Shown piece after piece: positions 1 through 64,000 of a DNA stretch of 64,000 nucleotides. The translations under genes were made by a program, and so were the position numbers. Source of the stretch: an uncultured Deferribacteres bacterium (GTDB taxonomy: Bacteria; Zhuqueibacterota; JdFR-76; BMS3Abin05); assembly GCA_964579725.1 (NCBI GenBank), contig CAZOHG010000006.1, positions 22,237 through 86,236 of the forward strand, given 5' to 3'. Each line of letters begins with the position of its first letter. Position 1 is the first letter of the stretch. A model generated the notes under the pieces. That model searched no databases and had not been told where the DNA came from. It worked only from the letters and a program-made list of their open reading frames with translations.

Positions 1-196
1 GGGTGTAAACGATTGGAAATTTTTGGCTCCCGTTTTGATTGGAGACACGATTTACGGACGAGCAGAAGTGACCAAAACTCGAAAAAGCTCCAAACAGAAG
101 GCGGGGATTGTTACCTTTTCCGTTCAGGTACACAACCAGCGTGACGAGGTGGTTCAAAAGGGAACCTTCGTCCTGCTTTTCGAAAGTAAGCAATAG
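1..196 (+). CDS. partial CDS (5' end outside window): C-terminal hot-dog fold of a MaoC-like (R)-specific enoyl-CoA hydratase/dehydratase
   Basis: Frame 2 is open from the window edge to TAG at 194-196: ...GVNDWKFLAPVLIGDTIYGRAEVTKTRKSSKQKAGIVTFSVQVHNQRDEVVQKGTFVLLFESKQ*. This is a typical MaoC/hot-dog C-terminus. It is absent from the ORF track because no start codon lies in the window. Confidence 0.5.
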   Translation, partial: GVNDWKFLAPVLIGDTIYGRAEVTKTRKSSKQKAGIVTFSVQVHNQRDEVVQKGTFVLLFESKQ

Positions 197-304
197 CAGG
201 CTCCTTAAGTCCCAATCTGGCCAAAAATCCACAGATTTTTTGCCAATCGTGTAAACAGCCGGACACCGGAAGCGAATTCCCCCGCCCGCGTTTCAAGAGG
301 ACGC

Positions 305-1984
305 TTGAGCAAAAACCCACTCATTCATGAAAAGAGTGAAAAAGAGGACCATTCAATTCACCATTTAACGCAAGGATGGACAATGGCACTACGTATTAAT
401 GGCATTCAAATTGACGATGCCACCATCGCTCAGGAAATCGAGCGGCTTCGCCCCCAATATGTGGACTATTTTTCGGACCAAGAGCCCGAAGAAGAGGAAG
501 AAACGCTTTTGAGCTGGGCTCAGGAGAATATAATCGAAGAGGTGCTGATTCAGGAAGAGGTACAAAAGCGGGGTATTCGCGTTTCAAAAAACGAGGTTTA
601 CCGAGCATTTCAGGATTTAGTTCGAAAGTTCGGCAGTCCAGAGGCGCTGTACCAGCATTTCGAGACCACTCAAAAGGACAAACCGGCCATTCGCCTTTTT
701 TTACAGAAAAGGCTGGCCATAAAAAAGCTTTTTGATTCGGTGTGTACCGATCCGACCCGCTCGAGAGGCGAGCAGGAGGAGGCCTTTATAGAGGAACTCA
801 GGGCACACGCAAACATTCAGATAGATTCCCCCTACGAACGGCCGCGCAAAAAGCTGACGTCCGTTCTGGTGAAACCGGCCGGCCCCGATTGCAATCTTGC
901 CTGCACCTATTGTTTTTACCTAAAAAAGGCTGCCCTTTTCACCGAGACAAAGGTTCACCGAATGTCCGCCCACGTCCTCGAAGAAACCGTGCGGCAGGCG
1001 GTCACACAAGCCGACAAGGAAATTTCGTTTGCCTGGCAGGGCGGCGAGCCCACTTTAATGGGGCTCCCTTTCTTCGAAACGGCGATCGAGTTACAGAAAA
1101 AATTCGCGGGCAGCACCAAAGTGGGCAACGGCTTGCAAACCAACGGCATTCTTCTCAATCCCGATTGGGCGGCTTTCCTGAAAAACAACCATTTTTTGGT
1201 GGGGCTTTCTTTGGACGGCCCCAAGCACGTGCACGATCATTACCGCCTGTTTAAGGGCGGAAAAGGTAGTTGGGAACAGGTTACCGACCGCGCCAAAATG
1301 CTCCTCGATGCCGGAGTGGACGTAAACGTCCTGACTGTGGTTTCCGATTATTCCGCCCGTTTTCCGGAAGAAATCTACAATTTCCACAAATCTCTCGGAC
1401 TGCGCCACATGCAATTTATTCCCGTGGTTGAGACCCACCCCCGTATTCCAACCGAAGCGGCACCCTTTTCGGTTTTGCCACAGGCCTACGGAGAATTTCT
1501 GAAGAAAATTTTCGATCTTTGGTGGCAGGATTTTCGACACGGCATGCCTACAACCTTTGTCCGCTATTTTGATTCGGTTTTCTTCAATTACGTGGGACTG
1601 GAGCCGCCGGATTGTGAACTAAAGCGAGCTTGCGGTGTGTACGTGGTGGTGGAACACAACGGGGACATCTACGCCTGCGATTTTTTCGTGGAACCCCGTT
1701 GGAAATTGGGGAATGTTTTGCACGACCGGCTGACAGACCTGCTGAATTCCAGCCGACAATTTCATTTCGGGCAGTTCAAAGCCATTCTGCCGAGCGAATG
1801 TTTGTCCTGCCCCTGGCGGCCCTACTGCTGGGGAGGCTGCCCCAAAGACCGGATTCGGGACCCGCGGGACAACGGGAGCAACCACTTCTGCCAGTCGTAC
1901 AAGATGTTTTTTGAACACGCCCACGCCCGGCTACAAGTGTTGGCCCGAAAATGGCGTCTCGGCGCGATGGGGCAAAAATTTTGA
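305..1984 (+). CDS. radical SAM/SPASM-domain maturase (anaerobic sulfatase-maturating-enzyme-like) with an N-terminal ~180-aa SurA_N-like chaperone domain
   Basis: The CxxxCxxC motif 'CNLACTYCFY' is preceded by 'VLVKPAGPD', as in anSME/AtsB. The C-terminal Cys-rich SPASM region reads 'CGVYVVVEHNGDIYACDF...CLSCPWRPYCWGGCPKDR'. The N-terminus 'INGIQIDDATIAQEIERL...EEVLIQEEVQKRGIRVSKNEV...' resembles the SurA N-terminal domain. No signal peptide. Confidence 0.75.
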   Translation: MSKNPLIHEKSEKEDHSIHHLTQGWTMALRINGIQIDDATIAQEIERLRPQYVDYFSDQEPEEEEETLLSWAQENIIEEVLIQEEVQKRGIRVSKNEVYRAFQDLVRKFGSPEALYQHFETTQKDKPAIRLFLQKRLAIKKLFDSVCTDPTRSRGEQEEAFIEELRAHANIQIDSPYERPRKKLTSVLVKPAGPDCNLACTYCFYLKKAALFTETKVHRMSAHVLEETVRQAVTQADKEISFAWQGGEPTLMGLPFFETAIELQKKFAGSTKVGNGLQTNGILLNPDWAAFLKNNHFLVGLSLDGPKHVHDHYRLFKGGKGSWEQVTDRAKMLLDAGVDVNVLTVVSDYSARFPEEIYNFHKSLGLRHMQFIPVVETHPRIPTEAAPFSVLPQAYGEFLKKIFDLWWQDFRHGMPTTFVRYFDSVFFNYVGLEPPDCELKRACGVYVVVEHNGDIYACDFFVEPRWKLGNVLHDRLTDLLNSSRQFHFGQFKAILPSECLSCPWRPYCWGGCPKDRIRDPRDNGSNHFCQSYKMFFEHAHARLQVLARKWRLGAMGQKF

Positions 1985-2123
1985 GTCCTTTTCGGGGATG
2001 CCCGGCTCTAAAACCGGCTTTTTTTTAAACAGAGATGAAAAGAATTTTCCTCGTTCCGAATCTTCCTACCGCCGAACAGCTCCAATATTTCCCTTTGCCA
2101 GAGAGCCTTCGTCTCTCACTTGG

Positions 2124-3056
2124 TCAAAAAGAATCGGTTCCCCAGTAGAGGGTTCGTTCGGGCGGGAAAAGCGACTCGACTTTGTCCGTGCCAAAAAATT
2201 CCGGATCCAAAATGGAAAACATGACGCTGGTGTCGGTTTTAACTTCTACCTTGCACGCATCGGATTCCTTCCAAAGGGCTCCCAGAGGAGCCGTCAACTG
2301 CACTTTTTGCCGGTTGCTGCGAATGGCCAATTCCCGGGAAAGAGCCAGCAAATGTTCAGCCTCGTTGTCAAGTGCTCCGAATTCCATGACGTTGGCCGTT
2401 TTTTCCTCTACCTTCCCGCGCAAATAGGCTACCGGTCGGTTCTCTGCAAATCGCACCAAAAAATGGTGCGTATTTTGTTTCTTCAGGCGGAATTGACTCC
2501 GCCACCGAACCTCGTCCCGTACCAAAGGGCCGTTCCAGCGAAGGGAAAATTCGGCGTGAATTTGCCGAACCGTTTGAAAATCTCGTTCAAAATCAAAGAC
2601 ACGCACAGACGGGTCCCCCTGGGGTCGGGCTCCAAAATCAGCCACAAAGGTCTGGCGAGGCAGAGTTTGAAATCCCACGCGTTCGTAAAAGGGGTTAATG
2701 TCGGTGAAAAGCATGGAAAGAGGCATGTGCTCCGCTTTCATGGTTTCAATGGCTTTCCGCAAAACGCGTGTTGAAAATCCGCGTTTCAAAAACTCCGGGT
2801 GCGTGGAAACGTTGGCAATCCCCCCAAACGGGACTGTTTTTCCGTTCCAATAGAGTTGGCGGGGCGTCACAAGGACGCTGCTTACCAATTTCCCCTCTAC
2901 CCGCAAAAGATGAATATTTCGATATTCCACCGCAGGGTCGTACAGAAAGGCATATTCAAAATAATCCCGTGGGGTAGCGGGAAAAGCGCGATCCCACAAA
3001 TCCAATGCGTCAATTAAATCTTTGTGCGATGTGGCCGGGCCAAGATAATCCTTCAT
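2124..3056 (-). CDS. GNAT-family N-acetyltransferase (Eis-like two-domain architecture)
   Basis: GNAT acetyl-CoA motif 'HPEFLKRGFSTRVL'. Start chosen at MKDYLGPATSH (3056), which avoids overlap with the upstream GHMP kinase gene. The 156-nt N-terminal extension in the ORF track is rejected. Confidence 0.6.
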   Translation of the reverse strand: MKDYLGPATSHKDLIDALDLWDRAFPATPRDYFEYAFLYDPAVEYRNIHLLRVEGKLVSSVLVTPRQLYWNGKTVPFGGIANVSTHPEFLKRGFSTRVLRKAIETMKAEHMPLSMLFTDINPFYERVGFQTLPRQTFVADFGARPQGDPSVRVFDFERDFQTVRQIHAEFSLRWNGPLVRDEVRWRSQFRLKKQNTHHFLVRFAENRPVAYLRGKVEEKTANVMEFGALDNEAEHLLALSRELAIRSNRQKVQLTAPLGALWKESDACKVEVKTDTSVMFSILDPEFFGTDKVESLFPPERTLYWGTDSF

Positions 3057-3102
3057 GATTTTTGCAAACCTCCTGATTTTTTCAACACCGTTCCCAAAAA
3101 AT

Positions 3103-4197
3103 CTACTTGCGCGGCGATTCCACCCGAACGCCTTCGTCCACACGGACAATGTAGGGCACACCGCCTTCGGCACGAATGGCTTCCGCCACGGCTTCGGTGT
3201 TTTCCGGAGCGTACGCAAACATGCACCCCCCGCCGCCGGAGCCGTTAATTTTCCCTCCGTACGCGCCCGCTTTGAGCGCCGCCTCCAACATTCGGTCGAT
3301 TTTGGGGGTTGAAATTTTTAGCACATCTCGCAAAATCGTCTGGTGTTCGTTCAGCAGAGCGCCGAATTTTCGGTGGTCCAGAACGGGTTGGGTGAGAACG
3401 TGCAAAGCGCGCCGGGTAATGTCCCGATTTTTCAGAAATCCCTCCAACAAACCGAACGCCTCGGAGGTCAATTGACTTTTTAGCGGAGTGACAGCCTCTA
3501 TTTTCAGATGGGGCAGTTTTTCCAGCGAAAGGGCCGGCGAATGATTGTTCAGGATTGCAAGCATCCCGTTTTTTACGCGCCTTAAAATCCCCTTCGTGTC
3601 CTTCGCCTCGCGGGAATCCCCCAAAACAAATGCCCCCAATTGGGGAAACAGGCGTTGGGCCGGTTGAGGCGCACGAAAATCCAGGTACAACACACCGCCC
3701 AAACTGGTGGCGTAGTGGTCCATCATGCCGCCGGGTTCTTTAAATTCTGCCACTTCCGCGCGGTGTGCCATTTGTGCGATAAAAATCAAATCGTTTCGCC
3801 GAGGGTGACGCACAGCCTCCAATAAAAATTTCACCCAGGCAACCACCAGAGCGGAAGAGCTGGACGTCCCGGAATTAATCGGAATGCTACCGCGTACTTC
3901 GCAATCGAATCCCGTGGGAAAATCAATACCTTCGCGTTGAAGCACATTGACCACACTTTTCAAATAATCCCGCTCCTGCCCGTAGGGGATTTCTTTCTGT
4001 AAATCGAATGTTTCCTCGGCGCCAATATCGGGAAGAGAAAAGTGAATCCGGCGGTCGGGCCGCATTTCCCCGGAAATACGAATGCGAAGATTAATTGCGC
4101 TGGTAATGACCGGCAGATGCAGGTAATCCTGGTGTTCTCCGAAGAGGCAAATTCGTCCGGGCGCCGAAGTGGTCAAATTGGGCATGGTATTCCTCAT
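3103..4197 (-). CDS. GHMP-family sugar kinase (galactokinase/GalNAc-kinase-like)
   Basis: N-terminal 'GRICLFGEHQDY' (galactokinase signature). GHMP motif 2 'PINSGTSSSSALVVA'. C-terminal 'GGKINGSGGGGCMFA'. Confidence 0.7.
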   Translation of the reverse strand: MRNTMPNLTTSAPGRICLFGEHQDYLHLPVITSAINLRIRISGEMRPDRRIHFSLPDIGAEETFDLQKEIPYGQERDYLKSVVNVLQREGIDFPTGFDCEVRGSIPINSGTSSSSALVVAWVKFLLEAVRHPRRNDLIFIAQMAHRAEVAEFKEPGGMMDHYATSLGGVLYLDFRAPQPAQRLFPQLGAFVLGDSREAKDTKGILRRVKNGMLAILNNHSPALSLEKLPHLKIEAVTPLKSQLTSEAFGLLEGFLKNRDITRRALHVLTQPVLDHRKFGALLNEHQTILRDVLKISTPKIDRMLEAALKAGAYGGKINGSGGGGCMFAYAPENTEAVAEAIRAEGGVPYIVRVDEGVRVESPRK

Positions 4198-5439
4198 TTA
4201 GACAAACGAACTGACGTCAATGTGATTGGTTTGGAAAATTTCTTTTTTGACCAGCGTCGTTGCCCCCAACGCACCGGCCAGGTATCCCAATTCCGACACC
4301 ACAATTTGCGCCCGTTCACTAATGTGCGGCAGAGCGCGCTTGGTGGCTTCGGTTTGAATGGGATTCAGCAAAAAGCGCCCGGCCCGCGAAACCCTTCCCC
4401 CTAAAATAACGATTTCCGGATTAAACAAATTGATTAAAATCGCCAGCCCCTGCCCGATGTAGCGCCCCGCTTGTTCAATAATTTCAATCGAAAGCTGGTC
4501 CCCCATTTGAGCGGCTTTTACCACCCACTCCGGGTTAATGGCCTCCACATCTCCCCGAACCAACGCCCGCAGTTTCGTCTTTTTTCCGGCGCGAACCAGT
4601 TGCCTGGCCTGTTCGGCAATGGCATGCCCCGAAGCCAAACTCTCCAAACAGCCGTATTTCCCGCATTGACACAGGGGGCCGTTTTCTTTCAGGGTAATGT
4701 GACCAAATTCACCGGCAAATCCGTCGTGGCCGTGGTAAATGGTTCGATTGGTAATAATTCCCAGTCCGATTCCCCAACCGAGATTAAGACAAAGGGCGTT
4801 TCGGGCATTTTTCGCCAGTCCGAACCACAATTCCCCCAATGCCATGGCACGAGCGTCATTTTCCACAAAAACGGGCAAGTCCAGTTTTTTTTCGAATATC
4901 TCGCGAATGGGTCGCTCGTCGAAATTCAAAAAGGTGTAGCTCTTGCCCAATTTACAATTGACCAGCCCGGGAATGGCCAACCCGACACCTAAAACACGAT
5001 TTCTTTGAACCCCACTTTTTTCAATGGCTCGGTTGATTTCTGTCGCAATTTGGTCAATAACGGCCGGATCGTGCAAATCTAACGTGTGAAATAATTTTTC
5101 GTAAATCACATTTTGACTTAAATCCACCAAAATAATGTTGGTGTTAAAGCGGCCTAAATCGGCTCCTACCACGTACCGGGCTGTTGTGTTCAGGCGAATG
5201 TGTTGGGGCGGACGACCGGGGCTTGTGGCTTCTCCTTTCTCTCGAATAATGTAATCTTCCGATTCCAACTCCTGAATCAGATTGGTCACCGTGGGCACAT
5301 TAAAACCTGTGCGCCGGCTCAATTCCGTAAGCGACAATGCCCCGTTTGAGCGTAACGTATTAAGAATAATATTCTTACGAATACGCCTTTTAAGTGAAAC
5401 ACGCGTAAGATTTTTGGCCCTAATGCGCAATTCATTCAT
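4198..5439 (-). CDS. ROK-family transcriptional regulator (NagC/Mlc-like, N-terminal HTH plus sugar-kinase fold)
   Basis: HTH region 'LSLTELSRRTGFNVPTVTNLIQELE'. ROK Zn motif 'CQCGKYGCLESLASG'. The reading frame abuts the GHMP kinase (operon). Confidence 0.8.
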   Translation of the reverse strand: MNELRIRAKNLTRVSLKRRIRKNIILNTLRSNGALSLTELSRRTGFNVPTVTNLIQELESEDYIIREKGEATSPGRPPQHIRLNTTARYVVGADLGRFNTNIILVDLSQNVIYEKLFHTLDLHDPAVIDQIATEINRAIEKSGVQRNRVLGVGLAIPGLVNCKLGKSYTFLNFDERPIREIFEKKLDLPVFVENDARAMALGELWFGLAKNARNALCLNLGWGIGLGIITNRTIYHGHDGFAGEFGHITLKENGPLCQCGKYGCLESLASGHAIAEQARQLVRAGKKTKLRALVRGDVEAINPEWVVKAAQMGDQLSIEIIEQAGRYIGQGLAILINLFNPEIVILGGRVSRAGRFLLNPIQTEATKRALPHISERAQIVVSELGYLAGALGATTLVKKEIFQTNHIDVSSFV

Positions 5440-5711
5440 GAGATTTTCCGGGCACCTGTTTGTGCTTGCGCATGAGACTCTTGAATTCTTTCAGCGGAAT
5501 TACAATCCAGATGACCAAAATAATCAACCCGACCAGCCAAATGCTCCAGGTGATCCAATCAAACATAGGGGAATCTCCTACCTTGAATATCCCAAAACCG
5601 CACCCGTTCTTTCCGGCACAGCCGTTTCTCTGCTATTCGCCACAAGCGCGGCGGCGAGCCGAAAAGTGCCCCAAAATGGTGCCCCCTCTCCAGAGACGGC
5701 AGACGGGTGGA

Positions 5712-6848
5712 TTAAATTAGGCGGCGGGCGATTGTCATTAATTCCGCCTCCCGAACCCCTTCGTAAATCTCCAAAATGCGGGCGTCACGGTAAAAGCGCT
5801 GGATATCGTACTCATCGATATACCCGTAGCCGCCGTGCAGTTGAAGGGCTTCGTTGGTTACCCAAACAGCAACGTGACCGGAATAATACTTGGCCATGGC
5901 GTTCAACTTGGGATCGGGATGACCCTGATCGACCGTCCAGGCCGCCTTGTACATCAGGGTTCGCGCCAATTCAATTTGTGTTGCCATTTCGGCCAATTTG
6001 AACTGAACGGCCTGGTTGGCAATGATCGGCTGTCCGAATGTTTTGCGCTCCTGCACGTATTTAAGAGCCAGATCCAGCGCCCCCTGTGCTACACCGACAC
6101 CTTGAGCCGCCACCATAATGCGGGTAACATCAAAAAATTGCATGACCTGATAAAACCCCCTTCCCTCTTGCCCAATTAAATTGGACTGCGGAACACGGAC
6201 GTTGTCAAAAACAATTTCAGCTGTGTCGCTGGCTCGAATGCCCATTTTCCCGTGTATTTTGGTACGGGTAATCCCCTCCCGGTCGGCTTCTACCAAAATC
6301 AGACTTTGACGTTGGTGGCGCTTTTCCGCTTCTGGGTTCGTCACGGCCAACACCACCATAAAATCACACACCGTTCCATTTGTAATGAACATTTTGCTGC
6401 CATTTAAGATGTACGAATCGCCATCCTTTTTGGCTGTGGTTTTAATACCGGCCACGTCGGTTCCGGCGTCCGGCTCCGTGTACGCTCCGGCGGAAATGGC
6501 CTGTCCGTTCACAATCGGAGGCAAATACTTTTTCTTCTGCTCTTCCGTACCGAAAAACAAGATGTTTTCCGATCCGAAAGGCGCCGCCCCAATTAGCCCG
6601 ATTCCCATGTCCACACGCGAAAATTGCTCCGTAATGAGAGCGTTTTCCAGGAACCCAACACCCGCTCCCCCGTATTCTTCGGGAATGAAAGCTCCGATTA
6701 ATCCGTTTTCACAAGCCTTTTTCCAAATCTCCCGGGGGTAGCGTTCTTCACGGTCGTATTCTTTGGCAACAGGCGTAAACTCGTTCACCGCAAATTTATA
6801 AGCCATTTCCTGAAGCATCTTCTGTTCATCGGTCAATTCGAAGTCCAT
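5712..6848 (-). CDS. acyl-CoA dehydrogenase
   Basis: 378 aa. Begins 'MDFELTDEQKMLQEMAYKFAVNEF...'; carries 'GGYGYIDEYDIQRFYRDARILEIYEGVREAELMTIARRL', a typical ACAD C-terminus. Confidence 0.85.
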   Translation of the reverse strand: MDFELTDEQKMLQEMAYKFAVNEFTPVAKEYDREERYPREIWKKACENGLIGAFIPEEYGGAGVGFLENALITEQFSRVDMGIGLIGAAPFGSENILFFGTEEQKKKYLPPIVNGQAISAGAYTEPDAGTDVAGIKTTAKKDGDSYILNGSKMFITNGTVCDFMVVLAVTNPEAEKRHQRQSLILVEADREGITRTKIHGKMGIRASDTAEIVFDNVRVPQSNLIGQEGRGFYQVMQFFDVTRIMVAAQGVGVAQGALDLALKYVQERKTFGQPIIANQAVQFKLAEMATQIELARTLMYKAAWTVDQGHPDPKLNAMAKYYSGHVAVWVTNEALQLHGGYGYIDEYDIQRFYRDARILEIYEGVREAELMTIARRLI

Positions 6849-7436
6849 GGCATTCTCCTTTTTTTAAAAATCAAACGCTTCAAAACCCTTTTTGGGCATC
6901 CAATCCGCCAATCTTTGGATCGCCCAAAAACTTTTTCCGCCGAAACATCCGCAGAACAAATCAGAACTTCTCTTCCAAAAGACTTTTTCACGAAGATACC
7001 GGTAGATAAAACTTCCTGGCAGAAATGTAGCCCCCAATTTCCGAAAAAGAAAGGTACCTTTTGGGTTTCAAATAGTGTGTTAAAATTTACCTATTTTGCC
7101 GATTAAAAACAAGCCAATTTTCAAAAATTGACGGGACAGAGCCATTTAATTCCTGTTCTCAAGCGATTTGTTTTTCCGCCTTTCTCCGGCATTTATTGGA
7201 AAGAACAAAGAAGGGGGATTTTTGCTAATTTCTTTGAACAGCTACTGAAAAAGAGACGCCAAATCGAGCCGTCGAGCCATTTGGTGAACAAAAGCCTTGA
7301 TAATTTCCAAAAATAATCGCATATTATAGGCGATTTTTTTGTGAGTTCCCAAAATTGCACGTATAAGGCGCCGGATTTTTCCGGCAAGATTCCAATAAAA
7401 ACCAATGGTTTTATTTATTGAAGGAGGACAGGTTCG

Positions 7437-8420
7437 ATGGCCGATTTGACTACCACGTACATGGGGCTGAAACTGAAAAATCCGGTAATCGTGGGCAGCA
7501 GCAGCATGATGCAATCCTTACAGGGTTTTCGAGACGCCGAAAAAGCCGGGGCAGGCGCCATTGTGATGAAATCACTTTTTGAGGAACAAATCCGCGCCGA
7601 AATTGGTGAGGTGGACGAGATTAGTGCCCAGGCCCACCCGGAAGAATACAATTATTTGATTTCCGAATTGGAAATGCAGTACGGTGCCGATCAATACATT
7701 CAACTTATTCGTCAGGCCAAAAAGGAACTCTCCATTCCGCTTATTGCGAGCATTAATTGCACATCTCCCAAATGGTGGGTGCAATACGCCAAGCAAATCG
7801 AATCGGCAGGGGCCGACGCCCTGGAGTTGAACATTTCCATTATGCCCTCCGATTTGTACAAAACCTCCCTGGAAATTGAAAAACAGTACTACGACATTAT
7901 TGCAGAAGCCCGAAAAGCCACCGGTCTGCCGTTGGCTGTGAAAATCGGCCCCTATTTTACCGGAATGGGTGTGGTTGCCCGTGAATTGTGTGAAAAGGGG
8001 GCTGACGCTCTGGTGCTCTTCAACCGCTTTTACCAATTCGATATTGACATCAACGCCCTGGAAATCAAAGGCGCCAATTGGTTCAGTCACCCCAACGAAA
8101 TGAGTTTACCGCTGCGCTGGATTTCCATTCTGGCGGGCAAAATTGCGTGCGACCTTTCGGCCACCACCGGCATTCACGACGCCGAGGGTGTGATTAAACA
8201 ATTGCTGGCCGGTGCCACCACCGTCCAGGTCGTGTCAACACTGTTTTTGAACAAATTCGGGCAAATTGAAAAGATTCTAAACGGCTTGTCCAACTGGATG
8301 GAAAAACATGGATTTACAAAAATTGACGATTTCCGCGGCAAACTGAGCCAGGCACAACATCCCACACCCGATATTTTTGAGCGGCTTCAGTACATTAAGG
8401 CTCTGGTGGGTATTGAATAG
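7437..8420 (+). CDS. dihydroorotate dehydrogenase-family flavoprotein (DHOD/DHPD-like, FMN TIM barrel)
   Basis: 'LKLKNPVIVGSSSM...AGAGAIVMKS' at the N-terminus and 'GADALELNISIMPS', as in PyrD/PreA. RBS GGAGGA lies 8 nt upstream. Confidence 0.6.
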   Translation: MADLTTTYMGLKLKNPVIVGSSSMMQSLQGFRDAEKAGAGAIVMKSLFEEQIRAEIGEVDEISAQAHPEEYNYLISELEMQYGADQYIQLIRQAKKELSIPLIASINCTSPKWWVQYAKQIESAGADALELNISIMPSDLYKTSLEIEKQYYDIIAEARKATGLPLAVKIGPYFTGMGVVARELCEKGADALVLFNRFYQFDIDINALEIKGANWFSHPNEMSLPLRWISILAGKIACDLSATTGIHDAEGVIKQLLAGATTVQVVSTLFLNKFGQIEKILNGLSNWMEKHGFTKIDDFRGKLSQAQHPTPDIFERLQYIKALVGIE

Positions 8421-8499
8421 GGCTTGCAACCGAAAAATAAAATTGGTTTGTACAAATTAATGTGAAACATTTTAATAATTAAGAATAAGGAAGAAAAAA

Positions 8500-9366
8500 A
8501 TGAAAAGCAAAATTCTTGGCGGTTTTTTTATTCTCTCATTGGTGTTTGTTTTTTGTAGTCAGAAAACCAAGCAGCAGGAATCCCCCTGGGTGTGGCTTTC
8601 GCACCAGAAACCCATGTACGAAATGACTATTGCGGAAATTGACAGCTTTTTGCCACAGCTCCAGAAAAAATTCCCCGATTGGGACGCGCGCCTGAAAGCC
8701 CTCTCGCTGAATCGATTGGGGACGGTTTACGACTGGCATGCCATTGGGGACGGGCGCCCGCCGGAATCCAACCCGATTTTCACCGTCCGGAAAACCAATT
8801 GTACCGTTCAAGTGCTGACGAATGAGGCGCTGGCGCTCTCCCGCTCCTACGCCCAGGCCGAAAGTTTAATGGCGTACATCGATTACTACCCCGTGCCCAA
8901 GGGACAGGACCCCGTTTCGTACCAAAATCGCGTTCATTTTACTTACGATCGCATTCACACCTCCCGTTTTTTCAAGGACATTACCCGGCAGATCGCCAAA
9001 CCATCCGAATTGGATTCCGTACACATTGTGCTCAATCGCAAAAAGGACGGAACCCACTTTTTGCCGATTCCTTTTGAAAAATCGGTGACGGCCTACTACA
9101 TTCCCGTCCACAAAATCACAAAAGACCTGCTGAAGCGCCTTCCGCCTGTGTGTGGTGTGGATTTTGTTCGGAAGAAAATGTGGCCGCTTGGCATCATGAT
9201 CGCCCACGAAGGCATGGTTTTCGACGGAAAAACCCTGATTCATGCCTCTTTGCAGGCCAAAAAAGTGGTAAAACAGGATTTTTGGAACTACCTGTTTCGC
9301 AAAGACGGTACAACCGCTTGCGACGGTGTGGTCTTTTTCAAATTCATTGACGTCAATAAAAAATAA
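8500..9366 (+). CDS. putative lipoprotein, DUF1460 / amidase-like (Cys-His fold) family
   Basis: Signal peptide with lipobox-like 'LVFVFCSQ'. The family assignment rests on weak, recalled similarity only. Confidence 0.3.
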   Translation: MKSKILGGFFILSLVFVFCSQKTKQQESPWVWLSHQKPMYEMTIAEIDSFLPQLQKKFPDWDARLKALSLNRLGTVYDWHAIGDGRPPESNPIFTVRKTNCTVQVLTNEALALSRSYAQAESLMAYIDYYPVPKGQDPVSYQNRVHFTYDRIHTSRFFKDITRQIAKPSELDSVHIVLNRKKDGTHFLPIPFEKSVTAYYIPVHKITKDLLKRLPPVCGVDFVRKKMWPLGIMIAHEGMVFDGKTLIHASLQAKKVVKQDFWNYLFRKDGTTACDGVVFFKFIDVNKK

Positions 9367-9404
9367 GCACCGCTCCCGTTAGCGGGCCGGGGTCAAAAAT
9401 TTCG

Positions 9405-9448
9405 GTGAAGGAGTTCACCCGCAACCGCCTGAAGGCTGATGACTCCTG
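9405..9448 (+). promoter_or_regulatory. fluoride riboswitch (crcB RNA motif)
   Basis: GGUGAAGGAGUUCACC-CGCAACCGCC-UGAAGGC-UGAUGACUCCU. The P1 hairpin is GGUGA/UCACC. Its loop GGAGU can pair with the downstream ACUCC to form the pseudoknot. The conserved AACCGCC and CUGAUGA elements are present, and there is a small GCC/GGC P3 hairpin. It ends 19 nt upstream of the crcB ATG. Confidence 0.8.
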
Positions 9449-9466
9449 AAAATTTGAGAAGATAAA

Positions 9467-9856
9467 ATGGTTCGACTTTTAACGTCCATTGCGCTGGGCG
9501 GTGCGCTGGGTGCTTTACTTCGGTACGCGGTTTCCGGTCTTTGCTACAAATGGCTGGGAGCTGTTTTTCCTTACGGCACTCTGACGGTCAATACGCTGGG
9601 CTCATTTCTCATTGGACTGTTGTGGGGACTTTTCCAAAAAAGCACCGTCTCTCCCGAATGGCGTGCTTTTTTGCTGATCGGAACGTTGGGCGCTTTTACC
9701 ACCTTTTCCACCTTCAGTCTGGAAAGTCTTCAGCTTTTACAGGACGGCGAGATGAAACTGGCATTTGTCAATATCGTCTTGAATTTTGCCTTCGCTCTGA
9801 TTGCCGTATTTTTGGGAATTTGGCTGGCCCGTTATTCTTTTTCGATCGTGAAATAG
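9467..9856 (+). CDS. crcB: fluoride ion channel CrcB/FluC
   Basis: 129 aa, 4 TM. 'GALGALLRY...FPYGTLTVNTLGSFLIGLL...GTLGAFTTFSTFSLE' are canonical CrcB motifs. Confidence 0.9.
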   Translation: MVRLLTSIALGGALGALLRYAVSGLCYKWLGAVFPYGTLTVNTLGSFLIGLLWGLFQKSTVSPEWRAFLLIGTLGAFTTFSTFSLESLQLLQDGEMKLAFVNIVLNFAFALIAVFLGIWLARYSFSIVK

Positions 9857-9868
9857 GAGGCACACACC

Positions 9869-10195
9869 GTGAAATTGCCGGAAGACGGAATGCTTTTGCG
9901 GATTTTTGTGGGGGAAGCCGACCGCTACAAGGGCAAACCTCTGTACGAACAGATTGTTGCCAAAGCCCGCGCTCTAAATCTTGCCGGAGCCACTGTCCTG
10001 CGGGGACTCATGGGATTCGGCCGCCACAGCCGGCTTCACTCCGCCAAAATCCTGCGCCTTTCCGAAGATTTGCCCATCGTGATCGAAATAGTGGACACCG
10101 AAGAAAAATTAACACAACTTTTGCCCTTTTTGGATGAAGTCATTGAGGAAGGGTTGGTGACTTTAGAGAAAATGCGGGTGATTAAATATCGGTAA
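9869..10195 (+). CDS. DUF190 domain protein (fluoride-riboswitch-associated)
   Basis: 108 aa, 12 nt downstream of crcB. Begins 'LRIFVGEADRYKGKPLYEQIV'. DUF190 genes are known to co-occur with crcB under fluoride riboswitches. Confidence 0.7.
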   Translation: MKLPEDGMLLRIFVGEADRYKGKPLYEQIVAKARALNLAGATVLRGLMGFGRHSRLHSAKILRLSEDLPIVIEIVDTEEKLTQLLPFLDEVIEEGLVTLEKMRVIKYR

Positions 10196-10337
10196 AGGGG
10201 CAATTTTGCCCCCACAAACCCTGTATTTCAAAAAGCCGCCGCAGCGAGGCACAGCCGCCTTCTGAAACCTCGGCCATTTTTAGTCGCCTTTCCCCACACT
10301 GTTTTCTCAACCAGAGCGGCGCCTGACCGGTTGCCGC

Positions 10338-12074
10338 TCATTCTTTCACCAGAAAATTCACCTTTTTGACCGCTTGATTTCCTACCCGATCTTCCGTTCG
10401 CACTGTAATTTCATAGGAACCGGGCTTTTTGAAAACAATGGGCGAGCGGTACTGTTTTTCCGTATTCCCGTTCAAGGAATACCAAACACCTGCCGCTCCA
10501 GCGGAAGCGTCCGTTGACCCCAGGAAAAGAGACGTCTCCAACGGGTAAGCCGGAGCCGTGGAGTCTGCGTCGGCACCCGAAATTGGAGCCGAGCTAAAAT
10601 TCATGACAATTTTCGGCGGCGTGTTGTCCACAACCACGGCAATTGTGTGTGGACGTTCGGTGTTGTTTACACGGTCTACGGCGTAAAAGTGAAGCACGTA
10701 CGGCCCCTCTTTTTCCAGCGAGAAGGGCTTTTCGTAAGAAGATTCGGGATCGTCGCCAATCTGGAATTTAATGCCCTGGACACCCGAATCGGCATCTTTG
10801 GCAGAAAGTACAATTTGCGTGGTCGACGAAATCCAGAAGTGACCCCGCTGCTCAAAATGGGGCCCGTCAAAGCGCAATTGGCTCTCGGGCGGTAGCGCGT
10901 CCATGTGAAAAACAAGACGCCCTTTCGCACTGACGTTTCCCAATTTATCTTTGACGCGGTACACAATGGCCAGCATTTTTTGGTCGGAAGGCAAAACAAA
11001 GGGCTGGGTGTACGACTGGAAGCTTCCCTTGTTGAACGCATATTCCACGGTTTTTACGCCAATGCGATTATCCTCGGCCTGAAATTTAATTTTCGAGCGG
11101 GGCGAAACAAAAACCGTGGTTTTTTGAATAAATTGATCCCCCAAAACAAAGGTATTAAGTTCCGGTGCTTTGTTATCGAGATAAAAACGAAAAACCGTCG
11201 TGTCTTCTTTGTTGCCAACTCGATCAATTGAGTAGTATGTGAGGCGGTGCGCACCGGTAGAAAGTTTTCCCACAGAAATAGGATTGCCGGAATACACGGA
11301 ATAGGTTTGACTGGAATCGAACCGGAAGTACGTGTGTGCAACGCCGGCGGAGCTGTCAGAAGCTTTTAGCTCGATTTGTGCAAGTGGTGAGAGCACATTC
11401 CCAATGGCAGCAGCGAGGATTCGACGTTCGGTTTTGGGGGGCGTTAAATCGACGGTAAAGGATTTGGACAAAACAGGGCTCACATTGCCCACCCGGTCAA
11501 CGGCGTAGGCTCGAATTTGGTAAGATTTTTCCTGAGTAAACGAAAAGGGGGTTTTGTAGGGTGCAAAATCGGCCTGGTCAATGGCCACCCAAATATCCTG
11601 TACGCCTGAGAGGCTATCTCGCGCGGTCAACGTCCCTTTAAGTCCCGCGCCGTAAATGATTCCTTGCCCCGAATGACAGGACGCGGCGCCCTCCAAGTGA
11701 AGTGCCAGTACGGGAGCATCGCCATCCGAGTAAAACACAAACAAAATCGAATCCCCTGTGACATAGTTGTGCCAACGAAGAAATTGCCGCCCGGATAAGT
11801 CAAGCGAAACGCCTTTTCTGGCGTCGGTCTTTTCTTCGCCTTCCGTGCGGGAAAATATGTTTTGTAAAAGGAACGACGGAGCGTTTTTCTCCGGTCCTGT
11901 GGCCAATCGCACATAAAAGGGCATGGTTTTTGGCCAGTAAATCGTGTGCGTCTGCGGGTCTACGTAAACTTGTTTCGGATGATTGGTGGGATTGGGTTCT
12001 CCGCCAAATGCCAGCGACGTCAGAAAAATCAACCCAAATCCGACCCAAAAAAATGTGAAATAGGAACGCTTCAT
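10338..12074 (-). CDS. secreted tandem-repeat beta-sandwich protein (5 copies of a ~90-aa repeat)
   Basis: Sec signal peptide 'MKRSYFTFFWVGFGLIFLTSLAFG'. The repeat signature recurs five times: YAVDRVGNVS, YSIDRVGNKED, YRVKDKLGNVS, YAVDRVNNTE, VRTEDRVGNQA. Confidence 0.6.
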   Translation of the reverse strand: MKRSYFTFFWVGFGLIFLTSLAFGGEPNPTNHPKQVYVDPQTHTIYWPKTMPFYVRLATGPEKNAPSFLLQNIFSRTEGEEKTDARKGVSLDLSGRQFLRWHNYVTGDSILFVFYSDGDAPVLALHLEGAASCHSGQGIIYGAGLKGTLTARDSLSGVQDIWVAIDQADFAPYKTPFSFTQEKSYQIRAYAVDRVGNVSPVLSKSFTVDLTPPKTERRILAAAIGNVLSPLAQIELKASDSSAGVAHTYFRFDSSQTYSVYSGNPISVGKLSTGAHRLTYYSIDRVGNKEDTTVFRFYLDNKAPELNTFVLGDQFIQKTTVFVSPRSKIKFQAEDNRIGVKTVEYAFNKGSFQSYTQPFVLPSDQKMLAIVYRVKDKLGNVSAKGRLVFHMDALPPESQLRFDGPHFEQRGHFWISSTTQIVLSAKDADSGVQGIKFQIGDDPESSYEKPFSLEKEGPYVLHFYAVDRVNNTERPHTIAVVVDNTPPKIVMNFSSAPISGADADSTAPAYPLETSLFLGSTDASAGAAGVWYSLNGNTEKQYRSPIVFKKPGSYEITVRTEDRVGNQAVKKVNFLVKE

Positions 12075-12343
12075 TTTTTGCCTCTTTGCCTTTTAAGCCA
12101 AAATTGTTTTGCTTTTAGAACGCATTTCAAGGCGTTCACCTACTTTCCCGTTCTATTATCGTACTGAAAGGAGGAATTCTAAAGCAGGAAATTTCGGCGA
12201 AAATTAAAAAACCGGCACCCGGGAGAAAAAAGGTTGCGCCCTTATTTCTTTCGTCCGATATTTAAACAATTCCGGGGTCTTTCGAATTTTTTGGGGAGAA
12301 AACACCGGTTTGTAATTCCTTTTAAGAGAGGTTTCGTACCCAA

Positions 12344-13498
12344 ATGAGCCATTCAAAATTTGTAGCCAAAACCTTTTCCAATCTCGAACCCGTTTTGGCC
12401 GGGGAATTAGAAGAATTGGGAGCCAGCTCGGTGGAACCGGGACGCCGCGCGGTGAGTTTCCGCGGAGACAAACGGCTTCTTTACAAAGCCAATTTGTACG
12501 TTCGGACCGCGCTCCGCATTTTGCAACCCATTGCCGATTTTTTGGCCCAAAACGAACGCGAATTCTACCGCCAGGTCCAAAAAATCGACTGGCACCGCTG
12601 GCTTTCTCCGGAGGGCACCCTCGCTGTAGATGCCTCCGTTACATCCAGTTTTTTGACACATTCCGGGTACCTGGCGCTTAAAACCAAAGATGCCATTGTG
12701 GATCAGTTCCGCGACCGCTTCGGTCGAAGGCCTTCCGTCGACGTCCGTCAGCCGCAGCTCCGCCTCAATGTGTACGCTTTTCGGAACCGTTTCACTCTTT
12801 CTCTGGACAGTTCAGGCGAATCTTTGCACCGGCGTGGGTACCGGCTCAAATCCAATGACGCCCCGTTAAACGAAGTGCTGGCGGCCGGGATGGTACTGCT
12901 TTCAGGCTGGCAGGGAGAAGAGAATTTTGTAGACCCGTTGTGCGGCTCGGGGACCCTTGCCATTGAAGCGGCCCTCAAAAAGGTCGGACTGCCACCCGGT
13001 CTTCACCGCCGATTCGGTTTTATGAATTGGCCGAATTTTGACGCACGGTTGTGGAACCAAATTTTGTCGGAGGTGCCTCCTTTAAGAAAAAGAAGCAAAG
13101 GAATTATTTTGGCGTCCGACATTTCCGAAGAAGCCGTTGCTCTGGCTGAAGAAAATGCCCACAGGGCAGGCGTTGCAGAGGAAATTGAGTTTCGGGTTGC
13201 CCCGTTTGATCAAATCTCCCCGCCAAACGGCGGAGGAATTTTGATCACCAACCCGCCGTACGACCAGCGTTTGAAAATCCGAAACGTGCGGGAGTTTTAC
13301 AAAAATTTAGGCGATTTTTTCAAGCAAAATTGCGCCGGCTACACCGTCTGGCTTCTCACCGGCAACCGAGAAGCACTGAAATTCGTGGGCTTACACCCTT
13401 CTCAAAAAATCACCCTGTACAACGGGGGACTGGAAAGCAAATTTGTCAAATTCGACATGTACAAAGGCTCGCGCAAACGCCCACCAAAATCCGGGTAG
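12344..13498 (+). CDS. THUMP-domain class I SAM-dependent RNA methyltransferase (RlmL/YpsC-like, COG0116)
   Basis: N-terminal ferredoxin-like/THUMP region; SAM motif I 'VDPLCGSGTLAIEAA'; catalytic 'ILITNPPYDQRL' (NPPY). Confidence 0.75.
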   Translation: MSHSKFVAKTFSNLEPVLAGELEELGASSVEPGRRAVSFRGDKRLLYKANLYVRTALRILQPIADFLAQNEREFYRQVQKIDWHRWLSPEGTLAVDASVTSSFLTHSGYLALKTKDAIVDQFRDRFGRRPSVDVRQPQLRLNVYAFRNRFTLSLDSSGESLHRRGYRLKSNDAPLNEVLAAGMVLLSGWQGEENFVDPLCGSGTLAIEAALKKVGLPPGLHRRFGFMNWPNFDARLWNQILSEVPPLRKRSKGIILASDISEEAVALAEENAHRAGVAEEIEFRVAPFDQISPPNGGGILITNPPYDQRLKIRNVREFYKNLGDFFKQNCAGYTVWLLTGNREALKFVGLHPSQKITLYNGGLESKFVKFDMYKGSRKRPPKSG

Positions 13499-13702
13499 AA
13501 AAAAGCAGAATGACTTTCGGCTCTTTCCCTCCCAAAAATCTTTACTAATTGCTCCTTTTAAATTGAGCGGGATGTTTCTTGTTCTTCAGTCCTCGCCCAA
13601 AGGAAAAACTGCCTTGTCCGCAAATTTCTTCCGGCGAGTAAAATTGGCCGCTTCCCTTTTCTGTCCAAAAGGAATCTTTCCCATTTGCCGGCGGGGTTCT
13701 CC

Positions 13703-14329
13703 CTACTTTGTCCCGAACAGTCGGTCTCCCGCGTCGCCCAACCCGGGCAAAATGTACCCGTGTTCGTTCAGGCGTTCGTCCAAAGCCGCTGCGTAAATGG
13801 GCACATTCGGGTGAGCCGCGTGCATTTTTTTTACTCCTTCCGGAGCCGCCACCATGCACACGAATTTAATCTCTTTGACTCCTGCTTCCTTGAGAAAATT
13901 TACGGCAGCCACTGCCGAGCCCCCGGTCGCCAACATCGGATCTACCAAAATCACGTCCGTTTCGGCAATATTTTCGGGGAATTTTTTGTAGTAAACAACC
14001 GGTTCCAGGGTCTCCTCATCACGGTAAAGCCCAAGGTGCCCCACTCGCGCCGTGGGAACCATCTCCAAAAGTCCCTCCAACATGCCCAGACCTGCGCGTA
14101 AAATAAGGACAAATGAAACTTCGCGGGACAATTCCCACGCCTCCGTTTTCTGAAGGGGCGTTTCTACCTCCACTTTTTGAAGGGGGTAGTCTGCCATGAC
14201 TTCGTACAACATGAAGCCGGTCAGTTCCTTGGTGAGGCGTCGGAAGGTAAAATGGTCGGTGTTTTTGTCCCGCAAATGGGTGAGCTTGTGCTGAACCAAC
14301 GGGTGATTTACAATTGTAATTCCTTCCAT
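13703..14329 (-). CDS. upp: uracil phosphoribosyltransferase
   Basis: PRPP-binding 'VILVDPMLATGGSA' and UPRTase 'YILPGLGDAGDRLFGT' C-terminus. Start set at MEGITIVNHP (209 aa). Confidence 0.85.
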   Translation of the reverse strand: MEGITIVNHPLVQHKLTHLRDKNTDHFTFRRLTKELTGFMLYEVMADYPLQKVEVETPLQKTEAWELSREVSFVLILRAGLGMLEGLLEMVPTARVGHLGLYRDEETLEPVVYYKKFPENIAETDVILVDPMLATGGSAVAAVNFLKEAGVKEIKFVCMVAAPEGVKKMHAAHPNVPIYAAALDERLNEHGYILPGLGDAGDRLFGTK

Positions 14330-14490
14330 TGAAAATTCCTCTTTTAGGGTGAGAATGAGAAACTCGATTTTTCGGGGGAATCCAGAAACCAAAACAGCCC
14401 CCGTTTTTATTCACAAATTTTCAGTTGGCGGTTTGTCCCAAGACCAAAACAAAGGTGCCCCCAAGCCAAAACTTCCCGGCATTTTTCGGG

Positions 14491-17400
14491 TCAATTTGAA
14501 ACTTTTTGAAGAATAGGGTTCGCCTTTCCGTGGTTGCGGGTCAAAAAATTCAAAACCCTTTTCATCAGATTTTGCCGTTGCTGTGGGCTGAGAATAGTTT
14601 CGAACGGAAACCCCAACACAACGGTTTTGTGCCCCCGACTGTAGGCCACTCCGGCGCCGAATTCATTTTCTGCGTACCGAAAAATAATCCGCCCGCCCTC
14701 AGCGGGATTCAACGCGTCTGGCGCCTCCACCGTGTAAATGTCCCGTCGGTACCCCTGATTAAACCGCAGAATTTCCATTCTCGGCCAAAAGCGGGAATCG
14801 ACGGACAGCACCCGCCCGGTGCGCGCCGCGTGGTCGGCGTCCCAATTGACGCCAAGCACCTCTCGCCCAAAAGCGACTCGTTCTTTGTGCCGCTTTCTCT
14901 GCCGAAATAAATCTGTGGCCACATAAGCCCCCGAGACGAACAGCGCTCCTCCCTGCTCCGTAAATGCCCGGATTTTCGCCCGGAATTTTGAGGGAAAACA
15001 GTCAAAGCGCGCGCCCAGTAGAGAATCGGTAACTGCTCGGGGCCGGGGGGTACTTTTTTCTTCCCCTAAAATCAGATCGACAACGTCGTAAGCCTCAAGG
15101 TTTACCCGGCCGTCTTCAACAGCTTTTTTCCCGGCCGAAACAAAGGAAAATCCCGCCGCACGCACAGAAACCCCGTGGCGGTAGACGAAATCGAATGAAT
15201 TTCCGGGAACCACGCGCGTTTCCCAATCGGCGTGACTGGCACCGAAACCGGGGCCGTCGTTATTTCGGTACAGCGATCGGGGTGAAAAATCATATTGCGT
15301 CCCGGTAAAATTAATGTCGACACGATCGGGAACCCCCATGTCGATTTCGTCCACAAATCCCGAAAAATTGGGCGTTTGAACGGCCGCAGGGCCGCTGACC
15401 CGGTCGAATCCATTGACAATGAGCACCGGAGGCGCCGTGGTGTCTTGCCAGCAAACAGACAGTATTTGGGAGGGAAAGCTCTCCCCTCCGGCATTCACGG
15501 CGGTTACTTTGTAGCTGTAGATTTTGCCAGGGGCCAAATTGCCAAAGGCCACCGAATCCCGTCTGGTAACCTGTCCGTTGTCAAAGCCGCCACTGTCCAC
15601 GCGGGTGTACACCGCGTAGGCTTCGGGACGGGCCGTGGGTTCCAGCGGGTCCAATTCGGGCTGCCACGTCAACGAAACCTGCCGCTTCCCCGAAAAATGG
15701 GCGGCAAAATGGGACACGGGAAGCGGCTGCACCACAAATTTCCGTCGGTACTGGGTGGCCAAAAATTTCAACATGGCTTTGTAAATGGCACGGGCCACGT
15801 CGAATCGAAAACGCGGTTCCAGTTCGAACTTGGCGTCCCAGAAATTTTGGTGCGAAAGCAATTCCAGCAAAGCTCCGGGCACATTGGGGCGAAACGCCTC
15901 GCTGTACTGGGCATCGTACAGGGAACGCCGGTTCCAGGTCGGGTCCCATTTCCGCCGCAGATCCTGGACGATCTGGGTTTGCAAAATGTCCGCAAAATCG
16001 CGGTTCGCCACCCGTGAAACGCCGTCCGGAAAAACATCCGCCGAGTCGGCGTCCAAAATGCTGTAAATGGACAAGGTCCCCACCGTTGTGTCACCGTGGC
16101 CAAATCCAGCATCGGTGTGAAAAGCCAACGACAAATCCATTGGGATACCCAAACCGGGCACCTCACGGTCGGCATTGGGTCCCGCCGGAGCACCGTTCAA
16201 GTAATTCACAAATTCAGCCCGCCCCTGGTAATCATCTTTGTAATCATTCTGGTTTCGATTAAGATTGTACACCAACGAATCGGGCATTCCGGCGTATTGC
16301 ATAAAATAGCGTGCACCTTCCTCGAATCGCGGGCGTCCGCTCACCCGTCCGCCACGGGCAATCGTTCCCATTCCGCCGCCAAAACGAATAGCATCTGCCG
16401 TGACCGTTTTGCCCGATTCAGCGCTCAAGTTGGTTAAAACCACTTTCCCCTGATCCGGGTGCACGCCTTTGAAAAACTTGAATCGCCCCAGGTAAATCCA
16501 GGTTTCGCCCCCGATTTGCTGATTGACGCGAAATTCGGTTTTGCCCCCCGCGTGGAAAACGGTGTAGTGGGCGTCGGACACGTTTTCGGGCGCGTGGTGG
16601 TACGCAATGGACACCCAGTACCAACCGGTGGCCGGAATGTCAGGAACCCACTCAACTTGGGCGGTGACTGCCGTGTCCGATTTCGTTCGGCGAAACGTCC
16701 CCTGCTGAAAGGGATTTTCATTCGCCGTGTAGGGCGGATGTCCGATCCCAAAGCCGGGGGAATCCCCGTTTTGCCAGCCGAATGCCGGGCTGTCGGCGGC
16801 CTCTCGGTAGCTGCCCCGGGAAGCGCTCCAATTTGACGAGTCATTGTCCACCACCACTTCGTGGGTTTGAATGTCTCGTTCGCGCGGCACAAAAACAGTG
16901 GCTCCGGCTTTTTCCAGCATTGGAATCAGGTACGGAAAGACAAAAGAGGCCGGGAGTAAATCCTCCACGGTCTGGAAAAGGCGGGGCCGCTGCCACTCCC
17001 AGCGGTTCTTGCCATTGGAATAGTACCATCCGTGACTGGGCCAAAGTCCGATATTCCGGTTTTGAAGCCCCGCCGGTGCTCTCCAAACTCGGCTCACATT
17101 TCGAACCACTGCGGGTGGGCGATTGAACGGAATTTTGGGGAGTCGGGAAAAATCGTAGGCTGCGGAATCGGGACGGAAAAAATTGGGGATTAACTGTTCA
17201 ATTGGCAGATTCAACGTGAAAATCGTAACGGTGTACCGGCGAAACGAACGTCCCAGAAACTTCTTCAAAAACATGTAGGTCTGCGCAACATTTTCTTCCC
17301 GAAAGGGAATGTATGAAAACGGACGGTTCATGTAAACCCGAAGTGTTTTTTGGGGGCGGTTGACCACCACGCTGTCGATTCGCACGGTGGGCGGCAGTTT

Positions 17401-17586
17401 AAACGGTGTGCCGGTTTTTTGGACAAATGCCACAAACTTTTCCACACGCTTGTGGGCTTTTCTCGTGATTGAATTCATTCCCTTGTAGGTGTACCGTGGC
17501 CCCTTGAGCGCAACACGGGGCGCGCAAGAAGCCAAAAAAAACAAGAGAACCACCGCAATACCGGTTCCAACTGTCCGTATTTTCAT
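14491..17586 (-). CDS. large secreted lipoprotein with MurNAc-L-Ala amidase (Amidase_3)-like domain and fibronectin-III domain
   Basis: Lipoprotein signal 'LLFFLASC'. 'LSLAFHTDAGFGH...LSIYS...VANRDFADILQTQIVQDLRR...PGALLELLSHQNFWD' matches the Amidase_3 motif order ('SIHADA...ElGFlsN'). FN3 region 'KIYSYKVTAVNAGGES'. Confidence 0.5.
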   Translation of the reverse strand: MKIRTVGTGIAVVLLFFLASCAPRVALKGPRYTYKGMNSITRKAHKRVEKFVAFVQKTGTPFKLPPTVRIDSVVVNRPQKTLRVYMNRPFSYIPFREENVAQTYMFLKKFLGRSFRRYTVTIFTLNLPIEQLIPNFFRPDSAAYDFSRLPKIPFNRPPAVVRNVSRVWRAPAGLQNRNIGLWPSHGWYYSNGKNRWEWQRPRLFQTVEDLLPASFVFPYLIPMLEKAGATVFVPRERDIQTHEVVVDNDSSNWSASRGSYREAADSPAFGWQNGDSPGFGIGHPPYTANENPFQQGTFRRTKSDTAVTAQVEWVPDIPATGWYWVSIAYHHAPENVSDAHYTVFHAGGKTEFRVNQQIGGETWIYLGRFKFFKGVHPDQGKVVLTNLSAESGKTVTADAIRFGGGMGTIARGGRVSGRPRFEEGARYFMQYAGMPDSLVYNLNRNQNDYKDDYQGRAEFVNYLNGAPAGPNADREVPGLGIPMDLSLAFHTDAGFGHGDTTVGTLSIYSILDADSADVFPDGVSRVANRDFADILQTQIVQDLRRKWDPTWNRRSLYDAQYSEAFRPNVPGALLELLSHQNFWDAKFELEPRFRFDVARAIYKAMLKFLATQYRRKFVVQPLPVSHFAAHFSGKRQVSLTWQPELDPLEPTARPEAYAVYTRVDSGGFDNGQVTRRDSVAFGNLAPGKIYSYKVTAVNAGGESFPSQILSVCWQDTTAPPVLIVNGFDRVSGPAAVQTPNFSGFVDEIDMGVPDRVDINFTGTQYDFSPRSLYRNNDGPGFGASHADWETRVVPGNSFDFVYRHGVSVRAAGFSFVSAGKKAVEDGRVNLEAYDVVDLILGEEKSTPRPRAVTDSLLGARFDCFPSKFRAKIRAFTEQGGALFVSGAYVATDLFRQRKRHKERVAFGREVLGVNWDADHAARTGRVLSVDSRFWPRMEILRFNQGYRRDIYTVEAPDALNPAEGGRIIFRYAENEFGAGVAYSRGHKTVVLGFPFETILSPQQRQNLMKRVLNFLTRNHGKANPILQKVSN

Positions 17587-17725
17587 TCCCGTTCACTCCG
17601 TTATTTGTACGACTTCTAAATTCCAGACCGATTGGTCAAAGTAATCGGATTTTTCCGCTTCCCCCAACAGATCGCCTCCGTAGCCTTTTGTTCTCGCCGA
17701 ACTTTTCTCCAGAAACATCGAAAGG

Positions 17726-19330
17726 CTATTTTTTCCACTCGGGAAGTTTAAAATGATCGCCGCGAAGTTTGAGAACATCCCGAAGCCAGGGTTGGGGGTA
17801 GCCCACACTTCGCGGGCGCCCGTTTTGATCTTTCACATAGCCGTCCACATATTTGACCAACAGGGCTTTCCCCAATTTTATCCACCGCCGCACCACCTGC
17901 TGACCGTGGGAAACCGAATAGTCGGTCAAAAATGCGCGGGCCAATTGCGGATTGGTGTGGTACAGTTCCACGGCCGTTTTTTCGATGGCAGGCTGAAGAG
18001 CAAAAAAGTTGTCCTCCAATTCCCGTTGCACCTTTTGAATGTCCCGAATCATATAGGAATATTTCAGATTGGCAATATTTGCCACAAAATTAAAGGCCCA
18101 CCAGGCGGAATCCCACGAAAAATGATTCAAATCCCCTTTGGTAAAGGCTTCGGGAACTGCCGTAATGCTGCAGTACAGCGGGACGTAGCAGGTTGTGTAG
18201 GTGTCGTCCACGCCGTACCACAGAACACCGCCCACCGCATTTGGCAGCCAGCTACGCGATTGGGAGACAAAGGAAAAACCGGTTTGTTGGGTCGAAATCG
18301 GGCGTTCCCAGGCGTATTTTACGCTGTCCACCGTCCACGTAATGGGACGCCACCGATTGGGCGTGCCAAAAGGGCCGGCATCTACGCCTTTGGTCATGTC
18401 GTAGGGTGTGCCCTCGTAATGGTCACGCATGAGTGCCATGACGTCTTTAACCGAGAGCTTTTTGTCCGGTTTGATCCAGAGCGGGTAGGGTTTGGCCCCC
18501 GGAACGCCTCGGTGAAAGGCAGCGGAAAATTCCCGGGAAGGGGCGCTTCGTCTGAAAATGCTCCACACGCGGCTGGCGCAGTAGCGCAATTTTTCCGGAT
18601 TGCGCGGGTCGTAGGCCTTGTGAAAATTAAAGGGCTGACCTGACTTCGGATTGTAGTACCCCTTCTGAACGGCAAAGGAAATCACATTTTTGGAATACAG
18701 ACAATTTTTGGGATCGTGTAGCGGGAACGTTCCAATTCGCGACATATTGGCGTGGGCACAAATGTAGCCGTCAGGGATGCGGCGAGCTACCCAGATTGCC
18801 CCTTTGCCACCGGATCCGGGGCCAATCATTTCCATGATCCAGGCCTCGTTGGGGTCGGCGATAGAAAAGGTCTCGCCCGTGCTGGCGTAGCCGTATTTTT
18901 CCACCAGGTCTGTCATAACCCGAATGGCCTCTCGAGCCGTTTTGGCGCGCTGCAGGGCCAAATTCATGAGCGTCCAATAATGGAGCAGTCCTTTGGGATT
19001 CCGTAATTCGGGACGCCCGTCGAAAGTGGTTTCGCCAATTGCCAGTTGGAACTCGTTCATTAGCCCCACAACAGCGTAAGTGTGCGGCGGCTGGGGGATT
19101 TTGACGGTTTTTCCGTTCATCTTGCGAATCTCGATCGAATCGCTCGGAGCGTGATCTTGAGCCGGTGTGTACCGCAAGTGCGGCACAAATTCACCGTCAC
19201 ATGAATAAGTAATGATGACGGAACCATCTTTGGAAGCACCTTTACTCACCAGAATATTCGTACAGGCCCCGGCCCAGCCCGTTCCCAACAGCACGGCCGC
19301 AAAACCGGCCAAAATCGCCTTTTTCCACAT
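17726..19330 (-). CDS. peptidase family C69 dipeptidase (Ntn-hydrolase)
   Basis: A signal peptide is followed by the nucleophile Cys in 'AGACTNILVSKGASKDGSVIITYSCD'. Start chosen at MWKKAILAGF (19330). Confidence 0.75.
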   Translation of the reverse strand: MWKKAILAGFAAVLLGTGWAGACTNILVSKGASKDGSVIITYSCDGEFVPHLRYTPAQDHAPSDSIEIRKMNGKTVKIPQPPHTYAVVGLMNEFQLAIGETTFDGRPELRNPKGLLHYWTLMNLALQRAKTAREAIRVMTDLVEKYGYASTGETFSIADPNEAWIMEMIGPGSGGKGAIWVARRIPDGYICAHANMSRIGTFPLHDPKNCLYSKNVISFAVQKGYYNPKSGQPFNFHKAYDPRNPEKLRYCASRVWSIFRRSAPSREFSAAFHRGVPGAKPYPLWIKPDKKLSVKDVMALMRDHYEGTPYDMTKGVDAGPFGTPNRWRPITWTVDSVKYAWERPISTQQTGFSFVSQSRSWLPNAVGGVLWYGVDDTYTTCYVPLYCSITAVPEAFTKGDLNHFSWDSAWWAFNFVANIANLKYSYMIRDIQKVQRELEDNFFALQPAIEKTAVELYHTNPQLARAFLTDYSVSHGQQVVRRWIKLGKALLVKYVDGYVKDQNGRPRSVGYPQPWLRDVLKLRGDHFKLPEWKK

Positions 19331-19662
19331 GACGGCAACCTCCCTTTTCACCTTTGGAATTCTGATTTCGATTCTCCCCCCCACATCATTCAAACGGAAC
19401 GTTGCGGTTCCGACAGGGTCCCGATTCACCCGCTCCAAAACGAGCTTACTTAGAGGTGCGTCCGTTTCTTCGAGAAATCGGGCTCTCTTGGATACACAAA
19501 CTTTTCAAACGTAGAAAAAAAGTGCGTGAAAATCAAGCAGAAAATCGACCAACAGAACTGGAGTGCATTTTCGGCAACCGAGGGGAAAGACTCCGTTTTT
19601 GCCCAAAATCCGGTGGGATGGCGCAACTGTTTCCCCCTGCCATTGCAACACAACGTGAGACT

Positions 19663-21132
19663 CTACTTCAAATCGGGTGAACGCGATTGGGATCTTTTGG
19701 GGCTTGTCGCGAGCGTCGTTCCGATGGCCACAACACCCGCCACCAAAAATGTCATAACCCGGGCCGTGAATTCCTTTTCCAATCCGCTGCTAATCCACAC
19801 AATCGTAAAAACCAGTCCCGTGACAATGGTTACCAGAGCCGCTTTTCCGTTAAACCGTTTCCAAAAAAGGGTGAGCAAAATGACCACGGAAAAGGTTCCG
19901 CCGATGCCCGCCCAAACGTACCCCACAAGCGTGTAGATCAATTTGGAAGGCGAAATGTAAGCCACACCCAACGCCACCACTGCCAGGAGGGCGGTCACAA
20001 TTCGGGAACGCGTCAAGTCCTTCTTCCCTGCAGAACCCCAAAAGGGTTTCATGAGATTTTCCGACAGCTCAGTGGCGGAAAGAATGAGAAGCGAATCGGC
20101 GGTGGAAATCATGGCCGCAATGGCTCCGGTAATCAAGATGGCAGCGATGGCCGGCGGGAACAGGCGTAACATAACGGTTGGCATCACATATTCGGGGTCT
20201 TTCAGTCCGTGGGGTCCGAAAAGAGCCAGACCGATCCAACCAATAGAAAGGGCCCCAATGTACGCCAGTACGGTCCAGGCAATACCAATATTTCTGGCTT
20301 GCCGCGCCTGCTCAGGATTACGAATGGCCATGAAACGCATGCTCAATTGAGGCTGCCCGCCCAAATACCCGAAAAACCAAGAGAGTCCCCCCATGATGGT
20401 AATTCCCAAAGCAAACCCCGACGTTGCCCCCGTAAAGGAATGGTACGAAGGGCCCGCTTTTTGAAGGGCTTGCGGAATGGAATGGGCGAAAACCTCCGGG
20501 GAATGTGCTAACACCACCACACCCACGATGGGGCCTACGACAAGGGTTGTAATCATAACCAGCGCTTGAATCACATCGGTGTAGACCACACTGCGGAATC
20601 CACCGTAGACCGTGTAGGGAACAATAATGAGCGCTGTAATGAGCATTCCCACACGAGGGTCCAAATGGAACAGGGTGAACAGGGTTTTTCCTCCCCCCAA
20701 AAATTGGGCACCCACATAAAAAAAGAAGAAAAAAACAATGGTAAAACTGCCGATTATCCGAATCCACAGACCCAAATCGGCGTGGCGCTTGGCTATGTAA
20801 TCGGTGAACGTATTCACGTCGTAGCGTTCGGCTTCATCCCGAAGACGCCAGGCGATGGCCCACCAGGCGGTGAGGATTCCCGCCACACAGCCAATCGCCG
20901 TCCAAATCCCCGTTAGCCCGGCAGCAAAGGCGAACCCCGGTAAGCCCAAAAGGGCCCAAGACGATTCCCCCGTGGCCCGTTCGGAAAGAGCCGCCGCCCA
21001 CCCGGGAAGATTGCGCCCGGCAATGGCGAAATCTTTGTCCGTTTTTACCTTGCGTCCCTGGTAAATGCCCCAACCAATGAGAAAAATCAAATATCCAACC
21101 ATGACTACCAAAATCTGCGTCTGGTGCGCCAT
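19663..21132 (-). CDS. sodium:solute symporter (SSS family) transporter
   Basis: 489 aa, about 13 TM. N-terminal 'DFAIAGRNLPGW' is typical of SSS/PutP-PanF-like transporters. Confidence 0.8.
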   Translation of the reverse strand: MAHQTQILVVMVGYLIFLIGWGIYQGRKVKTDKDFAIAGRNLPGWAAALSERATGESSWALLGLPGFAFAAGLTGIWTAIGCVAGILTAWWAIAWRLRDEAERYDVNTFTDYIAKRHADLGLWIRIIGSFTIVFFFFFYVGAQFLGGGKTLFTLFHLDPRVGMLITALIIVPYTVYGGFRSVVYTDVIQALVMITTLVVGPIVGVVVLAHSPEVFAHSIPQALQKAGPSYHSFTGATSGFALGITIMGGLSWFFGYLGGQPQLSMRFMAIRNPEQARQARNIGIAWTVLAYIGALSIGWIGLALFGPHGLKDPEYVMPTVMLRLFPPAIAAILITGAIAAMISTADSLLILSATELSENLMKPFWGSAGKKDLTRSRIVTALLAVVALGVAYISPSKLIYTLVGYVWAGIGGTFSVVILLTLFWKRFNGKAALVTIVTGLVFTIVWISSGLEKEFTARVMTFLVAGVVAIGTTLATSPKRSQSRSPDLK

Positions 21133-21387
21133 TTTCGCTCCTCAAATCGTTTTTCTCCCGCTTCCCGCTTCGAAAGAAATGTAAGGAATTCCACCGAATG
21201 AGTCAATGAAAAAGTTGGGGAGGGTGGCAGCTTGATTTTGCAGAAGTGCCTCCACAAAACGGAGGCCGGCACACCATTCTCTTGAAAAAGTTGCGCCTAT
21301 TTCGTATTTAAATAAATAGTTGGGGAATCATCTCGCAAAATACGGTTTTGAGCGCCGGGTAACGATGCATTCTTGTTTTATTTTTCG

Positions 21388-21984
21388 CTATTTCAAAAGC
21401 AGCAGTTTCCTGGTCCGGGAATATCCATTGGCTGTTTTTAACTGACAAAAATAGACACCTGAACCCACGCCATTCCCTGAGTCGTCCTTTCCGTCCCAGA
21501 TGATCGAATGCTCTCCCGCTGATTCCTTTTTCTGCACCAAATGTCGAACAATTCGGCCCAAAAGGTCAACAATCGATAAATTGACCCGACCGCCAACACC
21601 GAGCCGGTATTTGATTGTTGTTGACGCATTGAACGGATTGGGATAGTTCTGAAACAGTTCGAAACGATCGGGCTGGGTTGTATTGGCAGCGTTCTCCCCA
21701 CCCGTTGGCCCTGCTACGCTTAACGTTGTCCCGCTACTGTAATTCCCGAAGGCATCATAACAGAAATCAGTGTAATAAAGGTTATTTTCAAGAGTGGTGT
21801 CGTGAGTAGCGCTGGTATCTGTTCCATCATAAAGCAATTCACCATCTAAGGGAGTGGCAGGGAAGTGACTGGTACTGTAACGAATCATCGTTCCAACAAA
21901 ATCAGCGTCCGGCGGATTCGTCCAGGTTAGACAAACTCGACTCCGTAAATCAACATGTACAAAAAATATACCACAAGCATGCAA
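21388..21984 (-). CDS. T9SS C-terminal sorting domain protein, apparently 5'-truncated (possible gene remnant)
   Basis: C-terminal 'FELFQNYPNPFNASTTIKYRL...GVYFCQLKTANGYSRTRKLLLLK' is the CTD. The ORF has no signal peptide, begins inside an FN3-like module ('LTWTNPPDADFVGTMIRY'), and an in-frame TAA lies immediately upstream. Confidence 0.45.
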   Translation of the reverse strand: MHACGIFFVHVDLRSRVCLTWTNPPDADFVGTMIRYSTSHFPATPLDGELLYDGTDTSATHDTTLENNLYYTDFCYDAFGNYSSGTTLSVAGPTGGENAANTTQPDRFELFQNYPNPFNASTTIKYRLGVGGRVNLSIVDLLGRIVRHLVQKKESAGEHSIIWDGKDDSGNGVGSGVYFCQLKTANGYSRTRKLLLLK

Positions 21985-22642
21985 GCGGGATTAAAGTCTT
22001 GTTTAACATAGAGATTGGCATGTTCTTCAGATGAAAAATGTACGGAGATGCATTTTATTTTGTACCTGTTGGGACATATCGGTGTACTTGATCCGCAAGG
22101 TTGGGGCATATCAATATTTGAAAAAATCTAATTGGATTTTTTAATTTCACATCTGCCTGGTTTGTCATTCTGTCAGAATCCGGTTCGGGGGTTTCAATGA
22201 TATTGCAAAATCAAACAAGATTCCTGCTGAATGACAGAAAACAACATGAGGACGAATACTTGACTGAATTCAATCTAAATAGCCAACAAAAACAGACCCG
22301 TTAAACTCAGCTCCAACGATTTCAGACAGGTCACTCCGAAAGAATCTGGATGTGTGGGTGGAAAGTTCTTCCCAAATAGAGCCTCTGGTAAATAAACCCA
22401 TTTGCCCAAACAAACTTAATTCCTCCAATTATTGAACGTTTGCCTTTTTTGCCAATCTACCCGCTTCACCTGTCTACTTCGGTGCGCTTGCACCATGCTC
22501 CACTTTCTCGCGTGGTTTTCTTCAAACCCATCCTTGCCCGTAACACCCCTGCCTATTCGTTATCTTTCCATCGGCTTGGGCAATAGGAGCTCTTCGTGCT
22601 CAGCTAAAACTCACGTCTCAGGGCTATTGTGCGTGCAGGGCA

Positions 22643-22676
22643 CACAAAAAAGCCCGTTGGTTTCCCAACGGGCTTT
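22643..22676 (-). terminator. rho-independent terminator of the 1382-aa T9SS cargo gene
   Basis: On the minus strand, AGCCCGTTGG-GAAA-CCAACGGGCT (10-bp GC-rich stem) is followed by UUUUUUGUGUG. It lies 20 nt after the stop codon at 22695. Confidence 0.7.
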
Positions 22677-22694
22677 CGTTAGACCTTGGGTTCT

Positions 22695-25600
22695 TTACCG
22701 CATGAGCAATATTTTCAGGGTTTGGTGGAATCCTTTGGCTTTCATTTGTACAAAATACATCCCGCCACCTACTTCCCGGCCAGACAGGTTTCGGGTATCC
22801 CAGGTTACGTGGTACACACCCGGTTTGCACACCCGATCAAAAAGAACGGCGACTTTTTGTCCCAGTACATTGTACACAGCCAAAGTCACTCGACTTTTTA
22901 CCGGAACAGCAAAGGGGATTGTCGTAGTGGGGTTAAATGGATTCGGGTAATTTTGCTTCAAAGCAAATCGTTTTGGAGCCGCCAACACCGCTTTCACGCT
23001 TTCCGAGAAAGTTGTCGTCCCGTTTACGTCGACCTGTTTCAGTCGGTAGAAGTAGGTACCCACTTCCTCCGGGCCATCCGTAAAGGAATACACTCTTTCC
23101 GAAGAACTGGTGCCATGTCCCTTTACAAATCCCACTTTTACCCAGCCTGCGTCGGGGGCGTCCGATTTGCGTTGAATTTCAAAGCCCAGATTGTTGCTCT
23201 CCGAAGCGGTGCTCCAAGTCAGCGTAATCGCACCGTCCGAAACGGACGCCGAGAAGTCGGCCAATTCAACCGGCAGGGTATTGTCAACCCCGGGGGTTCC
23301 CAACTCGGTGGCTCCCGGATCCCACCCATGGGATGTGGTAGCGGTTGACCAATTCTCGGGAAGCGATCCGTCCCCTGGGGGCATATTCCGCACCATTGAG
23401 GCAAATCGCAATGAATCTCCTGCAAACACAGGGCCATTGTCTCCGGCCACATCCACCCAAATAGTACCCGGGTCGTAGGAATGTCCGGTTGAAAGCAGGA
23501 CAAAGAAGCTCCGGGGATTGAGGATTAACTCCGGCCAAACAATATTGGGCCGGACAGCGATTTCCGAGGAATCGGCAGAAAAATGACTGATCAGGAAGAA
23601 GCCTTCAGCCGGAATAACCGAACCAAATGGGAACTGCAAGGTTCGATCGCCGTAAAGCGAATCCCGAATTGTCAGCACCCAGTTGCTGATGTCCACAGAA
23701 TCGGGTGTCAGGTTGCGAAGCTCAATCCATTGATCCAGCCGACTGCGGTGAGAGCCCATCCACATTATTTCATTGAAGACAACTCTTCCCTCAACGGCAT
23801 TGGAAAGATGAAACGTCAGGTCGATATTTTGTCCGGGCACAGGGGTGACAATTTGAGCGGAATCGGCTGTTGAAACACCGTCCCAATATTGCGTTTGCCA
23901 ATTTCCCATGGGGTCAAATGCCTTAAAAATGTAGGCATTTTGGGGGAGGCTTTCGAAGCTGAACCAGCCCTCTTCGTTGCTGTACGCGAAGAAAGAATCG
24001 ACTCCACTGGTGTCCAATGCGACAATTTCAATGCCATTTACGGGGTAGCCGTGGATTGAAAGCACGCGCCCCTCAACATGGGCAGAAGCCAGAAGCGTGG
24101 CATCCACGTGTTTAACTGTGTCGGAAACCATGACATGAATTGTGTCGGCCTGATCAAAAGTGGATTTGTTGTTCCAATATTGTGGCATGTAATTCCAGTA
24201 CGGAACAAATTGTACCACATAAGAACCGGGCGGGAGAGCGTGCGTTATGTAATTGCCGGCAGAATCCGCCGACACGATGTCGACCTGGGCTTGGTTCAAA
24301 TCCCAGACGCTGATGTCCACCTCAACGCTGGAATCCTGTCCGGCACTGACATGCCCGCTAATAAATCCGCCGCGTTGGAGATCAAAATCAACCGTATCGG
24401 CCACACTGGCATTAACAATATCGATCGGGGTTACATTTCCGCCCTGGTCAATAAAACCGTTGTTCCGAAATTGGTGAGAAAAATATTGTCGCACCCATCC
24501 TTGCTGCGACGGGACGTACACCTCGTAGCGCCCATCTTGTACATGAATGGCGTAGTGGCCTTCGGCATCGGTCGTATCCGAACGCCAGTAATCCTGCATG
24601 CCGCCCCAGGGGTCGCTTTGCCAGGCGTGAGCCTTTACCACCAGACCTGGGAGACCCATTTCGCTGGCGGCATCGCGCACTACTCCCGCAATCACCCCGT
24701 TTTCCAAGATAGGATTGAGGTAAAAATCAATGCGCAAGGAATCGCCTTCGTTTAATGTGAGCGTGTCGGCCTGGTCCTCTCTAATTTTCGAATTGTACCA
24801 CTGCGTTTGAAAACCCTCCGCAGATGCCATCAAGATGTACCGTCCGGGTGGAATCTGCCCGAAATAATACATTCCGGACGAATCCATCATAGCCGGAATC
24901 ATCTGCCAATTATCGACGGACTGTAGCTGCACAATGGCATTATGAAGCGGGTAAGGACCTTGGGGATCGTTGGCGTAAACCGCACCCTTCAATCTTGCCG
25001 GCGTCTGAAGCATAAAATCAATAGGCTGCGTTGTGTCGGGTGCCGTTACATAAACGGTATCGGCATCCATTTCATTCAAGGCATTGTCGTAATAGACCCC
25101 TGCCATCCTATTGGTGTCGGTCACGGCGCGAACAAAATAGGCTCCGTCGGGTAGAGGCGGGGACACGTAGTGCCCGTTTTCATCCGTCTTCGTTTTGGCA
25201 TAAAATTGCGGCCCGAATTGCGAAAGTAGGTGGAATTCCACGGGCATTCCGGAAACCGGTTGTCCGCTTTGCTGGACAACCCCCGCAATGAAACCGGCCG
25301 GATGAACCGTAAGGTCGATGTCACTTTGGGTGCTACCTGAGGCAACCTGAACCGGATCGGCCGAATCCCAATTGGCTTTGTGATTGTAAAATTCTCCGGA
25401 CATCCCGTGCTGCGAAGGGACCCGAACAAAATAGGCACCATCGGGCAACGGGCCGACCGAGTAATGTCCGGCATTGTCGGTCGTATCTCTCCAGACATTT
25501 CCGCCGTCCATCATCCGAACCACCACTACAAAACCGGCCATTGGGGTCATTTGTTCATCGGTCACCGTACCTGAAATAAATCCACCCTGAACAAAATTGA

Positions 25601-26843
25601 AATAGACGGAATCTCCGGGACTGACCTGGTGCATCGGGAAAACCCTCAAGGTGTACCCCAATTGCATCATGCTGTCGACTTGTTCATTATCCAGGTTCGG
25701 CCAGTAATTTTGTCCCATTGAAGAAACAGGAACCGAAAAACCGCCATTGGTATCGGAGTAAGCCTGTCCAGTTCCCACAGACGTGTCGGTCATAAAAACG
25801 CGAAACGGCCTCTGGGGCACTTCTGTTCCGTTAATGCGGATTTTACCCGCAATGCTGGCATCGGCAGGATACAAAGCAAAGGTAAAATTCAAGGAATCTC
25901 CGGGACTGATTTGGAATTTGCGGCTTGGCGGGTAAAGAAAGTGTCCTTCAATAAATGGCCCACCAACTCCGATTTCTCCGAAGGTGGGAGAATCCAATTG
26001 AAGGGGCACAAAAAAGGTGCCATCGGTATTCACATCGTAACTATTATCGAACCCATTCATGAGGTGCACCCACACGTCGCCGACGCCAATGGGCATCTCG
26101 GTTCTGGCGTCCAAAACCCTTCCCGCCAACTTCGTGTTGGCCTCCTGAAAAACGAAATTCACATTGGAATAGCTTTGATCCAGAGTCAGGATAGTATCAT
26201 GCGGAACCGGGATGTATTGGGGCAAAGCATTCCCTTCAAATCGAATCTTCCATTCCGACCCGGTCGCTGTGGAATCGAAGGCAATGGTGTAGTTTCCTGC
26301 GGAATCGGTGAGTGCTGCCCAAAAAACCATGGAAGTATCCGCCTCCATTTCCGCTTGCAAATATAAATTGGCGGGGCTCACGCCCGGCGGAACGGTTACC
26401 TTTCCCGAAACCGTGAATGCCGGTTGAGGCAAAGGATTGACCGTCACATCGCTGGTGTCTGAGTCCATCCCAACGGTGGCCGCCATGAGATAATGAGCCG
26501 GAGCCAAGCCGGCCTTAATTCGAAGATAAATCTGTCCGTTAACCATGCCATCCATATCCGGAGGGTCACCCATTTCCCCGTCGGTTTGGCTGAATTTAAA
26601 AAGAACCATATCGGAATCCGGGTCAATTCGATTGTTGTTGTTCAAATCAACCCAAATTTCGTTGGCGGACGTGCCCCCGGGGGGCAAGGTGATTTGCCAC
26701 CACAACGTGTCCCCCTGTGTCATGACGGCACCGTGCTGTTGCCCGTTGAGCATGACGTCCACACCCCCCTGAGCAAAAATCGGTCGTCCGATCAGGACAA
26801 GGGACAAAAACATCCCCAGCGCAAACCATTTCACTTTTCCCAT
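22695..26843 (-). CDS. 1382-aa T9SS-secreted multidomain protein (CarboxypepD_reg-like repeats plus lamin-tail domain plus CTD)
   Basis: Signal peptide 'MGKVKWFALGMFLSLVLIGRPIFAQG'. Repeated 'GxVxD...PxxGxxV' beta-sandwich modules. Lamin-tail domain 'RVVFNEIMWMGSHRSRLDQWIELRNLTPDSVDISNWVL'. CTD 'LKQNYPNPFNPTTTIPF...KILLMR'. Confidence 0.8.
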   Translation of the reverse strand: MGKVKWFALGMFLSLVLIGRPIFAQGGVDVMLNGQQHGAVMTQGDTLWWQITLPPGGTSANEIWVDLNNNNRIDPDSDMVLFKFSQTDGEMGDPPDMDGMVNGQIYLRIKAGLAPAHYLMAATVGMDSDTSDVTVNPLPQPAFTVSGKVTVPPGVSPANLYLQAEMEADTSMVFWAALTDSAGNYTIAFDSTATGSEWKIRFEGNALPQYIPVPHDTILTLDQSYSNVNFVFQEANTKLAGRVLDARTEMPIGVGDVWVHLMNGFDNSYDVNTDGTFFVPLQLDSPTFGEIGVGGPFIEGHFLYPPSRKFQISPGDSLNFTFALYPADASIAGKIRINGTEVPQRPFRVFMTDTSVGTGQAYSDTNGGFSVPVSSMGQNYWPNLDNEQVDSMMQLGYTLRVFPMHQVSPGDSVYFNFVQGGFISGTVTDEQMTPMAGFVVVVRMMDGGNVWRDTTDNAGHYSVGPLPDGAYFVRVPSQHGMSGEFYNHKANWDSADPVQVASGSTQSDIDLTVHPAGFIAGVVQQSGQPVSGMPVEFHLLSQFGPQFYAKTKTDENGHYVSPPLPDGAYFVRAVTDTNRMAGVYYDNALNEMDADTVYVTAPDTTQPIDFMLQTPARLKGAVYANDPQGPYPLHNAIVQLQSVDNWQMIPAMMDSSGMYYFGQIPPGRYILMASAEGFQTQWYNSKIREDQADTLTLNEGDSLRIDFYLNPILENGVIAGVVRDAASEMGLPGLVVKAHAWQSDPWGGMQDYWRSDTTDAEGHYAIHVQDGRYEVYVPSQQGWVRQYFSHQFRNNGFIDQGGNVTPIDIVNASVADTVDFDLQRGGFISGHVSAGQDSSVEVDISVWDLNQAQVDIVSADSAGNYITHALPPGSYVVQFVPYWNYMPQYWNNKSTFDQADTIHVMVSDTVKHVDATLLASAHVEGRVLSIHGYPVNGIEIVALDTSGVDSFFAYSNEEGWFSFESLPQNAYIFKAFDPMGNWQTQYWDGVSTADSAQIVTPVPGQNIDLTFHLSNAVEGRVVFNEIMWMGSHRSRLDQWIELRNLTPDSVDISNWVLTIRDSLYGDRTLQFPFGSVIPAEGFFLISHFSADSSEIAVRPNIVWPELILNPRSFFVLLSTGHSYDPGTIWVDVAGDNGPVFAGDSLRFASMVRNMPPGDGSLPENWSTATTSHGWDPGATELGTPGVDNTLPVELADFSASVSDGAITLTWSTASESNNLGFEIQRKSDAPDAGWVKVGFVKGHGTSSSERVYSFTDGPEEVGTYFYRLKQVDVNGTTTFSESVKAVLAAPKRFALKQNYPNPFNPTTTIPFAVPVKSRVTLAVYNVLGQKVAVLFDRVCKPGVYHVTWDTRNLSGREVGGGMYFVQMKAKGFHQTLKILLMR

Positions 26844-27555
26844 ACGAACCACTCCTCTTTTTGTTTGGCAATCCTTTTCATCTGCCGCCCGACAGATGCC
26901 ATTACCCATCACACTTAAATCAATGAAACATCCCCAAACCTCCGCGGCAAACACCACCATTTTATTTGAGCCGGAACGCCGTGAAACGAGCCGGGCTCTG
27001 GGTCTTCTGTTTAGCTTTCCAAAAACCGAATGAAATTTCTTGGAGGAATGAAACCAGTTTTGTCATCTTACATTTGGGACGGACCTTAAAGTGATTTTCA
27101 CCACGTTGAAACCTATTTCTATTCTATCGGCATTTTTTGTACAAATTGTATACCAAATTTTAAAATTTTTTCCTCCAATCTGTTCCCCCTAACCGATTGA
27201 TTTCATTCATTCAAAAAATAGCCTTGCCCGACCATCTTTTCACCCTAAGACAAAGTGGTCTATTCTTAGGACAAAATGACAGGAAGATGGTTAAAAATCG
27301 TGCAGTTTAATTCCGTTTTGCGGATATTTTACTCGGGAACGGAAGTGTGCGCGTACAAGAAGGGTGGCAGAAGCCGTAGGAAATTTATAGGTGAAATTTA
27401 TGCGGATTTTCCCTCGTGTTCTCTTTGAGCCATTGTTTCTTGAATGAAACAGTTTGACCAACTCAAAAATGGGAAAAGGGAATGAAAAATCCCTGCCCCC
27501 AACCGGAAACCCGGGGCCTTTTTCTTTCGGTTCGAAGGTCTTCTCTAAACGGCAC

Positions 27556-30255
27556 CTATTTTCTGCGTTCGTAAAGCAGCTTCAGCAGGGTTGGTAGAAG
27601 TGTGACCGACAGCACGAAACAGAAACCAATACCGATTGCCAGCAGTTCACCCAAACCGGCGTAGCCGCGGTAGCGGGACAACATCAGAGAACCGAAGCCA
27701 AGCAATGTAGTCACAGAGGTTAAAAAAATGGCTTTTCCGATACTGGACAGGACATACGGTAGGGAGCCCTTTCCTTCTATCTGGTAGCGGTGAATAATGT
27801 GAACGCCGTCGTCAATTCCAATCCCCAAAATCAGCGGAAAGCCCATGACGTTGACAATCGTCAGGGGAATGTGGAAAAGTCCCATGGTACCCAACAGCCA
27901 AATAGCGGACACCAACAGAGGCGTCATGGCCAAAAAGGTCGTCCCCACCTTTTTGAAATCCAGAAGTAACAAAAACAGAATAGCCAAAAAGGCAAACAGA
28001 AACGCCTGCTTCCCCTGTCGGGCAGCTTCGCGAACCAGCGATTTCATAAAAACCGGCGTTCCGGTGATGCCGGGGATGCCACGCGTTACGTTTTCAAGGT
28101 AGTTGGTTGTCACCAGGCCTTCCCAAAGATTTCGATTTGTGTAAATGAGGATTAAAAAATGGCGTCCGTCGCGACTGACAAAGCGATTTTTCACGGCCTG
28201 CGGCACTTGATCCATGGTAATGGACTCGGGATTGGCCATGCGAGCAATGCGTTTCCTCATGAACCTGACGAACAGGCTTTGGTACCGCGATAGGCGATTC
28301 AATGCTTCGGGGGAATCCTCCAATATGCGGAGGAGGCTCTGAATTTTATTTTCGCTGACCTGCTTGCCCGCCTCGTTTAACCCCAAAAATCGGTCACATT
28401 TGGCCACCACGCGATCCAATCCCCCCATAAACGCCAATTGAGCCATTTCGTCAATATTGTCCTGAAAACGCTGCAGTTCCGCCTTGAGGCTATTCAACGA
28501 AATGGGTTTTGGCGGCGGCACTTCTGCTTGAGCGCGCTTGATTTTTCTCACCCAGGGGCGGCGCTTCTGTTGTTTCGATTGAGGCGGTAAGAATTTCGTA
28601 ATGGATTCCACCAGCCCCACGGTAGAACGTGTGTCCAACATCTCGGTGTACCGATCGGCTTCCGCCAGACTGTTGGCGACTAACATGAGGTTGTCGGCAG
28701 ACAGGTTCATTCGCCTGGCAATTTCATTTTGGAGACGGACGGACTCCAGCCCCTTGGCTTCCAAATTCATGTAATTGCTGTTCATGTGCACCCGCGGCAT
28801 TTGAGTGACCAGAAAAAACGTGAGTAGAATGAGAATGCCGAGGCTGCCCCAGGGATGTGCCGAAAGGCTGTTGCCCAATTTCCCCAAAAAACGGAATTCC
28901 ATATTGACTTCTTTGAGTTCCTCCCTCTTCTTAAATTTCAGGCGGATTTTTTCCTGCAACACAAGAACGGCGGGCAGAAAAAATAAGGAAGCCGCCAGAC
29001 AGGTCAAAATTCCGATCCCGGCCACGACTCCCCATTCCCGAAAAGCCTCAAAAGAGGTCAACGTCAGCGTTAAGAACGCCACTGCCGTGGTCAAAGCACC
29101 CGTCACAACCCCCATTCCGACCCGCGAAAAGGCCTCCACAAGCGCCTGCTCAATGGAATGGCGCTTGTGCCGGAATTCGGAATAGGCCGAAATCAAATGA
29201 ATGGCGTAATCCACGCCAAGCCCCAGTAAAATAATGGACATAAAGGCCGTCATAATATTCAGGCGGCCAAAAATCATCTGTGCAATCCCGATGTCCCAGG
29301 TAATGCCGGCAGCCAACACAAGCATGGCAATCAGGGGGGCGGTTACCATGCGAAATGACAAAATAAAAACAACCAAAATGATTAAAAAGGCCATTCCCGT
29401 ATTGCGTTCGGTATCCTCCGTCCCTGTCACCATTTCGTCGCGGCTGACCACGTGCATGCCGGTCATGCCGAAATGTACGTCGGGGTACTGGCGACCGAAT
29501 TCCCGCAGCTTGGCGTCAATGGCATTCACCCCCTCTACCACGGGTTGAATATCGCTAATACTCATGGTAGGTGTCAGCATCATGAGAAGCATTTTTTTGT
29601 CGTTGGACAGATAATAGCCGCTTCCCGTGGTGAGACCGTTTACAGCTTTTGGCACAATTTTCGGTGCAGCGCTGGAATCGGCAACGGCAGCGCCCAGAGA
29701 GTTAACAAAGCCGAACATGCCGTCTAACGATTGGACGGCCTCTTTTTCCTGACGCGTGAGGCTTTCGGAACTGCTGGTGTATTCCGATTCGAAAAGATCG
29801 TTGACATGCCGCAGAAAAGGCACCAGATTGTAATCGGTAAACAACGGCGCCATTTTTTTCAGGTCGCTGACCTTTTCCAATAAAAGTCCGTGCTGATTCA
29901 CAAAACTGGTGTCGTATTTAAAATCTACCCGCCGCACCCATTTTTTCAGCGCGGCCAATTGGGGGGCCACCGCCTCCGCCACCTCTTCCACGCGGGTTTC
30001 GCTGGGCCCGTCTAACGCTACAATAATTTGCGTGGCGTCCCCAAATTCATCCAAAATTTTCTGAAAAGTCGCCACACTGGGGTCATTTTCAGGCAAAATG
30101 GCCATCCAGGTGCTGTCCATTCGAATTTTACCGGCAAAATAGCCCAAAATAATCGTGACCAAAAGGCCGGCGAAAAGCCACAAGAAATAATGCCTGTAGG
30201 TCGTGTGCCCCAACCAAGGGAAAAATCTTTTTCGCATCGGCTGTTCCTTTGTCAT
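27556..30255 (-). CDS. MMPL/RND-superfamily exporter (HpnN-like, two SSD halves)
   Basis: 899 aa with 12 TM in two 6-TM bundles and large periplasmic loops. It is the last gene of the TetR / LolA-like / beta-barrel / MMPL operon. Confidence 0.8.
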   Translation of the reverse strand: MTKEQPMRKRFFPWLGHTTYRHYFLWLFAGLLVTIILGYFAGKIRMDSTWMAILPENDPSVATFQKILDEFGDATQIIVALDGPSETRVEEVAEAVAPQLAALKKWVRRVDFKYDTSFVNQHGLLLEKVSDLKKMAPLFTDYNLVPFLRHVNDLFESEYTSSSESLTRQEKEAVQSLDGMFGFVNSLGAAVADSSAAPKIVPKAVNGLTTGSGYYLSNDKKMLLMMLTPTMSISDIQPVVEGVNAIDAKLREFGRQYPDVHFGMTGMHVVSRDEMVTGTEDTERNTGMAFLIILVVFILSFRMVTAPLIAMLVLAAGITWDIGIAQMIFGRLNIMTAFMSIILLGLGVDYAIHLISAYSEFRHKRHSIEQALVEAFSRVGMGVVTGALTTAVAFLTLTLTSFEAFREWGVVAGIGILTCLAASLFFLPAVLVLQEKIRLKFKKREELKEVNMEFRFLGKLGNSLSAHPWGSLGILILLTFFLVTQMPRVHMNSNYMNLEAKGLESVRLQNEIARRMNLSADNLMLVANSLAEADRYTEMLDTRSTVGLVESITKFLPPQSKQQKRRPWVRKIKRAQAEVPPPKPISLNSLKAELQRFQDNIDEMAQLAFMGGLDRVVAKCDRFLGLNEAGKQVSENKIQSLLRILEDSPEALNRLSRYQSLFVRFMRKRIARMANPESITMDQVPQAVKNRFVSRDGRHFLILIYTNRNLWEGLVTTNYLENVTRGIPGITGTPVFMKSLVREAARQGKQAFLFAFLAILFLLLLDFKKVGTTFLAMTPLLVSAIWLLGTMGLFHIPLTIVNVMGFPLILGIGIDDGVHIIHRYQIEGKGSLPYVLSSIGKAIFLTSVTTLLGFGSLMLSRYRGYAGLGELLAIGIGFCFVLSVTLLPTLLKLLYERRK

Positions 30256-30348
30256 TGTTTGGGAAGGAAATCCCGGCTTTTTTTCGCGCTTTGTGTCCGG
30301 TTCACCCCCGCCAGTGGCTAAACGCCCACGGGAGGAGTTTCCCCCGGC

Positions 30349-31515
30349 CTAAAAATAGACCCGCAACCGCACCAACCCCCCGTTCCCCAAATGGTCGGCG
30401 TAAACACTTCCGGTTTTTCCGTGGTAGTAATTGCCCAAAACCGTCAATTCCACATTTTCAAACACATTGTCTCGGATGAGGGGGATGACCGCCACGCTTC
30501 CGTCGGAAAGGCTTCCGACAGCCGAAAGCCCAATTGTCAGCAAATCCGTGGCCGGGTAGGACGCCAGAAAATAGACCTGATCGCGGGAGATGGCCTTTTT
30601 TTGCCCGATTAAAAATTGCATCCAATCGGTAAGCGTGTAGCGGCGGCGATTATTTTTACCCAATGTGGAATGAAAGGCCTCCGCCAAAAGATAACATCCG
30701 TTTCGGAAGGTGTAATCGGCGCCCAAAAGTCCCTCCGTAAATCGGCCGCTTTTTTTCATTCGGTTGGATGCCCACTCGCCCCACACCCCGACGCCCAAAA
30801 TTTGACCGGCAAAATCGCCCCCAAACAGACGCCGGTTTTCGCGAATCGATTGAAACCGCCGAAAATCCGTGAATTCCCATTGAGTTTCCACTGCAATGAG
30901 GGAGTAGTCAAAATGACCCAATTGTCCCTTAAAACGCACAAGCCTACCCCAATTTTTCAAATCCTCCCCCGGCGTCACCAGTCCCACCACGGTGTACCGG
31001 GTGCCAATGGGAATATCCACGCGAACCGCATTGTGTCCGGGTTGTTCGTACGTGGGATCAATCAGATTTTTCATATTCAACACATCGGTGGGATTCCAGG
31101 CGTAGCCGGTTCCGAGGGAAGTTTGCTGCCGGCCCACGGTCAGGTCGCCGAATCGAAAAGACAGACGCACAAAGGCGTTGTCCAGGAAAAGACTGTCCTT
31201 GTACGAAAATCGAAAAAACGACCGCACAAATGTCGGAACTGATTTTGTCAGGCCTTCGGGCAGGTAATCCAGGGCGTTCCAGCGGGTCTTTCCGGTGTAG
31301 CGAATGAAATCGAAGTTACCGCCAAAGGAAACCTTCTCCGAAGCCTGCGCCCCTAAATCCACGCGCAATTTGTTGGAATTCAAAAAATAGGTGTGATTTT
31401 TGAGGTGAATGCCCATGATTTGCGGCTCAAAATAGCCGCTCACAGAAACGGTTTGTGCTGTCCCGCTAATCGGCAAAAAGCCGAAAACCAACCAAATCCC
31501 AATCCACCGCTTCAT
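30349..31515 (-). CDS. outer-membrane beta-barrel protein (DUF1302-like) of the MMPL operon
   Basis: Signal peptide 'MKRWIGIWLVFGFLPISGTAQ'. Alternating amphipathic beta-strands and a C-terminal '...LRVYF' (terminal aromatic). The family call is approximate. Confidence 0.5.
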   Translation of the reverse strand: MKRWIGIWLVFGFLPISGTAQTVSVSGYFEPQIMGIHLKNHTYFLNSNKLRVDLGAQASEKVSFGGNFDFIRYTGKTRWNALDYLPEGLTKSVPTFVRSFFRFSYKDSLFLDNAFVRLSFRFGDLTVGRQQTSLGTGYAWNPTDVLNMKNLIDPTYEQPGHNAVRVDIPIGTRYTVVGLVTPGEDLKNWGRLVRFKGQLGHFDYSLIAVETQWEFTDFRRFQSIRENRRLFGGDFAGQILGVGVWGEWASNRMKKSGRFTEGLLGADYTFRNGCYLLAEAFHSTLGKNNRRRYTLTDWMQFLIGQKKAISRDQVYFLASYPATDLLTIGLSAVGSLSDGSVAVIPLIRDNVFENVELTVLGNYYHGKTGSVYADHLGNGGLVRLRVYF

Positions 31516-32282
31516 TTTTTGAGCCCCCGTTCGGTGAACAGGGCGTCGCTTAGCGGCACGTCGTACCGAATGGCCGTGATTTCCACAACCGTTTGGGTGT
31601 TGTCCAACAGATTTTTCATGACCATTTTCTTGGGCGTCGGGATGCCGTCAATGGTTTCGATCTCCGAAAGAAACAGCCGTTTCACACAACGGCTCGCGTC
31701 GTGTTCGTCAAAATAATCGATCTGAACCGGGACAAAGTTCTTTTTTTCCACCCACAACACCAGCCGGGAGTAACTGGAGGAACTGCCCTTCTTTCGGGTT
31801 AATGCCAATTTGTAGCATTTTTCCCCGTTCCTTTTTTCCTCCCCCAAAAGTTTGGCTGTAAAATCTGTCAGGAATGTGTTGCCGGCTCCCATGTCCTCGT
31901 AGGAGAAATCGCTGCCCTCCATTTTCTGCCTTTTGGCGTGAGTGGCCAATTTTCGGACGCGATTGGTGCGAGGGAAATAAATCCAAATGTCGTCCGCATT
32001 GTTGAGCATTAAAATCGCCTGTGCCCTTAAGCGAGCGGGCTGCTGGTATTTCATGAGGGTTTTTTCCCCGTGATTTTTGCTGTACACTTTGTACTCAAAT
32101 GTGCGGAGTCGGCCTGTGGTAGTGGTGATGGTCATCCGCATGGTTCCCTCGGACGTAGCGGGATTCATGATTTGGGTTACTTTTTTGACAATTTCTTCAG
32201 CCGTCAACGCCTGAGCCCGAAGCGACAGGGGAAAATAAAAACCGGCCGAAAAAATCAGCAAAAAACTAAGAATCCGTTTCAT
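31512..32282 (-). CDS. outer membrane lipoprotein-sorting (LolA-like) protein
   Basis: Start chosen at MKRILSFLLIFSAGFYFPLSLRAQA (signal peptide). The track's longer ORF (to 32381) would overlap the TetR stop by 4 nt and lacks a signal peptide. The LolA-like fold call is by composition and by recurrence of this gene next to MMPL pumps. Confidence 0.55.
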   Translation of the reverse strand: MKRILSFLLIFSAGFYFPLSLRAQALTAEEIVKKVTQIMNPATSEGTMRMTITTTTGRLRTFEYKVYSKNHGEKTLMKYQQPARLRAQAILMLNNADDIWIYFPRTNRVRKLATHAKRQKMEGSDFSYEDMGAGNTFLTDFTAKLLGEEKRNGEKCYKLALTRKKGSSSSYSRLVLWVEKKNFVPVQIDYFDEHDASRCVKRLFLSEIETIDGIPTPKKMVMKNLLDNTQTVVEITAIRYDVPLSDALFTERGLKK

Positions 32283-32377
32283 ACGAACACTCCTTCCGTT
32301 TTGTAAACGGGTTTTGGACTCCTCGAAAAATTGGTCAAAAAAGGCAGTTTTTTTGACCGACGCTTCGGTCAAGTCAA

Positions 32378-32989
32378 TCAAATGCGAATCCCTGTCATGT
32401 AGGCCTGGTACATGGTTTCCACCGCCTCCTTGAAATTAAAAACGGAATGGTCCAAAACCCACTGCAACATGAGTCCGTCCCAAGACCCCAAAATGGCGGA
32501 CGCCGTTAAAAGAGGATTCAAATTTTTCCGAAATCGCCCCTGGTGAACGCCCTCGGTCAAAATCGACACCAGCAGATTTCGATAGTCAGCGTACAGACGA
32601 CGCATGTCGAAAACCGTTGTCTCTTTGGCTTTGACCGAGCGGACGCCCTCTGCCCACACATCGAACATAATTTCCATAAAATCAAGAGGAAACTGCTCCA
32701 ACGCTTCCACAAAACCAACCAAAATGACGTGAATTTTCTCCGCAGGATCGGTAACCTTGAAAAGCTTCCGTGCCAGCACTTCCTCCGCTTTTTCGAAGAT
32801 GAGCAAAAAGCCCTCGTGCATCATTTCTTCTTTGCTCCGGAAGTATTCGTAAAGGGTACCCTTCCCCACGTCGGCCGCTTCGGCAATATCAGACATTCGG
32901 GTGCTTGCCAATCCCTTTTTAGCAATAACCCGCAAAGCAGCCAAAAGAATTTTTTGACGCTTGGCCTCTTTGTCTACAATTTTCGCCAT
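32378..32989 (-). CDS. TetR/AcrR-family transcriptional regulator
   Basis: HTH 'LASTRMSDIAEAADVGKGTLYEYFRSKEE'. It is the first gene of the MMPL operon. Confidence 0.85.
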   Translation of the reverse strand: MAKIVDKEAKRQKILLAALRVIAKKGLASTRMSDIAEAADVGKGTLYEYFRSKEEMMHEGFLLIFEKAEEVLARKLFKVTDPAEKIHVILVGFVEALEQFPLDFMEIMFDVWAEGVRSVKAKETTVFDMRRLYADYRNLLVSILTEGVHQGRFRKNLNPLLTASAILGSWDGLMLQWVLDHSVFNFKEAVETMYQAYMTGIRI

Positions 32990-33201
32990 TTTGCAGTTTT
33001 TTCTTTTTTATTTTTTTAATAATGACCGAACGTTCGGTCAGTAATATAAGAAAAAGTCAGGTATCTTGCAAATAAAAAATAAGGAAATCCGTCTTTTTTC
33101 CTCCATTTTCTTCACTGGCACTTCAAAAGCGAAAAAAGGCTTGCTTTTGTCAAAAACCTTCCCTACTTTCTGTCGTTACTACCACAGTCCTGGAGGTTTC
33201 C

Positions 33202-34402
33202 GTGAAATCCTTTTTCCCCTTAGTCATTCCGGCCTTTTTACTTCTTTTTTAGTTCCTCAGGGCAAAGCCAGAGTTTAGCTTCCGTACACGCCTGGGCGTA
33301 CCAATTGGATGCCATTCATCCCGAAGAGATTGCGGGCAATACCACGTTCGACCTCATCGTCATGGACTATTCCGCCGACGGCACTCCCGAAAAGGCTTTT
33401 ACCGCCGCACAAATTTCGGCTATTCAACGCAGCGGGAAAATCGCACTGGCCTACCTTTCCATCGGAGAGGCCGAGGACTACCGATTTTACTGGAAACCTG
33501 TCTGGAAAATTCACCCGCCCAACTGGCTGGGACCCGAAAATCCGAATTGGCCGGGCAATTACAAAGTGCGTTTCTGGGATCCGAACTGGCAGCGGATTGT
33601 TTTTGCTTACGTGGACACCATTTTAGCGCGCGGCTTCGACGGCATTTATTGTGACATCATCGATGCCTATTATTATTGGCGGGAAGAAAATCCCGAGCAG
33701 CCGCTGGCCGATTCGCTAATGGTTCGATTTTTGGCCAAGATTCGGCAACACGTGGAAAGCAAAACCAGCGCGCCCTTTTTCATTTTTCCGCAAAACGGGG
33801 AGGCCCTTATTGAAGAAGACCACATTACCGATAGTTTGCGCGCACTTTTTTGGAACTCAATTGACGGCATTGGCGTGGAGGATGTTTTTTGTCCCGGCGA
33901 CGCCGACGAGAACAATCCCTTTGCCCCGGATTCCGACCGGTTGAACTACCTTCAAAAATTTCGAGCACACGGGAAAATAGTCCTTTCCGTGGAATATTTG
34001 ACGGACACCCACCTCATTGCGCGCTACATCCGGGCCGCAAGCGCTGCGCATTTTATTCCCTACGCCGCCCCGCGTGCCCTAAACCGGCTCGTCAACGGGA
34101 TTCCCACCGAGGTCAGAACAGTGTTCCACTCGGCACCGGAACAGCTTACCCTGTCTCCCAATTTTCCTAATCCTTTCAATCCGACCACTGCGTTCCGATT
34201 TTTTCTAACCGCACCCACCCCAGCGGACTTTGCCATTTACAGTGCAACCGGACGCCGGGTGTGGCACCACCACTGGCAAAACTTAACAGCCGGACTCCAC
34301 ACCATTTTCTGGAATGCCAAAAATCTTCCGTCAGGTGCGTATTTTTACCGATTGAGTACGCCCCGAAACGCAGCTTCCGGAAAGGCCCTTCTTTTGAAAT
34401 AA
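33202..34402 (+). CDS. GH114-family glycoside hydrolase (endo-alpha-1,4-polygalactosaminidase-like) with T9SS CTD; signal peptide disrupted by a 1-nt frameshift in a T6 run
   Basis: GH114 motifs 'ALAYLSIGEAEDYRFYW', 'NYKVRFWDPNWQ', 'GFDGIYCDIIDAYYYW'. CTD '...PNFPNPFNPTT...KALLLK'. The track ORF starts at TTG 33305 with no signal peptide. GGAGG (33192-33196) plus GTG 33202 encodes 'MKSFFPLVIPAFLLLF*', which stops in the T6 run at 33245-33250. Removing one T restores '...LLLFSSSGQSQSLASVHA|WAYQLDAIHPEE', a good signal peptide. Confidence 0.6.
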
Positions 34403-34574
34403 TCCGTACAATCCCTTGTTTTCGAGACAAATGCGCGGATTTTCCTACGGAGAACGGCACCATTTTTGCCTGATTCCATTTGGCACATGTAAAAACAGCC
34501 GTTGTTTTGGAACCCCGTTCGTGGGGTTTCTTCTGCGCCAAATGGAACGGAAGCCCCCGGTTTCGAAAGAAAGG

Positions 34575-36458
34575 CTACGCGTCGGAACGGTCTTTTCCTC
34601 TCACAATTAAAATCGGGATCGTAATGCCGTGCCGCACTTTGTCGATGGTTGTGCCGTGTACCCAATCGCTGACGCCGTGGTGGCCGTGCGAACCCGCGAC
34701 CAACAGGTCAAATCCATTCTCATTAATTGCCTTAATCAATTCGGTGGCTGGATCGCCGTAAAGAAGTTCCGTCTCCACCGGCAGATCGCGTTCTTCGATT
34801 TCTCGAGCCAAATCTTCCAAATACTGTTCATCCTCCCGACTGTGAAGACTGGAGCTCCGATCTCCGTACACCAGAGTGCCGGGGGAATCGGCCACGTGCA
34901 GCAAGGTGAGTCTGGATTGGTTGCGCCGCGCCACCGAAATGGCCGCGGAAACGATCTCCGCGTCGCGAGGCGAATTTTCAAGCGCAACGGCAATATTTTT
35001 GAAGGTTATTGGCCGCAGTTTTTGAATCACACGCTGGCCTTTTTTGACGATTCCGCTCTCCCACTGGCGGCTGACCCCAAAAAACGGCGCTAACGTGAGG
35101 TACAACAAAACCCCGAAAATGGCCGCAACCAACGGCACAACCGTTATCCACAAAAACAGAGGGGCTCCGGCAAGCCAGTGGGACAATTCCTCAAACGCCA
35201 ACTTCAGGTTCAGCACAATAATAATGGTGGCAATGACCCAGGCAAGTAGTTTCACCCAGAGCCGATTGGCAAAATTCCCCATCTTTTTGGAATCGGATGT
35301 AAAGTGAATGAGGGGCACCGTGGCAAAAGGAAGTTGAAGACTCAAAATAACCTGGGACAAAATCAGGAGCCGGTAGGTGCCTTCACTCCCGGAAATGGAA
35401 ATCACAACAACGGCCGGTAGGAGAGCCAGCGAACGGGTAATTGCTCGACGCAGCCAGGGCTGGAGACGAATGTTCAGGAAACCTTCCATAATAATTTGAC
35501 CAGTGAGCGTGCCGGTAAGCGTCGAACTTTGTCCGGCGGCAATCAGGGCAACAGCAAAGGCAATGGGAGCAATGTGCGTACCCAAAATGGGTTGCAGCAA
35601 TTGGTGCGCCTGCTGGATCTCCGTCACCAAAATGCCCCGGGAGAAGAAGAGGGCGGCCGCCATTATGAGAATGGCTGCGTTGACAAAAAAAGCGGCGTTC
35701 AGCGCCACTACCGAATCAATAAGGTTGAACTTACACGCTTCCGCTTTGCCCGTGTACGTATTGGAAACAGCCCGCGTTTGAACCAGCGACGAGTGCAAGT
35801 ACAAATTGTGGGGCATAACGGTGGCGCCAATAATGCCAATGGCAATGTACAGTGCCGACGGCGGCAAATGGGGGACAAATCCCGCTGCAATGCCGCCCCA
35901 GTCCGGTTGAGCCAGAAAAATTTCAATTAAAAAGCAGGCACCAATGGTAGCAATCAGGGACACAATGAAGGCCTCCATTTTCCGCATGCCCAACCGCTGA
36001 ATGGCCAAAAGCAGGAACGTATCGCCAGCCGTAATCAAGGCGCCCCAAAGTAAGGGAAGGCCGAAAAGCAAATTGAGTCCGATGATGGTACCCAACAACT
36101 CTGCCAAATCTGTGGCTGCAATGGCAATTTCCGCCAAAACCCAAAGAAAAATATTAATTGGCCTGGGGTACTCCCGGCGGCACCCCTGCGCAAGGTCGTA
36201 CCCCGTAACAATGCCCAGTCGCGCCGAAAGGGTCTGCAACAGCACGGCCATGAGGTTGGACATTAAGAGTACCCAAATGAGCGTGTAGCCGAAGCGTGCT
36301 CCTCCCTCAATGTCTGTCGCCCAGTTTCCGGGGTCCATGTAACCGACGCTCACCAAATAGGCAGGGCCAATAAAAGCCAAAAGGCGGCGATACCAGCCGC
36401 GCTTCTTAACGGAAACCGTTCCTTGCAGGTTTTCCAGTTCCTTTTTTTCCACGTCCAA
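34575..36458 (-). CDS. mntH: NRAMP-family Mn2+/Fe2+ transporter fused to a C-terminal universal stress protein (UspA) domain
   Basis: Nramp signatures 'GPAYLVSVGYMDPGNWATDIEGGARFGY' and 'TAGDTFLLLAIQ'. The C-terminal ~150 aa '...LTLLHVADSP...FDLLVAGSHGHHGVSDWVHGTT...' is a Usp domain. Confidence 0.8.
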   Translation of the reverse strand: MDVEKKELENLQGTVSVKKRGWYRRLLAFIGPAYLVSVGYMDPGNWATDIEGGARFGYTLIWVLLMSNLMAVLLQTLSARLGIVTGYDLAQGCRREYPRPINIFLWVLAEIAIAATDLAELLGTIIGLNLLFGLPLLWGALITAGDTFLLLAIQRLGMRKMEAFIVSLIATIGACFLIEIFLAQPDWGGIAAGFVPHLPPSALYIAIGIIGATVMPHNLYLHSSLVQTRAVSNTYTGKAEACKFNLIDSVVALNAAFFVNAAILIMAAALFFSRGILVTEIQQAHQLLQPILGTHIAPIAFAVALIAAGQSSTLTGTLTGQIIMEGFLNIRLQPWLRRAITRSLALLPAVVVISISGSEGTYRLLILSQVILSLQLPFATVPLIHFTSDSKKMGNFANRLWVKLLAWVIATIIIVLNLKLAFEELSHWLAGAPLFLWITVVPLVAAIFGVLLYLTLAPFFGVSRQWESGIVKKGQRVIQKLRPITFKNIAVALENSPRDAEIVSAAISVARRNQSRLTLLHVADSPGTLVYGDRSSSLHSREDEQYLEDLAREIEERDLPVETELLYGDPATELIKAINENGFDLLVAGSHGHHGVSDWVHGTTIDKVRHGITIPILIVRGKDRSDA

Positions 36459-36846
36459 TCCTCCCGTGTGGGGTTTGCAACTTGATTCTTGTTTTCAATT
36501 TAGGGAAAAATTATTCCTTTGTCAAGAAATGCTTGGCTCTTCCGGTTCAAAAAAGGAGACGCCTTCTCAAGCCAAGGAGTTGTAGCGTCCGCAGTTCCAT
36601 TTCAGGTGCCCCAAAAAAGCGTCTTGTCCCCAAACAAATTCAAAAGAAAAGGGCCTTCTTTTCACTTTCCGCTTGCAATACGAAACGCAAGGCATTATAT
36701 TAAGCAAACTTTCAAAATGGGTCGCTGCGGTTCAAAATCATGGCGGGGAAATTGGTCGGATTTCCCTTTTTCGCCGCGAAGACTCGACGGATCTATTCCG
36801 TTTGTCCCGATTATTTTTTTTACACATTGACAAGCTGGAGGTTGCC

Positions 36847-37809
36847 ATGTGGCTTTTCTGGATTCTTCTTGTTTTTGTAATTTTGATTCTTCTGTGGGCG
36901 TTCCTTTCTCTAAAAGAACGTCGGCCGGACCAACTTTTGTTGGTGGAAAAGAAGGGGCAAATTCACCCGTACCTCAAGCGGTGGTACTGGAGCCGTTCTG
37001 TTTTGGCGCTTCCGGCCACCATTCGAACCGTTTCCACAGAGGTCAAGGCCCAGGCAAGAGGGAAAATCGACGTCGTGGCGCAGGTGTCGATTTCTTTCTT
37101 CCCTGACCCGAATCAGGTCCAAAATCTTATTCGGGTGGGCGGGTGGCAACCCGATGCTGTCGAAAAAACGGCTGCCGAACTGGCGGGAACCGTTCAGGGA
37201 CTGGTGGGGGAAGTGGTGGAACAAATGGACGTTACTCAGGTAACGCGTGAAAAATTGGGGGAAGTGCTACGGAATCGCTTGTCCGATTTGGCGCCCGGCT
37301 TGGGGGTAACCATTGCGTCCGTGGTGGTTTCCGCAGCAGAGGCGGCCGACAAAAAAATTGCGGACGCCATTCGTCAGAAAGAAGAAGCCCGTATTCAGGA
37401 AGAAACCGAGCGAGCCAATCAACAAGCCCGCATTGCCCGCGAAAAACTGCGCCTCAAAGCAGACGACACCATCGCCCGCATGAAACACGAAACAGAAATG
37501 GCACGGCTGCGTCTCAAAGAATCCGAAGAGTTAGCAGCGGCGGCATTGGAACAAAAAATTCTCGAAAAAGAAGCCGAGAAAAAACGGTTGAATCTGGAAT
37601 TGGAAAAGGAAGAGGTGGGACTTTTGGCACAATCGCCCCAACTTTTGTTACTGGCTCCCCAGCTTTCCCGCTTAATGGAAGCCAGCCAGCAGCTCAAAAA
37701 TGCGCGCACCGTCATTTCTCTCTCCCCCGAAATTTCAGAAGGGTTGCCGCGCCTATTGCAGTCCCTTTTGGACACGCTCCAGCGGGGACAGGCGACAACG
37801 GAAACCTAA
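36847..37809 (+). CDS. SPFH/band-7 (flotillin-like) membrane protein with coiled-coil tail
   Basis: Start at MWLFWILLVFVILILLWAFL (N-terminal TM; GGAGG at 36836-36840). The C-terminal half is E/K/R-rich heptads ('EEARIQEETERANQQARIAREKLRLK...') as in flotillin/YqiK. A 40-nt gap separates it from the 1871-aa gene. Confidence 0.6.
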   Translation: MWLFWILLVFVILILLWAFLSLKERRPDQLLLVEKKGQIHPYLKRWYWSRSVLALPATIRTVSTEVKAQARGKIDVVAQVSISFFPDPNQVQNLIRVGGWQPDAVEKTAAELAGTVQGLVGEVVEQMDVTQVTREKLGEVLRNRLSDLAPGLGVTIASVVVSAAEAADKKIADAIRQKEEARIQEETERANQQARIAREKLRLKADDTIARMKHETEMARLRLKESEELAAAALEQKILEKEAEKKRLNLELEKEEVGLLAQSPQLLLLAPQLSRLMEASQQLKNARTVISLSPEISEGLPRLLQSLLDTLQRGQATTET

Positions 37810-37848
37810 TGGAAACGTACACCGATTTTAGGCAGGCGGACTGAAATT

Positions 37849-40800
37849 ATGTCGGTAGTCCGATTTAAAGAATCGGCTCCTTCCCTTGTGGGAGAAATCA
37901 GCCGAATGACGGCGGAATCGGGGGTTCCCGCTGCCGAGCGCGTCGATTTTCACATTGGCAACCCGGTACGCGACGCTGCCCTCGATCGGCTGTACAATGC
38001 CCTGCTCTCGGGGGCTTCCTTTCGCGACGCCCACGCGCGCGATTTCTCAGAAGAGGCTTTTTTACAGGAGTGTGACTCCCCCGCTCTCCGCGAGGCTTTT
38101 CAATTGCTTTTTGACACCGCCCGAAAATCCGTGGCCTACGCTCCTCAGGGCGGTTTTTTGCCCGCTCGTCCCGGTACGCTCGCCCGTCAAATTCAGGCGC
38201 GTTTCGAACAAATCGAATCACCTAAAATTCCCTACGACTTCGGCACCTCCTCAGGAAAACCGGAGCTGGCTTTTGCTTCAGGCGGCAGGTGGCAGGCACT
38301 TGCCCTTATTTTTCAATTCATTGAAGAAGATGTGCAGGGGGAAAAAAGGGGAACCCTTGTTTTGGGAGATTCCCCCCGTCCCCACCTCTTTTCACCTCGC
38401 ATTCACGCGCCCGAGCGGTGGGAAAAATCCCGTCCCTTGCAGGAGCGCCTACAGGCGGCTCTCCGCACCGACGACCGGTTTGTCCTCTTGTTGGAACAGT
38501 GGCCGGAACGTGACCGTGAGCTTTTGGCGCACTGGCTTGAAGCCAACGATCTGTTCCTCATTGAAATGAACCAAAGCGGCAACGCCGCCAGCCTGTTGAC
38601 TTTCCCCGAAATGAAAGAACGGGGGCTTCGGATTTTGGCACCCGATTTTATTCATCCTGCGTTGCGTTTCTCCAGTCTGGCCATTTTGTTGGCGCCTTTC
38701 GAGTGGATTTTGCACTTTAATCGCCTGCATTTCAAAAAGATGGGCACCCCTTCCGCCAGCGAAATCAAATTGCTCAGTTTTTTTCTGACGGAAAACGGCC
38801 AGTTCCACACCCAACGCTGGCAGCTGTTTCAACAGGAAGTGAAAAATGCCGTAGCCGACTCTGTTGAGGAGGACTTTCCCCCTGAAGAAAGCGCCCCGGC
38901 TCTCGCGTCGGTTTCTCGTTTCGTGCGCCGGGTCGAAAAGCAAGCCCACCGACTTTCTCAACTGGGAACCCAAATGGCCGAGAAATGGGGGCAAAAAACA
39001 GCCCGCTTTTCCGACATTTCCATGGAAAATTCCCGTGCCTTGGGGCCTTGGGACCCGTTCGGGGGAAAATCCCAGGCCGACGTGGTGCAGCACTTCTTTG
39101 CCCGCTTAAACAACCCGAATTTGAGCACCGAATTAACGGCGTCGTTTTTGAGCACATTTCAGGCGGTGCACCCGGAATACGAACCGGAACACCTCGTTTT
39201 GGTCAGCGGCTCGGCCAGAACCGCACTGAGTTTAATGGCCTCCGCGTGGAACATTGAGGAGGTGGTGGTTCCCGATTTTAGCTGGACGGTGGGAGACGCC
39301 TTTCCGCAGGTGACGTCCGTGCCCCTCAAACCGGATTTTCAATTAGATGCCGAGCGGTTTGTCCGAGTTTTGCAAGCCAAATGTGAAACCGACCCCGCGT
39401 GGCCCCGTCGTGGCGCTGTCATTTTGAACAATCCTCACAATGCCACGGGACAAATCTGGCCGCCGGAAGCGGTGGAACCCATCTTGCTCTTCTGCTTTCG
39501 GAACGGAATCCGCGTAATTGACGACCTGTCGTACGCCGATGTGGTTATTGCCTCACCCGAAGAACGGCGCACAAAAGTCCCGGTGCCGAGCTTAAAAAAA
39601 ATCGCCCTGAATCTGAAAAAGGAGGGGCGTATTCGCGGCTCGCACCTGCGCCATTTGGTCACCATTCAGTCGATTTCAAAAACCGATTGCAAGGCGGGTG
39701 CGCGTCTCGCCGTGTGTGACATTCCCCACTCAGCCGACCGCAGGCAATTCCACCAAAAAATGGCCCATTTTTCGCCCAATCTTTTAGCCATTCTGCTCAG
39801 CCTTCTTTTTTACCGCCGCGGTGCCTGGCACGTAGCCCGTTTTTGGGCCCGTCGGGACGAAATCCTGTGGCAGCGTTCCCGAGCACTAACAGAGGCTTTT
39901 GCGGAACTCCCCCCCGAGCGGAACCCTTACGGCTTGCGTTACCTTCCGCCGGCGGGTGCCATGTACCCCCAATTGGAAATTACCCATTTGCCCACGGGGC
40001 TTTCCGCCGAGCGGCTGGCCCAGGCTTTGGCACGTCTGGGAATCGGGTTGATTCCACTGACCAATTTTTCGCACACGCTGGAGGGCTTTTCTCAAGCCAA
40101 TCGAACGTTTCGCCTGACTCTCGGAGGTGAGCTTGATTTGGCTACCATTTCGGCAAAGGTACGACGGCTTGTGGAAATGCTGTCGGAATTGGTACGTCGT
40201 CAGGCGGAAAATCGCCATTTCTACCGGCTGCGCAACGGCCGTGTGGCGGAAGCCGATTTTTTGGCCTTGAAAAAACAAACACTCACGCGAGTTGACGTAC
40301 AGGCAGCGGAACAACTAACAGCCGTACGGGAGGCCGCCCGAAAAAACTTTCGCCGCTATTTGCCGTCTTGGGCACAAAAAAGTGAGCAAACCGACGCTCT
40401 TCTGCAGGAATTTGTCGACCGTTATTTGCCCGAACGTTGGTCCTTTTTCCGCACCAAATTACAGGATTTCGCGCTGGTGCAGGCAGAAATTTCGCAGCGC
40501 GTTCGGCAAGGTGGGTCGGAGGACATTCTGAACGATTTCCAAATGGAGCTGTTGCCACCGGAACCCCGAAAGCGGGTCTTTCAGTACGAACGGCGTCTTT
40601 TTGACCGCACGGTTCACCCCACTCAAATGTACGCATTGGACGTTGAGCAGCTTTTCGTGCAGCAGGCGAAACACCTCACCCTGCCCAATTTTTACGCACA
40701 GGTTCCTTCTGAACAGATTTTGGCCGCGCTTCTACGAGAATTTGTGGGCGGAAACGTCCCCATTTCTTCCGAAAGGGAAGCGGAGGAAGCGGTTTGCGAT

Positions 40801-43464
40801 CTGGAATCCATTCAACTCATGGAAACCGTCCGGACGCTTCTGTACGCACGGCGTGAGGAGACCGTTCTGTCCATGTGGGGTGACTGGGACGGCAGCACAC
40901 GCCCCAGCGGTCAGGGGCACACCCTGATTTCGGGCCCGCTCATTGCCAATATTCGCGCGCTGGCCCGTTTGGTGGCGGAATTTGAACGTCAGGCGCTGCT
41001 CTCTCCCGAGCAACGCAAAGCTCTTGCAGAGCTGGGCTCCATTGAAAAACGCATTCAGGATTTTCGCCAAACCCTGCAAAAAATCACGCGCCTCACCGGA
41101 ATTTTAGAGAAAAAATACCGAAAGACCATTCCGCTCGAATACTCTGCCTCCCGTCTCAAACGCGGGCTGCGGAAAATGGGCCTGCTCCGAGATCCGCTGA
41201 AAACGCTGTGGAAACACAACGACCGAAACGAACGCCGCATGCAGCAGTACCGGCGCAAGCGGTCTTTTGAGATCAAGCAGCTTTTTTCGGTCAATCGCTC
41301 TCTAACCGAATTGGTGCGGGCAGTGGCAGAGCAAAATCCTGACCGGCTAAAAGAAGGCGACTGGCCGGTGCTGTTAGGGCTCTACAAAAATTATTTAAAA
41401 CGATTTTACCTCACGCCCCGGATTCACCAAAAAATCATCTTGGACAAAGACCAATTTGCTGTGGACACCACCGTCACCAATTTGGTGGAACTAAACGTTT
41501 TGGCGGCGCAGTCCGGGCTGTTCGGATTCGTGTTCACGGTGCAGGTCAGCATGGCCAGTAACCCCCGCGCCATTTTGGCTTTGTACCGAAAATTGAGGGA
41601 AGAACGAGCCCGCGCTCTGCGGGAAAATCCTTCCCTGAATTTGCCGGAAATCAAGGTAACGCCGCTCTTCGAGGAATTGGAAGCTATTCAAAAAATACCC
41701 GATTTTTTGAATGAAATTTGGGACTACGCCAAAATCAGCCGCCAATTGCGGCAGCCGCCTGAAGACCGCTTTTTAGAAATTATTGGTGAATTTTTCATTG
41801 CCGGGTCGGATTTAAGTCAACAGGTTGGACAACTCAAGGCCTACTCCCTCTACCAGGACGCGCGGGAATTGTTGGACCGCTGGCTGTGGCAGAAAAATCT
41901 CTTAGGAAAAATACGGATTAAATTCGGGTCGGGAGAATCCCCCCAACGGCAGGGCGGCTACTACCGTCCTTCGGCAGGAAGCCCCGCGCTGGACGGCACC
42001 CGGCTCCAGAAAGAGGCGCACGCCCTAAACCTAACACCCGTACAGCTTCGCGTGTTCCAACAGGCACGGTCGCCCCTCTCGGGAATTTTGAGCCACAGCG
42101 ATTTTCGTACCTTTCAGTCCAACGTCATGGAACATTTGCGCTCCCGGTCGGCGGAAGAGTTGGCCCACGTCTTTTTCCACATCGGGACAAAACAACAAGA
42201 TTTTTGGAAACGGATTCTCCCCACGGCCCGGGCCCTTCACGAGAAAAACGATGCCAATTGGGCCAGGATCCGACCGACCATTCGCCGCGAAGACAGCCCC
42301 ATTTTTCTGGAATTTTTGGACGTGGTGCGCGAAAATTTTGTACAAATTGTGTACGGGCGTCCCGAAGACATGACCGGCATTCACGTGGTGTCCTATTTTC
42401 TCTCCCGCACCCTTTTTCCGCTTCGCGATCGGCCTACGGTGCGCCCCAGCCGTGAACCGGCTCTAAACCGCAGCCGGGAAATCGTGGAGCGACTCTCCAG
42501 CACGCTCCCGCTGGCCACTCACGGAACACTTCTGCGGGCCATTGGGCACAACAAAGCCCAAACCTTCCTTTTGGGAGTCAACCAATTCACGACGGGAGTA
42601 TTTCGGGGGTTGGTTCAGTTTTTGGAACGGCACGGGGCTGCCGGGCCGGGTTTGGTCCGCGAACACATTTTGCCACACCTGCCGGTGCACGACATTTTGG
42701 ACACCCTGCGCCTTTTCCACAATACAGACCTTACGTACGTCCGGGCCATTGAGGATGCCTTTCCGTCGGACAACTCGGCGCTACAGGCTTTGCGCGAAGA
42801 AAACAGCGTCCTTTCGGAATTTATTCCCCTTTTTCAACAAGAACTTCTACGCCGAAACGGCCTGGACCTGCACGGTGTTGTCCCCTCCCGACCGGAATTG
42901 GATCGCCTGCTGCCGTTTTTTCGCCCCGATTTGGCCGTGCTTTTGCAACGGAACCTGTTTAACACCAAAGTGGAACAAGCCCTTCCCGAAGCGTACCTGC
43001 CGGTAAGCCAACGGGCCGTTTTTGAGAAAGAATTCGGCAAGCGCACCGTTATTTGCGAAAATCGGCAGAAAATGTGGAAAATGCTGCGTGAGCCCATTTC
43101 CGAGCAGGTTAAAAGCTTTATTGAATTGGCACGGGCGGTTCAATCCCTTTTTACGCGGGAAACGGCTCCCGAGCTACCGGGAAGCACGGTTTCTCGCGGA
43201 CGCATTGAGCGTCTTGCCTCACAGATCAACGACATGCTGCGCAACGTGGTGGACGACAGCATGCGTCAGTTTTTGCTGACGGCGGTTCAGTATCTTCTCT
43301 ACCTCCCGGAAAACATGAAGGACGTACCGGAAGAAGTTTTGCTTGCCCTACGGGACATGGAGAAAATCCTGCGTATTGAGGAAGAAGCTCTCTCCCGCGA
43401 CGACCAAAAACGCTTGATGGCCCTATTCCTGAAAATGGCACGTGTCAGCGGAAACTGCGGTTAA
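37849..43464 (+). CDS. 1871-aa cytoplasmic multidomain protein: degenerate aminotransferase-fold domain, then PLP-aminotransferase (class I/II) domain, then divergent PEP-carboxylase-like C-terminal region
   Basis: Aminotransferase motifs in order: 'VDFHIGNPV' (aa 33-41), 'LVLVSGSARTALSLMASAW', 'ILNNPHNATGQIWPPEAVEPILLFCFRNGIRVIDDLSYADV' (N527), 'SISKTDCKAGARLA' (K611). A lysine-less pseudo-copy lies in aa ~40-400. PEPC-like motifs follow with native-like spacing: 'HPTQ' (H923), 'SMWGDWDGSTRP' (aa 1010-1015, cf. 'SWMGGDRDGNP'), 'FGSGESPQRQGG' (aa 1359, cf. 'FHGRGGSIGRGGG'), 'LRAIGH' (aa 1562, cf. 'LRAIPW'), and a C-terminal Gly. No signal peptide. Confidence 0.5.
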   Translation: MSVVRFKESAPSLVGEISRMTAESGVPAAERVDFHIGNPVRDAALDRLYNALLSGASFRDAHARDFSEEAFLQECDSPALREAFQLLFDTARKSVAYAPQGGFLPARPGTLARQIQARFEQIESPKIPYDFGTSSGKPELAFASGGRWQALALIFQFIEEDVQGEKRGTLVLGDSPRPHLFSPRIHAPERWEKSRPLQERLQAALRTDDRFVLLLEQWPERDRELLAHWLEANDLFLIEMNQSGNAASLLTFPEMKERGLRILAPDFIHPALRFSSLAILLAPFEWILHFNRLHFKKMGTPSASEIKLLSFFLTENGQFHTQRWQLFQQEVKNAVADSVEEDFPPEESAPALASVSRFVRRVEKQAHRLSQLGTQMAEKWGQKTARFSDISMENSRALGPWDPFGGKSQADVVQHFFARLNNPNLSTELTASFLSTFQAVHPEYEPEHLVLVSGSARTALSLMASAWNIEEVVVPDFSWTVGDAFPQVTSVPLKPDFQLDAERFVRVLQAKCETDPAWPRRGAVILNNPHNATGQIWPPEAVEPILLFCFRNGIRVIDDLSYADVVIASPEERRTKVPVPSLKKIALNLKKEGRIRGSHLRHLVTIQSISKTDCKAGARLAVCDIPHSADRRQFHQKMAHFSPNLLAILLSLLFYRRGAWHVARFWARRDEILWQRSRALTEAFAELPPERNPYGLRYLPPAGAMYPQLEITHLPTGLSAERLAQALARLGIGLIPLTNFSHTLEGFSQANRTFRLTLGGELDLATISAKVRRLVEMLSELVRRQAENRHFYRLRNGRVAEADFLALKKQTLTRVDVQAAEQLTAVREAARKNFRRYLPSWAQKSEQTDALLQEFVDRYLPERWSFFRTKLQDFALVQAEISQRVRQGGSEDILNDFQMELLPPEPRKRVFQYERRLFDRTVHPTQMYALDVEQLFVQQAKHLTLPNFYAQVPSEQILAALLREFVGGNVPISSEREAEEAVCDLESIQLMETVRTLLYARREETVLSMWGDWDGSTRPSGQGHTLISGPLIANIRALARLVAEFERQALLSPEQRKALAELGSIEKRIQDFRQTLQKITRLTGILEKKYRKTIPLEYSASRLKRGLRKMGLLRDPLKTLWKHNDRNERRMQQYRRKRSFEIKQLFSVNRSLTELVRAVAEQNPDRLKEGDWPVLLGLYKNYLKRFYLTPRIHQKIILDKDQFAVDTTVTNLVELNVLAAQSGLFGFVFTVQVSMASNPRAILALYRKLREERARALRENPSLNLPEIKVTPLFEELEAIQKIPDFLNEIWDYAKISRQLRQPPEDRFLEIIGEFFIAGSDLSQQVGQLKAYSLYQDARELLDRWLWQKNLLGKIRIKFGSGESPQRQGGYYRPSAGSPALDGTRLQKEAHALNLTPVQLRVFQQARSPLSGILSHSDFRTFQSNVMEHLRSRSAEELAHVFFHIGTKQQDFWKRILPTARALHEKNDANWARIRPTIRREDSPIFLEFLDVVRENFVQIVYGRPEDMTGIHVVSYFLSRTLFPLRDRPTVRPSREPALNRSREIVERLSSTLPLATHGTLLRAIGHNKAQTFLLGVNQFTTGVFRGLVQFLERHGAAGPGLVREHILPHLPVHDILDTLRLFHNTDLTYVRAIEDAFPSDNSALQALREENSVLSEFIPLFQQELLRRNGLDLHGVVPSRPELDRLLPFFRPDLAVLLQRNLFNTKVEQALPEAYLPVSQRAVFEKEFGKRTVICENRQKMWKMLREPISEQVKSFIELARAVQSLFTRETAPELPGSTVSRGRIERLASQINDMLRNVVDDSMRQFLLTAVQYLLYLPENMKDVPEEVLLALRDMEKILRIEEEALSRDDQKRLMALFLKMARVSGNCG

Positions 43465-43745
43465 AAAAGGGCAACCATTTCGCGCCCCGCTTGCACGGTT
43501 TTGACCTGAAAATCTCAGGCGGCGTGAGTCGAGCGGGTTTCCCCAAAAATTTTTGAAGAAAACGCTTCGATTGCCGTTCTCTGTGACACGCGTTGTTCCA
43601 AATTGAATGGTCGACAAGACACCACCTAACACAGGAGGCAGAAATGAATCCCAAAATTTACGTCATTAGCATGGGTGCTGAAAAACCCAAAGGCGTTCCC
43701 GGATGGCCCAACGCCGAATTAGACCCCGCCCAACGCGCCTAGGAA

Positions 43746-44957
43746 ATGTTTCAAAAATTGGTCGAATACTTTCCCTCCTACTCTTTTGTGGGCGGTGAAC
43801 TAATGGAAGCCACCGAATCGGATTTTCAGAAATTTGCAGCCCGTATCGACAAGGAAGACCCCGCAGGGGTCGTGATTTTTGGCCTGGCCATTCCACACCG
43901 CTCCGTCAAAATGTTCGGGCAGCTCCGAAAACCCATGCTGTGGGTCAACGACATTTACGGCGGAGAGCTGTACTTTTTCGACGCCATGGAGGTCGGTCTG
44001 GAAAATCACTGGCCCTTTGTGGCTCTCAGTTCCTCGCGATTTTCCGACATTGGGGCCAAACTGCGCTATTTTGACGTCATTCACGCCCTCCGGCATTCCC
44101 GCATTCTGGCCGTTCGTGACCGAGATTACCCAAAGGATTACGTTGAAAAAATCAAAAATAAATTGGGAACAGAAATTTTGGTTCGGGATCACGAGGCGTT
44201 TAATAAGGTGTACGGCACGGTTCCCGAAACGGAAGCCAAAGAATGGGCCAAACGGTGGATTGCCGAGGCGGAAAAAGTCGTTGAACCGCAATTCGAAGAC
44301 ATTTTGGCGGGTGCCAGAACCTACCTGGCACTCAAAAAAATGATGGCGCTCGAAAAGGCCAACGCCGTGACCGTCGATTGCCTGGACCTGGTTTACAAAA
44401 AGAAGATTCCGGCCTACCCGTGCCTGGCTTTTTTCCAGCTTAACAACGAAGGCTCCACCGGAATTTGCGAAGCCGACATCGATTCGGCACTGACTCAATT
44501 GCTCATCCGGTTTCTCAGCGAGCGTCCCGGTTTCGTGTCGGATCCGGTGATCGACCAGGGCACCGGCCAGATCATTTACGCCCATTGCGTAGCCGCTTCC
44601 AAAATGAAGGGTCCCAGAAGCGAACCGATGCCCTACATTTTGCGTTCACACGCCGAAGACAATTCCGGGGCATCCGTTCAGGTGAAAATGACCCCGGGCG
44701 AAATCATGTCCACCATTAAATTCGACATTAAAACCGAGCGGATTGCCTTCCACAAAGGGAAAATTGTAGGGAATGTGGACACCGACCGCGCCTGCCGCAC
44801 CAAGGTTGCTGTGGAAGTAGATACCGCAGCCGTTGCCCGCAACTACCAGGTGTCCAAGTTCGGCTGGCACCGCGTGTCCTTTTACGGCGATTGGGAAACC
44901 GAAATCCGCGAATTAGCCCAACTCATGCAGTTGGAATTTTGGGACGAACAAAAGTAA
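43746..44957 (+). CDS. FucI/AraA-like sugar isomerase-family protein (COG2407-like); probable true start at 43644 interrupted by an in-frame TAG
   Basis: The C-terminal half 'YAHCVAASKM...VQVKMTPGEIMSTIKFD...KFGWHRVSFYGDWETEIRELAQLMQLEF' resembles the L-fucose/L-arabinose isomerase C-domain. A strong RBS (GGAGG 43634-43638) plus ATG 43644 gives MNPKIYVISMGAEKPKGVPGWPNAELDPAQRA-TAG(43740-43742)-E-MFQKL..., in the same frame. Confidence 0.35.
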   Translation: MFQKLVEYFPSYSFVGGELMEATESDFQKFAARIDKEDPAGVVIFGLAIPHRSVKMFGQLRKPMLWVNDIYGGELYFFDAMEVGLENHWPFVALSSSRFSDIGAKLRYFDVIHALRHSRILAVRDRDYPKDYVEKIKNKLGTEILVRDHEAFNKVYGTVPETEAKEWAKRWIAEAEKVVEPQFEDILAGARTYLALKKMMALEKANAVTVDCLDLVYKKKIPAYPCLAFFQLNNEGSTGICEADIDSALTQLLIRFLSERPGFVSDPVIDQGTGQIIYAHCVAASKMKGPRSEPMPYILRSHAEDNSGASVQVKMTPGEIMSTIKFDIKTERIAFHKGKIVGNVDTDRACRTKVAVEVDTAAVARNYQVSKFGWHRVSFYGDWETEIRELAQLMQLEFWDEQK

Positions 44958-45078
44958 GAATCGGACTTTACAACACCCAAAAGGCTCCTCAAAGGAGCCT
45001 TTTTTTATTTTAGCAAACGGGTTTCTCGTAAAAGCGCCGCCCGACACCCGACGCTCAGCACAATCGACCCAATACCGT

Positions 45079-45723
45079 TCAGTTTGGGGAGCCCAATTCA
45101 AGACGAAGACAAGGTTTTCCCTCCCGGGAAAAGGGTGAAAAACCCATCCGAAGGAGGTATTCTCTGTGGCGTTTGTCGCCCGGAGGCGTCAAAATGGCGG
45201 TCAAACCACGGGTGCGAAAAAAATCCGATTGGCGATAATAGACGTACTTGCCAATCTTAAAATCCCGGTATCCGGGAATGGCAAAATCCAATGTCACCAG
45301 AAGGGTTTGCGCATCGTAGAGTTCCCCGATGAAAAGTCCCGCCGGTACCATATTCCGCAGGACGAAAAAAATCATTTGTGCTTTTTGGGGATTCCACTGA
45401 AAATCCGGCTGAAATGTGCGAATTTCTTTTTCATAAAACCTCAAAAAACGGCGTAAGTAGGGAGAGTCGCTCTGAACCTGCAAAAGAGTGAAATATTCCT
45501 TTTCCCGAAAGATTTGAAGCAAAAAATAAGAATCAATGAGAACAATGAAAAAATTCAACGCCGCCACAGGGTACGCACGGATGAGCAATCCGTACAGGGT
45601 GAAAAAGGCCGCTCCGATTAAATTTAGAATGCGTAGTTTGAGAATGGACGTCATCATTAACGAAACCGCCACCAAAACAGACGCCGCGTACCCGATGATT
45701 TCGTAAAAAGCCTGTACCGACAT
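45079..45723 (-). CDS. hypothetical integral membrane protein (3 N-terminal TM plus soluble C-domain)
   Basis: Start at MSVQAFYEIIGYAASVL, preceded by AAGGTGAGG. No recognisable family. Confidence 0.4.
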   Translation of the reverse strand: MSVQAFYEIIGYAASVLVAVSLMMTSILKLRILNLIGAAFFTLYGLLIRAYPVAALNFFIVLIDSYFLLQIFREKEYFTLLQVQSDSPYLRRFLRFYEKEIRTFQPDFQWNPQKAQMIFFVLRNMVPAGLFIGELYDAQTLLVTLDFAIPGYRDFKIGKYVYYRQSDFFRTRGLTAILTPPGDKRHREYLLRMGFSPFSREGKPCLRLELGSPN

Positions 45724-46069
45724 AATGTCAGACCTCACCTTAAAATTCCAAAAAATTTCCACAAAGGCGCCGATTCTTTCGTGCTTCCGCTGCGCCTGTC
45801 AAAAAATCAACCCGCCTCTTTCACAGTGCCTTGCGAAAGTGATTTAAACCCTTCCTCAAGAATCGTGTTGATTTGGAGCAAAATCAGCGATTTTTTGAAT
45901 TGTACAAAATAGCCTCATTTGCGGCAAAAAACCAGTCTTTTTCAAACCGAACGGCTCCTGACACGAGTCAAGCGCAGGGCACAACAGGAACATCTATTTT
46001 CTGCTTGCAATTCAAAGCCAATTTTCTTAAGTTACATCCACAATTTTCGGAAAAACGAAAGGATTTTTC

Positions 46070-47506
46070 ATGCAATTTACTGCGCTGGACATTGTTGCTC
46101 TCATTGCCTATTTGATTCTTGTTGTCGCACTCGGCTCTTGGTTCGGCCGAAAGCAAAAAGACGCCAAGGATTACTTTCTGGGGGGACGCGAAATTCCCTG
46201 GTTTGCCGTGGCGCTTTCGGTGGTGGCGACCGAAACCAGTACCCTGACGTTTATTGGGGTGCCTGCTCTTGCATTTGCCTCCAATATGACCTTCCTGCAA
46301 TTGACCTTCGGCTATTTTCTGGCGCGGATTATTATTAGCCTGCTTTTTCTGCCGGCGTACTACCGCGGCGACATGTTGACGGCTTACGAATTAATCGATC
46401 GCCGATTGGGCCCCAAAATGCGTCGGTACACGACACTGGTTTTCATGGTGACGCGTGTCTTAGCCGACGGGGTCCGCCTTTTTGCCACAGCCATTCCCCT
46501 GAAAATGGCAACCGGATTTTCCTACCCCACTTCCATTGCCATTATTGGAATCGTGACCCTCATTTACACCTATTTTGGTGGAATAAAAGCCGTTGTCTGG
46601 ATGGACGTGATTCAGTTTTTTCTGTACATTAGCGGCGCACTCGTGGCGTTTTTCATCATTTTGCACCTTCTTCCCAACGGTTGGCACGATGTGGCGGCCA
46701 TCGCCGGCCCGGCCGGAAAATTTAAGTTTTTCGACCCTACCTTCAACCTCAGCACCCCCTACACCATTTGGGCGGGTTTTTTAGGAGGCACTTTTCTCAC
46801 CATGGCGTCACACGGCACCGATCAGCTCATGGTTCAACGGCTTCTTTCCTGCCGAAAGCTTAAGGACAGCCAAACGGCGCTCATTAGCAGCGGCGTGGTC
46901 ATTATCATTCAATTTGCCTTTTTTCTTCTATTGGGCGTCATGTTGTACGCATTCTACCAAAAATTTCCCTTGGGGCAGCCCCTTGCACGCAGCGACGAAA
47001 TTTTCCCCCGGTTTATTGTGACGTACATGCCGCACGGAATTGCCGGTTTGGTGGTCGCGGCTATTTTTGCCGCTGCAATGTCCTCGCTGAGTGGTTCCAT
47101 TAATTCGCTTGCTTCTTCGAGCATGTGGGACATTCTAAAGCCTCTTATCGGAAAAAAACTAACGGCTGTGCGGGAATTGTTTATGTCGCGCATTATTACC
47201 CTGTTTTGGGGTATTTTGTTGATTTTAATGGCGGGGATCGCGGCCAGTTGGGGCAATGTGTTGGTCGTCGGTCTGACCATTGCTTCCTACACCTACGGCG
47301 GCATGTTAGGCACATTTTTGCTCGGCTTGCTCTCCAAACGGATCGACCAGTGGGATGCCATGGTGGCCATGACGGTGGGACTTTTAACGATCTTCGTGGT
47401 GCAGACCCAAAATATTGCCTGGCCGTGGTTCGTTCTTATCGGCACGGTGACCACCTATTTAACGGGTCAGATTTCACAAAGTGTGCGCAAGCTGGCCGCC
47501 AAATAA
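46070..47506 (+). CDS. sodium:solute symporter (SSS family) transporter
   Basis: 478 aa. 'DYFLGGREIPWFAVALSVVATETSTLTFIGVPALAF' is the SSS N-terminal signature. It is the second SSS paralogue in the window. Confidence 0.8.
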   Translation: MQFTALDIVALIAYLILVVALGSWFGRKQKDAKDYFLGGREIPWFAVALSVVATETSTLTFIGVPALAFASNMTFLQLTFGYFLARIIISLLFLPAYYRGDMLTAYELIDRRLGPKMRRYTTLVFMVTRVLADGVRLFATAIPLKMATGFSYPTSIAIIGIVTLIYTYFGGIKAVVWMDVIQFFLYISGALVAFFIILHLLPNGWHDVAAIAGPAGKFKFFDPTFNLSTPYTIWAGFLGGTFLTMASHGTDQLMVQRLLSCRKLKDSQTALISSGVVIIIQFAFFLLLGVMLYAFYQKFPLGQPLARSDEIFPRFIVTYMPHGIAGLVVAAIFAAAMSSLSGSINSLASSSMWDILKPLIGKKLTAVRELFMSRIITLFWGILLILMAGIAASWGNVLVVGLTIASYTYGGMLGTFLLGLLSKRIDQWDAMVAMTVGLLTIFVVQTQNIAWPWFVLIGTVTTYLTGQISQSVRKLAAK

Positions 47507-47587
47507 GTCAGGTGCGCAAAAAAAAACAAATTTTCAATTTGCAGAGAACCCGGCGGAGAGGCTCTTTTCACAACGAGCCGTGCTGAA

Positions 47588-47617
47588 AAAGACGGCCTGT
47601 TTTCGGAAGCAGTCTTT
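47588..47617 (+). terminator. candidate intrinsic terminator after the SSS transporter gene
   Basis: AAAGAC-ggc-CUG-uuuucggaag-CAG-GUCUUU (imperfect hairpin) followed by UCC; only a weak U-tract. Confidence 0.3.
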
Positions 47618-47730
47618 TCCCAACATGAGAAAAAATTGAGAGAAAACAAAATAGGGGGTGGTTTTTCAAGCCTCCAGCCTTTTGAAAAGCCAAAAGCCGG
47701 AGCACAAGACCTTAAAAACGGAGACAACCG

Positions 47731-49329
47731 GTGGCAAAAAGCTTTTTGAAATACAGCTTGATTTTCATTTTCTTAACCCTTTTCGTCGGCTGCCAGCAAA
47801 GCAGATCCCCCTTGAGTGCCCAGACGCAGGAGAACAAAAGCTCCGATTGGTTCGAAGGGAGTCCTTATCCGATTTCCGCCACACCGGACACGTTGTACGT
47901 TGTGGACGAAGCCCGTTTTACTCCCGACCAGCGTTTGACCATCGAATCACTTCAGGGTGTTCTGGCGCAAACGAAACCGGCCATTTACCGTTACCTAACC
48001 GGTGGGTACGCCCGCTGGCTGGCGGATTTGGAAACAAATTACGGTGTAACCCTCAATCGCACCTACCAGGGCAATTTTGTCGGGTTGCTACGGCGCTTCA
48101 AATCCCGAATTTCGGGCTATTTTTTGTGCGACCGAAACACGATTTCGGCCAACGTGGCCCTCTCACTCTGTGGCCTTCGCCAAGCCCTTGCCGCAACACC
48201 TGCCCTTCAACCGGTGTTAGACAGTCTGAAGATTCCTCTTTTGCAGGATGTTCGGACAGAAACCTTTAACGAGCTTTTGGACGCCTACGGGGCTCGTTTT
48301 GCCACACGGGCGGTGGTTTTTCAAAAGCCGGAAAAATCCCTCAATCTAAACGATTACGCTGTTTTCGGCAAAATGCTGACCTTCTTTGCCGATGTACCCG
48401 GTCCTTTGTTTACGCGCGTGCTGAACCGTTCTCCGGTCGGCGGAGCTCTTTTAGGATGGGGAAACGATGAATTCAAGCTGGTAAGCGAAAGCAGTCGGCA
48501 CGGATTTTGGGTGCACGCCGCAGACTGGTCGCTCAATCTTTCTACTCTTACCAATTTCAGTGCCGATTTAAAACAAAAAACCGTTGCCGACACAGCTTTC
48601 GTTTCCCGAGAAAACGTCCACACGGTGTGCTTTTTAATGACCGACGGGGACAACATCCAGTGGCTCCTCAACGATTTTGCCACGAATCCGCAGTGGTACG
48701 GCAGCCCTTTGCGCGGGCAATTGCCCTTGGGCTGGACGGTTTCCCCTGCCATGAGTCAATTAGCCCCCACCGTTCTCAGCCTCTTTTACCGAGAAGCGGC
48801 GGCCTCCGAAAAAGGCCACGACTATTTTGTAGCCTCCTCGTCCGGCCTGGGTTACATGTACCCGGAACGGTTTAAGAATCTCCCACAGTTTGCGGCTTTA
48901 ACGGCAAAATTCATGGAAAAATCGGATCTGCACATTTTGAACATCATCGGCAACGAGCGTTCGGAGGCTTCTCTTGTCCCATTTTTACGCCAACGAGCCA
49001 TTGACGCGATTTTTTACTACGATTTTGCCAACTACTCGGGGGGCAAGGGCGCCATTGACTGGATGGAAGGCAAACCGGTTATTTGCGGCCGCTATAATTT
49101 ATGGCAGGGATTTGAAACGCCCGCTTCTCTGGCAGAAAAATTGAACCATTTGCCTCGTGATGCGCGTTCTCCGCAAGGGTACAGTTTGATTCCGGTACAT
49201 GTGTGGTCAAACGGCGTTCCCCAGATTCAGGACTGCATCCAACGTCTGAATACCAACGTGCTGGTGGTAACACCCGACGTGTTTGTCAAACGCATTGTGC
49301 ATTTTCTGGCATCGCCATGTGGACCGTAA
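47731..49329 (+). CDS. GxGYxYP-family putative glycoside hydrolase lipoprotein
   Basis: Lipoprotein signal 'IFIFLTLFVGCQQ'. Motif 'ASSSGLGYMYPERF' (GxGYxYP). Confidence 0.5.
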   Translation: MAKSFLKYSLIFIFLTLFVGCQQSRSPLSAQTQENKSSDWFEGSPYPISATPDTLYVVDEARFTPDQRLTIESLQGVLAQTKPAIYRYLTGGYARWLADLETNYGVTLNRTYQGNFVGLLRRFKSRISGYFLCDRNTISANVALSLCGLRQALAATPALQPVLDSLKIPLLQDVRTETFNELLDAYGARFATRAVVFQKPEKSLNLNDYAVFGKMLTFFADVPGPLFTRVLNRSPVGGALLGWGNDEFKLVSESSRHGFWVHAADWSLNLSTLTNFSADLKQKTVADTAFVSRENVHTVCFLMTDGDNIQWLLNDFATNPQWYGSPLRGQLPLGWTVSPAMSQLAPTVLSLFYREAAASEKGHDYFVASSSGLGYMYPERFKNLPQFAALTAKFMEKSDLHILNIIGNERSEASLVPFLRQRAIDAIFYYDFANYSGGKGAIDWMEGKPVICGRYNLWQGFETPASLAEKLNHLPRDARSPQGYSLIPVHVWSNGVPQIQDCIQRLNTNVLVVTPDVFVKRIVHFLASPCGP

Positions 49330-51077
49330 AAAATCGCCCCTTAGCCGTACTCAAATTCTACGCGGGGCAGCACAAATGGGGATATTTGGCGGGATTTGTT
49401 TTTGCCGTTTTGATGATTGCTTTTCGGGCCGCCATCCCTTACCTGCTTCGCTTCCCAATTGATCGGCTTCGCGAAGGGACCACCAACAGTGTGGTCGCTC
49501 GGTACGCCGCCCTCATTTTCGGGGCCGCGGTTTTGGGCGCTGCTTTTCGGTTCGCCATGCGCCGCACTCTGGTTAGTATTTCCCGGAAAATTGAGTTCCA
49601 GATTCGATTGGATTACTTCCACCACCTACAACGCCTTTCTCCCGCCTTTTACCAGCAAATGCGCACAGGTGACATCATGGCTCGTGCCACCAATGACCTC
49701 AATGCCGTTCGCAATCTTTTGGGCCCCGGAATTGCCAACTTAATGAATACCACTGTTTTTTCACTGGTGGCAATTGTCATGATGCTCAAAATCGAAGTCC
49801 GCCTGACGGTGCTGGCACTCATTCCCTTTCCTTTTGTTTCGATTTTGGCTGCACGCGCCATGAAGGAAATCCACCGACTTTTCGACAAAATTCAGGCGCA
49901 GTTTTCCCGCATTTCCGCTAAAGCGCAAGAAAATTTTGCTGGAATTCGCGTGGTTAAGGCCTACGTTCAGGAGAAAAACGAAATTCGGCGTTTCCGCGAC
50001 CTCAGCGCCAGTTTTTTGGAGAAAAATCTCCGACTGGCGCGGGTACGAAGCATCCTCATTTCTGGCATGACGTTTCTCACCGGTTTAGGCGCTGTGATTG
50101 TGCTCTGGGTGGGCGGGACAATGGTGATTCACGAAAAAATCACTTTGGGACAATTTGTGGCGTTCAATACGTATCTCACCATGTTAACCTGGCCGACCAT
50201 TGCGCTGGGCTGGATTATTAATCTCTACCAACAGGGCACAGCCTCCATGAAACGGATTTTGGAAATTACCACCCGACAACCAATGATTGCCGACATCTCT
50301 GACGCCCGGTTCGATCTAAAATCCCTGAAAGGAGATTTTTCGGTAAAGGACGCTTCCTTTGCCTACCCCGGATCGGAAAAACCTGTTTTGAAAAACATCT
50401 CCCTTCGTATTCCGGCCGGGCGGCGCCTTGGAATTGTGGGAAACGTCGGCTCGGGCAAAACCACCTTGGTCCGTTTGCTCACCCGGCAATATGACGTCAC
50501 CACCGGTTGCCTTTGCATTGACGGCGTCGACATTCGCCGTATTCCCCTGAAAGTGCTTCGCCGGTCTATTGGGTACGTTCCGCAGGACAATTTTCTTTTT
50601 TCGGAAACCATCCGCCAAAACATTGCCTTCGGGGTGGAAAACGCTCGCGACGCCGACATTCGACGCGCGGCTGAAATTGCCGGGATTTTGGATGAAATTG
50701 AAAGCTTCCCTCACGGCTTCGACACCGAATTGGGTGAGCGGGGCATTAATCTTTCGGGGGGACAAAAACAACGGCTGGCCATCGCCCGCGCACTCTTAAA
50801 AAATCCCCCTATTTTTATTTTGGACGATGCTTTTTCGGCGGTGGATTCGGAGACGGAAAGACAGATCCTCTCCAATTTGGACACAGCCTTTGCGGGTAGC
50901 ACCGTCATTATGATTTCGCACCGTCTTTCTTCCCTCATGAGCTTCGACGAGATTATTGTTTTGGCGGAGGGAGAAATTGCGGAACGGGGAACACACGAGG
51001 AGCTGCTGACCCAAAACGGTCTCTACACCGATTTGTTTCGGAAACAAAGTCTGGAAGCCGAATTACAGGAAATTTAA
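49317..51077 (+). CDS. ABC transporter permease/ATP-binding protein (type I exporter half-transporter, MsbA-like)
   Basis: 6-TM domain plus NBD. Walker A 'GNVGSGKTT', signature 'LSGGQKQRLAIARAL', Walker B 'IFILDDAFSAVD'. Start chosen at MWTVKNRPL (overlaps the previous stop). Confidence 0.85.
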   Translation: MWTVKNRPLAVLKFYAGQHKWGYLAGFVFAVLMIAFRAAIPYLLRFPIDRLREGTTNSVVARYAALIFGAAVLGAAFRFAMRRTLVSISRKIEFQIRLDYFHHLQRLSPAFYQQMRTGDIMARATNDLNAVRNLLGPGIANLMNTTVFSLVAIVMMLKIEVRLTVLALIPFPFVSILAARAMKEIHRLFDKIQAQFSRISAKAQENFAGIRVVKAYVQEKNEIRRFRDLSASFLEKNLRLARVRSILISGMTFLTGLGAVIVLWVGGTMVIHEKITLGQFVAFNTYLTMLTWPTIALGWIINLYQQGTASMKRILEITTRQPMIADISDARFDLKSLKGDFSVKDASFAYPGSEKPVLKNISLRIPAGRRLGIVGNVGSGKTTLVRLLTRQYDVTTGCLCIDGVDIRRIPLKVLRRSIGYVPQDNFLFSETIRQNIAFGVENARDADIRRAAEIAGILDEIESFPHGFDTELGERGINLSGGQKQRLAIARALLKNPPIFILDDAFSAVDSETERQILSNLDTAFAGSTVIMISHRLSSLMSFDEIIVLAEGEIAERGTHEELLTQNGLYTDLFRKQSLEAELQEI

Positions 51078-51178
51078 AAAGCAACTGGGGCTGCCGCTTG
51101 GCGGTAAAATTCTAACCCAGGCTGCCGTGACTAAAAACGAGCGACAATGAAGCGATACGAAAGCGAGTATTCTTTCTG

Positions 51179-52996
51179 ATGATGTACGGAAAAGGCGGGA
51201 AATTTCTGGAAGAAGATGTGGTGGGCAAGGCCTACGACAGCCGCATTGCCAAACGGCTTCTGCACTACCTGCGCCCGTACGGCTGGCAGGTAGGTCTTGC
51301 CGTGGCAGTTTTGGTACTGTTGTCCCTCACCCGGCTGGCCGGCCCCCTGATTACCAAAATTGCCATTGACCGCTACATCGTACCGCGGGACGTCCCGGGC
51401 GTTTTCCGAATATCCCTCATTTTGCTTTCCATTCTGGTATTGGAATTGGGCTTGCAGTTTGTCCAGATCAACTTAATGGAATGGATCGGTCAGCACGTCA
51501 TGTTTGACATTCGACTGGCCACTTTTTCCCATCTCCAGAAAATGGACATCGCTTTTTTTGACCGAAATCCCGTCGGTCGTCTGGTAACGCGCGTCACTTC
51601 CGACGTGGCCGCACTGCAAGAGGTGTTTACTTCCGGCGTTGTGGCGATTTTCGGAGATTTGTTCACCCTCACCGGCATTGTCATCGTTCTATTGGCACTC
51701 AACTGGCAACTGGCGCTGGTTACGTTTACAGTGCTTCCCCTTCTGATTTACGCCACCTTCCTTTTCCGCCGCAAAGTTCGCGAGAATTACCGCCGCGTGC
51801 GGTACCTCATTGCCCGCATTAACGCCTTTTTGCAGGAAAATATTTCGGGGATGACCATCGTGCAACTTTTCAATCGCGAAAAAAGAAATTTCGAGGATTT
51901 TCGGCAACTGAATCGGGAAACACTGGACACACAGCTCAAAACGATTCTCTATTTCACCCTTTTCGGCCCCAGCGTGGACGCCATTAGCTACTTCGCCATT
52001 GCCCTGATTATCTGGTTTGGCGGCATTCGTTACAATTCCGGTGGACTCACACTGGGCATTTTGGTGGCGTTTATTCAGTACGCCCAGCGTTTTTTTCACC
52101 CCATTAGCGATCTGGCTGAAAAATACAATATTCTACAGGGCGCGATGGCGTCTTCGGAACGAATCTTCAAAATCCTGGACGCGAAACCCAAAATCGTCTC
52201 CCCCGCCACACCCGTACCGTTTACACGATTTAAAAATGCCATTCGGTTCGATCATGTCTGGTTTGCGTACAAGGAGGGTGAATGGGTGCTCAGGGACGTT
52301 TCGTTCGAAGTGCGAAAAGGGCAGCGTGTGGCTTTGGTAGGCGCCACCGGTGCGGGAAAAACGTCGATTATTAGTCTGTTAGCCCGTTTTTACGACGTTC
52401 AAAAGGGCCGCATTCTGATCGACGGCACAGACATCCGTCAATTTGCCATTCCCGACCTGAGGCGAAAAATTGCCATTGTCCTGCAGGATGTGTTCCTCTT
52501 TTCCGGCAGCATCGCCGACAACATTCGGCTGGGAGAAAATCTTTCGCAGGAATCCGTGGCCGAGGCGGCCCGACTGGCCAACGCCCACGAATTCGTGCAG
52601 GCCATGCCGGACGGCTACCTCACCGACGTCAAGGAACGGGGGCAGTCGCTTTCGCTGGGACAGCGTCAATTGCTCTCTTTCGCCCGCGCTCTGGCTTTTG
52701 ACCCCGAAATTCTGGTGTTGGACGAAGCTACGTCCAGCGTGGACACCCAGACCGAGCTGCTCATTCAGGAGGCTCTCAGCCGCTTATTGGAAAATCGCAC
52801 GGCCATTATTATTGCCCACCGGCTCTCCACCATTCAACATTCGGACAAAATCCTGGTTATTCACAAGGGCGAAATTCGGGAATCCGGCACCCACCAGGAA
52901 CTTCTGCACCGGCACGGCATCTACTACCGTCTGTACAAATTGCAATTCGAGGAACAAAACGGCTCCAAAGCCTCCGCAATATCCCCCAAGAGCTGA
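51179..52996 (+). CDS. ABC transporter permease/ATP-binding protein (partner half-transporter)
   Basis: Walker A 'GATGAGKTS', signature 'LSLGQRQLLSFARAL', Walker B 'ILVLDEATSSVD'. Forms a heterodimeric pair with the preceding gene. Confidence 0.85.
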   Translation: MMYGKGGKFLEEDVVGKAYDSRIAKRLLHYLRPYGWQVGLAVAVLVLLSLTRLAGPLITKIAIDRYIVPRDVPGVFRISLILLSILVLELGLQFVQINLMEWIGQHVMFDIRLATFSHLQKMDIAFFDRNPVGRLVTRVTSDVAALQEVFTSGVVAIFGDLFTLTGIVIVLLALNWQLALVTFTVLPLLIYATFLFRRKVRENYRRVRYLIARINAFLQENISGMTIVQLFNREKRNFEDFRQLNRETLDTQLKTILYFTLFGPSVDAISYFAIALIIWFGGIRYNSGGLTLGILVAFIQYAQRFFHPISDLAEKYNILQGAMASSERIFKILDAKPKIVSPATPVPFTRFKNAIRFDHVWFAYKEGEWVLRDVSFEVRKGQRVALVGATGAGKTSIISLLARFYDVQKGRILIDGTDIRQFAIPDLRRKIAIVLQDVFLFSGSIADNIRLGENLSQESVAEAARLANAHEFVQAMPDGYLTDVKERGQSLSLGQRQLLSFARALAFDPEILVLDEATSSVDTQTELLIQEALSRLLENRTAIIIAHRLSTIQHSDKILVIHKGEIRESGTHQELLHRHGIYYRLYKLQFEEQNGSKASAISPKS

Positions 52997-53191
52997 GGAA
53001 AAACTCTCGCGCTGCAAATCCGAGAAAAGCTCTTGCCGCCCTTTTCTTTTTGAAACGGTTTCTGCTCCGACGGCATGAGTTTAAGGCTCCGTCAAAAGGT
53101 GCCGCCTCAAAATGCCAAAACGGGGCGCAGTTCCCAAATCGATTTGAGTCCTGCGCGCAACTGCCGCGCCCGTCTTCGGCAGGAAATCCCT

Positions 53192-54256
53192 TTAACGGCG
53201 AATCGATTCCCAGAATTCGACGTGGGCTTCGAGATAGCCTTCCACCTCGGCCACTTGCTCTGTGTCAATGGGAACCTCGCAGTGGCGGGCGTCCTCTGAA
53301 ATGTCGAGAGGAACGGTTGTCTGGGCAAACTCGGCCAATTGGACTCCCCAAGCTCTGCCCAACATGGGATGCACAAACCCACCGCCACCCAAAAACAAAA
53401 GTTTTTTTCGATTTTCGCGCACCCACTTGGCCAAAAAACGGCTGGCTTTTTGGCACCCGGCCAGGCTGATGTGCAAATGGCTAATCACGCAGTCACAATG
53501 TCCGTCGACGCCCATTTGAAGAAGGATCAAATCAGGGGCAAAATAATCGAGGAGCCTGGGTAAAAAGGTCTCAAAGGGTTTGAGCCACACCGCTTCGGTG
53601 GCGTAGGGCGGCATTGGACAGTTGAAATTGTACCCCTCTCCGCCGTCGGCACCGCGCTCCCGCGCAAAGCCGGTGGTGTAGGGGTACAGTGTGCGCGGGT
53701 CCTGGTGAATGGAAACGGTCAGCACGCGCGGGTCACGGTAAAAAGCGCGCTGCGTCCCGTCGCCGTGGTGAGCGTCGTAATCCAAAATAAGAATTTTGGC
53801 AATTCCCTTTTCCAAAAGGTACCGAGCCGTGACGGCAATGTCGTTGAAAATACAAAATCCCCGTGCGGTATTTTCGAAGGCGTGGTGCCAGCCTCCACAG
53901 AGATTACCAGCTATCTGGAACGAATCGTTCAGTAAGAGGTCGGCAGCCGTCAGGCTGGCGCCTACACTCAAAGCGGCCACTTCGAAAATTCCGGGGAAAG
54001 TCGGGGTGTCGGGCCCAAGAGGAATCCCACGGGTGTCATTGAGCGACGCCACACGGGCAATGTAATCGGGGGTGTGAAACAGGGCTAATTCCTCGGCGGA
54101 AGCGCGCCTCGGGGCGACGTGTTCCAATACGGGCACAATTCCCAAACGAGAGAATTCCTGCCGGGCCCTTTCGTATCGATCGCCCCGCATGACGTGCCCT
54201 TCGCCAAAATCAAGCTGACTGAATCCCTCGGCGTACACAAATCCGATTTTCTCCAT
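53192..54256 (-). CDS. histone deacetylase-family (arginase/deacetylase fold) enzyme, AcuC/acetylpolyamine-amidohydrolase-like
   Basis: 'LILDYDAHHGDGTQ' and 'SIHQDP...YPY..GF' are HDAC catalytic motifs. Start at MEKIGFVY, with GGAGG 7 nt upstream. Confidence 0.8.
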   Translation of the reverse strand: MEKIGFVYAEGFSQLDFGEGHVMRGDRYERARQEFSRLGIVPVLEHVAPRRASAEELALFHTPDYIARVASLNDTRGIPLGPDTPTFPGIFEVAALSVGASLTAADLLLNDSFQIAGNLCGGWHHAFENTARGFCIFNDIAVTARYLLEKGIAKILILDYDAHHGDGTQRAFYRDPRVLTVSIHQDPRTLYPYTTGFARERGADGGEGYNFNCPMPPYATEAVWLKPFETFLPRLLDYFAPDLILLQMGVDGHCDCVISHLHISLAGCQKASRFLAKWVRENRKKLLFLGGGGFVHPMLGRAWGVQLAEFAQTTVPLDISEDARHCEVPIDTEQVAEVEGYLEAHVEFWESIRR

Positions 54257-54325
54257 GGTGTTTCCTCCAAAAATTTGCAGCCTTTGATTTTTCAAATCGG
54301 TTTCGCCTAACCTCAGGCGACGTGT

Positions 54326-55600
54326 TCAGGATTTCCTCGGTTCCTCGAGGCGAAAAGCGCTGTAATTGGCCAGAACGGAAATGACCAAAACCGTGAGAAA
54401 GATCGCACGAAAAGAGAATAAATCGATGAACACCCCGCCAATAAGCGGGAAAAAGGAAATGACTGCCACTAAGGTTCCGCGCAAACTAATGTACAGGGGA
54501 CGTTTCTCTTCGGGCGCCACCTCAAGCATGAAATTCGTGAAGCCGATGGAAGCTCCGTTCATATAAAAACCAATGCCTAAAAAAACCATGAGATACAAGA
54601 AGGGACCCCTGGCCAACAGGGCAAAAAGGGGAATCGAAAAATGGAACAAAAGGGCGCCCTGAATGACAGCTCGGCTGCCCTTTTTGTCGCTTAGAATCCC
54701 CCACACCACATTGGAAATAACCCCGGCCAGCATTTGGGTGGCGATGAAAATCCCCACAAAAGAGGGATCGATTTTCAACTGATTTTTGGCGTACAGAATG
54801 TAGAAACTGAGCGAGAGCAGAAGACTGCCGGCCAGAATTTCCGTAAAAATGGCGCGCCCGAAGTTTTTGTCCTTTCGCAGTGTCCGAAAGGCCTGAATCA
54901 GAAAAAGATTGAAGGGTTTGGCAGGAGGACAGGACTTTTTGGGAGGTTCTTTCATCGATCCCAAACCCAGGTACGACACAATTAAAAACGTAAAAGAAAG
55001 AAAGAACAACACGGCGTAATTTTGCGGAAACGGCAGGTTTGGGTTCGCCAAAATGTACTTGACCAAAAATCCCGCGCCAATGGCCAAAAGGCCGCCTAAA
55101 AATTGCCGCAGCCCCCAAAAGCGCCCGCGCATACGCGTCGGAATTGTGCGCGCAATAATATCGAAAAAGGGAATTCCGGCCACACCGCCGGCCAGATAAA
55201 AAATCGAAAGCAAGAGCAAAAAAATGGCCAAAATCCAGCCCGGGTGCCTGGCGCCGTAGAAGTACGTCAGGGCGCCCAACACGCCCCAGCTGGTCATCCG
55301 AATGACCAGCATAACAATCAGCAAAGGCTTTTTGCGGCACAGGGCTTCTGCTTTTTGAGCGGTTAAAAGTTGAGGCCACGCCCCGCTAAATTGGAACAGG
55401 GTACCGAAAAGGCCGATGATGCTTTTGGATTGGGTAAACGAATTGAGGAAGAGGGGCAAAATCGTGTTGGGCTCGCTGAAGGTCATGCCGGCTTTGTAAA
55501 ACACGCCGTGAATCACCCCCATGAAAAAATTCCACTTTAAATGGGGTGGGTTTTGACCGTTTGGCATATTTTTTTCGTCATTAACCCTTTTATCTGACAT
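54326..55600 (-). CDS. MFS transporter
   Basis: 12 TM; MFS loop motif 'GILSDKKGSRAV'. Start at MSDK (ATG); the track ORF begins at an upstream TTG. Confidence 0.75.
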   Translation of the reverse strand: MSDKRVNDEKNMPNGQNPPHLKWNFFMGVIHGVFYKAGMTFSEPNTILPLFLNSFTQSKSIIGLFGTLFQFSGAWPQLLTAQKAEALCRKKPLLIVMLVIRMTSWGVLGALTYFYGARHPGWILAIFLLLLSIFYLAGGVAGIPFFDIIARTIPTRMRGRFWGLRQFLGGLLAIGAGFLVKYILANPNLPFPQNYAVLFFLSFTFLIVSYLGLGSMKEPPKKSCPPAKPFNLFLIQAFRTLRKDKNFGRAIFTEILAGSLLLSLSFYILYAKNQLKIDPSFVGIFIATQMLAGVISNVVWGILSDKKGSRAVIQGALLFHFSIPLFALLARGPFLYLMVFLGIGFYMNGASIGFTNFMLEVAPEEKRPLYISLRGTLVAVISFFPLIGGVFIDLFSFRAIFLTVLVISVLANYSAFRLEEPRKS

Positions 55601-55757
55601 AAAAATCTCTGCAAGTCTCAATTTGTAGGAGTTTTTTCAGATTGCCTATATCATACGAAATTTGGGCAGAAAAATCAAGTCAAAGGGGAAAATTTCCGAT
55701 CAGGTCGCTTTTTTTTAGCGAGAAAGGGAGGGATTTTCGGCAGGATTCCGGAAGGGC

Positions 55758-57422
55758 TCAGGGCAATTTGACCAGTTTTTTCCTCACCGTTTGACCGGCC
55801 ACGCGAATGGTAAGAAAATAAATGCCCGGGGCGAGGGGGGTGCCGTCCGAAGTGGTGCCGAGCCAGTGAAACGTTGCGAGTTCATTGGGAAAAATGCTCA
55901 CCCGATCTTCCCACACGAGACGACCTAACACATTGAAAATTTTAAAACTAAGCGCCTCCTGTTTTGAGGCTGAATGCCTTCGCACGTAAACTGCAACAGA
56001 GACGTTCCGGCTGAAGGGATTGGGGTAGGGCGCCAAAACGGCTACCGCCCCTTTGCTCACGGGGAAAAGGGCAAAATCGGGCGAAACGGTCTGGTTTGTT
56101 AGGGAGGAATCCGACGAATACGCCACCAATTTGATTCGGTAGCGCAATCCCACAGGGAAACGGTGATTATCGAACACAAAGGAGGTGTCCTTCCAGTGAT
56201 GCGCTAATCGGTACGCGGTTCGGGTGGAATCATTGATTAGAAACAAGTCGAAGAAAAGGGGACGGCCGTCGTCTGGGTTTTCAATCTGCCAGGAAATTCG
56301 GAATTTGCCGGTTGGGAAATCCCCTTGAGGCGGCCAATCGAAGTGGACCTTCGGCGCCTGGTAACGGTGCAGCAGTTCGGCAAATCCTACCCCCTTTACA
56401 GAATCGCCGTTCCAGATACCCGAAACCGAGCAACTTCCCTCGTAAAAGGGCATGGTTCCCAACACATCCGCCACCTGGTCGTCCACGTCCGGATGAAGAA
56501 AAAGGTCGATGTGGTGTTTGGGGTCTCGGAAACGCCATTGGTGGGAAAAAGTCAGCCCCCAACGAGGACTTTTCCAGAAGGACAGACGCTGGATCGAAAA
56601 ACTCAGGCTGGTGTCCTGCGAACCGTCGGCGAAACTCAGGGTGCACATTTTGTGGGCTTTGTCGTGCGGAATTCGATTGCGGGCAGTAAAAATATCCCAA
56701 AAAACAAGCTGCCGATTGTCTTCCAATTGAACGCTGAACCATTCGTAGGCCTCTTTGGACGTAGGCGTGACGAAAAAATTGCCCCACTGGTGGTCCATCC
56801 AACCGATTCCGCTCACCGAATCGGTTGTGCCGTTCTCTGTCCATTCACCGAAAACAGAGAGCAAAGGCAACGAATAGTAGTACGTGGTTCCGGAGGAGCC
56901 GACCGGAAGGTAACCGTCTCCCGCAATGAGAAGCGGCGGTTTTGTTGCCGTCAGAAAAAGATGTAGTCGGATTTTTTCGGTGCCGGCGTCCAGAAAATAG
57001 CGGAACGGTTCCAAACGCCTGCCCGTTTGAAGAGTAAAAAATCGATCGGGAGTGGGATTTCCCACCGCTGTGTGCGTCAGGTGTAAAAATCCTGTACCGC
57101 TCACCAATCGTCCCAGGCAACTGTTGGGCAAGAATTCTCCGGTGGTTTCGTCGGTGAGATTCAGCAATTTAATCTGATTATTGAAGTAGGTGACCATTGC
57201 AGCCAGGCGGCGTCCCGAGTTTTTTTCTTCGAGATGCATATTCAGGTACCACCACTCGGTTTTGGAGCCCGGATGACTGCCTTCATCTCTTGGAAATTGA
57301 ATGGTGGAACCTGCGGGGATGTAGGGGTAGACCTGCCAGTTCTGCGCAACGGCGCGCGTAACGGGAAAGAAGCACCCCCAGGCAGCAAGCACGACGAAGA
57401 AATATTCAAAAAGCCTTTTCAC
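55758..57422 (-). CDS. secreted AttH/CrtC-like (lipocalin-type hydrolase/hydratase-family) protein with T9SS CTD
   Basis: Signal peptide. 'IQFPRDEGSHPGSKTEWWYLNMHLEE' matches the AttH/CrtC N-terminal signature (FP.DHG.H...EWWY). CTD 'LAPYPNPFSRNVSV...GIYFLTIRVAGQTVRKKLVKLP'. Confidence 0.6.
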   Translation of the reverse strand: MKRLFEYFFVVLAAWGCFFPVTRAVAQNWQVYPYIPAGSTIQFPRDEGSHPGSKTEWWYLNMHLEEKNSGRRLAAMVTYFNNQIKLLNLTDETTGEFLPNSCLGRLVSGTGFLHLTHTAVGNPTPDRFFTLQTGRRLEPFRYFLDAGTEKIRLHLFLTATKPPLLIAGDGYLPVGSSGTTYYYSLPLLSVFGEWTENGTTDSVSGIGWMDHQWGNFFVTPTSKEAYEWFSVQLEDNRQLVFWDIFTARNRIPHDKAHKMCTLSFADGSQDTSLSFSIQRLSFWKSPRWGLTFSHQWRFRDPKHHIDLFLHPDVDDQVADVLGTMPFYEGSCSVSGIWNGDSVKGVGFAELLHRYQAPKVHFDWPPQGDFPTGKFRISWQIENPDDGRPLFFDLFLINDSTRTAYRLAHHWKDTSFVFDNHRFPVGLRYRIKLVAYSSDSSLTNQTVSPDFALFPVSKGAVAVLAPYPNPFSRNVSVAVYVRRHSASKQEALSFKIFNVLGRLVWEDRVSIFPNELATFHWLGTTSDGTPLAPGIYFLTIRVAGQTVRKKLVKLP

Positions 57423-57437
57423 GAGATGCCACCCACT

Positions 57438-58106
57438 TTACCGGGAACTGCTTTTTTGCCGACCCATGCGTCGGTACCACAGTCCAAAAACCGCCACGCC
57501 GATTACCAAACCCAGAAGAAAGAGATCCCACCGAAAGGGATTGGGTAGTCCCTGGTGAATGATGTTGCGAAAATCAAAAATAAACGAGACAAAAATTAGC
57601 GCAGCCGAAAGACCCACCAGCGCCCACTCCGAGAGGCGAGCCTGGAGTCGGACGCCTTTCTCGTCAAGCGCCAAAATAAAGAAAGCCGAAAAAATCATGA
57701 CCAGGCTAACCAGCACAGGCGCCAAAACCGGCCCCGTCCAGGGAACAGGAATCAAATAGAGGATGTCCCAGGAAAGCAGGGATACGGGCCAGTTTAAAAA
57801 GACCTTCAGCCAAACGTAGTAGAAAATGTCCCAAATGCCAAAACTCATCATAAAAAAGGCCAACCGCTGCCAGAAATTACGGCCGGCCAGGGCGGCAATG
57901 GCCACAAGCATGACCATCGTCATGGCCTCGCGGCCGATTTCAATCAAAGCCATGTGGAGCGGAATCATCTCAAGGGGAAATGTGAAGCCGTGTGGGTAGT
58001 AAATGGCGCGCAAGTACACCACCACAGCCGATTCCAAATAAGCCATGGCAATCCCGTACACCCACACCCACGCCACGCGAGCACGTAACGAGCTAATTCT
58101 TTCCAT
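57438..58106 (-). CDS. hypothetical W/Y-rich integral membrane protein (co-operonic with the AttH-like gene)
   Basis: 222 aa, about 6 TM. Its stop lies 15 nt before the AttH-like start. Confidence 0.4.
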   Translation of the reverse strand: MERISSLRARVAWVWVYGIAMAYLESAVVVYLRAIYYPHGFTFPLEMIPLHMALIEIGREAMTMVMLVAIAALAGRNFWQRLAFFMMSFGIWDIFYYVWLKVFLNWPVSLLSWDILYLIPVPWTGPVLAPVLVSLVMIFSAFFILALDEKGVRLQARLSEWALVGLSAALIFVSFIFDFRNIIHQGLPNPFRWDLFLLGLVIGVAVFGLWYRRMGRQKSSSR

Positions 58107-58172
58107 TCCAAACCCCTTCCATCTACGTCCCTTTTTTCACCATGTTTTATTTCTACCCAGGGCCATCCACCA

Positions 58173-60419
58173 TCAGGCAAAGGCGCTCTCCTGCCCGGAA
58201 TCTTTGACAAAAAGGCAACTGGCTGCCGAGCGCTCGGCAATGTCGTGCATGACAGCACAGCTCAAATTACCGGACATTCCAAATATATTTAAATCAGTTA
58301 AAGGGGCTTTTTCAAGGGATTTTTCAAAGGTACCCACAGGAACCAAAATTTCCGTTCCACGCGGGAGGCGACTTTTTTCGTGTACACGCCGCAAAAAGCG
58401 CTCGGTCTGTCCTTTTGTCTCCTCGCGCGCCACCGAAATGAGCCGAAGTTTGCCCAGCCAGTTATTTTTCAATTGAAGAGCCACCAGCAGCGCCAAATTG
58501 ATATTGGGACTACGCGACCGCAGCCACACATGAACCTGTTTTCGTTCTCCAAAACCGAACTGCGGGTGAAGCGCCAAGATCAAAATCCCCAGACGTTCTC
58601 GTAGGGCAATGGCAATCAATTCTTCCAGGCGTCGGTCTTTGGAGCGATCAGAGCTCATGGTTAAGAAAATCGCGTTGGGGGGAAAGAAAATTCCCTTCAT
58701 TACCTGCGTGGTAATGCTCATTCCCTCCAGAAAATCGTGGGATTCAATAACGGTGGTGGCGGTAAAAATGCCCTCTTTTTTAACCGGTAGAACCAGTTCC
58801 TCCAATTGCGTTTTTAACTCGGATGGGGTCACATCAGGGACTTCTGGCACGCTTGCGTGCTCTTTGCGAAAAAGATTGGCCACCAGTTGCGTGATTTTGC
58901 TCTCCACTCCGCGTTCCAGGATTTTTACGGAAAAAAGCCGCAATGTACCGCGGGGTGCTACAATATCGCGCACAAATTCCATTACGTGCGTCCACCCTTT
59001 TGGCGTTTCCACCGGAATCATGAGATTGGGTTTCCAGGTTTTAGCGCCACTTGGCATGCGTGCGGCTGTCCGAGAAGCCCATTCGGCAATTTCCAGAAAC
59101 AAGCCGCTTCGAATATCGCCGCCCGGTGCTGAAATATCCTGTTTAACCAGCAGGACGTACAAAAGCAAGGTAAAAAATTGGGCGACAAAAGCAAAAATCG
59201 GATTAATCAGGTACATGACCACCAAACACCAGAGACTCCCCAGTAAGGGAACCAAAAGCGGAATATGAAAACTGGGGCGAAAAGAGGGAATGCCGATTCC
59301 TTTTTCGATAAAAACCGCCAGATTAATCATCCCGTACGTCATGAGAAAAAACATGGTCAGAAGCGAAGCGACGGCGTTCAAATTCCACAGAAGCAGGCTT
59401 ATTTCAACCAAAACGGCGGTAAAAAGAATGGCGGTTCTCGGTTCGCCTCCGGTGCTTCGTGCCGCCAATTTTTCGTGGAAGGGAATCAGCTTGTCCTGTC
59501 CCAGTGCCATTAAAATACGCGGCGCGCCCACCAGGGTTCCCAATGCCGAAGAAACCGTCGCTCCCATGATTCCGGCCACAACCGCCCAGGGCCAAAGCGC
59601 CTTGTGCACCATAATCATGTAATCACCCCGAAGCTCCGCAGGCGAGGCTACCCTCCAGAGCCAAAAAGCGACCGCAACGTACATAAAAAATCCCGCTACC
59701 ACAGCCGTTAGCACCCCTGCTGGCAAGCTCTTTTTCGGATTTCGAAGGTCTCCCGACATGGCCGCACCCGCGCCGATTCCGGTAACGGCAGGAAAGAAGA
59801 TGGCGAACACTTTCCAAAAAGAATGTTCATTGAGATGAACCCAGACGGGCACGCGCAGGGATGTCCTTGCACCCGTTAAGAAAAAAGACAACAGGGAAAG
59901 AGCAATAACGGCCATAATGACATATTGAACCTTCATTGCGGCCTTGGCGCTTACGTACGAAAGAATGAGCAGAAAAACGAGCAAAACAGTCGCTACAAGA
60001 TGGAAATTGTGCGTGGGAAAAAGACGAACCCAGAGTTCGGTAAAACCGGTAATATACAGAGTGGCCCCCAAAGCTTGAGACAAATAAAGGGGAATGCCAA
60101 TGGCACCCCCGACCTCTAATCCCAAGGACTTGGAAATCAGTGCGTAGAAGCCACCCGCTCCCACCGGAGTATTGGTTGCCATAGAGGCAAGCGCCAGACT
60201 GGTGGTAATGGTGGCCACGTGTGCCAACAGGATAATCAGCAACGCCCCCAGAATGCCCACGGATCCCACAACCCACCCCAAACGCAAATAGAGAATCACC
60301 CCTATAATGGTGAGAATGGTAGGAGTAAACACACCCTCAAATGTGCCAAAACGATGGGAAGCAAGATTCATTGGTTTGTCATCCAGTTGGAATTTTGTCC
60401 AATATTTTGCCGCCTGCAA
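58173..60419 (-). CDS. cation-chloride cotransporter (SLC12/CCC-like, APC superfamily) with cytoplasmic C-terminal domain
   Basis: 'FGTFEGVFTPTILTIIGVILYLRLGWVVGSVGI' closely parallels the SLC12 TM1 signature '[29 protein letters not shown]'. About 12 TM plus a ~250-aa C-domain. An alternative start at MNLASH (60371) is possible. Confidence 0.65.
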   Translation of the reverse strand: MQAAKYWTKFQLDDKPMNLASHRFGTFEGVFTPTILTIIGVILYLRLGWVVGSVGILGALLIILLAHVATITTSLALASMATNTPVGAGGFYALISKSLGLEVGGAIGIPLYLSQALGATLYITGFTELWVRLFPTHNFHLVATVLLVFLLILSYVSAKAAMKVQYVIMAVIALSLLSFFLTGARTSLRVPVWVHLNEHSFWKVFAIFFPAVTGIGAGAAMSGDLRNPKKSLPAGVLTAVVAGFFMYVAVAFWLWRVASPAELRGDYMIMVHKALWPWAVVAGIMGATVSSALGTLVGAPRILMALGQDKLIPFHEKLAARSTGGEPRTAILFTAVLVEISLLLWNLNAVASLLTMFFLMTYGMINLAVFIEKGIGIPSFRPSFHIPLLVPLLGSLWCLVVMYLINPIFAFVAQFFTLLLYVLLVKQDISAPGGDIRSGLFLEIAEWASRTAARMPSGAKTWKPNLMIPVETPKGWTHVMEFVRDIVAPRGTLRLFSVKILERGVESKITQLVANLFRKEHASVPEVPDVTPSELKTQLEELVLPVKKEGIFTATTVIESHDFLEGMSITTQVMKGIFFPPNAIFLTMSSDRSKDRRLEELIAIALRERLGILILALHPQFGFGERKQVHVWLRSRSPNINLALLVALQLKNNWLGKLRLISVAREETKGQTERFLRRVHEKSRLPRGTEILVPVGTFEKSLEKAPLTDLNIFGMSGNLSCAVMHDIAERSAASCLFVKDSGQESAFA

Positions 60420-60430
60420 TTGCGTTTGTT

Positions 60431-60606
60431 ATTCAGTAGGAACAGGGTTTAATCCCTGCGCTATTCTCCTTTTTCCACACAAGATTCTTTCAGACTGACA
60501 AAGGAGCGGCGGTTGGATTCTACAAGCTGCGGCTGTTTACCTGTCATTCAGTAGGAATCTTGTTCGGGCAATTTCAGCCCCATTCTGCCCCACTTTTCAG
60601 AAGGAA
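60431..60606. promoter_or_regulatory. three operator-like palindromic sites (ATTC-N5-GAAT) in the leader of the CCC transporter gene
   Basis: ATTCAGTAGGAAC (60431-), ATTCAGTAGGAAT (60546-, perfect palindrome arms) and TTTCAGAAGGAAT (60594-), each embedded in about 25 nt of extended similarity. Spacing is 115 nt and 50 nt. Confidence 0.35.
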
Positions 60607-60749
60607 TCCTGTTCAATCCGTGCACCACTTTTCTTTTGCCTAATAAGCCCGAGCGCCCAGTGATCCCAAAATAAAGGCGGGCATCCGAGCAACCGCAATC
60701 CCCGAGTAGTTTGCCTGGCCAGACTACTCGATGGCAGGGACGGCGTTCG

Positions 60750-63110
60750 CTATTCCCTTTTCAGTTCCGCCACAGTCATGCCGGTGCCCCCTTCGTTCCA
60801 ATTGGCCAAGCTGTAGCCCTCCACGTACGGGTGCTGCCGCAGGAAGTCGTGCACTTTTTTCCGCAAAGCGCCGGTGCCCTTTCCGTGAATAATGCGCAAT
60901 TGGCTTAACCCCGCAAGGTAAGCTTGCTCCAGCGCCTTCTCCAAAACAGGTTCCGCTTCGTCCATGGTCATTCCCCGCAAGTCGATTTCATCGGTCGCTC
61001 GTTCTGCGACGGTTCCGCCAACAATCGAAATCCGCCCCTTTTTCTTGCCGGGCGATTTGACTTTTTCAAGCTGATTGAGTTCGACGCTCAATTTCATTTC
61101 CCCGGCTTCTAACCACACCCTTCCCGAGGCGTCCGGATCGGAAATCACCCTGCCCACCACATTCATGGGAATCCATTTTGCCGTGTCCCCCTTGGCGGGT
61201 TTTTGCCCGGTGATTTCGACCTGCGGGGTCATTTCCTCTAAATTTTTCCGAATTTCTTCCCGAAAAGCCTTCACTTCTTCTTTGGTTTTCCGAATACTCT
61301 CCTTTTCCGCCTGTTGAGTACGGATTTCCTTCACGGTTTTCTCGATTAAGGCATTTGCCCGACGAATAATGTGTTGCGATTCTTCCATCGCCTTACGTTT
61401 GAGCTTTTGCTCTTCCTTTCGAAGACGGCCGGTTTTTTCCTGGTATTTTTTCACCAATTCGTCCAACTCGGCTTTTTTCGCTTCGACCTTTTGCAAAGCC
61501 TCCTCGTATTGATTGATTTTCTTTTCCAAATCCAGCAGAAACCGCTCCAATTTTGTGGATTCCTCTCCGGCCAGGTGGCGTGCCTGTTGAATCACGTCAT
61601 CGGGCAGCCCCAGTCGCTGCGCAATTTCAAAGGCATAACTGCTTCCGGGCACGCCGGTGCGAAATCGGTAGGTGGGCTGCAGCGATTCCTCGTCAAAGGT
61701 CATGGAGCCGTTTTCCGCCCCCTCCAGATCGTAGGCGAACGCCTTTAACGCCCCCTGGTGGGTGGTGACCACCGTCAAACAGCCGATTTCCGCCAAACGC
61801 TCCAGAAAGGCCATCGAAAGGGCAGCGCCTTCCAGCGGGTCGGTTCCGGTACCAATTTCGTCAATCAGCACCAAGGAATCGGCTGTGGCTTGCGCCAAAA
61901 CTTCTCCCAAACGGGCAACGTGGGCCGAAAAGGTGGACAAATCCTGCTCCACCGATTGCCAATCGCCGATGTCTACAAAAATACGGTCAAAAACGGGAAA
62001 CTCCGAAAATTCGTCAGCGGTTACCAACAGGCCGGACTGTGCCATGAGCGAAAGGAGGCCAATGGTTTTCAGGGCGACTGTTTTGCCTCCGGCATTGGGG
62101 CCTGTAATCACCAAAATGCGGAATGCGTCCCCCATTTTGAGATTGAGGGGCACCACTTTTTCCGGGGAACCGTATTTTAGCACCAGTCCGGGGAAACGGC
62201 CGTTGCGGATGTCCAAAATGCCGTCGGAAAGAATCGGTTTGTTGGCCTGCAAGCGGAGAGCCACCGCGGCTTTGGCGTGAATTAAATCGAGGGAAGATAG
62301 AGCATCGAGGTCTTCCTCCAGATCGAACAAGTGCACGCGAACCAAGGAGGTCAGCTCGCGCAAAATGCGATCGATTTCGCGCTTTTCCTGCACGTGCAGC
62401 TCGCGAATCCGATTGTTCATTTCAATAATTTCAAGGGGTTCCACAAAAAGCGTAGCGCCTGTTGCGGAGTGGTCGTGGATCAACCCGGGAATCCGCCCGC
62501 GGAATTCTTCCTTTAAAGGAAGCACCATTCGCCCCTCGCGCATGGTAATGACGGTGTCCTGAAGCCAGTCTTTGTGGGATTCCACAATGCTGGCCATGCG
62601 CTTGCGGACGCGGTCAGCGGAGCGGGAAAGCTCCCGACGAATCTGCGCCAGTTCCGGCGAGGCGTTGTCTTTCACCTCCAAGGTGTGTACGTCAATGGCA
62701 TGAGCCAGGACGTTTTCGAGATCACGGAAAGGGTGAAGGCGGGGCAAAAATCGACTTAAATGGGGGTATTTTTCGGTACGAATTCGCAAGTACCGAACAA
62801 TTTTCCGTACCGCCACCAGATTGTGGTAAAGATCGGCCAATTCTTCCACCGTTAGCTGACTGCCTTCGTGGGCGGCCTTGCGAAGGGCGCCCCGGCTGTC
62901 GCGCACGTCTTCAATAGGAAAGGGATCGTCGTAGCGCAGCAAAGCCGTTAGTTCTGCCGTCCAATTCAGTTGGAGGTCGATCAGTTCCGGATCGTGGAGA
63001 AGGGTCAGGGCGCGCGCCAGTTCCCGTGCCGGTTCGGAAAAGGCTTCTTTTTCCACCTCCTTGCGAATTCGGGTAAATTCGAGGGATTGGAAAATTTCTT
63101 CCAGCGTCAC
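60750..63110 (-). CDS. mutS2: endonuclease MutS2 (MutS ATPase plus C-terminal Smr domain)
   Basis: Walker A 'ITGPNAGGKTVALK', 'LIDEIGTGTDPLEGAAL', Smr 'IDLRGMTMDEA...LRIIHGKGTGALRKKVHDFL'. Confidence 0.9.
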   Translation of the reverse strand: MTLEEIFQSLEFTRIRKEVEKEAFSEPARELARALTLLHDPELIDLQLNWTAELTALLRYDDPFPIEDVRDSRGALRKAAHEGSQLTVEELADLYHNLVAVRKIVRYLRIRTEKYPHLSRFLPRLHPFRDLENVLAHAIDVHTLEVKDNASPELAQIRRELSRSADRVRKRMASIVESHKDWLQDTVITMREGRMVLPLKEEFRGRIPGLIHDHSATGATLFVEPLEIIEMNNRIRELHVQEKREIDRILRELTSLVRVHLFDLEEDLDALSSLDLIHAKAAVALRLQANKPILSDGILDIRNGRFPGLVLKYGSPEKVVPLNLKMGDAFRILVITGPNAGGKTVALKTIGLLSLMAQSGLLVTADEFSEFPVFDRIFVDIGDWQSVEQDLSTFSAHVARLGEVLAQATADSLVLIDEIGTGTDPLEGAALSMAFLERLAEIGCLTVVTTHQGALKAFAYDLEGAENGSMTFDEESLQPTYRFRTGVPGSSYAFEIAQRLGLPDDVIQQARHLAGEESTKLERFLLDLEKKINQYEEALQKVEAKKAELDELVKKYQEKTGRLRKEEQKLKRKAMEESQHIIRRANALIEKTVKEIRTQQAEKESIRKTKEEVKAFREEIRKNLEEMTPQVEITGQKPAKGDTAKWIPMNVVGRVISDPDASGRVWLEAGEMKLSVELNQLEKVKSPGKKKGRISIVGGTVAERATDEIDLRGMTMDEAEPVLEKALEQAYLAGLSQLRIIHGKGTGALRKKVHDFLRQHPYVEGYSLANWNEGGTGMTVAELKRE

Positions 63111-63736
63111 GGGACGGATTTCCTGTCCTGGGTTGAATCGGCTATCGCGCGTTTTTGAACGGACTGCAAAAACTCCTTCAGCGGCCCGCCGAGGCTACGG
63201 GTTTTGGACGTGACCGCTTGATGGACTTCCTGGTAAAAATCACCCGTCGAGGGGAACACGGACACCACCCAATTAAAAAGTTCGGGTGCAAACCGGCGTG
63301 TCGGGTAAAAAAGGAGGGATTCCTGCTCTTGGGTGCGGTATTTCTGATTGAGGGGAATTAAACTGACAACCATGACGAGAAGACTCACCAGCAGGGCGCC
63401 GGTGAGCAAGCCGAAGGCAGCACCGCCCAGGCGGTCCACCCAACCCAACATGGTCACACGAAGCACCTTGCGAAGCACACGCGCCAGAACCAGGGTTCCC
63501 CAAAAAACAAGGGCAAAAATCAGGACGAAGCTAAGGATCATCGCCAGGGCCGGCGCAAGGTCCACGACGGAACGGAGCAGAGCGGTGCCCAGACTGAGCC
63601 AGCGCACCGTCAACACGAGACTCAACAGAACAGCCACAAAGCCCATGACTTCCCCGATCAGTCCCTTAAGTGCCCCGCGCAGGGTAAAAATGAGCAAGAT
63701 GGTCAAAATAGCGATGTCAAATAGGGTGAAATGCAT
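63107..63736 (-). CDS. cvpA: CvpA-family membrane protein (colicin V production protein homologue)
   Basis: Four TM plus a soluble tail. It overlaps the mutS2 start by 4 nt; the cvpA-mutS2 arrangement is common in the FCB group. Confidence 0.75.
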   Translation of the reverse strand: MHFTLFDIAILTILLIFTLRGALKGLIGEVMGFVAVLLSLVLTVRWLSLGTALLRSVVDLAPALAMILSFVLIFALVFWGTLVLARVLRKVLRVTMLGWVDRLGGAAFGLLTGALLVSLLVMVVSLIPLNQKYRTQEQESLLFYPTRRFAPELFNWVVSVFPSTGDFYQEVHQAVTSKTRSLGGPLKEFLQSVQKRAIADSTQDRKSVP

Positions 63737-64000
63737 GGGTGCTTTTTGTTGTCCCGTTTGTAGGAAAAATCAACCGTTTCACTTTTTGGGTTCGAATTTT
63801 TTCATTTTTCTCTTTTAAAGGGCACGACGGCCTTTTTTCAAAATTGGTTTTTTAAAATTTTCTGCTGTCGAACTCTCTCGTCAGCTCATTTCCGAGGATG
63901 TGAAAACGTTTTTTTAATAAGCTACCTAAAAACGAAAAAAGTGAACTTGGCGATTGAATTTGGCGCCGCATTCACTTTTCCCAAAACGTGTAACCGACCG

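Follow-up and report, generated by a model that had tools for sequence, protein, structure and literature searches.

A 1,871-residue fusion of aminotransferase modules with a divergent PEP carboxylase-like domain, encoded next to an SPFH-family gene

Results

The locus and its fusion gene

The window analysed in this study is a 64,000-nucleotide stretch from an uncultured Deferribacteres bacterium (contig CAZOHG010000006.1, positions 22,237 to 86,236), and all coordinates below count from its first letter. Two adjacent genes concern us here, and both, like every feature described within them, lie on the + strand. The larger one (37849..43464, stop codon included) starts with ATG and encodes a cytoplasmic polypeptide of 1871 aa made of three modules, namely an N-terminal arm with a lysine-less module, a PLP aminotransferase domain and a PEP carboxylase (PEPC)-like domain. 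AlphaFold models of parts of this protein reached pLDDT values of 87 and 89. The smaller gene (36847..37809), directly upstream, encodes an SPFH/Band-7 protein of 320 aa.

That the large gene could be an assembly chimera or a wrongly joined gene pair, a caveat raised in the initial annotation, is practically out of the question: full-length homologues (n=98, 1850-1910 aa) drawn from independent NCBI, JGI, ENA and Logan assemblies are collinear with it over 99-100% of the query, GC content is uniform along the gene, and full-length homologues of 32-67% identity are present in 381 species genomes, with an identical layout at the 80 loci that were fetched from them. The hosts include Ignavibacteriota, Calditrichota, KSB1, Anaerolineae and Acidobacteriota, among others. 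Precomputed annotation places PF00155 on 98/98 homologues, whose database names, where they have any, read only "aminotransferase", and an aminotransferase was also the sole detection in our whole-protein scans (Pfam, NCBIfam, PDB phmmer). PADLOC defence-protein models matched neither the fusion gene nor the SPFH gene, and an anti-phage defence reading was dropped on this ground.

A conserved SPFH gene upstream

The upstream SPFH gene is a new observation, missed by the initial annotation. Its start codon (ATG at 36847) was set by orthologue alignment and is preceded by a GGAGG ribosome-binding site. The encoded protein consists of an N-terminal transmembrane helix within a hydrophobic N-terminus (MWLFWILLVFVILILLWAFLSL), followed by the basic residues KERR, then an SPFH domain and a coiled coil, and, towards the C-terminus, a conserved motif (LLLLxPQLxRLxEASQxLKNARTV). 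PF01145 scores 29.7 bits on it (cut-off 23.6) and matches 19 of 27 orthologues, with a best E-value of 3.8e-11; a profile of the protein against the PDB gave erlin and stomatin matches, none of them significant. ORF clustering places the gene directly upstream of the fusion gene on the same strand in 70 of the 80 loci, and tblastn does so in 74; most of the intergenic gaps run from -3 to ~100 bp, and the two genes are predicted to be co-transcribed.

No conserved neighbour besides the SPFH gene was found among the 80 loci. The other neighbours in the window (Nramp-Usp, GH114, TetR, MMPL, SSF and others) each recur in at most 4 of the 80. A third apparent family, present at 20 loci, proved to consist of promiscuous sigma-54 response-regulator and AAA+ domains with no constant place or orientation, and was rejected.

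The catalytic aminotransferase domain

Residues 401-790 (39049..40218) form a class I/II aminotransferase domain, as the initial annotation had proposed. PF00155 matches aa 430-758 well above threshold (E=1.6e-16, 60.9 bits versus a cut-off of 19.7), N531, D559, Y562, S610, K611, R619 and R755 are invariant, and Foldseek retrieved aminotransferases, the best matches being LysN (2egy, 5e-14), AspAT, KAT and ACC synthase at a target TM of 0.63-0.72. Roles were assigned by motif to K611, N531, D559, Y562, R619 and R755 (PLP or cofactor ligands and the carboxylate-binding arginine); K611, the PLP Schiff-base lysine within SISK (codon 39679..39681), was invariant in sets of 40, 64 and 24 sequences. 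Every motif that had been quoted for the protein was found where it had been placed, here HIGNP at 35-39, NNPHNATG at 527-534, IDDLSY at 557-562 and SISK with K611. Their order is that of an aminotransferase; the "correct spacing" also claimed for them requires the N-terminal pseudo-copy to be counted as an insertion, because IGNP (aa 36) lies ~490 aa before NNPHNATG.

The specificity of this domain could not be narrowed to AspAT or any other subfamily: the best NCBIfam matches reached 20-35 bits, where the cut-offs lie at 290-650, and were scattered over GntC, DapC, PatB, CobD and AspAT models. Because no specificity subfamily matched, the label "aspartate-type" given to the domain earlier derives from the logic of the fusion only. 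The domain is followed by a helical connector (aa 791-915, 40219..40593), seen as helices in both models, within which aa 801-850 are the least conserved stretch of the protein (column identity 0.20).

The N-terminal arm and the lysine-less module

The first 73 residues (37849..38067) carry the invariant H35-I-G-N-P39, the "GxP" motif of an aminotransferase arm. The catalytic domain does not possess such a segment of its own, and the PF00155 match to it begins at profile position 51. Residues 74-330 (38068..38838) are a probable lysine-less pseudo-copy of the large domain. The initial annotation had suggested such a copy, and we find modest support for it over aa 74-327: hhalign of this stretch against aa 403-669 gave a score of 29.4 (P=0.0055), higher than all 21 of 21 null comparisons (null maximum 25.6), and AlphaFold predicts an alternating beta/alpha module (pLDDT >90) whose secondary-structure order is compatible with an aminotransferase copy. 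In the hhalign alignment K611 pairs with a non-lysine residue of the module, and an 11-residue tyrosine loop (KSVAYAPQGGF) that is deleted in the catalytic domain is present; the Y97-x-P-x-G-G of this loop is thus kept in the one module and missing from the other. When both were modelled together, AlphaFold returned a pTM of 0.87. At alignment column 298 of the N-module, at least 90% of homologues have Lys, and the window protein has Met. A poorly conserved linker of low confidence (aa 338-400, 38860..39048; pLDDT 39-59, column identity 0.29-0.33) leads into the catalytic domain.

A very divergent domain of the PEPC superfamily

The C-terminal ~1000 aa (domain at aa 916-1871, 40594..43461, modelled from aa 855) constitute a genuine, very divergent PEPC-superfamily domain with a TIM-barrel core, and its nearest kin is the archaeal-type PEPC (PF14010, PDB 3ODM) rather than the E. 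coli/plant type with which it had first been compared. The TIM barrel expected at the outset was borne out on the predicted structure: the C-terminal model had 24 significant Foldseek matches, all 24 of them PEPCs, and its fold appears to be the PEPC-specific barrel with PEPC-type helical elaborations, that is, an archaeal-type topology enlarged by helical insertions and a C-terminal extension of about 500 aa in all. Searched against 177,635 PDB sequences, a profile of the fusion family together with its stand-alone relatives (A6) had 3odm_A as its sole match (E=6e-7), in two collinear stretches covering TPRI, PLFE, AGSD, GxGxxxxR, RDR and RAI. A third line comes from the stand-alone relative P0231, which matches the family profile (E=2.8e-27) and also PF14010 (32.8 bits, above the gathering score of 25), and thereby ties the family to PF14010.

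The family-only profile (A1) found aminotransferases only, and no PEPC at E<=10, among PDB sequences. The window protein itself had no PEPcase or PEPcase_2 match in Pfam at E<=1, so that the PF00311 comparison suggested in the initial annotation came back empty; among 48 homologues, PF14010 was weakly matched by 4 (best E=0.0085) and PF00311 by 2 (best E=6.4e-4). Against the single E. coli Ppc sequence, hhalign placed the family in the right register but below significance (probability ~1%, P=0.05-0.07), and this alignment served for motif equivalences only.

The PEPC-like part is the best conserved region of the protein (column identity 0.55-0.74). A profile search built from an 11-row C-terminal alignment recovered 247 relatives among 1.84 billion representative proteins. 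Those that stand alone lie among housekeeping genes, with neither an aminotransferase nor an SPFH gene beside them; the coupling therefore does not go back to the ancestor of the PEPC-like clade.

Conservation of the PEPC catalytic motifs

The landmarks that had first drawn attention to this domain are all present: HPTQ with H923, SMWGDWDG at 1008-1015 (W1010 lying 87 aa after H923), FGSGESPQRQGG beginning at F1359, 436 aa after H923, LRAI at 1562-1565 and the C-terminal G1871. The initial annotation had overlooked three more collinear motifs of PEPC, VSMA (1233), PLFEE (1272) and AGSDLS (1318), and two of its details on the E. coli enzyme also need amendment: SWMGGDRDGNP follows H138 by about 109-114 aa, not 94, and the loop given as GGGP reads ...GRGGAP.

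Residue equivalences were drawn by HMMER alignment to 3ODM, except for H923, which like all E. coli equivalences was placed by motif alignment. H923 (codon 40615..40617, in RTVHPTQ) corresponds to E. coli H138 (TAHPTE) and is invariant, stand-alone relatives included. R1191 (41419..41421, in TPRIHQ) aligns with the TPRI of 3ODM; on the strength of this alignment it was preferred to AVDTTV, the earlier candidate for the position of E. coli R396. The two metal-ligand positions are E1275 (41671..41673), in PLFE, where 3ODM has PLVE and E. coli has E506 of PLFET, and D1321 (41809..41811), in AGSD, where they have ARSD and D543 of YSDS, respectively. The glycine-rich loop K1358-F-G-S-G-E-S-P-Q-R1367 (41920..41949) is the counterpart of LGCGSLPFR in 3ODM and GRGGSIGR (R587) in E. 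coli, with K1358, G1360, G1362, E1363 and R1367 invariant or nearly so. R1526-D-R1528 (42424..42432) matches NRDR and the GSRP (R699) of E. coli, and R1563 (42535..42537), in LRAI, matches PRAI and R713 of LRAIP. H923, R1191, E1275, D1321, R1528 and R1563 do not vary in sets of 40-64 sequences that span several phyla, and R1367 is invariant or nearly so; in the stand-alone relatives E1275, D1321, R1191, R1528 and R1563 are again invariant, and R1367 at least nearly. A check of the E. coli catalytic residues thus finds equivalents of H138, R396, R699, R713, R587, E506 and D543, but not of R581, whose position is taken by S1361. This loss is no argument against activity, because the archaeal-type loop LGCGSLPFR likewise lacks that arginine. 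The family also has invariant motifs of its own, WGDWDGSxRPSGQGH, HNDRxER, DTTV, QSN and NQLTTG.

Discussion

Comparison of the fusion protein with known systems places each of its parts beside a familiar family and at some distance from it. With archaeal-type PEPC (PepcA/atPEPC; PF14010; 3ODM from Clostridium perfringens) the window domain has in common TPRI, PL(F/V)E, A(G/R)SD, RDR and RAI, together with a GxGxxxxR loop that in both is devoid of the E. coli R581. In contrast, identity to the archaeal type is 19%, the domain has about 1000 aa rather than about 537 owing to a ~160-aa helical insertion after WGDWDG and a ~250-aa C-terminal extension, and it scores below the PF14010 threshold, is fused to aminotransferase modules and is paired with an SPFH gene. 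The bacterial and plant enzyme Ppc (PF00311; 1JQN, 5VYJ, 3ZGE) is more distant from the fusion family than the archaeal type. Eight collinear motifs at similar spacing (HPTx, DxDG, (I/V)SMA, PLFE, xSD, the Gly loop, RxP and LRAI) and the C-terminal Gly are common to both, whereas R581 is replaced here by Ser and R253 by Trp, profile-to-sequence comparisons are not significant, and residues of the allosteric Asp/malate site are not identifiable in the window domain.

The aminotransferase part resembles class I enzymes (PF00155; Thermus AspAT 1BJW, LysN 2EGY, KAT/Bna3 3B46) in fold, as the Foldseek scores above indicate, and in the motifs NPxNxTG, DDxxY, SxSK, GxR and the C-terminal Arg. It departs from them in that the homodimer is apparently replaced by intramolecular pairing with the lysine-less copy, and in that the catalytic domain has neither the N-terminal ~50 profile positions nor the Tyr70-type loop of its own. 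The gene pair, finally, recalls SPFH scaffold-client operons (HflK/C-FtsH, stomatin-NfeD, flotillin-NfeD), in which a membrane-anchored SPFH/Band-7 protein likewise sits in a tight operon with its partner; here the partner is a 1871-aa soluble metabolic enzyme instead of a protease or NfeD, the two proteins would presumably interact physically, and the SPFH protein is divergent, its PDB profile matches to erlin and stomatin being non-significant.

We consider the PEPC-like domain likely to be active, because it is the best conserved part of the protein and its key residues are invariant across phyla; this judgement is made from sequence. It would convert PEP and bicarbonate to oxaloacetate, and the adjacent aminotransferase site would aminate this unstable product to aspartate, probably with glutamate as donor, for a net reaction of PEP + HCO3- + Glu -> Asp + 2-oxoglutarate + Pi on a single polypeptide. 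We infer such a PEP-to-aspartate channel as a plausible one. Oxaloacetate is the one metabolite common to PEPC and a class I transaminase. The fixation of the fusion in 381 species genomes is counted as support for coupling, and so is the lack of a PEPC in the published metabolic maps of two cultured relatives, given below. Aminotransferases are normally obligate dimers; here the dead N-module may take the place of the second subunit and lend its Tyr97 loop to the one active site that works, which would leave the PEPC-like part free to set the oligomeric state without a symmetry clash. The SPFH partner, the bulk of which is predicted to face the cytoplasm, could tether or enclose the enzyme at the membrane. 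Taken as one picture, this anatomy with its PEP-to-aspartate mechanism, pseudo-dimer and SPFH tether is offered tentatively, as a reading that falls just short of an even chance. Several observations speak against its PEP-to-aspartate element: the aminotransferase has no assignable specificity, the window protein falls under both the PF00311 and the PF14010 thresholds, the ~500 extra residues and family-specific motifs could reflect a changed reaction, and the stand-alone relatives are uncoupled from aminotransferase and SPFH genes.

A rival reading, which we regard as unlikely, is that the folds have been neofunctionalised, so that PEP or a kindred enol-phosphate would pass through a metal-stabilised enolate to another 2-oxo acid and then to some amino acid that is not aspartate. 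The 19% identity to 3ODM, a length about twice that of archaeal-type PEPC and invariant motifs absent from PEPCs would all fit this, as would the want of a specificity class, the frequent weak matches to GntC (22/24 members) and CobD (18/24), which are among enzymes acting on unusual or phosphorylated substrates, and the count of relatives, only 247 in 1.84 billion representative proteins, a sign of a separate clade. No residue that aligns to a catalytic motif of the archaeal-type enzyme has been lost, however, and to our knowledge the characterised members of the PEPC superfamily are all PEP carboxylases.

It is more improbable still that the aminotransferase-fold part serves a PEPC as a PLP-based amino-acid sensor of the MocR/GabR kind, giving an archaeal-type PEPC the allosteric control otherwise missing from that type. 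One of the two aminotransferase-like modules is already non-catalytic, and GabR-type sensor domains likewise retain the PLP lysine; yet the whole catalytic and PLP-binding set is invariant, the carboxylate-binding R755 included, and a sensor would allow more drift than is seen. The initial annotation had already named a further suggestion, in which the PEPC-like region lacks catalysis and serves as a scaffold or pseudoenzyme, either to oligomerise the aminotransferase or to dock it to an SPFH assembly. This draws on the large helical insertions and the conserved SPFH partner, and is very improbable given that the region is the best conserved of the protein and shows no variation, across phyla or among stand-alone relatives, in its His motif, both metal-ligand positions and four arginines.

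Returning to the PEP-to-aspartate reading, its boldest form would make the protein a fifth class of PEPC, fused to a single-site pseudo-dimeric aminotransferase and held as a ~210-kDa client in a membrane SPFH ring or cage, as a PEP-carboxylating anaplerotic metabolon. We put this forward as possible, if somewhat doubtful. Were it true, oxaloacetate would become aspartate without leaving the enzyme, and Ignavibacteriota, Calditrichota, Anaerolineae and their relatives would have anaplerotic PEP carboxylation. A 2020 review of the PEP-pyruvate-oxaloacetate node lists four PEPC types, and our literature search found no description of a PEPC-aminotransferase fusion or of an SPFH-linked one. If the domain is active, it would represent a deeply divergent fifth PEPC clade that escapes routine annotation with Pfam and NCBIfam. 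The gene has become fixed across hundreds of species belonging to abundant sediment, soil and subsurface lineages, and an overlooked CO2-fixing anaplerotic step would alter carbon-flux reconstructions for these host groups. The architecture would also exemplify a carboxylase directly coupled to a transaminase, an obligate homodimer turned into an intramolecular pseudo-dimer, and an SPFH scaffold with a metabolic enzyme instead of a protease.

The published metabolic reconstructions of Melioribacter roseus and Caldithrix abyssi list Pyc, Pck and Mae, and no PEPC. MAGs of both genera carry the fusion gene and, since both include cultured species, the readings set out above are open to experiment.

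A three-module fusion protein

The longest open reading frame of the region (37849..43464, + strand) encodes a product of 1871 aa, in which every motif quoted in the initial annotation was found at its claimed residue; the annotation made minor slips in some figures, for instance for SWMGGDRDGNP of E. coli Ppc, which follows H138 by about 109-114 aa and not 94. A search of this fusion protein against 5.8 billion protein clusters returned 98 matches, most of them 1850-1910 aa long, 32-67% identical and collinear across 99-100% of the fusion, so that the metagenome search proposed earlier did recover the same architecture. These homologues derive from independent NCBI, JGI, ENA and Logan assemblies, and the named ones bear just the label 'PLP-dependent aminotransferase'. 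Relatives occurred in 381 genomes when each GTDB species was represented by a single genome, and the best 80 loci were labelled Ignavibacteriota/Melioribacter/Stygiobacter (25), Chloroflexota (Anaerolineae; 18), 'Bacteroidota' or 'Cytophagia' (11), Calditrichota (10), Acidobacteriota (Bryobacterales; 5), KSB1 (2), 'Deferribacteres' (2), Kryptoniota (1), Marinimicrobia (1) or unclassified (5). Conservation minima at aa 301-400 and 801-850 of the family alignment split the fusion into three modules, of which the C-terminal one is the most conserved. We are highly confident of this anatomy and of the folds and motifs assigned to it.

The aminotransferase region

PF00155 matched aa 430-758 (E=1.6e-16; 60.9 bits vs a cut-off of 19.7) over profile positions 51-346 of 361, and the PLP lysine K611 (in SISK) is invariant in the family, as are N531, D559, Y562, R619 and R755 (24-64 aligned homologues), which bears out the proposed aminotransferase. 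With an AlphaFold model of aa 1-830 (pLDDT 89, pTM 0.87), Foldseek retrieved class I aminotransferases, LysN (2egy) first at 5e-14, followed by AspAT, KAT and ACC synthase (target TM 0.63-0.72). No specificity subfamily was assignable from NCBIfam, where weak matches (~20-35 bits vs cut-offs of ~290-650) scatter across GntC, DapC, PatB, CobD and AspAT models.

The lysine-less copy proposed upstream of this domain received modest support from hhalign, which aligned aa 74-327 of the N-module with aa 403-669 of the catalytic domain (score 29.4, P=0.0055), above all 21 null comparisons with reversed, block-shuffled and unrelated profile segments (maximum 25.6). The register, which as an alignment is structurally sensible, sets ASGG opposite VSGSARTAL, FFIEAN opposite VIDDLSY, and a non-lysine opposite the lysine of SxSK. 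At alignment column 298, at least 90% of homologues carry a Lys where the window protein has Met; that Lys is therefore not essential. The N-module retains an 11-residue loop, KSVAYAPQGGF (Y97, G101 and G102 invariant), that is deleted from the catalytic domain, which also lacks its own first ~50 PF00155 profile positions; an invariant HIGNP arm (aa 35-39) lies N-terminal to the N-module. In classical AspAT dimers, Tyr70 extends into the active site of the partner subunit, and by analogy we infer that Y97 is its counterpart. The presence of the loop in one copy and its loss from the other is the asymmetry that would be expected if the two copies paired within one chain as a pseudo-dimer in which a single site is live, a likely arrangement for the aminotransferase region.

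The PEPC-like domain

From an alignment of 64 sequences, AlphaFold gave a confident model of aa 855-1871 (pLDDT 87, pTM 0.88), and all 24 of the model's Foldseek matches in the PDB at E<=1e-3 were PEP carboxylases, including the maize (5vyj, 1.4e-10), E. coli (1jqn, 4e-9) and archaeal-type (3odm, 2.7e-8) enzymes; the next-best PDB matches, PPDK and pyruvate kinase, were not significant. The likeness is thus PEPC-specific and reaches well past the TIM barrel that had been expected. On sequence, the window protein fell below both Pfam PEPC thresholds (PF00311 and PF14010). For a profile of the fusion family and six stand-alone relatives (A6), the sole match among 177,635 PDB sequences was 3odm_A (E=6e-7, two collinear stretches). 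The sequence link to PEPC is transitive, through the stand-alone relatives, one of which (P0231) clears the PF14010 gathering score (32.8 vs 25 bits). HMMER with the PEPC-like family profile gave just 247 matches in 1.84 billion representative proteins; among the 150 listed, nearly all were fusion family members or fragments, and the search also recovered two stand-alone proteins of 940-1040 aa (P0231, E=2.8e-27; P0244, E=8.8e-23).

The collinear landmarks of E. coli Ppc and the fusion are HPTx (H138; H923), DxDG (DRDG 252; DWDG 1012), (I/V)SMA (474; 1233), PLFE (503; 1272), xSD (YSDS 541; GSDLS 1319), the Gly loop (GRGG 580; GSGES 1360), LRAI (712; 1562) and the C-terminus (883; 1871); VSMA 1233, PLFEE 1272 and AGSDLS 1318 add to those first noticed. 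In the A6 alignment (3ODM chain numbering), TPRIHQ (R1191) pairs with TPRI (R105), PLFE (E1275) with PLVE (E188), AGSD (D1321) with ARSD (D225), KxGSGExxxR (R1367) with LGCGSLPFR (R269), RDR (R1526, R1528) with RDR (R365, R367) and LRAI (R1563) with PRAI (R413). By motif alignment, H923 corresponds to E. coli H138, R1367, R1528 and R1563 to R587, R699 and R713, and E1275 and D1321 to the Mn2+ ligands E506 and D543. Across the family, all these residues show little or no variation (R1367 is constant throughout a 48-sequence C-terminal alignment). Of the E. coli positions that had been named for checking, the counterparts of H138, R699, R713, E506 and D543 are thus conserved, and R581 is a Ser in the fusion; this arginine is also missing from active archaeal-type PEPC. 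Unlike the archaeal type, the domain carries ~500 additional, mostly helical, residues, and many invariant motifs specific to the family. Two of these, WGDWDGSxRPSGQGH (aa 1012-1027; window 40882..40929) and HNDRxERxMxxxRxxR (aa 1123-1138; 41215..41262), are not obviously matched in E. coli Ppc and are candidates for an interface or a modified active site.

The stand-alone clade (P0231, P0244, P0246-P0249; ~940-1040 aa) is rare, just 5 members having been recovered from the 5.8 billion clusters. It shares the motifs HPSQ, W(I/V)D(Y/F)DG, PLFE, AGSD, KLGTGE..RQ and ARAI and is also invariant at H923, E1275, D1321, R1191, R1367, R1526, R1528 and R1563, and at E1128, M1131 and R1138 of the HNDRxERxMxxxRxxR motif. 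Its genes (P0231 and P0249 at L082:6892-10008 and L083:1851-4850) lie among housekeeping genes (GAPDH, MetRS, RecJ), and neither an SPFH gene nor an aminotransferase gene adjoins them at the loci examined. These proteins may serve an uncultured lineage as its PEP carboxylase.

Possible function

In the putative mechanism that we tentatively favour, at somewhat short of even confidence, the PEPC-like domain would carboxylate PEP to oxaloacetate, the K611 site would transaminate this to aspartate, and the dead N-module would substitute for the second aminotransferase subunit, which would reconcile the symmetry of a dimeric enzyme with that of the PEPC-type oligomer to which it is joined; an SPFH protein would place the complex at the membrane. 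To our knowledge, oxaloacetate is the sole metabolite common to PEPC and class I aminotransferases. In the published reconstructions of M. roseus and C. abyssi, Pyc, Pck and Mae appear and PEPC does not, and archaeal-type PEPC is competitively inhibited by aspartate (2020 review), which would give the enzyme built-in product feedback. These three points are circumstantial support; the unassignable aminotransferase specificity and the strong divergence of the PEPC-like domain count against it.

The same divergence would suit altered chemistry, an unlikely but serious alternative that has to accommodate the conserved PEPC residues. Distinctly less probable is regulation of a PEPC by the aminotransferase part acting as a PLP sensor. 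A non-catalytic scaffold, the fallback of the initial annotation, is very improbable beside the invariance of the other catalytic residues. A chimeric ORF is practically excluded by near-full-length collinear homologues in independent assemblies.

In a 2020 review, PEPCs are divided into four types and an aminotransferase fusion is not mentioned; our literature search turned up neither a PEPC-aminotransferase fusion nor an SPFH-linked one, and no model in Pfam (2025) or NCBIfam (2026) covers the C-terminal ~1000 aa. SUPERFAMILY, Gene3D or similar structure-based annotation may already flag the PEPC-like barrel. What appears new is a deeply divergent PEPC-superfamily clade, its fusion with a pseudo-dimeric aminotransferase and its SPFH pairing; the kinds of component are known, and the system is not categorically new.

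The SPFH partner and neighbouring genes

The sole conserved neighbour is a ~320-aa gene directly upstream in the same orientation. ORF clustering places it in 70 of 80 loci and tblastn in 74; among the remaining loci, several end near the fusion-gene start, where it would not be visible. The gap is mostly -3 to ~100 bp. In the window this gene (36847..37809, GGAGG ribosome-binding site) encodes, in order, an N-terminal TM helix, basic residues, an SPFH/Band-7 domain (PF01145, 29.7 bits vs a cut-off of 23.6; matched by 19 of 27 orthologues), a coiled coil and, at the C-terminus, a conserved motif. The fusion enzyme is probably a client of this membrane scaffold, as the analogous HflK/C-FtsH and stomatin-NfeD operons would suggest. 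PADLOC defence-protein models gave no matches.

Downstream, a gene at 43644..44957 (+) has an apparent ATG at 43644 and an AGGAGG ribosome-binding site (43634-43639), with an in-frame TAG at 43740-43742, and its listed ORF starts only at 43746. At locus L003, an orthologue (6989-7339, 68% identity) has Ser in place of the TAG, stays open there and conserves the 32 residues upstream of it; the TAG may reflect a sequencing error, a pseudogene or recoding. A sulfoquinovose-isomerase-like NCBIfam model matches the product weakly (E=1e-8), far under the cut-off. Divergent from the SPFH-fusion operon lies a 627-aa Nramp metal transporter with a C-terminal universal stress protein (Usp) domain (34575..36458, -), with the same neighbour in one other locus (L002) and a weaker match in a second (L005). 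A four-gene cluster (27556..32989, -) encodes a TetR regulator, a LolA-like/DUF1329 protein, a 388-aa protein with no Pfam match and an MMPL/RND-type transporter. C-terminal T9SS Por_Secre_tail sorting domains occur in a 1421-aa protein rich in CarboxypepD_reg repeats (22695..26960, -) and a CrtC/lipocalin-domain protein (55758..57422, -), which points to an FCB-group organism, in agreement with the fusion's nearest homologues.
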